DNA of 64,000 nt, taken from the NCBI GenBank assembly GCA_012295275.1, contig CM022671.1, forward strand, positions 25,792,001-25,856,000. Direction: 5' to 3'. This DNA comes from Chrysomallon squamiferum. Lineage: Eukaryota; Animalia; Mollusca. Made by a program: the position numbers and the translations under genes. How positions within the stretch are numbered: the stretch's first letter is position 1; every line of letters begins with the position of its first letter. This document shows, one piece after another, positions 1 to 64,000 of the stretch. The notes beneath the pieces are model-generated. The model was not told where the DNA came from. It saw only the letters and a list, made by a program, of their open reading frames with translations, and ran no database searches.

Positions 1-356
1 ATATGATATATAACGTTATGATACATTATTTTGTAATATACAAGTGACGTTAATATTTGCATCATAAACCATCCATTAACGTTTTCTGAACTATAAACAG
101 TCATAAAATACTGAACTCAAAAACAGTTTTAAAGAAATCTCCTAGCATCAACTGAATGGTGGCATAAAATACAAAACGACCAATATAACAAAATGATAGG
201 CAGTAACACTCATACAATGAAAAATTAGTAATTATCAAGCTGCCTACAAAGAAAAGATTTTTTTAATTTCTCTGAAACCATGTATTTATATCTATATATA
301 CAAATCTATCTATCTTTATATATCTAACTAACTACACCTGTATCTCTATCTGTGTA

Positions 357-389
<33 letters not shown>

Positions 390-1658
390 GCAAATATATT
401 GATATTTGACATATCTGATAAAATAACTGCAGTAACAAAAGTAATTCTTCAGTATTTATAACAAAATAAGGAGAGCAGTGGTTGGGATATTTCTAGGTCA
501 GCCAGTATCTCTTAACCGATTTGTGTCATGTAATTTCCTTTGTTTATGGGAAGGTGCTTATAAAAGATCCCTTATTGCTAATTATTATACCTGACCACTG
601 TGTGCCATCATCTGGCAAGTGTAACCATTAATAATAAAATGTGATGATAAACATTTACCAATAAGCCAGCTTGTGAAAACAGCCCAGACAAGGCCACCCA
701 ACCCACACAGTGAACATCACCTGTGACCACAGGTAAAAGAAGCCACCCTTTTCAACAAGACACCTTTGCCACCTGTCGGTGTCCCATTTCGAGGGCCATC
801 AATTTGATCGGGTATTCTTGTCCAAAAATGACACGCAGTGCTATCATTTCTATTACTGTTCGTATGGAAACACATTTCCTTTGTCAAAGACAGCTGTAGT
901 CCAGGCGACCACATGGCTTGGTGAATCCATGACTTTATATTTAGCAAAGTAATAGAATTCACTCTGTAAACATGTGTGTTAATTATTAAACACAGTGCAG
1001 TTATTATTAGATTATTCAGATGTATCTGTTTCAATATTTTAATGCATTCTATTTTATATATAACAGTTTTCTTGTTTATGGTGATTTGGAAAACATAGAA
1101 TAATGTATTCTGAAATGGAAAATAGAATCTACCCTTGTTACTTTATTAACAATACAGACTGATGATCAGCATACAAAATGTAGACCTTCTGTATATATAT
1201 CATAAAATGCATACTGTGCTATTTTCTCAACATTAATTGTATTACTTCCAAATGTCTTTTTTATTTAATTTTGGCAAATTTTTGACAATTACAAGCCTGG
1301 ATTTTTATATTGGATACTACTAAACAATAACTTGCATTTCTCTTTGTTATATTCCAGCAAATCTGAGCAAACAATGCCTCCTATTAATTATGCTAGGTTT
1401 TTTTTTTTTTTTTTGTTCTACAGAAGAATGATGCTGTTATTTCAGTTTACTAAGCCTGCCAGTGTAGCAAGTTGATTGGCTGTTCTTCAAAGGCCACCAC
1501 GAAACAACAACGAGGACGTCAGACCTTGAAGAGCAAATCCTCAAATTAGGTTTCACAAACTTCAATCAGCTGTTCTCTTCCTGGCCTCTGTGGATCATGC
1601 CAAGAAATGACTTGATGCATAAAACACCACAGTTGCATAATCTGGAACATATATATAA

Positions 1659-1691
<33 letters not shown>

Positions 1692-3519
1692 GAAGACGTT
1701 ATTCTCAGTATAAAAATTTGATTTATACATACACATGCATATACACAAACACAACACTGTTATATAGCAATATAATTGTTTGGTAAATAATAAAACATAC
1801 TCAGACTATAATAATTTGGTGTGTGTGTGTGTGTGTGTGTCTGTGTAGGTTTATACAAGAGATTTATAACATAATATTTGGTATAAGGAACACTGATTAT
1901 TCAGAATTTGGTAATTGTACATCTGTGTGTGTATATGAGTATATGTATATACATCTTCATTTACCATTTAGCATATGATTACAAGTATATACATCTTCAT
2001 TTATCATTGTAGCATATGATTTCATGTATAAAACATCCCTGATCACACAGTGACATATGTAACACTTTTGTTCTTAGGACACAGCAACTGGTTCACATAG
2101 CTACAACAATCTGATAAATAAAACATTCACACAATCTGATAGGTAAAAATCAGTAGATTCATGCATATAAAATTTTAAAAAAAATAACTTGATACAGAAA
2201 ACAATCAAATGTTAAAAAGAAAGAAGAAAGTTCATTCTGGGATCACTCAGCTATCAAGCGCTGAATATCTAAACAACTACTTGAGAAAGAAGCCTTGGTG
2301 ATGATAACAGTGATACTCTTCTCTACAACACTGATTGCTGCAGCTGATGTTGACGTTATCATATAAATAACGATATTCACTGGATTCATCTGTTTGAATT
2401 GACGATGCACTCAGATGTCATCTTTCCACCATATTCAGTTCAGTTGCACTCCCAGCATCCCAGCACAACTGAACTTTCTAAACAGCCATTTTCTCACATT
2501 ATTGTACAACCACTGGGCGTGGAATAATAACATTATTACAGTCCAGTGAATTACTACTGTTGTCTAAGAATGTCAATATTAATGATGTGTTGTTATGTAT
2601 ATATATATATGTACAGTATGATACAATAACTTGAGTGATACAATCAGTATGATACAATCAGTGATATACTGAGGTCTTCACTGATACATAAATCTTTAAA
2701 ATATATATATATCAGCTATATCAAAGATATCGCATTCATGTTGTTCAAGTTGTTCTGAATATTAAAACCTATGGATATTCTGCATATAAAAGCTGCATAC
2801 AGTTTATTATATTAGCACTTGTATCAGATGGCTGAATCAATCACTGACTGGAAACATCCATCACAACTGGTGAAGTATTACATATCTGTGGTACGTAATT
2901 TATACAGATAAATGGCTGAACAATTATAAATATTTTATTACACCGATGATATATATAATTATATGTAACAAATGTAGGCTTTTCAATCAAATCATTTGTT
3001 GTAATGCTTCCTGAGTATAGAATTTCAGTTCTGCTGTGTTGTAAATGTGAAGAAAAAAAGTGATTTTTTTTAATTTTTTTTTTTTTTTCAGTGTATCCAT
3101 GCTACTTCCATTCTAACTTCTCAAAATGGGAAAACAAATTCTCACGTAGCTTAAAAATAGAGCTTGTAGATATGCGTGTTGCTGACTGGAAAGGAACGAT
3201 TCAAATAACAAGTAGTGAATAACAAGTTTTTCAAATAGCATAGTTCATGTACCGAGAGACCGACAGAATCAGTGAGAATAAGCTACACATATTCGACAAG
3301 CACATTGCATAAGTGAGCTAACTTACATGTGATCTGTTCTATGGCAAAAGATGTGCTATTCTGCATCAGTGCTGAATGAAACTGAAATGACTAAGAACTG
3401 ATAATCAGCAGCTATGTGGTGATGATGAGCTATGCAGGTAGTCATGGGTAAGAAATAAGAAGAGCTATTTGAAGACTATGATGAACTATCCAAGTACTGA
3501 TAGGTGAAAATGAAAATGA

Positions 3520-3880
3520 GCTATCCAGCTAGTAACATTATTTAAATGAAGATGAGCTATCAAATTATTAATATTCTAATGACAATAACCTGTCAAACTG
3601 CTAACATTACTAGAATCAAGATGAGCTATCCAAACTCTGAATTCAGATGACCTATCAAACTGCTAACATTACTTGAATGAAGATGAGCTATCCAGACTCT
3701 GAATTCAGATGACCTATCAAACTGCTAACATTACTAAAATTAACATGAGCTATCCAAACTCTGAACACATATGACCTATCAAACTGCTAACATTACTAGA
3801 ATGGTGATGAGCTATCCAAGCCATGTGAACATGGATGATGAGTTATCCAAGCCGTGTGAACGAAGACGAGCTATCCCAGT
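3520..3880. repeat. 62-bp minisatellite (about 4-5 copies) with degenerate flanking copies
   Basis: ATGAGCTATCC recurs at 3621, 3683, 3745 and 3807 (exact 62-bp period), unit ~ACCTATCAAACTGCTAACATTACTAGAATNAAGATGAGCTATCCAAACTCTGAATTCAGATG. Looser GAGCTA-anchored copies extend to ~3280. Confidence 0.9.
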
Positions 3881-5476
3881 ATTGACCAGTACACCATATT
3901 GACTGAACTCCCAGTGGCCTGCTGCTGACTTGTCAGAGAGATGGGCTGTGATGGCCTTGCTGCTGTCTCTCCACTAGGCCACAAGTTCACACCCAGGTCA
4001 GACACAAGTCATCCTTTAACGCCAGTGTTTATTAAAAAGACAGCTGCCAAACAGCACCCATACAAATGTTGTGCTGTATTGTTTCTGGTTCACTTGTAAT
4101 CATAAAAAAATATAAAATGTGTAAAAGAACACTTTTTTTTTTCTTTCTTTCTTTCTTTTTTTGATTAAGACTGCTTTTTTGATTAAGACCAGTGGTTGCT
4201 TGAATACTATAAAATACTAGGCAACAGATGAATTTTGTTTTTATAGGAATTCTAAATATTAGTAGCAGTTTTAGTTTTTGTTCATGCATTATACTTCTGA
4301 TATGATTGTGTAAATAGTCAAAAGGTCAGATCTCCAAAGTACACTCCTTGGACCCGTTTCCCATTCCAAACAATTGTCAGTAAGCTTTAAATAGGACAAA
4401 TCATAATTCTAAACAATTAGTGGTGATACAATGACAATATATTTCATGACTTTCACTGTCAGAAATTATTCTAATTTATTTATGGTGAATAAGTATCTAT
4501 TATAGATATATATATATATACGTACACACACTCACACACATGTGTTATGATGGGATTCTACTGAAATCATTGCACAATTTAATATTTCTACGCATGAATT
4601 TCTACTGACGGTTAAGAAATTTATTTATACTTCATATTAAAGAGCAGATGCCATGTGTCACAGTTATGATGTTATATTACAAATCATGACTACTATCACT
4701 ATGGCAGTTATTATTCTAGAACAGAAACAGAACTGTATCTTCCACAGTTACAGTAGTCATAGTTTGTAATACAACATATTTATCACAAGTAATTTTTAAT
4801 GTATTACATACATACGTACGTACGTACGTACATACAAAAAGTTATATATCTATGTACCCAATAATATAGGCATATATTACACATACATGTATATACATTT
4901 TATAAGTGCTTATATGCATACATGTATATAATATATATATAATTATGTATTTATGAACCTGATGAAATAGCTACATACTACATGGACATGTCTATATACA
5001 CATATATTCAACATCACGAAGGAATTAAAACTGATAACTCTTTAACCACTGAATGACAGATAACACTCCTACTAAATACAGTCTGTGTATCTGCTACTGA
5101 CAATAACAGATTATAAATTAGTTTCTTTTAAAACCTTCTTTCTACACATTCTGTCTGGGGTGCCATAACAATGGTTTATATTTTATCCACTGATAAGTTT
5201 TTCTGGTGGCATTTTGATTTTCTTTCTATCCCTAATATAGTATACCTCAAGGTTGTCGTAAAACAGAATGTCTTGTACCTGTTTCAGTATTCTTAAATCA
5301 CATATATACACATACAAATCGGTAAGATAATGGGTAAAGAATCTTTTAAGGAATGATTAAAATATAAGATGAGTTTATATTAAATTTTTATGATTAAAAT
5401 GAAAAAAAAATAATAATAATAATAAAATATTTATTATTTTAAATGCATAAACACAAAACTGGACCACTAAATTTTA

Positions 5477-5508
<32 letters not shown>

Positions 5509-5629
5509 GAAATTTCATTACACTTACCAATATACTGCTACTCAAAACAATAAATATTTGTTAATGTGTCTAGATATTTTTGAAAAAATACCAAATAATA
5601 GTATTGTTATACATGTGCTGTATTACAGA

Positions 5630-5920
5630 AGAAACAGTACAACATTGTACTTCATAACCATATACATAACTGTTGTAATGTTGGAGTAACTGTAGAACAT
5701 TGTATTTCACAATACAACAATGTATTAGAAAGTTGTACATCTTATTTCATAAAACTACGTTATGTACTGAAAGAATTGTGCAACATTGTATTTTAAAGTA
5801 CTGTTTACTAAAAGAAACTGTATAATGTGGTACATCAGTGTCCATATAATACTGAAAGCATTATTTCAGTGTACCATCAGATGAAAGAATAGTACCACTA
5901 TTGAAACTGTACAACATTCC
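5630..5920. repeat. Degenerate tandem repeat (AACTGTACAACATTGTATTT-like)
   Basis: About six diverged copies of aactgtacaacattgtattt, roughly 40-90 bp apart. Confidence 0.5.
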
Positions 5921-6197
5921 TCCAGCAGACTTGGTGTGGTTTACTATCTTACTGCATGTGTACAACAGGCCCCATCTAGTGATAAGGTTGATTAAATCTG
6001 CCTCTTCTACAGCCCTGATTTAATGAGCTACTGGGTCTCCCCTGTCTGTCTGCCTGAGTCTATCTTCATGGTCTGTGCAAATCTTGAGAGAGAAACTTCA
6101 TCCCATATGAAGTGCCAGACTTCAGTTCCAGACAGAAAGAAAATGCATTTGCTGATAACAGTAGTACATAAAATATCCGAGGATCATGCTTGTGGGA

Positions 6198-6236
<39 letters not shown>

Positions 6237-9200
6237 ACAAACAAACAAAGGCTGCTGTTCACAAACAGAACAAATTTCACTTGAAGCTGTCTACTGCCTG
6301 TCTTATAGTGTCCAAGGTTTAACTATATATATATATATGTGTGTGTGTACATGGGTATATATATATATATATATATATATTTACTTACATACACACATTA
6401 TGTTTTATTATATATAATATTCTATAAAGCAGATTCAAGCAATCTTTAATGTTTTATAACTGCAAATATCTAAAAAAAAAAATAATAATAATAATAAAAA
6501 AAAATAATGGTGCATGTCAAAAGAACAGTTACATAATGGTGCATGTAATTTGAAAAGATTATACTGCAGTTGTTTTTTAAGGTGAAATGCCAATATCTCA
6601 AGTACGATAACTGTGGTAATAAAGATAACAATGTAAAAAAATAAAACAAAATAAAACAAAACAAAAACTAAATATATTATAATAATACAATACACAGGCC
6701 TGTATGTTTGTAAATTATCAAAAAAAAATTTAAAAATTTATAATAATAACAAAATATGTAAAAAAACTAATAAATTGAACAATTTAAAACTAAGATAACA
6801 CTTTTTTTATATATATATACAAGATAGGAGAAACCTGTAACAATGACTAGGAGCCAGTGCTTACAGGTTTGTGATACATCTCATAAAGAATGTGCCAGAC
6901 AGGTTAAGTATGTGGGTCAGTGTTTCCATACATCCCCACCAAACACTATCTTTTGTTCTAAAATGTGCTTATCTCATCTAAATGTATAGATGCTCCTCCA
7001 CTCACCTAAACAAATGCACTCTTGTATTATTAGCTACAAACACAGGCATTCCTGTATAGTGATGGATACCGTTTGTGGTGTACATAATGTTATTATTTCT
7101 TTGAACTGTTTGCATGCAGTTTTTCTTCAACATTTACGGTATTTTAAGCTACACGTGTAAATAAATAAATATATAAACCTATATTTACCTTAAATATTTA
7201 GATTTAGTGGTAGTGGCAGTTATAAAAGCTTATGAATCTGAACAGGTTTAAAATTAAGATTTAAAAAAAAATGTTATCTCCAACATGGTGTCCATATTTG
7301 TATATCAACTCATTAATATAGTAGTTACTCAATACACAGCTGTACACACAAAAAAAGTAAACAAACCTTTTGAGAAAAAAATATGATTCACATTATTCAT
7401 GTATATATATATATATGTGTGTGTGTGTGTCCATGCATGTCCAATATGTGAACACAGATTTATTTGTATACATATGCACATACAACCATTTGAGTATACA
7501 CTTTTGTAAAGTTGAACATAATTATTTTAACCTTTATTCTTTTGGCAGCATGAACAAACCTGAACATTATTAAGTTACACACACACACACACACACAGAT
7601 ATTAAAACGTGACAGGAAAATTTAGTTGTACTGGTTCATACAAAATAAAAACAAAGTTAAAACGAAATCTGAATGTAATATTCTGCAACCAGTTCACTAA
7701 AGTATTGACGTATCTGAGTGAACGACCGACTGTATGACGAAATCATTTACTATACAAGCAGTAGTTGTCAGCAACAAGGGAGTGCCTAATGCTTGAAGTA
7801 AGGAAAGCACGTACAAGACACCAATCCCATAGTTATTATAAGATAACATATTACACATTCAATTAACAACCGACAGCAACAAATGCAAGAGTGTATTTTG
7901 TATTAGTTACAATAAAAAAAAAAATTAAAATTAAAAAAAAAAAATCTTGACAATCAGCCAAAGAAAATGGAAGCACAAGTTGTTACTTACAATTATTTAT
8001 AAAATAAAAATTAAAGGAAGAACTGAAGTTTTAACTAGCACGTAACAGTTATTTTCCCTGTTACTGAAATGTAAGAATGCCTTTTCTCTTTTATAATTCA
8101 TAAACAGACTCACCACACAAATGTTTTCAGTGTATGTATATTGTTTGAAATACCATCTTGACATTAAATTTTTCAAATAATATTTAAAGTTTTGGGTCTG
8201 TGTTACAGTGTTCACACCAATGTACAGAAATTATACAGAAGACAGAAATAAGTGAAAACGACAAAAGAGAAATTAATGACTGTACAGGTAAATGATGTAA
8301 TATTTAGTCATTTTATTTTTTATTAATAACAAAATTTATCCCAGCCCAGATTCTTTAAGAAAAACTGAATAAAACATATTTACAATGTATGTTTAGTAAT
8401 ACATACTTAATCCCAATTTACTAACTAATTTATAGTACATGCATTATATTAGTAAAGAAAATATAAAAGGGAACTGTACAACTTTGTTGGATATCATACC
8501 AACATACCAAAGGAAATTATATAACATTGTATGACATAGTATCATATTAAAATAGTATCAGGTAAAATTAATATGATTGATGTATTTAATTAATCTATGT
8601 GTGTTGATATTTTATGATATTTCAAAATGAAGAAGTTGTTTTACTGGGGTTTATACCTACTCAGCATATTCAGTGATACTTTGTTTTATAACTAGCTAAC
8701 AATCTTTTAAAATATCATGAGCTAACACACTAGTTCTTTGTCATTAAAACTGTAAATTAGTTCTATAGTATTTTAAAGCAAGACTTCATATGTGCAAGGA
8801 TGAAAAACAATGTATAATTCTTATCACAGAAAGAGATTAACATTCTGATTATATATAAATTTTATATTTGCGGTCAAAATTACAAATACATTGTTTTGAA
8901 AAGATTCATTTATAAATAATCTGTACAACAATTTATATAAAACAGTTTCAACTAAAAACATGTCCATACAGGTGTAAATTATTATTATTTTTTTTTTTTA
9001 ATTTAAATTTTTTTTATTTGCCTAATTTATTTGAGCTTGTTTAAGCCCAACCCACTGACCTACATTTGGGATAATTACATGCTGGTTATATATTCCTTTT
9101 ATACAATTATGAAATCTTTGTTGGCAATTAAAAAAATAAAATAAAAAATAAGTGAAATATTTATTCCTGTATGTTTATTATCCGCGATCATCTGCGGTAC

Positions 9201-9544
9201 ATCGTATGTAAAACACCACTGGGTAGTAAACCTGATTCATTGTCCCACCCTTAACAGAGGCAAGCCCAGTCGAGTTCACTCACTCACTCACAAAGAGACG
9301 AACACAGTTCATCAAGTTTACAACTATTTTACTGAAAACAATGGAACGAAATCACAAAAAGTGAATCGAGCAAAATATCAGAGAGACTTCGAGATGTGTT
9401 CCGCATTTCCAGTCTAAATCGTATCGGGTCGTTTAGCTGGTGACATCAACGTTTTCAGTTGACACGTCGAAACGTACACAAAGGATTTTTTTTTTTTTTT
9501 TTTTGCACAAGACGACAAAAGAAATGTGGAAAATTTATGCTCAC

Positions 9545-9729
9545 CAAACTACGCCAAAAGCCCCGTATCCTATCGGTCTGTCGGGTTGTATATCCTGTGG
9601 CTGAACAACCTGAAAGTATGGGACGGTCACAGCGGCAGCTAGAATTGCCTGTTGGGACGTACTTTGGGCTAGGCCACCCTGAAAAGTCATGATATGTCTG
9701 GACGGCAGTCGGTTTCCTACCAGCGCCAT
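9545..9729 (-). CDS. NLK: Nemo-like kinase (NLK/nemo), first coding exon; remaining exons not found in this window
   Basis: Translates to ...QPQDIQPDRPIGYGAFGVVW, the NLK/nemo kinase subdomain I Gly-loop. It ends at a phase-2 donor (TG|GTGAGC) at 9545/9544. Possible ATGs are at 9729 and 9690. No further kinase exon was recognised in 1-9544, so this is presumably a long first intron. Confidence 0.9.
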
Positions 9730-9939
9730 TACAAATCCATATACAACTTGCACTCGACCCGTCCGGTCGAAAAATTATGTGAACTGTAATTCTCCTGAAG
9801 GCAGCATGCCCGGAATCGATGCTTATCTCTTCGGCAGTGACTCCCCTACTAATCTGGAGAGTTTGGTGACTAAAGGTGAAGTTTTGACGGAGAAAATCGA
9901 CATAAAACAGTTAGTAAGACGGGGCACTGACTCACTCAG

Positions 9940-10060
9940 GCTTGTGAGTCCAGCACACAAAGACGATCACGTGACCACGCCTGTTCGTTTCCCAAGATTC
10001 AAAGGCCATTTCCTCTTGCCGATGCGATCAGCTGACTGCTCAATGGGATTAACCAGATAA
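9940..10060 (-). promoter_or_regulatory. Putative NLK promoter region (CpG-richer, with an E-box)
   Basis: Locally GC/CpG-rich stretch upstream of the NLK exon, with the palindromic E-box TCACGTGA at 9967-9974. Confidence 0.35.
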
Positions 10061-10514
10061 TGGTTCTAAACCGGTTTATTCGTTACTGCTGGTTTGTTTA
10101 AATACTAATTAAATGAGAAGAAAGACAATTTATCACTGAAAAGAAAAAACGAAAAAAAGAAAGAAAGAAGAAGTATAGACTTCCTTAAACCAAACGATGT
10201 TATTTATAGTAACAGATATTAACAATGGAAAATATTACTTTTAAATGTATCTTATCCAATCAGAATTTTCGTAATTAGCATATGTGTAATTACATTACAA
10301 GCACTTGTATTAAAAAATCATTACAACTTTAGTATCGACAGTTTTACCTAAATTAAGACACTAATTTTGTTCACTAAAATTAATTTAAGTCAGTGATTTC
10401 CTTCTTATATATTTTTTTTTTTTATTATTATTATTATATTTTAATTTTTTTTTTTTTTTTTAAAGTTATGATTGCAGTTATTGGTTTGGTTTAGATACCT
10501 GAATGTAATGTTTT

Positions 10515-10638
10515 GATCACTACTGCTGCTGCTGCTGCTGGTGCTACTATTACTACAACAACAACAACTACTACTACTACTAATAATAATAATGATAATA
10601 ATAATGACAATAATAATATTAATGTCATTGCAGCCTCA

Positions 10639-10721
<83 letters not shown>

Positions 10722-10787
10722 TAATAATAATGACAATAATAATATTAATGTCATTGCAGCCTCAACTACTACTACTACTACTACTAC

Positions 10788-10823
<36 letters not shown>

Positions 10824-10945
10824 CAGTAATAATGTTATTACAGCTACAACTTTCAATGTTTCTGCCATTGCTATTACATCTATTACTACTACTACCACTA
10901 CTACTACTACTACTACTACTAACAACAACAGCAATAATAAATAAA
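10515..10945. repeat. Compound trinucleotide microsatellite (GCT/ACT/AAT) with an internal duplication
   Basis: (ACT)n/(AAT)n runs; the block GATAATAATAATGACAATAATAATATTAATGTCATTGCAGCCTCAACT occurs twice. This explains the poly-T/N/L/V ORFs in the track. Confidence 0.95.
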
Positions 10946-13379
10946 TAAATACAAATTGTGTATGTGGTCATTATGAACATCTGAATGACTAAATAAAATG
11001 AAATATAAGGTGAACATTTATGTCAGCACATGTATATACTTACACAGATGCGCGCGCTCACGCACACGTGCCCACGCATAGAGATTTACGAGAAAACCCA
11101 CAGTCACGTACGCCTGTCGCTAATACACTATACGTACACAAATACACACGTTTATGCACATATATGCACGTACGAATACTGTTGCTGACATGTAACAGAA
11201 ATTCATATAACACAGATTTTAAAACACCCATCACATAATTATACATGATGCTAATATACAGAGCGATACATGTATGTATTCACGTCACACATATAACATA
11301 TTTTCGACACTGTGTATATATATATATATTTTACAAAGATGAACAGGACTTAGTGTGTATTCAAATTACTTCTACTGTGTACAAGTGTCGTTCACATACA
11401 CAAACACAAAGACACTAATAAATACGATACAGAATAAAATTTTAATATACAGATTCATTAATACTGCTAATGCCATATACTACTACTGTTACTGCTACAG
11501 TTATACTCAAACACTGAAATAAGTATAATACTATTACTACTGTATCAACGTTTTGTTGTACAGAAGCAACATAGATTATTCAGTTGCTGTGTGTTGAAAA
11601 AAAAATAGAACTTGACGTCATTTTGAAACAAAAAGCAAGTTCATTGTACATGTAATAAAATCACTCGCAGCATTACAACCTGGTTACAAAGCTTAATAGA
11701 CTTCCCTTTCTAACTTGTCTATCGTACTAACTTGATCTTTCGTTTACTGTTTATAAGTTGACACCTAATTTTCAGCCGAAATTGTGTGACTTTTTACGAT
11801 GTCCTGCATGTAACGCTAAAATAATAATAATAATAATAAAAATAGTAATAATAATAATAAAATTTAAAAAAAAAAAAAAAAAAAGAGAAGAAAACAGGCA
11901 TAGGGTCAACGTAGGTTTTCAATATTTCATTGATGAAATCAGTCAGAATCGTTCTTTTTGACAATTTGTGTGAGAGTTCATTTCTCTACAAACGAACAGA
12001 CTAAAAGAAAATGATCCTGTACATTTTTTGTGCTCTTTTCAATTCAAAAAAGTTTCAACGTAATTTTGAACGTTTTCGAATCAAGAATAAAAAAGCAAAA
12101 ACAAAACAAAACAAAACAAAACTATAATAAAATTGTAACTGAAAACAAATGCTACCGCTTGACAAATATTATATTTGGATCAAAAGTCTGACAAGATAAT
12201 TACGTGACGTTTGTATATGTCAAGATGGATATTTTCACCCGTATTTTGGTTCTCAGAAACTCGACTTAAAAGCAGAGAAATGCTGTATATACTTACTCCA
12301 TTGCTATCTTTTTTTTATTTTGTGAATTTTAATTTAAATTTTTTTTTATTATTATTATTTATTTATTAATATTATTATTATTATTTTATTTTTTGTATAC
12401 TTTTTAATTTATTTATTATTATTATTTTTTTTTTCATTATTTATTAATTTATTTTTAGTTTAGTTTAGTTTAGTTTAGTTTAGTTTTTTTTTTTTTAGTT
12501 TAGTTTCTATTTATTTATTTTTTTATTCAGTTTACTTTAGTTAACTTTATGAATAGGTGTGTGTTGTTCGTTCTTTAGAAAGTCTGATTCGATAAAATAA
12601 TTAATTCTTTCCCGTCGATGTAGGCCTACGACTGAAGGCGGACAGGGGGATGGGGACAATTGCTGTCTCAGATTCAGTGAGAAAAACAGTTGGCAACATT
12701 TGGGCAAGACAAGAAGAAACTGATATTTTTGTTTTTTTATCTGTGTAAAATTTCGGTTACGTCAACTCCTCTGGCCCCCCCACACACACACACACACACA
12801 CACCAAATAATCACCATTTGCAACAGTCTTTCCCTGGTTTGGGCTGGCAAGAGTTGTCTTACCAGGTGAATCAATGTAATCATATGGCAGCGGCAAAAAA
12901 TCGAATAATCTGCGCTCGAGGGGAGAATACAGTTCTGGTACCTCCACCCCCACTTGAGTCATTCGTGAGATGTAATACATTACGTGATTTGTGACGTATT
13001 ATTCGATTTAATTAAAGAATCATTTACCACTTCACCGTAGCCAAAAATAGAATTCAACGTGCTGTTTGTATTTTCCAAAGGAAAGATACTTATAAATAGT
13101 GGTTTTTAATTTGAATTTGAATTTTAACTGTTTCACTTTAACTGTTTTATGATTTTACAATGATTTAAAAATAATAATGAAAATGAACAGTACTTGTTTT
13201 CCTTGGTTTTTCAGTTTTACAGTCTGGCATTTATTTTAAAAACTGACGTATTCGCATGAACTTTACCCTCGATACATCGCTTACTAGACTGACATTAATT
13301 TCTACACGTGTCATTAGGATAAAACTGTACTTTGTATGATCTCTGCTCTATTTAAAATTAATTTGTATTATCCAATTAG

Positions 13380-13565
13380 ATGTATTTTCTGCGAATCACT
13401 GCGAAGTTTTCAGTCAAATATAATTTGAACTCCCCCCCCTTTTTTTTTCCTTTTTTTCTTGGGGGGGGTAATGTTTCTAAATATAGATTGGGGTATTCCA
13501 GAACATTCAAACAGCGCCATTATTTTTACAGCTGACGTGATATTTAAGTTTAAACTCAGTTATTC
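13380..13565 (+). promoter_or_regulatory. Promoter of IL-1-like copy 1: kappaB site, CRE-like element, Inr-like motif
   Basis: GGGGTATTCC at 13490-13499 fits GGGRNWYYCC; TGACGTGA at ~13533; TCAGTT at 13556. Confidence 0.55.
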
Positions 13566-13669
13566 CGACATTTAAACTCTATGGTAAAGACGTTGATCGG
13601 AGCTCGAACGTACTCGAAGCTGAAGAAACTTGTTCGGCTACACATTTGTCAAAACCGAGGTTAGAAATA

Positions 13670-14223
13670 ATGTCTCTCCGGGTTATAAACACAAGCAAAG
13701 TCTACTTAAGAAGGTTTGGCATGGACCCAATATTTGCCCAAATAGACGACCGTCAGGTGAAAGTTGGGCCTTTACAGATGGGCAATTCAGGATTTGTATT
13801 CATAAGAAAGACAGCAAAAGCTTCAACAAGAAGTCACGGGATGAAATTATTAATTTCCTGAGGATAAAAATAAGGGGTAAAACATTTGCGATCGTTCCTA
13901 AAATAGAACCAAACAGCGACGTTCTTCAAGTCGAGCTTCAACGTATAAAAGAATCTGACGATCAAAACGATCCAAAGCTTTGGTTTGTTTTAAAACTCAA
14001 CGACGGATTTGAAATGCTCGAATCGTTTTCAGTGCCGGGATATTACTTAAGTATTGACGAACAAGGAGTTGATCTCAGAAGATTAGAAGAATTGCCTGCT
14101 GGAGAAAATTACTGTATTGAGATGTGGCCAGTGGAGAAATCTAGATCACACGTATTTAACCGAATGAAATTTGCAGTTTCTAAAGCACTGAGATCGCCGT
14201 GTGTATGTGGAAACAATGAATAA
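13670..14223 (+). pseudogene. IL-1-like beta-trefoil gene, copy 1 (A-type), frameshifted
   Basis: The N-half is in ORF 13646-13861 and the C-half in ORF 13630-14223. Against copy 3 (ATT TCG CTG AGG) one G is missing at 13857/13858 (ATT TC- CTG AGG). The upstream ATG used by copy 3 is also deleted. Confidence 0.8.
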
Positions 14224-15494
14224 TAACCACAGTAACATTTCAAGCATTGATTCAAGAATCCGGAGAAAGATCCCATTAACAGAGGTGGCACTTGGGAGAA
14301 AACCGACATTACATTATTCTCCAGTCCAGGTGTTCAGAAAAAGTGGTCACTTTATTGGGATAAATATAACTTTATAAAGAAAGTGGGGAAAAAACCCCAA
14401 CATGGAGTGTTTTAATAACATTTTTAAGTGTACAGTTTTATCACATCACATGTATGTGTTTACAGTTGAAGCACTGATGCCTCAACCCCCACTTGAGTTA
14501 TTCCTGCAATATTTTACAATACGTGATTTGTGATATATTACTGTCTTGAATTAAGGAATCAGTTACCACTTTTCAGGAATCAAAAATAGAATTCCAAGGA
14601 AAGGTACTTGTACATTTGATTTTGTTTTTTTTCTTTAAATTTTAATTTTAATTATGATGTTTCATAACTATAAAGCAGGAAGGACATTATTATGGCAGTG
14701 TGCTGTTATTCACTTTTAAGTCTGTAACCTCGTACATACAGAAGGATGGTCAGTGATAAAACATAAAGACGGTACATTATACAAAATGGCTACAACTCAA
14801 AAACTCTTGCCATTCGTTCTTTGTGCATGTGCTCTAACTGTAACTATCCTTGACATAGAAAGTGATATTTGATATTAATTTTCTGTCTATTTCTATATTT
14901 TATCTTTATCCACATTTCTCACAAACTACTCTTTATGTTATCAACTTATCTATCTATGTTTTACCCTCCTGTTCTCAAAATAACCAATTAATCAGTAAAG
15001 CAGTGACTTTGAATAACATTTTAAAAAGTAAATTACAAGTAACTAATCGAAGTAAATATAGTTCCGTGCCTGAAAATACAAAAATTTGTCCAGTTATCAT
15101 ATCTTGTCAGTACGTACATATGTATATTTGCTAATTATTATAATAGTATCGATTATTTTTCAAAGGTTGATAACTCTACATACTCAGTTTCTTTAGAGAA
15201 CAAGAGTTACTTGCTCTCTTTTGAAAATTATGCACATATTGAAAAACAAATAATAAGCCATGTAATATATAGGTTTTTAATTTTATAATTTATATACTGT
15301 ACATATTCAAAGAATTAAAAAAAAAAAAAAAAAAAAAACTACCTCTATATATCTACAGATTTTTCTTCGTTTTTAAATTTATATTTTAAAAATACTATCT
15401 ATAGGCCTCTCTTTATTGTTTTAAATAATTTGCATTGTAATTACTTAGTGTCATCTAATTATAGGTTATATTTCTTTACTTTTTACAGACCTAT

Positions 15495-15532
<38 letters not shown>

Positions 15533-16003
15533 TATATGTCATATTATATTAATCAGAAAATATTTTTGAAGTTATTGTATTGCTTAATTATATCGTATAA
15601 TAAGACTGTTTTGTTTTTCTCAAAATAGTTTCTAGATATTTATAATACGATTAACGTAAGATATTTTTAATGTATATTTCTCTGATAATTGTTATAATAA
15701 ATAAAATAAAACCAAAACCAAAACAAAAAGAAGGAAGTGTTGTTGTTATTGTTGTTTGTTGGAGTTTATGTGTGGGTTTTTCCACGGAAGAGTCACTAAC
15801 ACATTTTCCAATAAAATTTAAAACTCACCCCCTTTTCGGTTTCTAAATATAGATGGGGTTTCACCAACACAAAAATAAACACAACTGGAATAGTAATATT
15901 GCTGTCGTGATATTAAAATTAAAAGCTATAAAAGTCATTTATTCCTGTATTAAACGTTGAACCAAGTCGAAGTTGACGAAACGTCTTCGCTCAGACAAAC
16001 ATA

Positions 16004-16552
16004 ATGCCTCTGGTGACTACGAACACTGATAAAGTCTACCTACGAAGGTCTGGAATGGATTCAAATTACGCCAAAATAGACTACATTCAGATGAAGCTGA
16101 GAGCTGAACCTTTAGAGATGGGCGATAAAAGATTTATATTCATAAGAATGACAGCACGCTTTTTCAAAAACAAAGACGAGATAATACCATTAGTTTCGCT
16201 GAGATCGAAAAAAAATGGTGAAACATTTGCGATCGTTCCTAAAATAGAACCAAACAGCGACGTTCTTGAAGTCGAGCTTCAACGTATAAAAGAATCTGAC
16301 GATCAAAACGATCCAAAGCTTTGGTTTGTTTTAAAACTCAACGATGCATCTGAAAGGCTCGAATCGTTTTCAGTGCCGGGATATTACTTAAGTATTGACG
16401 AACAAGGAGTTGATCTCAGAAGATTAGAAGAATTGCCTGCTGGAGACAATTACTGCATTGAAATGTGGCCAGTGGAGAAATCTAGATCAAACGTATTTAA
16501 CCGAATGAAATCTGCAGTTTCTAATGCACTGAGATCGCTGTCGAAACTATGA
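16004..16552 (+). CDS. IL-1-like beta-trefoil protein, copy 2 (B-type), 182 aa, intronless, no signal peptide
   Basis: Intact ATG-to-TGA ORF. [26 protein letters not shown] parallels IL-1beta [27 protein letters not shown]. An upstream kappaB-like GGGGTTTCAC lies at 15855-15864. Confidence 0.75.
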   Translation: [182 protein letters not shown]

Positions 16553-18554
16553 ATAATAACCACAATAACGCTTCATGCAATGTCAAGAATCCGGAGAAAG
16601 ATCCCATTAACAGAGGTGGCACTTGGGAGAAAACCGACATTACATTATACAAAATGGCTACAACTCAAAAACTTTTGCCATATGATATGTCATAAATTTT
16701 CCTCGAAATTGTTTCTAGATAATTATAATACGATTACAGTTAATTATTTTTAATGTATATTTCTCTGATAATTGTTATAATAAATAAAATAAAACGAAAA
16801 TGAAAGAGTTGTTGTTGTTGTTGTTTTAAGAGTCACAAACACGTGACTAGAGTAAAAATATATCGAGTCACTCACATAAAGTGCTACACTCTGAACTCTA
16901 CATACATGTATTTCCTTGTACCGGCAAACCACGTAATCAAAATATTTAATTTGTAATACACTTTAAAATAAAAATATATAAAAAATTCAGAAATATAAAT
17001 ACAAATATTGTACAAATATTGGCACACACACTTGCATATATATAGTGTGTATGAATATATAGAGATTCATAATAAACTTAAACTTTTTTATTTATTTATT
17101 TTTAATTTTTTCTCTTTTTTCAATTCTATTAATTTTATTTATTTATCATTAATTTTTTCTTTGTTTATTGGTTCTGTTTAAAAATATTAATACTGCGGAC
17201 TGGGTAAAGTGTGGACACTATTTTTAATATATTTAACCTTATACTATTATTTAGTATTCAAAATAGCAGTTTATTCACTTTTAAGTCTGTAACCTCGCAC
17301 ATACAGAAGGATGGTCAGTGATAAAACATAAAGCGGGTACATTATATAAAAGGGCTACAATTCAAAAACTTTTTGTGCATATACTCTCTAACTGTAGCTA
17401 TACTTGACATAGAAAGCGATATTTGATATTAATTTTCTCTTTCCCTATTTTTCTCTTTATCTATATTTCTCACAAACTACTCTTTATGTTATCAACTTAT
17501 CTATCTTGCGAAGGTTCCGATGCCTAATTCGACATTCGACCTCAGCAGAGTAGAGCTGGTTTCTTAAGACAAAAGCCAGTTATATGTTTTATCCTGCTGG
17601 TCTCAACAGTTCGTATATTAAATAAATGACTGCTATGTTTCTCAACTTACCACTCTCTCGAAAATCATTGACATCATTGTCGCCCACAAAAACTATACAT
17701 CAAAACAAAATAATTCTTACATAACCATAACTAAGTTTATTTTTGAAAAAAAGAGTTAATTTTGGGGGGGTTATTTTTGTTGTTGTTGTTGTTTTAAATC
17801 TAAAGAACAAATTAAACAGTAAAGAAGTGACTTTGAATAACATTTTAAAAAGTAAATTACAAGTAACTAATCGAAGTAAATATAGTTCCGTGCCCGAAAT
17901 TATAGAAATTTATCTAGTCATCATATCTTGTCAGTTCGTACATATGTATATTTGCTAATTATTATAATAATTGTTATAATAAATAAAATAAAACGAAAAC
18001 GAAAAAAAAAATAAATAAAGAGTATTGTTGTAGATTAAAAATATATCGAGTCACTCACATAAAGTGATACACTCTGAAATCTACTGGCATGTATTTCCTA
18101 AAACGGCAAACTATGTAATCAAAATATTTAATTTGAAATACATTTTAAAAAAATAATAGTAAATATTGGCCCACACTAATGCATATATATTGTCTGTATG
18201 TATGTTTATATATACAGATTCATACTATATATAAACTTTTTAAAATGTATATATATATATTTTTTTAATTCTAATTTAATATTTGTTTGTTTGTTTGTTC
18301 GCTTATTGTTGTTTCTATTTTTAACCTTTGATAGACAACTTTCTGTGAATTGCTGGTTCTGTTTAAAAATAATAATATTGCGGACTGGGTAAAGGGTGGA
18401 CACAATTTTAATATATTTAACCTTAAACTATTGTTTTGTATTCAAAATAGCAGTTTATTTATCTATGAAAATACTTTAGATAATCCACTAAATGGAAATA
18501 TATTACAAAGTATGCTAAACAATATTTTCTTTTCTTTATTCTTATTTATTTAAT

Positions 18555-18621
<67 letters not shown>

Positions 18622-19539
18622 TTTTTATTTATTTATTATTATTCTTTTATTTTTTTTATTTATTAATTTATTTTTAGTCTAGTTTTTATTTATTTTTTTA
18701 GTTTAGTTCCGTTTAGTTCAATTTATTTACTTTTCATTCAGTTTACTTTAGTTTACTTTATGAGTCTGTGTGTGTTGTTTGTTCTTTAGAAAGTCTGATT
18801 CGATAAAATAATTAATTCTTTCCCGTAGATGTAGGCCTACGACTCACGGGGAACAATTGCTGTCTCAGATTCAGTGAGAAAAACAGTTGGCAACATTTGT
18901 GCAAGACAAGAAGAAACTGATACTTTTGTTTTTTTATCTGTGTAAAATTCCGGTTACGTCAAATCCTCTGGCCCCAACCCCCACACACACACACACACCA
19001 AATAATCACCATTTGCAACAGTCTTTCCCTGGTTTGGGCTGGCAAGAGTTGTCTTACCAGGTGAATCAATGTAATCATATGGCAGCGGCAAAAAATCGAA
19101 TAATCTGCGCTCGAGGGGAGAATACAGTTCTGGTACCTCCACCCCCACTTGAGTCATTCGTGAGATGTATTACATTACGTGATTTGTGACGTATTATTCT
19201 CTTTAATTCTTTAATTCACTTCACCGGAGCCAAAAATAGAATTCAACGTGCTGTTTGTATTTTCCAAGGAAAGATACTTATAAATAGTGGTTTTTAATTT
19301 GAATTTGAATTTTAACTGTTTTATGATTTTACAATGATTTAAAAATAATAATGAAAATGAACACTACTTGTTTTCCTTGGTTTTTCAGTTTTACAGTCTG
19401 GCATTTACTTTAAACTGATGAATTCGCATGAACGTTACCCTCGATACATCGCTTACATTAATTTCTACACGTGTCATTAGGATAAAACTGTACTTTGTAT
19501 GATCTGTGCTCTATTGAAAATTAATTTGTATTATGCAAT

Positions 19540-19741
19540 TAGATCTATTTGCTGCGAATCACTGCGAAGTTTTCAGTCAAATATAATTTGAACTCCCCCT
19601 TTTTTTTTTCCTTTTTTCTTCGGGGGGGGGTAATTTTGTAAAAATAGATTGGGGTATTCCAGAAAAATCGAAAAGCGCAATGATTTTGAATACAACAGAC
19701 GTGATATTTAAGCTTAAAATCAGTTATTCCGTTATTTGAAA
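19540..19741 (+). promoter_or_regulatory. Promoter of IL-1-like copy 3
   Basis: GGGGTATTCC at 19651-19660; GACGTGATATTTAA; TCAGTT Inr-like motif ~20 nt before the ATG at 19742. Confidence 0.55.
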
Positions 19742-20431
19742 ATGTGTAAACTCTGTGGTGAAAATGTTGATCGGAGCTCGAACGTACTCGAAGCTGAAGA
19801 AACTTGTTCGGCTACACATTTGTCAAAACCGAGGTTAGAAATAATGTCTCTGCGGGTTATAAACACAAGCAAAGTCTACTTAAGAAGGTTTGGCATGGAC
19901 CCAATATTTGCCCAAATAGACCACGGTCAGGTGAAAGCTGGGCCTTTACAGATGGACAATAAAAAATTTATATTCATAAGACTGACAGCAGAAGCTCCAA
20001 CGAGAAGTCACGAGATAAAATTATTAATTTCGCTGAGGATGAAAATAAGGGGTAAAACATTTGCGATCTTTCCTAAAATAGAACCAAACTGCGACGTCCT
20101 TAAAGTCGAACTTCAACGTATAAAAAAATCTGACGATCAAAAAGATCCAAAGCTTTGGTTTGTTTTAAAACTCAACGATGCATCTGAAATGCTCGAATCG
20201 TTTTTAGTGCGGGGATATTACTTAAGTATTGGCGAACAAGGAGTTGTTTTCAGAAGATTAGAAGAATTGCCTGCTGGAGCCAATTACTGTATTGAGATGT
20301 GGCCAGTGGAGAAATCTACATCAAACGTATTTAACCGACTGCAATCTACAGTTCCTAATGCACTGAGTTGTCCGTGTGTATGCGGAAACAATGAAGCCGT
20401 GATTCAAGAATCCGGAGAAAGATCCCATTAA
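19742..20431 (+). CDS. IL-1-like beta-trefoil protein, copy 3 (A-type), 229 aa, with an N-terminal extension
   Basis: Intact ORF from ATG 19742 ([10 protein letters not shown]...), with the same core motifs ([13 protein letters not shown]). A deletion removing the shared stop codon extends the C-terminus by [11 protein letters not shown]. Confidence 0.75.
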   Translation: [229 protein letters not shown]

Positions 20432-21442
20432 CAGAGGTGGCACTTGGGAGAAAACCGACATTAAATTATTCTCCAGTTCAGGTGTTCAGAAAAAGTGGTC
20501 TCTTTATTCGAATGAACAAAAGTTTTCAAAAAAAAAAAAAAAAAAACAGAACAAAAATGTCACAAAAAAAACATGGGCTGTTTTAATGAGATTTTTAAGT
20601 GTACAGTTTTATCATTCAAGAACTGCTGCCTCAAGACTCATTTGAGTTATTCCTGCAATATTTTGCAATACGTCATTTGTGATCTACTATTCTCTTGAAT
20701 TAAGGAATCAGTTACCATTTTTCAGAAATCAACGTGCTGTTTGTATTTTCCAAGGAAAGGTACTAATACATTTTTATTTTATTTTTTTTTTTTAAATTTT
20801 GATGTTTCATAACTATAAAGAAGAACAGCAGGAAGGACATTATTATGACAGTGTGCTGTTATTCACTTTTAAGTCTGTAACCTCGTACATACAGAAGGAT
20901 GGTCAGTGATAAAACATAAAGCGGGTACATTATACAAAATGGCTACAACTCAAAAACTCTTGCCATTCGTTCTTTGTGCATGTACTCTAACTGTACTATA
21001 CTTGACATAGAAAGCGATATTTGATATTAATTTTCTATTTTTATTTTTATCTACATTTCTCACAAATTAATTTGTATCTTTATGTTATCAACTTATCTAT
21101 CTATGTTTTATCAAAATAACCAATTAAACAGTAAAGAAATGACTTTGAATAGCATTTAAAAACGTAAATTACAAGTAACTAATCGAAGTAAATACAGTTC
21201 CGTGCCTGAAAATATACAAATTTATCAAGTCATCATATCTTGTCAATACGTACATATGTATATTTGCTAATTATTATAATAGCATCCAAGATTGATAGTT
21301 CTAAGTTTCTTTAATGAACAAGAATTATTTGCTCAGTTCTGCAGATATTGAAAAACTAATAATAAGCTATGTAATATATTTTTTTTTTGATTTGATAATT
21401 TATATACTGTACATATTCACAGGCTTAAAAATGAAAAATATG

Positions 21443-21480
<38 letters not shown>

Positions 21481-22326
21481 AAGAAAAAAAAAAACTTCCT
21501 CTGTATATATCTATAGATTTTTCTTCGTTTTTAATTTATATTTTAAGAATACTATCTATAGGCTTCTCTTTATTGTTTTTATAATTTGGATTGTAATTAC
21601 TTAGTGTCATCTAATTACAGGTTATATTTTTTAGTTTTTACAGACCTATTAACACACACACACACACACATTATATGTCATATTATATTAATCAGAAAAT
21701 ATTTATGAATTTATTGTATTGCTTAATTACATCGTATAATAAGACTTTTTGTTTTGTCTCAGAATAGTTTCTAAATAATTATAATACGATTAACGTTAGA
21801 TATTTTTAATGTATATTTCTCTGATAATTGTTATAATAAATAAAATAAAACCAAAACCAAAAAAAAAAAAAAAAAAAAAGTGTTGTTGTTGTTGTTGTTG
21901 TTGTTGTTTGTTGGGGTTTATGTGTGAGTTTTTCCACGGAAGAGTCACGAACACGTGACTAGATTAAAAATATTTCGAGTCAATCACATAAAGTGATACA
22001 CTCTGAAATCTGCATACATGTATTTCTTTGTACCGGCAAACCATGTAATTAAAATATTTAATTTGTAATACAACTTTAAAATAAAAAAAATTAAAAGTCA
22101 GAAATATAAATACACATATTTTGTACAAATATTGGCACACACACGTGCATATATCTATGAATATATGGAGATTCATACTATATTTAAACTTTTTTCTTTA
22201 TTTATTACTTTAGATAACCCACTAAATGGAAATATATCTACAAAGTATGCTAAACAATATTTTTTTTTTTTTTTTATTCTTATTTATTCATTTATTTATT
22301 TATTTATTTATTATTATTATTATTTA

Positions 22327-22380
<54 letters not shown>

Positions 22381-22654
22381 TTGTAAAGCACCAGTGAACG
22401 AAATGAGGATTTCCCTTTAACTGTTTTATGATTTTGAAAAATAATAAAAAATAAAAAATACTTGTTTTCCTTGATGTTACGAGGTTAGGACATGTCACCC
22501 TCCGGCATTTATTTTAAACTGACTTGTTCGCATGAACTTCTAGCCTCGACACATCGCTAACTTCGAGTGACCTTAATTTCTACACGTCTCGTTGCGATAA
22601 ACTGTACTTTCTATGCTCTATTTAAAACCAGTTTGTATGATGCTGTTAGATGTA

Positions 22655-22795
22655 TTTCCTTTGAATCACTAAGACGTTTTGGGGGTTTCCCAAACAAACA
22701 AAATCGGGGAAGTCAACTGGGATAGGAATATTTCTGACGTGGTAATAAAATTGAAAGCTATAAAGGGTAGAGAAAATAAACTTGAAGTCATTTCT
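22655..22795 (+). promoter_or_regulatory. Promoter of IL-1-like copy 4: AP-1-like, kappaB, CRE, TATA and Inr
   Basis: TGAATCA at 22662; GGGGGTTTCCC at 22681-22691; TGACGT at 22735; TATAAAG at 22759-22765 lies exactly 31 nt before the A of Inr TCATTT (22790). Confidence 0.65.
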
Positions 22796-22879
22796 TCCTG
22801 TGTTAAACAGGCCTAAGCTCTGCGTTTGAACAAAGTCGAAGTTGATGAAATTTATTCGGTTAGACATTTCTCGACACGG

Positions 22880-23452
22880 ATGATAAACATAATGCCTCTG
22901 GTGATTACGAACACTGACAAAGTCTACTTACGAAGGTCTGGAATGGATTCAAATTATGCCAAAACAGACCACATTCAGATGAAGCTGAGAGCTGAACCTT
23001 TAGAGATGGACAATAAAACATTTATATTCATAAGGATGACCGCACGCTTTTCAGAAAACAAAGACGAGATAATACCATTAGTTTCGCTGAGATCGAAAAA
23101 AAGTGGTGAAACATTTGCGATCGTTCCTAAAATAGAACCAAACAGCGACGTTCTTGAAGTCGAGCTTCAACGTATAAAAGAATCTGACGATCAAAAAGAT
23201 CCAAAGCTTTGGTTTGTTTTAAAACTCAACGATGCATCTGAAATGCTCGAATCATTTTCAGTGCGGGGATATTACTTAAGTATTGACGAAGAAGGAGTTG
23301 TTTTCAGAAGATTAGAAGAATTGCCTGCTGCAGACAATTACTGTATTGAGATGTGGCCAGTGGAGAAATCAAGATCACACGTATTTAACCGAATGCAATC
23401 TGCAGTTTCTAATGCACTGAGATCTTCGTGTGTATGTGGAAACAATGAATAA
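22880..23452 (+). CDS. IL-1-like beta-trefoil protein, copy 4 (B-type), ~190 aa
   Basis: First in-frame ATG is at 22880 ([11 protein letters not shown]...); the track start at 22826 is TTG. Intact to TAA, with core motif [13 protein letters not shown]. Confidence 0.75.
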   Translation: [190 protein letters not shown]

Positions 23453-26113
23453 TAACCACAGTAACATTTCAAGCAGTGATTCAAGAATCCGGAGAAAGAT
23501 CCCATTAACAGAGGTGGCACTTGGGAGAGAACCGACATTACATTATTCTCCAGTCCAGGTGTTCAGAAAAAGTGGTCACTTTATTGAAAAAAGGTTTAAA
23601 AAAAGAAAAATGAAGAGAAAAAGTGAGAAAAAAAAAATATGGGCTGTTTTAATGAAATTTTTAAGTGTACAGTTTTATCACTTTATGTGTTTAAAATTCA
23701 AGAACTGATGCCTCAACCCGCACTTGAGTTATTCCTGAAATGTTTTATAATACATGATTTGTGATGTTGTATTCTCATGAATTAAGGAATCAGTTACCAC
23801 TTTTCAGGAATCAAAATTAGAATCCAATGTGCTGTTTGTATTTTCCAAGGGAATGTACTTATACTTTTTTTTTTTTTTTTAAATTTAAATTTAAATTTTG
23901 ATGTTTAATAACTATAAAGAAGAACAGCAGGAAGGACATTATTCTGACAGTGTGCTGTTATTCACTTTTAAGTCTGTAACCTCGTACATACAGAAGGATG
24001 GTCAATGATAAAACATAAAGACGGTACATTATACAAAATGGCTACAACTCAGAAAATCTTGCCATTCGTTCTTTCTGCATATACTCTAACTGTAGCTATC
24101 CTTGACATAGAAAGTGATATTTGATATTAATTTTCTGTCTATTTTTATTTTTTATCTTTATCCACATTTCTCACAAACTACTCTCTATGTTATCAACTTA
24201 CCTATCTTTTGTCCTGCTGTTCTCAAAATATCCAATTAATCAGTAAAGAAGTGACTTTGAATAACATTTTAGAAAGTAAATTACAAGTAACTAATTGAAG
24301 TAAATATAGTTCCGTGCCTGAAAATATACAAATTTATCTAGTCATCATATCTTGTCAATACGTACATATGTATATTTGCTAATTATTATAATAGCATCGA
24401 TTATTTTTCCAAGGTTGATAACTCTACATACTCAGTTTCTTTAGAGAACAAAAGTTCCTCAGTTCTGCAGATATTGAAAAACTAATAATACTCTATGAAA
24501 TATACATTTTTAAAATTTTATAATTTATATACTGTACATATTCACATGGCTTAGAATTAAGGAATCATTTACCACTTTTCAGGAATCAACAATAAAATTT
24601 GACGTGCTGTTTGTATTTTCCAAGAAAAGGTACTTATACATTTGATTTTTTTTTTTTTTTTTTCTTTAAATTTTAATTTTAATTTTGATGTTTCATAACT
24701 ATAAAGAAGAACAGCAGGAAGGAAATTATTATGACAGTGTGCTGTTATTCATTTTTACGTCTGTAATCTCGCACATACAGAAGGATGGTCATTGATAAAA
24801 CATAAAGAGGGTACATTATACAAAATAGCTACAATTTCAAAAACTCCTTTTGCATATACTCTCTAACTGTAGCTATACTTGACATAGAAAGCGATATTTG
24901 ATATTAATTTTCTGTCTTTCTCTAGTTTTCTCTCTATCTATATTTTTCACAAACTGCTCTTTATGTTATCAACTTATCTATCTTGCGAAGGTTCAAATGC
25001 CTAATTCGACATTAGACCCAAGCAGAATAAAGCTGGTTTCTTAAGACAAAAGCCAGTTATATGTTTTATCCTGCTGTTCTCAACAGTTCGTATATGAAAT
25101 AAATGACTGCTATATTTCTCAACTTACCACTCTCGAAAACCATTGACATCATTGTCGCCCACAAAAACTATACATCAAAACAAAATAACTCTTAGATAAC
25201 CACAATTAAGTTTGTTTTGGAAAAGTGTTTTTTAAATATTTTGGTTTTTTTTTTTTTTTTTTTTTTGGTTTTTGTTGTTGTTTTTGTTGTTTTAAATCTA
25301 AAGAACCAATTAAACAGTAAAGAAGTGACTTTGAATAACATTTTAAAAAGTAAATTACAAGTAACTAATCGAAGAAAATATAGTTCCGTGCCTGAAAATA
25401 TACAAATTTACCAAGTCATCATATCTTGTCAGTACGTACATATGTATATTTGCTAATTATTATAATAGTAAAAAAAAAAACACCCAAAAAAACCCAAAAC
25501 CCTCTATATATCTCTATAGATTTTTCTTCTTTTTTAATTTATGTTGTAAGAATATTAACTATAGGCCTCTCTTTATTGTTTTAAATAATTTTGTTTGTAA
25601 TTACTTAGTGTCATCTGATTACAGGTTATATTTCTTTACTTTTTACAAACGTGTTAACACACACACACACACACATTTTATGTCATATTATATTAATCAG
25701 ATAATATTTATGATGTTATTGTATTGCTTAATTGTATCGTATAATAAGACTGTTTTGTTTTCCTCTAAATAGTTTCTAGATAATTCTAATACGATTACTG
25801 TTAGATATTAGATGCCGGTACAAGGAAATACATGTATGTAGATTTATATGAGTGACACGATATATTTTTAATCTAGTCACGTTGTTGTGTCTCTTCCGTG
25901 GAAAAACCCACACATTATCCAACAAACAAGAACAACAACAGCAGCAGCAACAACAACACTTTCATCGTACGACAGACAACGGGAAACCATTTTTAAGTAA
26001 TGTGGGGTGAAATAAAATAAAATGATCAGCTTAGGTGAGTGTGAAATGCAAAAACAACAAACTTATAAATAATAAATAACACTGATATTCTAGTACATGT
26101 TTTAATAATACTT

Positions 26114-26151
<38 letters not shown>

Positions 26152-26434
26152 CGTTTTCGTTTTATTTTGTTTATTATAACAACTATCACAGAAATATATA
26201 TTAATAATATCTAACTGTGATCGTATTATAAAAGTAATGAAAATAAAAAATACTTGTTTTCCTTGATGTTTCGAGATTAGGAGATGTCAACCTCCGGCAT
26301 TTATTTTAAACTGACTTGTTCGCATGAACTTCTAGCCTCGACACATCGCTAACTACGAGTGTCGTTGCGATAAAACTGTACTTTGTTTGATTTGTGCTCT
26401 GTTTAAAATTAACTTGTATGAATCTGTTACATGT

Positions 26435-26572
26435 ATTTCCTATGAATCACTGATACGTTTTAGGGTTTTCCCAAAGATAAAAATCGGGGAATCACAACTG
26501 GGATAGGAGTATTCCTGACGTGGTAATAAAACTGAAACCTATAAATGAGACTATAAACTTGAAGTCATTTAT
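26435..26572 (+). promoter_or_regulatory. Promoter of IL-1-like copy 5
   Basis: TGAATCA at 26443; GGGTTTTCCC at 26463-26472; GGGGAATCAC at 26486; GGAGTATTCC-TGACGT at 26506-26521; TATAAAT at 26540; TCATTT at 26565. Confidence 0.6.
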
Positions 26573-26675
26573 TCCTGTGTTAAACAGGCCTGAGCTCTGT
26601 GTTGAAGACGTTAATCTGCGTTTGAACCAAGTCGAAGTTGATGAAATTTATTCGGTTAGACATTTCTCGACACGT

Positions 26676-27236
26676 ATGATAAACACAATGCCTCTGGTGA
26701 TTACGAACACTGATAAAGTCTTCTTACGAACGTCTGGAATGGATTCAAATTATGCCAAAATAGACCAGATTCAGATGAAGCTGAGAGCTGAACCTTTAGA
26801 GATGGGCGATAAAAGATTTATATTCATAAGAATGACAGCATACTTTTCAAAAAACAAAGACGAAATAATACGATTAGTTTCGCTGAGGTCGAAAAAAAGT
26901 GGTGAAACATTTGCGATCGTTCCTAAAATAGAACCAAACAGCGACGTTCTTGAAGTCGAGCTTCAACGTATAAAAGAATCTGACGATCAAAACGATCCAA
27001 AGCTTTGGTTTGTTTTAAAACTCAACGATGCATCTGAAATGCTCGAATCGTTTTCAGTGCGGGGATATTACTTAAGTATTGACGAAGAAGGAGTTGTTTT
27101 CAGAAGATTAGAAGAATGGCCTGCTGGAGACAATTGCTGTATTGAGATGTGGCAAGTTGAGAAATCTAAATCACATGTATTTAACCGAATGAAATCTGCA
27201 GTTTCTAATGCTCTGAGATCGCCGTGGAAACTATGA
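26676..27236 (+). CDS. IL-1-like beta-trefoil protein, copy 5 (B-type), ~186 aa
   Basis: First in-frame ATG is at 26676. The frame stays open upstream to 26520 (GTG). Core motifs are as in copies 2 and 4. Confidence 0.75.
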   Translation: [186 protein letters not shown]

Positions 27237-27869
27237 ATAATAACCACAATAACACTTCTTGCAGTGATTCAAGAATCTGGAGAAAGATCCAATTAACAGA
27301 GGTGGCACTTGGGAGAAAACCGACATTATATTATTCTCCAGTCCAGGAGTTCAGAAAAAGTGGTCACTTTATTGGAATGAACACAGGTTTAAAAAAAAAA
27401 AAAAATGTCACAAAAACAACATGGGCTGTTTTACTGACATTTGTAAGTGTACAGTTTTATCACATCACATATATGTGTTTAAAATTCAAGAACTGCTGCC
27501 TCGACCTTGACTTGAATTATTACTGAAACGTGATTTGTGATATAGTATTTTCTTGAATTAAGGAATCAGTTACCACTTTTCAGGAATCAAAAATAGAATT
27601 CAACGTGCTGTTTGTATTTTGCAAGGAAAGGTACTTATTTTTTTTTTTTTTTTTTTTTTTAAATTTTGATGTTTCATAGCTATAAAGAAGAACATCAGGA
27701 AGGACATTATTATGGCACTGTGCTGTTATTCACTTTTAAGTCTGTAATCTCGTACATACAGAAGGATGGTCAGTGATAAAACATAAAGCTGTACGTTATA
27801 CAAAAGGACTGCAACTCCTACGATTCGTTTTTTTGTGCATATCCTCTAAGGGTAGCTATCGATATTTGA

Positions 27870-28152
27870 TTTTCGATACATCGCTTACTACGAGTGGCAT
27901 TCATTTCCAGATTTGTCGTTGGATAAAACTGTACTTTGTATGATTTGTTCTCTATTTAAAATTAATTTGTATGATGCAGTTAGATTTATTTGCTGTGAAT
28001 CACTGGGAACTTTTCACTGAAATAACTTGAAAACCATCCTTTTTTTTTTTTTTTTCGTGATGTATTTCTAAATATAGATGATTCCAAACACAAAAATAGG
28101 AGGAGCGCATTGGAATGTTCCTGACGTGATATAAAAATTGAAAACTATAAAA
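27870..28152 (+). promoter_or_regulatory. Sixth copy of the cluster promoter, with no IL-1-like ORF downstream
   Basis: GATACATCGCTTACTA...GATAAAACTGTACTTTGTATGAT...TGAATCACT...GGAATGTTCCTGACGTGATATAAAA matches the upstream regions of copies 1-5. Homology stops at ~28152. Confidence 0.7.
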
Positions 28153-28731
28153 AGTGGAGTGAGATTTTTAAAAAGACCATTGGCAAAACAAACAAAAAAA
28201 AAAAAAAAAAAAAAAAGTTCAGAATTGTTGGACCAGAAGGAAGCAGCCAAAGAGAACAAGGAAACATCTACAGCAGCCGAGAACAGAACAAACAAACAGG
28301 ACGCAACCAACACGGACCTGGTGATGACTAGTAAACCTTCAAATAGCTGGATAAATGCCGGAGACAAGAAGGAGCGGGTAACTCCCTTGTGTCCTGCAAT
28401 TGTAACGAGAACCCATTCTCTTACCTTATCCAAAACTCTTTTCTGCGACGGACACGCCTGCTGACCTGTCAGAGAGGATGCCTGTCGTAGATGTGCTTCA
28501 CAACAGCTAGCTCTGATTAGCATGTTAATTTTTTTCACTTCACTTTTAAAACCACTGTGGAATTTCAGCTCCTTTTTATTCTTCATGTAACTGTGTTTAT
28601 TGTCAAATTTCTACAAAACCACAAAGAAAACATTCTTGGAAATAATATTAACTGCATGATGCAGAAATTAACAAACTTTTACTAATCATATCTGTACTTC
28701 AAAAAAGTGCAAGTTTGACAACCAAAGTTTT

Positions 28732-28762
<31 letters not shown>

Positions 28763-29435
28763 CTTATTTATTTTTATTTTTAATTTATATTTATTATTAT
28801 TATTTTTTTTTATATTATTATCATTTTAATTAATTAATTTTTACGCTCTCTTTGTAAATGTTAACTTATATTAAACAGAATTCATTAATATTCTTATTCT
28901 TATATTTTACTGAACTGTAACGTTTGTAGCTTTTACATTATTTATTCTATATAAATTGCATTTGTGTTTTTCTTTTTCACTAAAGAATCTGCATTAGCCT
29001 CCTTCATATTTTGTTTTTAAAAGTTTGTGCATTTGTGCTGTTAAAGCACCAAATTTACATATATTAAATACATAAGTAGCATTTAATGACAGCTGTTTCT
29101 GGATAATTTTGAATTGTATCTATATGTTTAGTCATATATTGCATGTTATTCACACACACACACTCACACACATGCACACTTGTACACACTCTCACACACA
29201 CACACACAGTTACACACATCTGTTTTTTGTAAAAAAAACAAACTAAAATATAAATAATTGTATCATGTAACTAAATAAAACATTTACTAAATCATAAAGA
29301 TCTTTTTTTATTTTTTTTATTTTTTATTAATGTAAATATTTTTAGAAAAAATATAGTATATCTAGATTAAAAACATTTTAATTTGAATCCTTTTGAAATG
29401 TATCCAGCTCTTACACAAACATGTTTTGTTCACTG

Positions 29436-30391
29436 TCACAAAATAACACAGAAAGAACCGTCTGACTGTTTCTCCGGAGTCGCAGTCCCTGATTGCGAAA
29501 CACGACCTAAGATTGTATTCTCTCTTTGTTTTGTCCATTTGTCTAAAGGCTCGTTCCATTCTGGTGGAGGTGAAGTTCTGTATTCCCAGACATCATTACC
29601 TTTAGCACCTGCAAGTCTCTCTTTCATCCGCAACCTCTCATGCACAAGAATTTCTTCCTAAGAAAATATATATATTTTTTTTTTAGACAGATTTATTTTT
29701 ATTTATTAGTATGCGTATTCAGCTTAAAACGTAAATTTATAAAACTGTTTCAAATGCTTTGATGTGCATTTAACATCTTCCTTCTTATTATTTATTGTTA
29801 TTAATGTTTTTGGTTGTTGTTATTTGTAGTTGTAGTAGTATTTACTATATTATTCATTTCAGGGCATAAAGAATGCTAAATTTAAAGTAATGAACTATTT
29901 CTCAAATTTATCACACAATAAAAAGTAATTCTGCAACTGAATGAAATCATATTTAGATGGAAAAGACACATCATAATTTTGAAAACAGTAAAATTTGAAG
30001 ATTTAAGTAATAAAATAATATTTATGTGCTAGGTTTTTAATTTTCTTGAAACATGCTTCAAATGATGATGATATGTACTTTTTAAAACAACAGCATAACT
30101 TTATATTTTATAATATTGCTTATATCTTTAAAAAAACTCAGCTATGGTAATCAGAAAACATTACTGACAATGCATCAAAAATATACAACTTTTACATTTT
30201 ACTCTATTTTATTATTTTATCCAGTCACCTACAGCTGCTTCTGGTGAATTTGTGTCCACAAATTTTAGACAATTATTAAAATCATATTTCCATTTTTTGC
30301 AGTCATCAAAAGTGCCATAAATATAATAATGATGAAATCTGCCTCGTATACCTGCAACAAAGTTATTAAGAATATTAACTATATTATGTAT

Positions 30392-30440
<49 letters not shown>

Positions 30441-31303
30441 TATTTGACAATATACATTCAAGAAACATTCCACTTTCACCAACACTAAATAAACAAATAT
30501 AAATACAAATGTACGTACACTGAATGAAGATTTCTGAAATACATTGTACCATTCTTTATTAGCTCTTATTAAAATGCAAAAGGAGTCCCCCAAATCCCAA
30601 GTATTTCTAATTTATTAGATTATTTATTGTATCAAATGAAGTGAGTCCCAGTATGTAATACAAAGACATCATATAATTCATCTTAATCTATCAGAAAGTA
30701 TTTAGACCGAATTTCTAATATATTTAAACTCTTTATGTACCTACTTTTGCAATCTTCATATTCTTGTCTATAAAATTCACAAGGTCTAATCTGAAATTTA
30801 AAATAATTAATAATTAGAATAACACAGACCGTATGAATGTTTAAATTAGAAGAGAATGAAAATTTCTTTTTAATTAATATATTATTTTATTTGATTATAT
30901 ATATATATATATATATAATTGCTTTTTATTTTTATTTTTTTTTTTTTTTTTATTGTCGACTCCATTCATATTTGTGAGTCAGAATTTTAATATTATCATT
31001 CCTGATTACAGGTTTACTTATGTTTAGGAAAAGAGTTCAGAATTATAATAAATCTTTTAAAATATCTCTGGTTGAAATAAAATTTGGGTACGAAATCAGA
31101 GTTATCTAACTTTGTGAGCTATGGTCAGAATTTTTATGACTTAAGCAACACGTTTACTAGTGTATATTAAACACAGTTAATTTAATATATTATTGCAATA
31201 AATATTATTTCAATATATAATTAGATATAATACACACCATCCATACGTCTGCACTTAAACCTCCCTGAGAACTATTACCTTTATGTTCACTGGAGGCAGC
31301 CAT
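29436..31303 (-). CDS. C22orf39: C22orf39 / UPF0545-like protein, 4 coding exons
   Basis: Exons 31303-31238, 30790-30745, 30351-30233 and 29657-29436 are all GT-AG with matching phases. Protein: MAASSEHKG...WMIRPCEFYRQEYEDCKSIRGRFHHYYIYGTFDDCKKWKYDFNNC...NDVWEYRTSPPPEWNEPL...FCVIL, showing the family Cys pattern and VW..R..PP.W motif. Confidence 0.85.
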
Positions 31304-31984
31304 TTTAATAATATTACAATTATTATAAATTTAAACTTCTAAAACAGTCTGGATTTAACATGAAATGTTGACAATTAATAATAAATAATTAAATAATAAA
31401 GATTTACTATTTTAATATGCAATAGGAGACATATTAATAAGAATTAAAAAATTATTATGATATTTTATTATAATTGTTTTACTTTGGTTATTGTATTTTA
31501 TCCTGCGTCATCTGATTATCTTGGCCTATTTGGCTATACATTTTCAACAATTTTTAGTTTATCATTAATTAAATATATGTTCTTAATCTGAATTAATCTG
31601 AATTATTTGCAATTTAACACAAAATATATGTTTTAAGTATATGTGATGTGCCCATCTGGATCCCAGAAGCTCGACTTAGTTTACAGTTGCAGTAGGCTTA
31701 TACACTTGTTAACTGATTCAGAACAATGACTGATATTTATGATGATGGTGATGGTGATGGTAACGATGATGATAATAGTAATAACAACATTAACAACAAC
31801 AAATTTCTTTAAAAAAAAAATGTATATGAACGAAGATTTAATGAAATCTCTTTACATTTAACATTAATACATTTAAATGATTTTTATAAGATATCTAGAT
31901 AATCATAATGCATTGCTGCAATGAAAGTATATATAATTTATATACTTCTCTTTATTATTATTCTTTTAATTACTATTATTATAA

Positions 31985-32015
<31 letters not shown>

Positions 32016-32300
32016 TTTTTTTATTTTTTTTTTTTTTTGTTAAGAACCTTTTTTAAATTTATCAGCAAGCATTTATTATTTATTTTTGCTTTGTTTTCAT
32101 TATTATCGATCGACTGGTTTTTTTTGTTTTTGTTTTTTTGGTAATTTTAGAATGCTTTCAACAAAGATGTTCATATACGAACATAGTTTCTACGGTAAAC
32201 GATTTAAATTTATTTTCCGGATCATAATTGCAATTTTATAATCGAAGGGAGATAAATCAGAAATGCTGGTGTAATCTAGCCTTTAACTAAAGGTTATCTA

Positions 32301-33900
32301 ATGAATTCGATTCAGTCAAATTCTACGAAATTTTATGTTTGTGAATGTTTTTACACAAAAAATATATATCTTAAATCTTATCGCATGCACGTTGTATACA
32401 AGTCAAGAGATCAATTTATTTCCGACTTTACTCAGGTAAATATTTGTGTTGTTCGTATTTTCCTCAATTAATTAATGCGCACTAATCTTGAATTTTATTA
32501 GAATTATAAATGACTATGTTGTGTAATTTGAATGATTACGATTCCATCGGACCGTTCATAAAATATTTCTTTTACATTTTAATCAAATTTATTCATATTT
32601 AAATTAATATATTTTTATGAGTTTTATTTGCGATAGGCCTTGAAGGGAAAAGGATGTGACACCGAAGAAAAACTTGAAGATGTGCTGATGGAGGTATATT
32701 TAATAAAATGAATGGAAAATGATTGGGGAAAAAAAAAAAATAAATAAATAAATAATAACGAAATAAAGCTATGTATTATATTTTAGTTTTAAAAAAAAAA
32801 AATAAAAAAGGCTAACAAAAATAAGTCTGTAAATCATACCTTCAAAATTAAACCAAATTTATAAATATACTTTTTCCGCAAGTACCTTTATCTGTTTTAA
32901 TTCTGTTTTTATTAAATGTTAAAAATTATTGTTAATATAAAGGGATCTTTTATAAGTTCTAACATTTGTTTTAGTTCAGTACTTGGAAACGCAAACAGTG
33001 CAGTTTTAATGGGAATTTTTCAACAGAAATATTGCAGTCTTGTGTCCTTTATATTGTTTACCATACACTCTTTATATCGAATTTCCTATTAATGTATTTT
33101 AATGTATTTAATGGTATTAACCACTTCCCCGAAACAAATTAACAAGTAATAATAATAATTGTTGCAAATTTAAAGTAGCATAATGTGCAATTCATTTTGC
33201 GTTTGTTTCACAACCGCAGATAGAAAATGAAATTCAACGACGGCGAAATCTTTGCAATCAGTATTTAGAGAGAAGAAAAATAATCTCAGCCACTTATAAT
33301 CCATTGCACCCAGATATATACCATTTGAAGGTAATCTTTATCATTTTTTTTTTTTTTTTTTTTTATTTTTAAAAACGACACTATCGGTGTATGTATGTTT
33401 TTATATACAGAGACGCTCGTGTCTACAGTTCATGTGTTTGTATACTTTCTATGTTATATATTAAGATAGCTTTTGAAGTGTGTTTGATTATAGTTTATTT
33501 CTCGTCATTTCAAACTGCAAATAAACATGTTGATCTTGTGGTGTTTTGTTATATGTGGAAGTTTAAATTTTTTTTTGTTTTGTTTTTATATTGGGTTTTT
33601 TTTTTTTGTTGTTGTTGCTTTTTATTATTTTTAATTATTATTATTATTATTATTTTTTTTTTTTTTTTTTTTTTTTTATTAAATATATTTTTTTTTAATG
33701 GCAGGAAGAATATCTAGCATCAGAATTTTTGGACCTTGTGACATACTGCAAGACAGATGGCGTATCAATAGAAGGGGTCCTCACCAAGGTTGAAAAACAG
33801 CAAGGTAGCAATATTTAATTCCTTGAAACAAAGGTTAAATTTTTTTTTTTTAAATTATCGATAAATAAATACATAAAATAAAATATGATATTTAATGTTG

Positions 33901-33936
<36 letters not shown>

Positions 33937-34274
33937 GTTAGTTTAGCTGTTAAATTTATTATTTTACGTCACATTTTAAGATGGTCTAATTAAAATAATT
34001 AACATATTTTAATGTTTTTTTGTTCAGGTGAAAGAATCTATTCCTTCCCAGTTTTCACGAATGATTTTTGCACGTTGTTCACCGAAGAACTGGAACATTT
34101 TGAAAAGAGCGACTGCCCACGCGGTCGACCCAACACAATGAATAATTATGGGGTATTATTCAGATTTCATTAGTCAAACGACAATGCAGTAAAAATCTTT
34201 GCTATTTATTATGTTTGTTAGGTGAATGATTTCATCTTGTGTTTCATACTAATGTTCTATAATAATAATGATAA

Positions 34275-34306
<32 letters not shown>

Positions 34307-35205
34307 CAGTAATATAATTTGTTAGATTATCATTGTAACGTTTCAGTATGGAGCTTGTGGACTGAAGAGTATAATTTTGTGTGCAAAAATCGGTAAACTC
34401 CTTTGTATGACAAATAAGATGACAAATAATAAATGTGTGTACTTAAAGTTTCACTAACAGAGAATTGGTCGAATCGGTAAAAAGCTTTAAGTCAGACTGA
34501 TTAATTTTGTACTTTGCTGTAGCTATACTTGTCAAATGGTTTCTGGATGAAAATTAATAATTAATGACAGCCGTTGGGTTTTCCAAACATTCACCAGTTT
34601 ATAAATTTATATACACAAAACGTCTTATTTTTCAAATTTATTTTTAATTTAATTTAATTTTTTTTTTATTATTATTTTTTTTTCCCCAGATACTTCTTAA
34701 CGAACTGGGATTTGACGAATATTTCCTCATTCCTTTTCGTCTAAAGTACTTGATCCCAATTAGCGCTATTCTGTTTCCAGACTGGGGTGGGGAAAGTCTC
34801 GATTCCCATAAGGCGTTTATTGTTACATACAAAATCGGCGAGGATCGTGATCTAAGCTATCACTATGACAACGCAGAGGTTACGCTGAACGTTGCTCTTG
34901 GCTCGAACTTTTCCGGTGGATCTATATATTTCGGGAACATGAGAGACGAAACTTCACGAACAACATACACAGAGTACAAACATAAACTTGGCGTAGGGGT
35001 CATGCACAGAGGGCAGCATCGACACGGGGCTAATGCGATCGAATCTGGTGAGAGGTACAATCTGATTATATGGATGAGGTCATCACAAATTCGTAATCAG
35101 TTTTGCCCAATGTGCAACGAAAGTCCAGAATTAGTTGAAACGGTCGGATACGGAGACGGCTTTACAAAGAATGACAACGTCGTTGATGTGTGTGTTACTT
35201 TGTAG
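32301..35205 (+). CDS. OGFOD2: 2-oxoglutarate/Fe(II)-dependent oxygenase domain-containing protein 2, 6 exons
   Basis: Exons 32301-32435, 32637-32693, 33220-33330, 33705-33804, 34028-34152 and 34690-35205, in frame. Motifs: C.CFYTKNI, GRPNTMNNYG, LDSHKAF, HYDNAEVTLN (HxD), HRGQHRHGA, GERYNLIIWMRSS, CPMC. Confidence 0.93.
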
Positions 35206-36639
35206 CACAACAAACATTAAATAATTTGGCTATAAATATTTTGTTATCCTAAAAACTCTGAAAAAAATGTATGTATATATATATATATATAAATGTATTC
35301 AACTTGATTTATATCTTGAAATGTTTTCTTACAAACAGACCATGTTGATTAAATAAGGTCTTTCCCCGGAATAGTCAACCTCTATTGGCTGTTTGCTTGA
35401 TACATTTCGTTAATCCTTGAAACTTTGTTAACAATCTACAAGGAATGATAAAAGTCTTAATCTGAAAGCTTAATTGTGTCTTATTGCTAAATAACAGGAC
35501 ATTTCAACTTAACTGTGATAAATCAGTAATATTTAAGATAAGATTCTATTCATACCGTATATGTTTTGTGTATTCTGTTTTCCTGTCTTATTACCATTTT
35601 GATTCCTGACTGAAATACAGTCTGTGTTTGATTTCCCTACCTTATTCGCATGCTTTCATAGAAATATAAATGTATACTTCTTCCAAATAGGATATTAAAA
35701 ATGGCGTTGAAGGAAATGAGACAACTGCACCTACAAAAAAAGAAATGAAATGTACAATATTAAATAAAATAAAACGAGGTTATCAGTTCCAGAGACGATT
35801 ATTATTCTATTCTATTACCAAAGAATAATAGCAGAAATACCTTGACTAAACTGTATATGCATAAGCTGTATTAAAACAAAAGTACCTTTTCAATTTATTA
35901 AATGATGTAGTCGATAAATATTTTTTTAAACTACAATTACGTATCTTTGAGATAACGAAAGAGAAAACATATTGCAGTCATGCAATGTTCTGCACTTTTT
36001 ATCTTTCTCTTAGGACCTCTGGAAACAAAGTTTATATAAACCTTTCAAGGAAAAGGAAACTGCAAACCAAGGCCTTGTACAAAGTTCAGTTTATAGAAAG
36101 ATATAAATAAAACGGAAACAAAGACAGAAAAATCAAAGCGTGAAAATAAATTAAAATGACCTTTCTTTGGCAGAAATCTCCGTCATGTTTGAACACTTAT
36201 CTATTAGAAGAATGTTGAAAGTTACACATCAACAATGAAAAAGAAAACAACTAAATATGCGAAATCTTACAAGTCTCAAACTATATTAAACATTATATTA
36301 CTCTTTTTATAACTTTCTTTGACATAAAGCACCTTTTCACAGCTGGCTAACATTCGTGTAGTTATTAACAAAACCATCAATTTTACAATCATAAAATAAA
36401 GCACAACAAAAGTAAAACAAATACATACTTTTCTTAATCACACCTACAACACACGAACTATAACCTTAACACTGAAACAGTGGAAATCTTTGTAACAGCA
36501 GTTAGCTCAAGTCACCAGTGGTTCTTGTCTTTACAACCTTTTAAGATTACATTGTCGTAAAAGATGAAGAAAGCGGCTGAAATTAAGCTCACACGGAGAA
36601 GTTCCGACAGCTGGCGGGAGCAGAGATCGGGACTTGCTA

Positions 36640-36680
36640 GGGTATATAACACTGGGTATTGACTGTTAAGAGTCAGTCTC
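36640..36680 (+). promoter_or_regulatory. TATA box plus Inr of the EGF-VWD gene
   Basis: TATATAA at 36643-36649 and TCAGTC at 36673 (A at 36675, ~30 nt spacing), with the ATG at 36712. Confidence 0.6.
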
Positions 36681-36711
36681 CTTTCTCGTCAGAAACTGTC
36701 TGAACAATACG

Positions 36712-36953
36712 ATGAATCTCAACTGCATTGCTTTCACTGTCGTCTTCGCTCAGTTTGTCTCGCTGATACAAGGTAAAACTATTTTCTTTAACTCTGTAAT
36801 TTAGTCAAATGTCAGGGAAACACGAATTTCAGCTTGCGAAATGAATTTAAAACAAAATAACTCACAGATATGGGTTTTCATTGTATATCTTAGAAAGCTG
36901 TTATATCTTTATTTCGCGCCGAAATTTTGTTTTTCACTTATGAATTTAAACAT

Positions 36954-36988
<35 letters not shown>

Positions 36989-37417
36989 TTTTTGTTTCTT
37001 TTTCCTGTGTTTTACAGAACACAGTGGTAAAGTCCGCAATAATGTCCACGAGAAACAAACCTGAATTTTTTTCGTGAAAATATGCTAAACATTTATCCAC
37101 ATCTGTTTATTCATTGTTTATTTAGGAAACTGTAATATTTTATTATTATTAGCAGGGCAAAACGTCTTTTATATATATAGCCTTTATAGCCATGTAGAAG
37201 CACAAGTAACTTAATTCGAATGAAATATTTCTGAATTCGTTTGTACGTGTTCATTTTGTTGTTTATTTATCTACTTATTCATTTTATATATATATATATG
37301 TATATATATACGTATATATATTATTTCGTTATTATTATTATTTATTTATGTTATATTATGTTATGTTATTTTATTTTATTTTTTTATTTTATTTTTTTTT
37401 TTTTTTTTTACCCGTAG

Positions 37418-37452
<35 letters not shown>

Positions 37453-38503
37453 CTAATGCATAGGAACCCTATTCGAAATACGGTCATTTCACAGTGTATC
37501 TCTACAGTGTGTATTACTTATAAACAAGTACTTTAAATGATAAACTTTATATTTCAGGTCAGGCACTATGCGGACAGTTCCAGTGTGCCCCCAACGCCGT
37601 GTGTGAGAACAATTTGTGTATCTGCGCGACCGGGTACAGAGGATCCGGGCGTTTCCTTTGCGTTCTTGATGGTAAGGTCAAAGTTTCCATTGTGACAAAT
37701 TAAAAAAAAATGAATATTGTATCCGTTTAGCTTTACCTTCATTACCTTGTACTAATATAACAATGAAGAAAAACAATAGTAGTGATAACAAGAACAGTAA
37801 TACAGTAATAATAATAATAACAGGTTCATCAGAAACACTAACGTGGTAATAGATGTAGATGTAATTTCAGGAGTTATTTTTGTTATGTTACTAATAGTAA
37901 TGTGGTAGGAGCAATAGTGAAGGAATTATTGTATTAATAGTAGTAGTTTGCAGTAGAAGTCGTAGAGTTGATAGTGTAAATATCAATAAATAAGTAAATA
38001 ATAATAATAATAGCAGAAGCAGGAGTAAAAATAGTAGTTGTAGTGGTAGAAGTAGAATTCTTAGTATCATTAATAGTACTTTGTAGTAGTAGTAATAGAA
38101 ATAAATAAATAATAGCAGTAGTAGTAATAATTATACTACTAGTAGTACCAGCAGCATTAATAATAACAGTAGTAGTAGTAGTAGTAGTAGTAGCGGCAGC
38201 ATCAGTAATTTTAGTTGTAGTAACAATAAATAAATAAATAAATAATAGCAGTAATAACAATAGCTGTAGTAGTATTAGTACTAGTAATAATAGTATTAAT
38301 AGTAGCAGCAGTAGTATTAATAGTACAAGTAGCAGCAATAGTATTAAAAGAGTAGTAATAGGAGCATCAACAATAGTAGTAGAGGTAGTAGTAATAGTGG
38401 AGGAAGTACCAGCAGTAGTATTAATAGCAGTAATAGCAGCATCAATAATAATAGCAATACTAGTAGTAATAGTTGTAGTAGCAGTAGTAACAGTAACAGT
38501 AAC

Positions 38504-38547
<44 letters not shown>

Positions 38548-39721
38548 CAGCAGCAGCAGCAGCAAAAGCGGGTGTATCAATAATTTTAAAACGCTAATAA
38601 TCTTACTGTGTGAACTGTCTGTTCAGGTACTCGCTGTCCGTGCATCACTTTCGGAGATCCACACACTCTTTTCTACGACGGACAGAGGATCAGGAGCATC
38701 ATTCCATGCGAGTTCACGTACACGGGCTTCGTCACCCCAGCAGTGGCAAGTTTCTCGTGTGACGTTCAGGTTCGTCTGGTTACAGTCAGGAGAGCCACAC
38801 AAGCAAATCCCTTTCGTCAGTTTGTGAAAGAACTGGTCGCTACAGTAATACGAGATAATACTAGATTGGATTTCACAGCCGGATCTTCTGGCATAACTGG
38901 AGTAAGTATTTTGTATTTGTTTGTGTATATATAATTTAAAATAATAATAATAATAATAATAATAATAGTAATAAATAAGCTTGGTTAGTTGTGGTTTTCA
39001 TCTCTGTATCTCTCTAAACGTTTATACTTACTGTCATGCAATTAAAACACACAACCGGCTGGTTATTTTTTTACTTTCTTTAAGGATTTTTATTATAAAT
39101 AATTACTGAAATATGTATCATGTGCAGCTGTGCTGTATTTTGATAAGGAGAAACAAGTAGCGGGATGTTAAAATATTCAAACAGAATCCTGATGGTCTGG
39201 TGCAAAATTTCAGTCTATAAGGCATTTGTTTTTCCGTTTCTGTATTCGAAACGATGTTATACGATAGTAGAAAAAACTTCGCTTATATTCATCCTCGTTT
39301 GCTTTTTATTGTATTGCTATATATTGTAATAAATATAGACTGGTTGCCATTAAAATATTAAAACTCACTTGTAAATATATAACCTGAACTTAGCTTATCT
39401 TTTCGAACAACACGAAGAAAGACGCGTACGTCTTATTTCATGGATGTACTGAGTACATTTTTAATCTACCTTATACCGTAAACTTATGGTTAATAAATAC
39501 AGAGGATATTTAAAATTATTAATTAATTTTTTTTGGGGTGGAGGGGTAGCACGAAGAATTTGTTATGTATTCCGTCAGACAAACGTGTACATCGCTGTGA
39601 TACATGAAACAGAATTTCGAGAGTAATCAATGTAGCTATTTAAAAATGTTTTAGCAGAAATCTGAAGATTAAGTCTATGAATAACAGAAAATACTATTAA
39701 TTTACTTACTTACTTACATTC

Positions 39722-39756
<35 letters not shown>

Positions 39757-40226
39757 TTTCTCAGTTAGTCGTGACAACAATTCCGGGTACCGATAACGTG
39801 GCTGGCGTCGACATTACGCCCGTTGTCAGCACTGTTGGTCAAATACGGCAGGTGAGCATGGCCGAGTGCGACACCGTCATCGGCTTCAACCCATCGCTCG
39901 GCTCCGGCTTCGTGGACGCCATCCGCACCAGCACGTTTCCTCCAGAAGGTCTTTGTGGTAACTGCGACGGTGTACAGAATGACATACCCTTCGACTCCGT
40001 CAGCGGTGCCACGACAGCGGAAAAAGATTTGGCATGGTCGCTAAGACAATTGAGTAATGAACAAACGTGAGTTGCATTATTTTTATTGACGTTTGTTTTT
40101 TGTTATTGACGTTGTCACTTTTCTTCTACTTCTTTTTCGTCTTCTTCTTCTTCTTCTTCTTATTATTATTATTAACGGAAGTTAAAAGTATCGTATCTCT
40201 TTATTTATTCGAGTGACAGAACGACA

Positions 40227-40260
<34 letters not shown>

Positions 40261-40296
40261 AACTAAAAAAAAAAAAAAAAATTTAACTATAACTTT

Positions 40297-40333
<37 letters not shown>

Positions 40334-40692
40334 TTTAACTATAAAAATAAAATTTATTATATTTTTTATTTCTATATTTTTTTTTTTTTTTAAGGACCTC
40401 TGATTCCACAGTATGTACTGGGGCCAAAGCTGCAGCCAATCTAACTGTGTGCCTGAACGACGCAACATTAATCGCCGCTGTGAGAGCCTGCGGCATTTTC
40501 ATCATGGACTCAACCTATAGAGACTGTTTGGTCACAATGGGTATCGGAAACAAAGAAAACTTGTTTTTAACGTTCAAAGATTGTCTTACGATCTATTGCA
40601 CACCAAATGCTGCAGCAGCTTGTGCGATTGTAGCTTCGCTGACTCCTCCCGCTGTGAACTGCGCTGTGCCAACCGGTTACGTGTGTACATAA
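36712..40692 (+). CDS. Secreted EGF-like + von Willebrand factor type D + C8-like protein (~349 aa), 5 exons
   Basis: Exons 36712-36772 (signal-like MNLNCIAFTVVFAQFVSLIQG), 37558-37671 (EGF: CGQFQCAPNAVCENNLCICATGYRGSGRFLC), 38627-38901 (CITFGDPHTLFYDG), 39765-40066 (GLCGNCDG) and 40395-40692 (Cys-rich). Phases are consistent. Confidence 0.85.
37900..38565. repeat. Intronic (AGT/AAT/AGC)n low-complexity tract
   Basis: Degenerate trinucleotide repeats that produce the poly-L/V ORFs in the track. Confidence 0.9.
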
Positions 40693-41016
40693 AGAAAAGA
40701 TAACTCTGTTAAACTCGTATAATGGGATGGATCTAAAATCATTAATTTTTAAAATGATTATTATGATATTGGTAGATGTACAGATAAATGTGATTCCTTT
40801 TAGATTTGATTATTTATTTTTAATTCTTATTTTGAAAAAAAGGGATTGAACTGACTGCAACATGTATATATATTGTACGGTATTAGATTATTTCGTTTGA
40901 TGTTCGAATAAAATAAAAGTGGGCTGATAACATTGTTTTGTGTCATTATTTTTTTATTAAAGGTGGTTATCCCTGTTATACTGTTATTTCCGTTTTCTGT
41001 TTCTATACAGACAGCT

Positions 41017-41018
<2 letters not shown>

Positions 41019-41106
<88 letters not shown>
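41019..41106. repeat. (CT)n microsatellite
   Basis: Uninterrupted CT dinucleotide run of ~88 bp. Confidence 0.95.
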
Positions 41107-41110
<4 letters not shown>

Positions 41111-42562
41111 CATTTATCTATCTACCCGTGAAGAAGAGACTTGACCGGCCCTAAGATTTTGGAACATTGTTTCACATCTATGAGAAGGTGTATCTTAAAT
41201 ATCCTTGTTGCTAACTGAAGTAGTAAAACTAAGCATTGGCTGTAGTGAGTCTTCTCTCGCATTTCATCAGTATATTATATGAAAAGCCTGCCTAGTAACA
41301 GTTAATATTTAAATGTATTGAGTTGTCATTAAACATTCGTTTACCTTTCTTTTTCTTCAACCTTCACGCCATTTGACTGCATGCAATTTGTCTCTTTATC
41401 GGACTGATCCTTCAAACGATGACTAGAGACAAATATTTAAATAAAAATAATACGATCATTTTATTTTAACAATGACTTCTACGCACACCGCTACCTTTAC
41501 AACTGCTGCTACAATCAAGATAAGCATTACTTCTACCATTGCTATGACTACGACCATAAATACTATTTTAAGGCTGTTACAAATACTGTTACTGCCACTA
41601 CTACTACTACTACTACCATCATTACGACAAGGACTACTACTACTGTTATTGTTACAACATATTGCTGCCATTTCTATTGCACTTTCATTTATCATTTCCT
41701 GAAATGTGGTGAACCTCGGTGATGCAGAACTGTCTGCATGCTTATCAATAAATTATATAACCATTTTTTCTTTGTCTGTCTGTTGCATTACAACCCGATC
41801 TAGTCACGACTTCGTTGAGAAAAAAAAAAAAAATAATAATAATAATTTTAAACTTCCTTATAAATGAACGCCCAAAGTATGATGACAGCTGGTTTCCTGT
41901 TTTAAACTAACATTACCTAATAATCTATTGATCTGTTTTTTTTTTCAGAACTAGGCAGTAAGTCGTTCAGCTACAGTAAAAGTTATAACAGATTATAAAT
42001 TAAATATGACGAACGGAATTAACATTAATATCAAACATTCAACCTAAGCAGAGATAACAATAGTACATATTACTACAACTGCCATAATTGTTACTATTGC
42101 GGTTGTTACAGATATTACCTAAAATGAAAGATGGAAGAGAGAATAAAACAAGGTCAACAAAACAGCGAACTTACAGAAATGTAGATCCCATTTATTCGTT
42201 CGTTCGTTCGTTCATTCATTCATTTGCTTATCCATGCATTCAATCATTTAAAAAAAAAAAAAAAAAAAATGAATAGAAAATAACTTATAAGTTTTTGACA
42301 TCTGTGATCTAATTATTGCAGTTTCCAGTCACTTGTTATGAAGCTTGATTACAGCTTACACGGTGATTAGCGCAACATTGTCAACAGGTTGGACAAAAAC
42401 GATCAACCTTTTGTCAGGCTTGGCTCGCTCTGTGGCGAGAGTCGGGATGACAGCTGTTCACCTGCACTTCATCCACGCCACGTCAAATTCTTAAGTCATA
42501 TTCCTCAATAAAATTTTCAAATACAGCTTAGTTTCTCACCGGGAACATCGCACCAGATAAGC

Positions 42563-43589
42563 ATGTCGAAATCATCCGAAGATCTCGACAACGACGGCGC
42601 GGCTTCAGAAAACAGAAATGGCGGACACAGGAACAGTCATTCTAAGAGAATTCGAACAAATTTTAGCGAATTTCAGGTATGTTATTTAAAACATAGTATT
42701 TACTTTGCTTTATAAATGTAGGTTTTCTATGGTTAATTATATGGCTTTCACTTCCCTCATTTTTCTAAATATATCTATGCATAACTGTTCCGAGTGACTC
42801 CCCAGTACAAGCCATACAAAAAAAAAAACCCAAAAAAAACCCCACAAACATGTATCAATATTTTCGTTGTTTTTGTTCTTTTTTCGTTCTTTTTTTCCGT
42901 CAATGTAAAATGAAAAGGTCCAACCGTTTCTGTATAATAACGTACAAGAAATAAACCACATATAACAATTCTTTTTATTATTATTATTATTATTATTTAA
43001 ATTATCACGCGTTATTTTTCTGTTTACAGCTGCGACGCCTGGACGAAACTTTTGCTGTTCGACCATTCCCTGGTAGAGATTTGATCAACAAGCTTAGTGA
43101 TGAGCTTGGCTTATCGTACTTCAGTATCAAGGTAACTGCTGTCGTAGAATTACTTCTTGCGAACACGAATCTCTTTCAGCTACCTTTAAACTACTCCGTG
43201 GAACAAGACGGACATCACTGCATTAAAGAGTTCAGCTAAACATCAGGTCGTTTAGCCGTGTTGGTTCTGGAGTTAGTGAAGAGTTTATTGTCAGTCAGTT
43301 TTATGTATTGGTTAACGGTTATATTCAAATACTGTGGAACCAAATATCTCTGTGTATTTGAATTCTAGTTCGATTATTGGATGTTGCAAATTACAGGTTA
43401 TTGCGATCATTATTAAATATAATAATTCGATAGTCTAGCAGTCATGAACTATTTAATAACTCAGAATTCAGTGTTCGGGTATATTCTCGATGATTACTGT
43501 TAGGCTGGATCACGTAGCTAAGTATTTGGTACATGAATATCATTCATAAAAAACCTATTTATATAAATTGTATATAAATATTAATTAAA

Positions 43590-43634
<45 letters not shown>

Positions 43635-44587
43635 TCTTTATTTGTAATTGTTGTTGTTATTATTTTAATTACTATTCAGTTTTAATTTAATTTGTTTCAT
43701 CTTCAATAAAAGTGAAAGATCTGTGTATTTTAAAATGCAATTTTTGCCCGTTTCAGACGTGGTTTCAGAACAAAAGGAGCAAATCGCGACGCAATGGAAC
43801 GTTTGATCTGGATGTGTCTGCTAGTACGGCAGGTAACGAACCCACAAGACTGCCTGACAGTTCAACACCGATACAAAATCAGAGAAAGGAGAACACGGGG
43901 CAAGAATCGTCACATTCGATCAAACCACCTTTAGTAACGGCGCACTCCAATCCTTGGAGTCATATCAAAACGGAAGTTGCAAAGGAAACTGATGCTTTTT
44001 CTATAGATGCTATATTAGCCAAAGAACCCTCTGCAGAAGAACGATTCTGCAGGCCTACTGTGCGCCAGGAACTTAATTTTGATGATGAAATCAACAATAT
44101 GCGAGATGCACCACAGTTAGTAGCAGAAGAAAACCAACCGAAGGAAGAGGAGGAATACAGTCATGTAGCTCCAACAGTTGATAGTCAGGTTCATTTAAAT
44201 ACAGAACAAGTTACGTGCTACGGACGCCCTCATACCAACTTCAAGGTTCCGGATGAAACTGTAACATATCCATCAACAAACGGAAATACCAATAATTTTA
44301 CACAGTACCACTTTAATAATAACAAAGCGAATGAAGACGTACACAGTGCTATGTATAACCAATACGGATGTTTTTATTTCCAGTCAGCAATGTACAGTTA
44401 CCCGTGCTATGAATACTGTGAGAAAACCAACACGTGCGATAGTCAGGCGGTCGATGACGTCGAAGAACCAAAGTGCACTCTTGTGTGTGACCTTGACAGC
44501 CATCAGATAAAGGAAGTAAAACGAGAACAATTTCCGGATGTCCACCCAACAAATCACCATGTTCTCTCCTGGAATTACATGTACTAA
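42563..44587 (+). CDS. Divergent Q50 homeobox transcription factor (PRD-class-like), 3 exons, ~348 aa
   Basis: Exons 42563-42676, 43030-43131 and 43757-44587. Spliced homeodomain: SKRIRTNFSEFQ|LRRLDETFAVRPFPGRDLINKLSDELGLSYFSIK|TWFQNKRSKSRR. The intron between codons 46/47 is typical of PRD class. An eh1-like FSIDAILA lies downstream. Confidence 0.88.
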
Positions 44588-44630
44588 GTAGTTTATTACA
44601 GCTGTTTATTATTTGGTATGTGGTTATTCA

Positions 44631-44714
<84 letters not shown>

Positions 44715-44805
44715 AATAAATAAATATAAAAAATTTGCAGGTTTTTAACATTTTAAAATGTTACATGGAATAAATTTCAATAAATTAGATAATTTCTGTG
44801 TACAT

Positions 44806-44836
<31 letters not shown>

Positions 44837-47800
44837 CCATTTCATCTCTAAAAAATTATCACTCTAATAACGGGTTAAATAATGACCACATGTTTTTTGG
44901 TGTAATATTAATGAAAACATTCAACAAATATTAAAACTCAGTTTCTGTTTTACCCTGTAAATATGTATTATCTATTAGATATTCATAATCTATATTTTAG
45001 TCTTTATAATTTCAAGATATTAAAATTTATTATAAATTACTGCTTTGTTGTCTTTTTCGTTTATATATAATCATTACATGTATTACCCATTCCTTTCACA
45101 GTACCGTGTTCCTTTTTCTCTGTTTCGAGCAACAGTGATTCAAATTTCACACATCATATAAGATACTTTGAGATGGTTGTGCTAGATTATTAACACGCAA
45201 ACATTATGCATTATATAATTTTTTCAAACATAATTCTAATTTCTACGCGTGAGCGTGTGCGCAAACGCATGCCTTCAATTTTATAAATATTAAAATTCGC
45301 ATACAAGGACACACATAGAAATTATTATGTTAAGTATTGAAAACATTTCAATACTAGGAAACAATAAAGAAGAAAAGACAAAGAAATTTTTTCTTCGAGC
45401 GTTAAATGTCCATTTAGCATTACAGTAACCTGTATAGCATGTATTTTTATTTTGTGTCTTTAGATTGACGTATCTGTTAATAAAAAGACAAAAGTGAGAT
45501 GAAAAACAAAAAATTAAACAAAACACCAAAACACATTCTGCATTAAAGTATGTTTCCTTTCATCATTTTATAGTCCAATGTTGTTATTGGTTGATAATAA
45601 TAGTAAATATATAAAAAGGTGTAGGATTAATTCATACATAATTGTGAATGCTGGCTCGAGTGTCTAACTGTATGTAGTGTTTAGGTAAAGAACGAGACCT
45701 GTAACTACTAGTATCTATGTTGTTTGTATGATGAGAGTTGGATAACACCTTCCAACTGAAGTAAGATCCATGATAAAGACAAAAGTATGAAAATTTCGTT
45801 TGCCTGTTCTGAAATAAATATTTTCCATTGTCTTGGGGTTATTTTATTTATTTATTTATTTATTTTATTTTATTTATTTATTTATTTATTTTTTTTTTTT
45901 TTTTGGTGGGGTAAAGCAGAGGATTATTTCTTATCTTCCTGCTATTCGCTCTCCAGATTTTCCTTTCCTAACTAGGCTTTTGCTCTTTCATCAGACAAGT
46001 ACTAAGCAACTCTGGAACTTGACGGGGATATGGAAAAATACAGGTTAAAATGTTCTGGAGTACAATTTGTTACTGATATGAGTTGACAGGACTATTACAA
46101 ATAAGGCAAAGAATGGACTAACGTTTTGCCTCCCATGTTATCTGCGATACCATGCTCCTGTAACTCCAGTTAATATATGCATATTTCTATAAGCGTGAAT
46201 ACGTGCTACTATTTCTGTTCATACTTTGGCGTTCCTGACAATATATTTTCTATATATCTCCAAATTTACTGTGCAAGTCTTTCATCACCCATGTGTTAAT
46301 TATTTTTATGCAATTGTTGAAACCACTTCACGAAGTGTGATTACTGAACTCGATAAGCCGCCCGCGGTTCCGAATCACTGGATCGCATAAACCGTTTAAG
46401 TGTTGTCATTGTTAGCTCTTTTTAAAAAAATTTAAATAAACGTTATTTTCCTTCTCGATGCGACACTGGGCGTAGCCAGGCAATAACTACATCAACATAA
46501 CGCAATAAAGAATCTGCAGTGTGTGCGTTGAAGTACGTTTTTGTATCTACCAAAGCGATCCGGGAGTCAAAACGCACAATCGTCTTCATTGCGTGCGCCA
46601 GGTAACGAGCAACTGTGATCAAAATATTGACAGGTAAGTTTAAAGCTTATTGCATTTTTACGGTCCTAATTTACACGAAGTCCGAATACATTGATTACTT
46701 TAGCATAATGCAATGAATCACTAAAACCCGAAGCGCTGATTTGTTTGGAAACATTTTTGATTTACGATTTAGGCCTATATGCCTACATTTTCTGCTTTTA
46801 TGCATCGATATTAAATCTTATTTTAATTAAATTAAAATAAAATATGTACTTTTACTAAAAATAATTTTGATACGAATATATCAGGAGAAAATCTTAACAT
46901 ATTTTTAGGTAGGATATTTAAATCGGTTGGTTTTTAATTTTATCTTAACTTTTAGTACTTTTTTACAATTCATAGAATTGTCTGATATATTTGTCAAAAA
47001 ATTCATACACATGCATGTTGACCTAAAGCCTTTAATTATTACTGTTACAGTCCTTTAAAAGGTGTATATTCATAGTAATAATTCAAAGCAGGAATTTTTT
47101 TTTTTTTTTAAATTAAGGTTCACATCTTTAGTTCCTTCAATCACCTTATGATGGAATACAAAATATACATACATAACAATGCAAGTCTTACCTCTTAGAA
47201 TTCAAATGTCCTTTATTGTAGCAATATCCCAAGGACAAGGAACTGGTATGAAGAGTTCCTTTCATTTATTTTAATCAGTCAGTTTTACAAGTTGAACACA
47301 TTTATATATTTTGTGTATATTGACAGGGTTAAGCTGTCTTTTGTCATATATGCAAGGATTCAAAGTATTAGATGAAGGACAAGGCTTTTCAAATATGTAA
47401 CGTTTCTGATGCTTTTTCATAATGAGGATATTTATCAATTCAATTGGCATGACTGAATTCTATTTATATATTAAAGCAACCAATATGATTATCATTAGAA
47501 CATCATCTAATAAACAGAAAATAAATAAATAAGCATACAAAATAAAAACCAAAAGTCTACATAAAATTAAAATAGTTTAATTTGCATTGCTTTCAAAGAA
47601 TAAAAAGCTATATATATATATATAAAAGAAATAATATATATTATGCAGAATATGCTGAGGCAAATAACAAATGTATTTACAGAGGTGAATCATTTAATAC
47701 AGATATCACTTTATAATGACAAATCAGTGCTTGGAATGTGTTTCTCAAATGTCTTTTTCAGATCTATAAAATTCCAGATCACATAATTTGTTGTGATAAG

Positions 47801-48224
47801 CAAAATAAAATTACTCTTTAAAAAAAGAGTAAAAAAATAAAAATTTAATCAATTATGAAGTTAAATGCTGTACAATAGTAACTGGAATGATCAATTTAGA
47901 AAAATAAATATTGAAGCACATTGATTTAGCACTCGTATTAGACCGAACAAGTTTACTAATACATTTCTGATCTATAATTTCACTTAGGATAAATACAAAA
48001 TTATTATAATAATAATAAAAACCCAGAAGAATTGATGCTTTGTTAATAACCATTAATCCATCAGACAATAATGGTGTTTTTTGGCGGGCAATGGTTCGTT
48101 TTTTTTTTTTTTTTTTTTTTTAACAAATTGTTAATCATTTTTGCTAAATTTTATCAATTGAAAATGACCAGACGTGAGAATAATGTGACTAATTTTTATT
48201 TTATTTACTCCTTAATTAATTTTT

Positions 48225-48283
<59 letters not shown>

Positions 48284-49556
48284 AACATAGATAAACAGAT
48301 TTATTTCGGATGCACCAGCTTGTTTCTGAAAATAATATTTGCACCATGAGGTAGTTTGTAATAGATATCTGAAACATAACCTAATTTTATTCTGTTAATA
48401 GCACTAGTGAGAATAACTATAAACTACACCACACACACACAATACAACAAAAACAGTTTGACCACATCATTAATCATTGTTTACAGACTGTGGTATATTT
48501 GAATTTACCCTTTTTTAATAATCTTTGATAAAATAACCATATGATAAAAATTAAAACAAATAGATTAAAATAAACGTGTGCTAATATTACACTACTGAAA
48601 ACAATTTAAATTTAAAAAAAGAAAACATTTTTACAATATATTTACACAAAAATGGAAAAATGGAAATAACTAAAAATTATAAAATTAATTCAAATATCAA
48701 TTTCATTTTGAAATTCAGAAAATAAGTAAGCAATTTAAAACATTAATATATGAAACTTGTAAAAACCATAACCTAAAACATAAGATGTTCAATTCTCATA
48801 AAATATTAAAGATAAATGTTAAAATAAACAAATTATATTAAAAAGGGGGTAATAATATTTATTTATTTTTAAAGAAAAAAAAAGGGATTTTCAAGATTTT
48901 ACTCAAATACAAAAATATTTTTTTCTTATAAAATTTGTCCATTTTATAACAATACATCTAGAATTAAGAAAACATCTGTTGTCATCCTTTTAATTTCTTC
49001 ATAGTTCTTCATTAACATTTAATAATTGGTGGGAACTGGTAAAATTTTGATTTGATAAATTTCATGAAACAGGATATAAACAAAGCAAAAATGTACCAAA
49101 AATATTTCTGACAGGTAAGCACAAGTTAAATGCGTATACAATAATATTTGTTTTTATTATCTACGTTCAAAGATGATTCAAATATGTGATCTTCAAATCT
49201 GAATTTAAAAAAAGTTCATATGAAAATAAAATGACATCCACAAAGTAATACAAACCTGCTTGACAGGTTTCCTTCTGAAGAGTTAAAAACAGTATGTTTT
49301 TACTTTTAACTATGAATCACGAATTCAGATATATCTATAACAGTGTTAAATATCAATTTAAACTGTTTCACTTGTCAACAAACATACACTAATACTGTAT
49401 TTAAAATAAACTTAACAAAAATGCTTTAAAATATAATTATTAAATAAAAAATACTGTCCAACAAATACAAGTTTTAAAATTAAAACCATGAAAGAAACAC
49501 CAGAAAAATTCTGAATAAACAAACAAAACATCGTAACAAACTGTTTCACATGACAA

Positions 49557-51157
49557 TCAGTCAGTGGAGAGCTTTTTCAAAATGAATATTTTTAAGCGAT
49601 AAATTACATAAAACATTCCTTGTAGAAGTGGAAAAATAACAAACCCAACAAGAATGACCATTCCTATGGTATGAACGGGATAATTCCAGTCCAGAACATT
49701 TTGGTACATCACATGATTGTGATCTGGAATCCAATAAAAGACACTGAAAAGGAGATAAATCAGGCCATAAATACATGGATAAATGACGTGAAGAAGTCGA
49801 ACAGGGACTGCTGTTAAGAGATTCTCAAAAACCATTATGACAGTGTTCAAGATATGAAGCTGAAGATTTTCCTGCGAGACCGCAGAAACACCACCCATCT
49901 TTGGCAGTAAGAAGACAAAAAACACCACTGTTACCATGACAGCACCAGTGGAACCAACTGTCAGTAAAATCCAAATAATTTTCAAATACCACGGTAGTCT
50001 GTTGTTAAAAGTTAATATTTCCATTTCGTAATCCTCATCCATGATCTGCTGGTAGCCTGTGTCTTGATACTCCTCGAATGAGGTGATTTCGTGAAAGAGA
50101 CTCGCGTGATAATTCACAGTTGGTGGGTGGCAAAGTTTTGATGGGTTGAAAATATAATACAACAAAACAGTGATGCTGTGAATGGTGACATACAGAGCCA
50201 AAACAGTGTAAGTCCAAACTGTTAGATAGCATGGCCATGGCTGCAGCTTGTCACTTGCAGTGTCTGATTCTTCTGCATGCAAGCTGCCTAAATATATGAA
50301 CCAAAAGTCAACATATACTGCTAAGGCAAGACGATACAAAACAAAGACCACAGGTGGAAGTCGCCACTGCAAAATAAAAATAATAGCATTTGATGATACA
50401 TACTCACATACATGAATATATATACATACATAAATACATTTATATGTTATTTGGATTTATTTATCGATTGAAATGTAATTTTTTCATAATAAATGTTTTT
50501 AAAAATCACCAAATCACTAATAATGTTTTTTCAATTACAGAACACAGTGCTTTTTTGTTACAGTAATAAGTATATACTTTCAAGATTACTAAAATATCAG
50601 TTCTTAACATTAATCATTACTTGTATCTTACTACAAATCAGAAATTATCAATGAGGTGACTGATGAAACCATAAGCAAACATATCGTTAGGTAAATTTTA
50701 ACTGTATAAATGAATGATTGTTTAACAAAAGAAAAAGAAAATACACTAAAAGAAATAAATAGTTTCTAAAATATTAATTTATATGAAACACAGTGTAAAG
50801 AACTGTGCAAAGTATAAATAACCAAGTAATAAGAAATAGATTATTTCCATAAAAAAAAAAACACCAAAAAATGTTTTCATTAAAATGGGTTTTTTTTTTC
50901 ATATATATGAAATGGTTGAAGCGTGAATAACCATGAAAACATTTTTTTAGTGAAAGTGGACTTTATTTCCATTAATTCGTGTACTTAAAACCACATAATT
51001 AAATATAATTTACTACAATAAGAAAACAGTGTTAATAACTGTTATGTAATAATAAATAAATTACATGAAAATTGTAGAATCTTCCACGATGAACTCCAGA
51101 AAATATAAAATTTTTTACTCGAAATTCTTCTCGAAGCTTCGGACAGGCTGAGCTCAT
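49557..51157 (-). CDS. Rolling stone-like multi-pass membrane protein, 2 coding exons
   Basis: Exon 51157-51065 (MSSACPKLREEFRVKNF...FYNFH) splices in phase 0 to 50366-49557. Motifs: YLTVWTY, LPWYLKIIW, LHILN, PVRLLH..YP..YG..Y, Y.NVLDW. Several hydrophobic helices. Confidence 0.8.
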
Positions 51158-51759
51158 ATTTAGTTTCTGCAAGTAGAAAATTTTAAAAAAAATATATATA
51201 TATAAAACAAATTTGTTTTAATGCATTTGTTTTTATTATTTAAACTAAAAAATTCAAGTTATGTCACAGCTATGACTGTAACAGTATGAAAAATAACATA
51301 ATTCACTTTACTGTTCATAAGTTTATGGTTTATCCCAACTTTACTAAACACAGGATAAGTACGGATAGTGCCATAAGACACGATCATATGACTCTGACTC
51401 TGAGTCAATCCAGTTGTCATTTCACTAATTTCAGTTTTTTTAATTGCAACAGAACTTTAAATGAAAAATTATGTATTGTTATTTATAAAAGAAAAATGAA
51501 AATATTTTTTACACGACAACTGATTATATTTTACTTGATAATTCTTTACATTTATGTACACATTTTATTTACCTTCTATCCTGGCGTCAAACGAAACAGA
51601 AATATCAACAAAGAAATGATCAATAAAAAGGTCAAGGTCATTAATAAATACCTAAATTGTAAAAATATTTTTATTGTTACTAAATTTCTATCACATTCTA
51701 TGAAAATATAGATGGAAAATATTTTATGACATATTAATATTACAATATTTAAAAATATT

Positions 51760-51899
51760 TACTTGACCGAATGTTTCTGATTCGAGATTGTTAAAACAAC
51801 ATGGCGGGTGTTCCATGACGACGGGGTACGCGGAACGAGATGACAGCAAATATTACTGAAAGCCGTTACACGCAATAAACATGTTTGAGATGGAGTTAA
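51760..51899. promoter_or_regulatory. Bidirectional promoter (rolling stone-like / TTLL3-like) with YY1-like and X-box-like motifs
   Basis: CpG-rich patch with CAACATGGCGG (51797-51807) and GTTCCATGACGAC (51810-51822). A minus-strand donor near 51762 suggests a 5'UTR exon. The plus-strand ATG is at 51900. Confidence 0.5.
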
Positions 51900-53449
51900 A
51901 TGGATTTGATTCTACACGTGGAAGATGAAACGTACGTAATCAAGTGTTTCGAAAATGCGATGGGTAAAAAGAGACCAAATGCCATTGGGGCTTTCAGTTA
52001 CATTCCTAGAATTAGCGAAACAAGTAAACAAATTGCATTACAAAGATTGAAACGTTTGGATACAAAAGGGGTTCCTCATTTTATGATAGAAACTAAAAGT
52101 AAATTATACGCACGTGAAACATTGGCACCAATAAATAAAATAAGATTTACCAAACTGGCCAATCTAAAATGGTCTGATTCGAAGAAAGTGGTACCAAAAA
52201 TTGGACAAAAAGCAGTTAAAAACGAAGAGATTGATATGAATAAAAATGCAGGTACACTATCAAGTTGTACCGATCTTGACGAAACGATATTTACGTTCCG
52301 TCCTAAAGTGAGTTCAGCCAGCGTGAAAATTGCTGAAAGTTTGGGAACGGATTTTATGTCCAGACAGCAACAACATTTGGAGAAACAAAAAAAACTTGTG
52401 AGTATGAAAGAGAGAATGTTACGTTTTAAATGAAAACAAATGTTGTGAAAAACTGTACAATATTCATACACAAATATCACGTTTTATATATAATTTAAAA
52501 AAAAAAAACAACTGTCAAACATTTGGACAGGCAAAACAAATCGGGCCCAGATGTTGAGAGAAAATAAAAGCCATTTAAGAAACAAAATAAAACAGCATAG
52601 ATCAGCTGCAAAAATATACTTGGTTTTGTTTTTAGATGACTGTTTTACTGCATTCTTATTCAGTTAGAAAGTTTAAAATAGCTTCCATCAGTTCACTTAT
52701 TTCATTTTTTATATAACAGTCCACACTGTTGAAATTAGAATGTATTTTATTTAATAGTGTGTAAGCAACGGCAGAATTGATTTAATGATAGTTTTAGTTA
52801 AATGTTTATAGTTACCTTTAATTGCACCTTTATTTTTATTACAAAGTAAAAAAAGAATGTGCCTCAGCAGATGTTTAAATAATGTAACTCTGGCAATGCA
52901 AACAAATATTGATATCTTTTGTATTCATCTAAGTTATTTATTTTATTATTACTTGTTATGGAGTTTTAGTCTTGGCTAATAATAAAATAAGATAATAAGA
53001 AGCTTTTAAGGTTATAATCATTAACGAAATCATTAGTTCTTTATTTGCTGTTGTTGTTGTATCATGTACAAAGTTTATTATTGATGTTGCTACCAAATAT
53101 GACGTATGAATACTGAAATGAATATATTGAACGAATCAAATATAATACATGAATATTTAATAAATGAAGTAATTAGTTTCATATGTTATTTGTTATCTCA
53201 GTAATAAATATTGTATAAAAGATTTTTACAGAATACACAATTTAGGAGTGTTCTCTTCTTTCAGTTTTGTTTTAATGCAAAATAAAAATGTTCTCTTGAA
53301 CTGCTATATGGATTAAATTATTCCTTTGGTACACATCAGTAAAAACATAATATCAAAATGATTGCAGGTCTGTGGAGGCAAATAATTATTATTAATTTTC
53401 TTTTTTAAATTGCTAAGAAATTGTATATAAATAATAATTAAACTTGTTA

Positions 53450-53492
<43 letters not shown>

Positions 53493-54477
53493 ATTATTAT
53501 TGTTATTACTGTTATTATTATTATTTCTTTTTAACATGAGTGTTTGAAATAAGTAATTATTACATAACATTGTCATTTTCTTGTAATAAATTATATTTTA
53601 TTATGTGGTTGTAAGTACATGAATTTATAAAAATAAAGTCTACTTTCACTGAACAAATTTTTTATGCTTAAATGAATCCAAAACTGGACCTTAAATAGAT
53701 CCCATTTAAGTAGATCCTGTTTCAATATTAAAGAGCAAAGAAGAATAACTAATCAAAAGATATAACACTTAACAATAGTCTACAATAATAGAAACAAATG
53801 TTACTGTTTTAATTTTTTTAACGGCAGATATGTGTTTATTTGCAGCTGGAAGAAGCTAGTGAGAAATTTTACCAGACCAGTCCTGGCATTCTTTCTCCAA
53901 TCCATCATATAAAGAAGTCTTCTCAAAAGTCTCAACAAGAGGTACTTAATTATCCTTGTTCACCGTTTTTAAGATGAAAGAAATCCCCATATTAAGTTTC
54001 TCTCCTTTGTAGATTATTTCTTGAATAGTGATCTGTCTTAGCAGGAGGTGAGAAAAGTCATTTGGTGAATGGCAGCTCGTAAACAATTAAGAGATCAGCA
54101 GTCTTTAGAAGATTACAATTTATATCAGATTTTATGATTTATAAAGTTTACGTGGAAATATATGTTTTAAAAAATTCCTTTACAATTTTGATAAAATTTA
54201 CGATTTATGATCGATCATTAGCTGTTTTGTTGTGCGATATTATTTTTGTTATAAATTCTATTAGAATTTTGACAACATTTAGATGTATTGTTTGTTTGTT
54301 TATTTTATTTTTTATTTTATTTTTTAAATTTAGTTTGGAAAAGTATTTGTATTTTAAAACAGATACTTAATGAACATTAATTCTGTATTAAAAAAGTTTT
54401 TCTTTTGTTTTTTTCTTTTATTACTCAAGTATTTTTTTGGATTATATTTATAAGATAAAATACTTCAAAATCAATGT

Positions 54478-54514
<37 letters not shown>

Positions 54515-57500
54515 ATTTTTAATTATTATTTTTGATTATTAATTTGTTTTTTAAAAAGTTATTTATTTATTTATGTATTACTGAATTTTTTAAAAGTTAA
54601 CTCATGTTTTGTCTAAAAATTTAAAAATTAAAGATACACCTGTAAGTAGATCCTATTTCTTTCCTCAGGAAACATACACTGAATACTGTACTTAAAATAG
54701 ACATAAAAATATTTTAAAAATTAATTTATTAAACAAGATATATTCTCAAAAAAACAACAACAGGTTTATAAATTAAGACTGTATCACAAAATGAATTAAA
54801 ACCATGTATCACAAAATGTAAATAAAACACAGAGAAATTCAGGGCACAGACATATACATATGTTGTTAAATTTAAACCATTCATTAATATGTTTTCTCAC
54901 ATTCTGATTGCCTCTGTGAAAAAAAACTACTTATACTGAAACAACACAAAATATTTTAGGTTACCTTAAATCACCACTCTGACTGACACAATCAATTACC
55001 TTCTGACAAAAAACTATTAATGCATAATTAATGACTCCTAAGACATTGGTTAAATCAATAGTCGATCAGAGACATTCTTTATCGATTGATTGCTCAGCTT
55101 CTCGCAGTGCATTGTTATCCTGACAACTTCTTGTGTGTTTATCGTAGCATTCGGGAGACCAGAGTAACAATTTGAAACAAAAGCAGGCCAGTCAGCCGAA
55201 CAATGGCAACCAGGATGAGCAGATGATTGAAGGAAACTCAGAGATGAATAACTCCAGTTCCATATCGCTGAGTCGCACCCGCACTCACATTTCACCGAAC
55301 CTTCAGAGAGTTCTTGATGGTCAGTTTGATTAATGGAATAATATTATTTAAGTTTTTGATCTGTGTTTAAATATCATTATTTTAATTTTATATTTGTTAT
55401 TTATTGATAATAATTCTAAGTACATCTAAATGCTGTTTCGACTGTTTAGACATTCTGAATTATTTTTATGGTCTTATTTGAATTATTCTTATGCTTATTG
55501 AAAAAAAGAAAAAGAAATATAAGTATTTTATAAGTTAATGTTGGAAATGAAAAAAACAACTTAAAGATTTTATGAAATCAAAAACTATTTTGGGGTTATA
55601 TATATATATATATGATTTGGGTTTGTTTATATACAAATATATAATATATATATATATGTATGTATATATACACACACATTATACATATGAATATGCATAT
55701 ACATATATACATGTAATACATATCCAAATAGATATATACATAATACATAATATCTATACAAATATGTATATATTATTATGTTTATCTTCTTTTAAAAAAA
55801 ACAGGTCCGTATGGCCAGGCAAATCATGAGCTGATTATGAAACATAAGCATGGCTTCATGTCACACCCTAACAAAATTCGTGTCAGTCTGGAAAATGACA
55901 AAGGTAATTTTTGATTTTTGAAATATAATATTGTTATATATTGTTTGCGAGATATCAACTTACTTGATTTTGCTCTTATGTGCCTTGTTTGAATATTCTG
56001 AAAACTTATAATACCTTATTTCTCTCTCTGTTTAAAATAAGATAGTTATTACAAAAGTTATGAAATTAATTTTGCTATCGAAAAATAAACCTAAACCACA
56101 GGCAGACTTATTAAAAAAAAAAAGTAAAAAGATTTCAAAATAACTTGCGTCCACAATATATTTTTGTATTTTTCAGAAAATGAATCATTTTCAAAGTTGC
56201 AAAGGAGCAAAACAATGCCCACTCTGGGACGGGCAAAAGTGAATCGTCGAATAACAGTTCCTGATGGAGAAAGATTACAGAAAGCCAAAGACATGGCAGA
56301 AAAAGCAATTAAAGTATTTTCATTTGTTACTATTATTATTATTGTTTATTGCAATCAAATTTAAAAATTGATTCAGATATTTTCATTATGTTTTTTTTTT
56401 TGTACATTAGGACAAGAGAAGTTAGAAACATATGTGATACCAAACCATATTTAAGTAGACATAATGAAAAAGTTTTTAAGGAAATTATCAGGAATTTACA
56501 TCTGTTACTTTTCTAAAATTCTTTTTATCATTATTATAATTATTATTATTTTTACATTTTTATTTTTTATTTCTTGTTATTTTAAATCTTTTCTGTTTTA
56601 TTTATTTGTTTATTTTATATATTTGTTTTTAATTTCAGTATAAAAAAGTTTTTACAATTCAAGGTGGTTACTCAACCATTCGTCAAAGTCTACGTAGACG
56701 AGGTTGGGTAGAAAAATTTTACAAAATTACTGCTCCAACGAAAACTGGTCCAAAACAGAAAAAAAGAAAAAGTTCAGATGATAGTGATTTTGATGATAGT
56801 GATGATGATGATGATGATGACGACGATGATGATGATGATGATACTGATGGTGATGATCGTAAGTTATTACTTATTTTATTTTACTTTATTTTACTTTATT
56901 TTTTTTATTCATCATCTTGGAATCCCACTGTTTTTATGGTATCAACTGAAACTTACAAAAATCATTACTAACGTTAAATTTTGATGTTTTATTAAATTGT
57001 ATTTAAAAATATTTTTATAATTATGATTAACTGAAAGGGTTTTATTTATTGGACATGACTCATGAGTGATAAATTTGAACATCTCTTCATTCGTAGATGA
57101 TGAACCTAAAATTCCACCATGGGAAGAAGAGGATGGTATTTATGGAATAATGGTAATTTTAAAACTGTACTTAACATTCACATGCATAAATTACTTTTAT
57201 TCTTTTTCAAACATAATGTTGTTTTTTTTAAAATTAATTTTACTGTTGTTTTCCAAAATAATTTTCAACAATATTATTTTCTATTCTTACAAACAATGAA
57301 TTTTTAAATTTTAATAAACTCAGATTCACAAAAATTAGAGTAGGTAAAGCAGTGGTTTTTTTTTTTTTTTGGTCCTGATTGTTTTCTAATCAACTGTTGG
57401 ATGTTGTATTATAAAAGTATTTATTTTTCAGTCTCGAATGGTTAGAAATGTCAACCCCACTTTTATCTGGGTTCTGAAACGAGATGCTGTTGATTATCGC

Positions 57501-60500
57501 TTTTTAACAAAAGAACAAATAGTGAACCACTACTGTAAAGCTGGATCATTCACCACAAAGGTAAATACCACAGAGTCAATTTTTCTGTTTATTTTATCAG
57601 CATGAATGTTTTCTGTTCCTATGTATTTTCCATCAGACAACTAAACAGAGGCATAAAAAAATATCTAGAATGAACCACCGATTTTTGAAACTTAGTTATT
57701 TTATTGTCATATTTTATTATTGCTGTTGTTGTTGTTGCTGTTGTTGCTGTTGTTGTTGTTGCTGTTGTTGTTATTGTTGTTGTTGCTGTTGTTGTTATTA
57801 TTACAAATGTTTTTCAGGTTGGTTTGTGTATAAATTTGAAGAATGTACCATGGTTTGAACCAGCTGATCCTGATACATTTTTTCCTCGGTGCTATCGTCT
57901 TAGTAGTGAAGATGACAAGAGTGCTTTCATTGGTCAGTGAAATTTAACAGAACACATATTGTTGCATTTCATTGGATAAAAAATGCGATCCTCTTTAATG
58001 GCTACTTTTAAGAAGTAGGATTCCATATTATAATTTTTGATATTACAGGATTAATGTTAGAAATGTTTATTATATGTAATTAAAAGAACAGAAGGTTGGT
58101 TGTATTTGAAATTGTGACAGTTATACTTTATTAACAGAAGGTTTTCTAATGTCTGAAATGACAGTAATTATGTTTTCTTAAAAGAAGAGGGGTTCATACT
58201 TGAAAATATAGATAATGTATTTAATTAAAAGAAGTTTTGCTAATATGTGAAACTTAATATCTAAACTCAGTTAAGCTGTGGATAATAATTCTTTAATGGT
58301 GGAAAACTGATCACCAACAAATAAGAGCCTGTGATACTGTTTATCTCATTCAAAAGTAATATTATCAGAAGATGAAAAATTTGAGAAGGTTTTAAAATCA
58401 AACTTAAATTTTCATATTCTGAATAGTAAATAATAGGTTAAAGATACTTCTAAAACAGTTTTTCTGTTCACAAACCAACTTACCCAAGATATATATAGAT
58501 ATAGATATAGATATTTGAACAATAATTTCAACATTTTTGCCTTTCAGATGATTTCCGGTTAAGTGCATGTATAAACATACTTAGCATTGTTACAAGTCAG
58601 TATTCTGTTGCAAAGACTTTAAAAGAGGAATCTGATAGTACTGGTGGAAATGTGGCAGCAACAGATTCATCCAGTGAAGAAAAAGAGTCTGAAACCAAAT
58701 TAAGTGTAGATGAGACGGGTGAATCTGAACAGAAAGAAAAAACAGAGACAGAAGACTTAAAGTTGTCACTTGATCAAGAACAAGGTTTATCCTTATTTTG
58801 AAAAAATCTTCTTTTTTTCTTCCTTTTTTGCTTAAATTCTGTTTTAATTTTTAAAAAGTTTTTAATTTTATTATTATTTTTAATTTTTAATTTTTTTTTA
58901 TTATTTTGTTGTTTTATTTTATTTTATTTTATTTTATTTTATTTCGTTTTTATTTTTATTTTTGTTTTGTTTTGTTTTATTCACAATTAACAGATCATTA
59001 AAAAAAAAAAAACCCCACTATTGTTCTAACATTTCCTAGGTATAAATGCACACATTTTAGAAACTTAAAATTATTTCTTCTTTTTACCACTTGTTATAAT
59101 ATTTCTGTAACAGACACACTTTAACATCATTAACAACACACTGCATAAAGGCCTATTATTTTACAAAATTATTTTTTATATTTTTTAATTTATTATCATC
59201 AAAATTAAATAACAAATATTTATCGTTAAGTATAATTATTTTATTGCACAAACCTAATGTCTTTTAATTTAATTTTTTATTTACATTTAATTTTTAAAAT
59301 ATTTTATAATTTAAAAATCAAACATTTTTAACAGAAAAAGTGAAGGAATCTCAAGCTAGTGACAGAACACCCAAAAAGGTTAAAAAGAAGGCAGTTGTTC
59401 CTTTGCGAGTATTGGAACAAGCAATGTCACAGTGCAATCGCTTTTTGTCTTCAAGAGAACATGAAGATATTGACCTACCTGAAGATGTAAGTTTTATTTG
59501 GTAAAAATAGATTTCATAAAAGAATATATAATACATACACCACACAAACATGAGTTTTCTTTACGCACGCATACACACTCACATATGTATGTGTGTGTGT
59601 GTGTGTATATACCTTTTTTTATCTACCTACAAGGTCGAATGTCCAACAAATCACTATGCTGTGATCAATGTAAATTAGTATAAATACATTTTAATGAGAT
59701 CATTCAGTGATAAACATTTAATCTGACATGATAACTGATTTAAGTAGTAGCTAGAGTAGAAAATAGTAAAATTGATTCATAATAAAAACATGACACTATT
59801 ACTTGTTAAAATGGATATTAACATGATATTATTGTTGTTCTTACTGTTGTCATCATCATTATTATTATTATTTTTATTTTATTTGATTTACATGGTAATA
59901 TTTTAATGTTTTATTTATCATTCAGCGTGGTCTTTCTGAGAGCCATTGGGATCAGCTAATACAAAACTATTATCTACTTGCTCAGTAAGTGTATTTGTTT
60001 TGCTTAAACCATTTTTTTAATATTTTTTTTTAGATCTTTTAAATTTGTTTATTAGGCTTTTGGAAATAGGTCGTATTTCATTAAATATTTTTTATATCGT
60101 TTTGTTTGTTTGTTTGGTATTTGGAAGTAGGTCGTATTTTATCAGATATTTTTTTTTATATATAATGTTTTGTTGTGTTTTTCAGTGACGGTGCTATAAT
60201 AACCTCAGTGTCAAAGTCACTTCTTTCCCAGTGTGAGAGCTTGCTGAACAGAATAAAAGCCAAGTTTCCCCAGTTTGAGATGAACGGAGTGCGCAATGTG
60301 TGGATCGTCAAGCCTGGTGCCAAGTCAAGAGGAAGAGGTGATTTCAGCTTTGTTTCGTTGTATTTTCTCTTTATTTGCACACCTGAACAGCTTTATTTTA
60401 TTCTCATTCAGAATAGCTGAGACATGTTAGTGACAGAAATATACACACAAATTAACTTGAAGATAACTGAAGACATTGAAGTTTAGTATGAGATGTTGAC

Positions 60501-60548
60501 ATTCTCTTTTTTTTTGTGTGTGTCTGAGTGCAAGTGAGTGTTTGTATG

Positions 60549-60582
<34 letters not shown>

Positions 60583-61473
60583 TACACATATTTGGTGTGT
60601 AAAAGTATATATATGTGGGGAATTGTGTTTGTTACGTATATTTTTAAAAATTATAAGCTATTTAACTTTCTTTCTGTGAATTATCAGGTATAACTTGTTA
60701 CAACAAACTAGAAGACATGCTGAAACTTGTCAGTGCTCAGGTTTGTCAGAAAGATGGAAAATACGTTGTCCAGAAGTATATTGGTAATTTTACTATTCTA
60801 AACATTAATCAGCAGGTTTACAAAAAACAGCACGATTTACCTTAATGAAATTATAATCACCTTGTGAGAAATTTCTATTTCAATCTTGTAGGTTTGCTAA
60901 TTCTGTTCTGTTAGTTAAATAATAATAATCTGAAATTTAGTTTGGGAATGAATCAGTCTGAAATGGTGAATATTTAAAATGTAAAAATTTGAACATTTAT
61001 AAGAGATTCACTTTATAACTGATTAACTCACAAAGCTACACAAAAGTTTAGCTATAATTAATAACTTTCAGTTTTATATATATATAACCATTTTAAAATA
61101 TACCTACAACCGTCATTCAGAATGACATTAATCGTGATTAATTTACAAATGTTTTGCTGTCACGTTTCAGAAAGACCGCTGCTGGTGTACAACACAAAGT
61201 TTGATATTCGCCAGTGGTTTCTCGTTACTGACTGGAGTCCTCTCACAATGTGGTTTTACACGGACAGCTACCTCCGCTTCTGTTCGCAGCAGTACACGCT
61301 GGACAACTTCGACGAAGCGATCCACCTCTCCAACAATGCCATTCAGAAAAACAAGAAGAATGGTCCCCGGTCACCTAAACTGCCCAACGACAACATGTGG
61401 ACACATGAAGATTTCAAGAAATACCTTAGGTTTGTTACGTTGTTACTTCCACAGTTTCATTATCAGTATATGT

Positions 61474-61517
<44 letters not shown>

Positions 61518-64000
61518 TTTATATTCATGTTGGTAGGCAGTAAAGCAATATTTTGTCATCTATCAGAAGCTGATCCCCATTTGCTAGTAAATATAGTTAC
61601 TTTTTAAAATGTATGCTTTTGAGGCTGAAAATAATTTTTAATAAATTCATTTTCTCCTTGAGTCTCTGTTTTATGTATTTTAAGTGCGTTCTTTTCCTCA
61701 CAATAATTTTATAAAAATAAATTAAGCTAATTTGGAAACACTGGCTTAGTTAGTGCTCAGTTTCAAAATATTAATAATTCATCAATAAATGATGGGTGTT
61801 TCTAAACTTCTGTTAAGTAGTTATAATTGGTAAAAGTTTTTGACTGTACTATTTTTTGTTCAGTTGTATTTTTTAAGTTACATAAGTAAATCAATCCCAA
61901 ATACCTACAGCTTGAAATTTAAAAATGATTTTTTGTTTTTTTTAAAATTCTTTTTAGAACAAATTGCAATGAGAGGTGAGTGATCACACTCACATTCACC
62001 TCACAACTCATTCAAACTTGGTGAATGATCAGTCACTTGCCTTTAATCATTCAGTTAAATGATAATGAAAACATTCATCATCACTAAAGTGACTAATACA
62101 AATCACAGCACAAATAACGATAGTGATAATGAGCAATGATATGATAATGACTGAAATGTATTAATAAAGCTAAATATATTTATCTTAGTGATAGTGATAG
62201 TGATGAATTTTATTATGATAATGACTGAAATATTGTTATTGATTTCATAATTATTTAGTTAAATTATCATAAAAATAATCACTGACACTAATACTCATCA
62301 CCACGAATGTGTCTTTGATTTTTTTTCTAATAAAAAATTATGATGATAATGTTGATGACTAAAATGATGTTTAAAGATCATTAACACAATCACTGCCACT
62401 AATATTCATCCTCAGGTAAATAATACATTTGATTTTCATGAATATGATGATAATTTAATAATGATGATGACAATGATTATGATGCTGATGATAATTGTAA
62501 CAGTGATGATGATTATAATGATAAATGAAATGATATCATTACTGTAGAAATAAATTATTTTATATGATCATAGTGATGATGTTAATAATATTGGTAATGA
62601 TGATAATGTTGTTGGTGGTGGTAATGAAAATGATGATGTTGATGATGATGGTGGTGGTGCTGGTGGTAGCAACTTACTGAAGATGATAATGAACTATAAT
62701 TATGTTTGTTAAATAATAAATTTTGTGTTTACAATGTTGTTTTTTGCAGTCGGAGACACCAGGATCGCGTGTGGGATGAGGTTATTTATCCTGGAATGAA
62801 GAAAGCTGTTATCTGTTCTTTGCTTGTCACTCAAGACCTTATTGAGTACAGAAAGGTTAGAAAACAAGAAATCTTCATTAACTGTCATAATATCTTCTGC
62901 CTGCTCTTATTTTAGTAATTTTATAAGAAGCACTGATCTCTTTGCTGATATAAAAAAATGTAATTTTAAATGAAATTAAATGTTCCTGAACATAAATTTT
63001 TAAATTATGAGTTAACTGAAATTTTGTTTTTTAAATTCTTCTTTAATATTTGATTTGAAAATTATCCAGAGAACAAAGGTATATCCAGTATACAATTTAC
63101 CTTAAAACTGTAGTTTCCAGTAAATTTGGATTCATTCATGTAAATTCTTCTGTCGTGGAGAATAAAACAATAATGATACTAGAAAAAAAATAATTGTGTT
63201 TTAAATAATACTTTTTAAAGTGGTGTGTAATGGTGTAATTGCAGTCATCGTTTGAGTTGTATGGTGCTGATTTCATGCTGACTGAAGACTTTCATCCATG
63301 GCTCATTGAAATCAACTCCAGTCCCAGCATGGAGGCAAGTACTGCCATCACTGCACGTCTGTGTGCAAATGTTCTTGAAGACACCATCAAAGGTAAGATT
63401 ACATTCCAGAAATTATTACCTCTGCCATCATCATGATCAGTGATTTCTGGGATCTAGGTTAATAATAATTGAAAAACAAATAAAAATAAAAACCTGGCCA
63501 AACAAATGTAAGTCATCAGTAATTGAAGTATTAGTTAAATTACATTTTTTATTTACAACATATTTAAAATATTTTGAATATATGTGAGCTAAAAGAAAAA
63601 TAAAATAAATAATAATAATCCTTTCTATTTGATTTCAACCTTCAGTTTGTAATATAAAATCTTTATTTTTTATTTATTATTTTTTCAGTTGTAATTGATC
63701 GCAGGAATGATCGAAACTGTGATGTTGGCAAATTTGAACTGGCGTACAAGCAGCCATTTGTGTCTGCCCCACCGTACATAGGAACTAACTTGAGTCTGGA
63801 CGGACAGACAATTCGTCGTCCTGGCATGGCCAGACGCCCAGAAGTGAGCAGCAGCCAAACAAGCGATGCCTACTTCACACCGAGAACCAATGTCAGGCAG
63901 AGCACCTCACTGGAAAGAATCCCAGAAACAAAAAGAATTTCAGGAACCACAACAACCTTGACAAACATTAAAAGTTCATTCCATGACAATGGAATAAAAC
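51900..64000 (+). CDS. TTLL3: Tubulin monoglycylase TTLL3/TTLL8-like, at least 18 exons, 3' end beyond the window
   Basis: Exons 51900-52397, 53846-53941, 55148-55319, 55805-55903, 56177-56313, 56639-56858, 57097-57152, 57432-57560, 57818-57932, 58548-58784, 59335-59486, 59926-59984, 60186-60337, 60688-60783, 61171-61429, 62750-62855, 63245-63392 and 63689->64000, all phase-consistent. Motifs: [85 protein letters not shown]. The first four exons are less certain. Confidence 0.92.
62060..62700. repeat. Intronic (GAT/AAT)n low-complexity tract with degenerate repeats
   Basis: Repeated ATGATAATG / CACTAATA.TCATC motifs inside the intron between TTLL3 exons 15 and 16. Confidence 0.7.

Follow-up and report, generated by a model that had tools for sequence, protein, structure and literature searches.

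The plus strand of a 64-kb window (the whole stretch of DNA that was analyzed) carries, between positions 13490 and 27236, five homologous copies of one gene, comprising four intact open reading frames (ORFs) and one frameshifted copy. Our preferred reading, to which we give somewhat better than even chances, is that these intron-free copies encode likely leaderless β-trefoil proteins of the IL-1 superfamily that would act through the cytokine mechanism proposed below. Invertebrate IL-1 (“IL-1anc”) has been described across Eumetazoa (Fontenla-Iglesias et al., Nat Ecol Evol 2026, PMC13736523; preprint PMC12338702), and hence the novelty of an invertebrate IL-1 ligand that was implied by the initial annotation of this DNA does not hold. 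The array is not classed as canonical IL-1anc, because no PDZ domain was found in it, because its core is without the introns of that family, and because its fold is only predicted; it is probably a stripped-down variant of this family, which was already known, and thus no first discovery.

Organization of the array

The window is eukaryotic DNA with spliced genes and a GC content of 23 to 35%. A putative invertebrate, perhaps molluscan, host is suggested by its Rost gene, which is not known from vertebrates, and by the by-eye resemblance of the array proteins to bivalve IL-1anc. Table 1 lists the copies, their upstream elements, the duplicated blocks, and the neighboring genes. A further probable exon on the minus strand (9544–9774), assigned by a motif to a Nemo-like kinase, had no Pfam or PDB match.

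Table 1. Positions of the array copies, associated DNA elements, and neighboring genes in the window
Feature	Position	Strand	Remarks
Duplicated block	12307..15802	.	84% identity to 18528–21954
kB consensus site, copy 1 upstream	13490..13499	+	GGGRNWYYCC match
Copy 1	13670..14223 (Met to stop)	+	Frameshifted; 5′ part is of the subtype of copy 3
Relaxed kB/Rel-type site, copy 2 upstream (−230)	15774..15783	+	TATA-like box at 15927
Copy 2	16004..16552	+	Intact ORF, 182 aa; trefoil-like core, short C-terminal tail, leader absent
kB consensus site, copy 3 upstream	19651..19660	+	GGGRNWYYCC match
Copy 3	19742..20431	+	Intact ORF, 229 aa; 34-aa acidic leader ahead of Met 19844
Duplicated block around copy 4	22437..24100	.	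86% identity to 26230–27860 around copy 5
Copy 4 upstream module	22681..22810	+	kB 22681–22691, TGACGT 22735, TATA-like 22759, initiator-like 22788, acceptor-like AG ending 22810
Copy 4	22880..23452	+	Intact ORF, 190 aa
Copy 5 upstream module	26463..26587	+	Relaxed kB 26463 (−213), TGACGT 26516, TATA-like 26540, initiator-like 26565, acceptor-like AG ending 26587
Copy 5	26676..27236	+	Intact ORF, 186 aa; frame open 29 codons further 5′, to acceptor-like AG at 26587
Orphan sixth upstream module	27873..28152	+	TGACGT and TATA-like word kept, kB site broken; coding copy absent behind
PANTS-like gene	about 29.4–30.9 kb	−	Neighbor of array
OGFOD2-like gene	34.0–35.2 kb		Neighbor of array
Rost	49.6–50.5 kb		Neighbor of array
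TTL-family gene	60–63.4 kb		Neighbor of array

The initial annotation had described five intronless paralogues. The number of copies stands, but only four are intact. Copy 1 is one base short at approximately 13857 compared with the other four copies, which results in a stop after 63 codons, and its two halves match a distant relative, P0001 (see below), in two different frames. DNA contigs of two other runs have the extra base at this position together with 24 other differences, many of which are copy-3-like, and they therefore speak neither for nor against the frameshift. Copy 1 also lacks the upstream ATG found in copy 3; the Met common to all copies corresponds to position 19844 in copy 3.

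In all four intact copies, the trefoil-coding part is one uninterrupted ORF, and to this part the description “intronless” applies; further upstream, an additional exon is possible, given the acceptor-like pyrimidine tract and AG of copies 4 and 5. A single indel, of 6 bases and in frame, distinguishes the cores of the intact copies, and the flanks are rich in indels. The motifs quoted in the initial annotation are present in the copies, and its statement that signal peptides and transmembrane segments are absent is borne out by a Kyte–Doolittle scan (a measure of hydropathy, not SignalP), in which the highest 19-residue mean was 0.55 to 0.86 and no hydrophobic segment appeared in any of the four intact copies.

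Copies 1 + 2 and 3 + 4 look like a duplicated pair to which one further copy was added, since the blocks with 84% and 86% identity fit such a history. Over alignment columns 1 to 230, the copies fall into two subtypes, 1/3 and 2/4/5, with 92 to 94% identity within and 71 to 76% between subtypes. Beyond column 230, every pair is 92 to 97% identical, and copy 1 is nearest to copy 2. The split of the 5′ part into subtypes as opposed to the homogeneity of the 3′ part suggests gene conversion in the 3′ coding part.

Relatives of the array proteins

A phmmer search of 1.84 billion protein representatives gave a sole match, P0001 (422 aa; 32% identity over 146 residues, E 4e-14), which covers nearly the whole core of the array proteins. 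P0002 is a near-identical variant of P0001, and both are unnamed proteins on single ENA contigs. They share 32 to 37% identity with the array copies across the core, as well as a similar tail, but differ from them in having a long acidic N-terminal region of approximately 226 or more residues, in which a 16-aa Cys/His repeat occurs 3 or 6 times. Because so distant a relative matches at this level, the array protein is, judging by its sequence, no chance ORF, and its core appears conserved across a long distance.

Searches for known families gave little. Pfam returned 0 families for all five copies and for P0001, including IL1 (PF00340) and IL33, so that the match to the Pfam IL1 family raised in the initial annotation failed to appear. 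An NCBIfam search of the array proteins gave no match, and a PDB sequence search gave no IL-1 match, its only trefoil row being a designed protein at E 0.33. Word-based searches confirmed no homologue with copy 2 (59 candidates) or with alignment A3 (2373 candidates), and with the P0001 core only P0001 and P0002 themselves (426 candidates). Seven start variants of copies 2 to 5 were all absent from a 15-billion collection, and pattern scans confirmed relatives in 0 of 50 candidates from prokaryote genomes, 0 of 243 from viral contigs, and 0 of 263 from metagenome contigs. According to PMC13736523, sequence searches likewise failed on invertebrate IL-1anc.

Similarity to the IL-1 clan

Language-model features place the array proteins nearest to IL-1-type cytokines. 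In the ESM Atlas, the three top rows for copy 2 were IL-18 clusters at 0.93 (182–184 of 256 features), a value that is weak alone, given that the recognition score of copy 2 (2158) lies under the tool’s line of 2300. The three top rows for residues 215 to 380 of P0001 were also IL-18 clusters, at 0.94 to 0.95 (186–193 features). For both queries, IL-33 came next among the eukaryote rows (0.91–0.92), with IL-1 at 0.88 to 0.90, whereas other trefoils (ricin-B, I66, and DUF569) reached 0.85 with 91 to 107 features; FGF, AbfB, and fascin had no row among the matches listed for copy 2 or P0001. An unnamed Bacteroidota cluster also scored 0.93 with both queries. The rates given for this tool do not extend to parts of proteins, and the two queries are related and so not fully independent. 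Going by these features alone, the array proteins are closer to the IL-1 clan than to other trefoils, weakly so for copy 2.

Structure prediction gave no usable model, with a pLDDT of 35.8 for copy 2 (AlphaFold with 5 near-identical alignment rows) and of 30.5 for the core of copy 4 (6 alignment rows). Foldseek and VIA runs with the copy 2 model found nothing at E 0.001 (best Z 4.3), which is meaningless at such confidence and thus no evidence against a trefoil. Twelve strand-like segments can be assigned in the array protein by eye. Internal three-fold symmetry was significant in 0 of 6 comparisons (p 0.15–0.95), a result that is uninformative because the sequences of IL-1 trefoils show little such symmetry.

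Short stretches resemble published bivalve IL-1anc sequences (PMC13736523, Table S2). Copy 4 shares 7 of 17 ungapped positions with oyster CvirIL-1.1 over predicted strands 3 to 4 and 9 of 19 with mussel MtroIL-1.1 over predicted strands 9 to 11. P0001 has five consecutive residues identical to scallop PmaxIL-1.1 in predicted strand 4, and 5 of 21 identical to CvirIL-1.2 over predicted strands 2 to 3. These matches were made by eye from the best-looking stretches and are unscored, and the strand numbers were likewise assigned by eye. All five copies have LES where IL-1anc has (F/L)ES in strand 9 (PMC13736523), and P0001 and P0002 have LRS instead.

Taken as a whole, the IL-1-type identity put forward in the initial annotation is backed by the ESM Atlas ranks and the by-eye bivalve motifs, but not by a confirming fold model. 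An IL-1-type trefoil is the best-supported identity among those considered, and we regard the array proteins as quite probable candidate members of the IL-1 superfamily, with a fold predicted from features and motifs.

It is unlikely, in our judgment, that the proteins represent another β-trefoil (FGF-like, lectin, or protease inhibitor) or a bacterial acquisition with a non-cytokine role. The strand 9–10 motif is common to many trefoils, the Bacteroidota cluster scores as high as stated above with both Atlas queries, and transfer from bacteria would also account for the absence of introns. Yet IL-1-clan clusters top the named Atlas rows, well-separated in feature counts from the other trefoils; the prokaryote, viral, and metagenome scans confirmed no relative, and phmmer gave its one match only; and the by-eye matches to bivalve IL-1anc (PMC13736523) extend to strands 2 to 4.

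Upstream DNA

Across the 64 kb, 6 matches to the kB consensus (GGGRNWYYCC) fall at 4 places, where 0.57 matches would be expected, and 0 of 100 shuffles reached 6. Three of the four places lie upstream of array copies, at a distance of 180 bases for copy 1, 91 for copy 3, and 199 for copy 4. The word TGACGT is present ahead of copies 1, 4, and 5, together with TATA- and initiator-like words. Since all copies of the kB site descend from one duplicated promoter, they count as one observation rather than five. Sites of kB type have been kept in both subtypes, whose 5′ coding parts share only 71–76% identity.

In copies 4 and 5, this region could alternatively be a splice acceptor, since it contains a pyrimidine tract and AG upstream of the Met. 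From there, the frame of copy 5 is open over 29 codons, which are homologous to the leader of 34 aa in copy 3; an upstream exon is therefore possible. The ORFs could then be 3′-terminal exons of spliced transcripts for longer precursors, with an acidic (P0001-like) or PDZ pro-domain encoded upstream and a caspase cut near a VEVD-like word before the core. The acceptor-like sequences, the open frame of copy 5, and the acidic N-terminal region of P0001 and P0002 all lend themselves to this explanation, but a stop interrupts the upstream frame of copy 4, a deletion of 19 bases shifts that of copy 2, and in copy 3 the equivalent position is occupied by an ATG, with TATA- and initiator-like words at the same place. 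Moreover, tblastn found no counterpart of the N-terminal region of P0001/P0002 in the window, and no PDZ, TIR, or Ig family was detected in the 147 ORFs scanned out of 482 (at least 45 aa), a set that leaves out short exons. We give such precursors a small chance.

Selection and RNA-library contigs

Selection among the copies is weak. The dN/dS ratio is 0.46 to 0.66 among copies 2, 4, and 5 and 0.85 to 1.09 in comparisons with copy 3 (8–18 synonymous differences only), and it falls below 1 in five of the six pairs of intact copies.

Part of the copy 4 region is present in 9 of 11 listed runs, two of which are RNA runs, both of one study. For positions 12300 to 16800, two RNA runs give 5 and 6 contigs with a depth of 2 to 6 each. 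These contigs lie on coding parts and on approximately 1.2 kb downstream of copy 1, and none covers the 1.3 kb that precede copy 1, although contigs can show presence only; their mismatches suggest that they stem from other copies or alleles. DNA carry-over could be the source of the RNA-library contigs on the array. Being shallow, from one study, and open to this explanation, the contigs are insufficient for a claim of transcription.

These data bear on whether the array is decaying, its copies being processed pseudogenes or duplicates under neutral drift that do little or nothing in the host, which we consider improbable. The frameshift in copy 1, the variation of start codons and leaders between copies, the sixth promoter without a gene, the dN/dS of about 1 versus copy 3, and RNA-library contigs that fall short of transcription are what decay would produce. 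Against it, four of five frames have stayed intact over 500+ bases amid indel-rich flanks, with the in-frame 6-base change as the sole core indel; dN/dS is mostly below 1; and the kB-type sites have been retained in both subtypes.

Comparison with known IL-1 family members

The following comparison draws on the accessible parts of PMC13736523. IL-1anc proteins mostly combine a PDZ domain with a trefoil, although a PDZ-less subset exists; in Table S2, PDZ is present in 7 of 7 bivalve rows and absent from 4 of 10 arthropod rows. Several genes per species occur in bivalves and crustaceans. The trefoils are encoded by 3 to 5 exons in all compared genes, with two central introns and their phase conserved. 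Immune induction is described for lamprey, sea urchin, and Nematostella, and caspase cleavage for one member; direct receptor binding was still lacking. Most members were found via the PDZ domain, and divergent ones may have been missed. Table S1 contains no gastropod or cephalopod, the mollusc sample being three bivalves. Our literature search, in which few subscription journals were covered, turned up no previous paper on an IL-1 that is intronless or comes from a gastropod.

Like the bivalve proteins PmaxIL-1.1, CvirIL-1.1/1.2, and MtroIL-1.1 (PMC13736523), the array proteins are leaderless, have an IL-1-like core with the (F/L)ES motif, occur in several copies per species, and show short by-eye motif matches. 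Unlike them, the array ORFs lack a PDZ domain, which was also not found in P0001 or the 147 ORFs, and, unlike the 3 to 5 exons of IL-1anc, the core is free of introns in all four intact copies. The surroundings differ as well. In cnidarians and ambulacrarians, genes for IL-1anc are linked to GCC2, ESD, TRAF3, EIF2A, or IL-1R-like genes, a linkage that the accessible text of PMC13736523 does not state for bivalves; none of these genes is among the neighbors of the array within the 64 kb, which are PANTS-like, OGFOD2-like, Rost, and TTL genes. The C-terminal tail is short compared with published IL-1anc.

The almost bare trefoil of approximately 190 to 200 aa resembles the PDZ-less crustacean forms PclaIL-1.2, PclaIL-1.3, and PvanIL-1.2 (PMC13736523), but the by-eye motif matches with these are less clear than those with bivalves, and the loss of PDZ in the array was likely independent of that in crustaceans. 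Vertebrate IL-18, IL-33, and IL-1 (PF00340, PF15095) are nearest by language-model features and also have no signal peptide; unlike in these cytokines, there is no Pfam or PDB sequence match, and feature similarity does not amount to IL-18 orthology.

Discussion

The simplest account of an IL-1-type array without the PDZ domain and introns of IL-1anc is that of a retroposed, PDZ-less offshoot. In this view, the array probably goes back to an IL-1anc gene of an invertebrate that was retroposed, lost its PDZ, and was then amplified in tandem. By analogy with the IL-1 family, its products likely act as an inducible alarm cytokine. Microbial sensing would activate Rel/NF-kB, which may use the kB sites observed upstream of the copies. 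The resulting proteins, near-mature trefoils with 0 to 34 leader residues and no hydrophobic leader, would reside in the cytosol and need little or no caspase trimming. They may then exit through gasdermin pores or upon cell damage and engage an Ig-TIR receptor, as for IL-1 and IL-1anc. The observed combination of two 5′ subtypes (1/3 versus 2/4/5) with a homogenized 3′ part could, more speculatively, tune receptor use.

A bolder and more doubtful extension, which we offer tentatively, is that a mollusc-like lineage converted a retroposed, PDZ-free, and nearly pro-domain-free IL-1, multiplied as a tandem array behind an NF-kB promoter, into a one-signal inflammatory cytokine that converged on the PDZ-less IL-1s of amniotes, with two subtypes diverging N-terminally.

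The vertebrate-only view of IL-1 had already been overturned in print, and it is not the array that overturns it. If our interpretation is true, the array proteins would be easy to express for a direct test of an invertebrate ligand–receptor pair and, being already near the mature ligand, would be convenient for asking about Ig-TIR binding and inflammation. A PDZ-less, intron-free, and Pfam-negative branch is what PDZ-based screens would miss, and it would suggest that pro-domains have been lost repeatedly in this family.

Features surrounding the IL-1-like array

We take the exon facing the array to be part of a Nemo-like kinase gene, a probable assignment made from a motif. Translation of copies 4 and 5, two intact members of the array, could be influenced by the 12-codon ORFs that lie upstream of them.

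Features of the window around the five-copy IL-1-like array
Feature	Position	Strand	Remarks
Nemo-like kinase, probable first coding exon	9544–9774	−	Head-to-head with array
12-codon upstream ORF	22845–22883		5′ of copy 4; stop overlaps its first in-frame ATG
12-codon upstream ORF	26641–26679		5′ of copy 5; stop overlaps its first in-frame ATG
Sixth upstream (promoter-like) module, orphan	27873–28152		Unrelated sequence comes after it
PANTS-like and OGFOD2-like genes	29.4–35.2 kb	−/+	Divergent pair
298-aa ORF	43691–44587	+	Only weak, below-cutoff Pfam matches
Rolling stone (Rost) family ORF	49557–50456	−	
177-aa ORF	51900–52433	+	Only weak, below-cutoff Pfam matches
Tubulin-tyrosine-ligase family gene, exons	60166–63433	+	

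Related proteins and possible bacterial trefoils

In the ESM Atlas, both IL-1-like queries (copy 2 and residues 215–380 of P0001, an unnamed ENA relative of the array proteins) matched unnamed clusters at 0.93, with 172–175 features in common. These clusters, which lack a common Pfam family and of which the top one (218 aa) is recorded as Bacteroidota, are possibly bacterial IL-1/IL-18-like trefoils.

P0001 and its near-identical variant P0002 differ at the C-terminus and carry three and six copies, respectively, of a 16-aa Cys/His/Asp repeat in the N-terminal region. This repeat region may represent a variable pro-domain, of a type that would be new among IL-1-like proteins.
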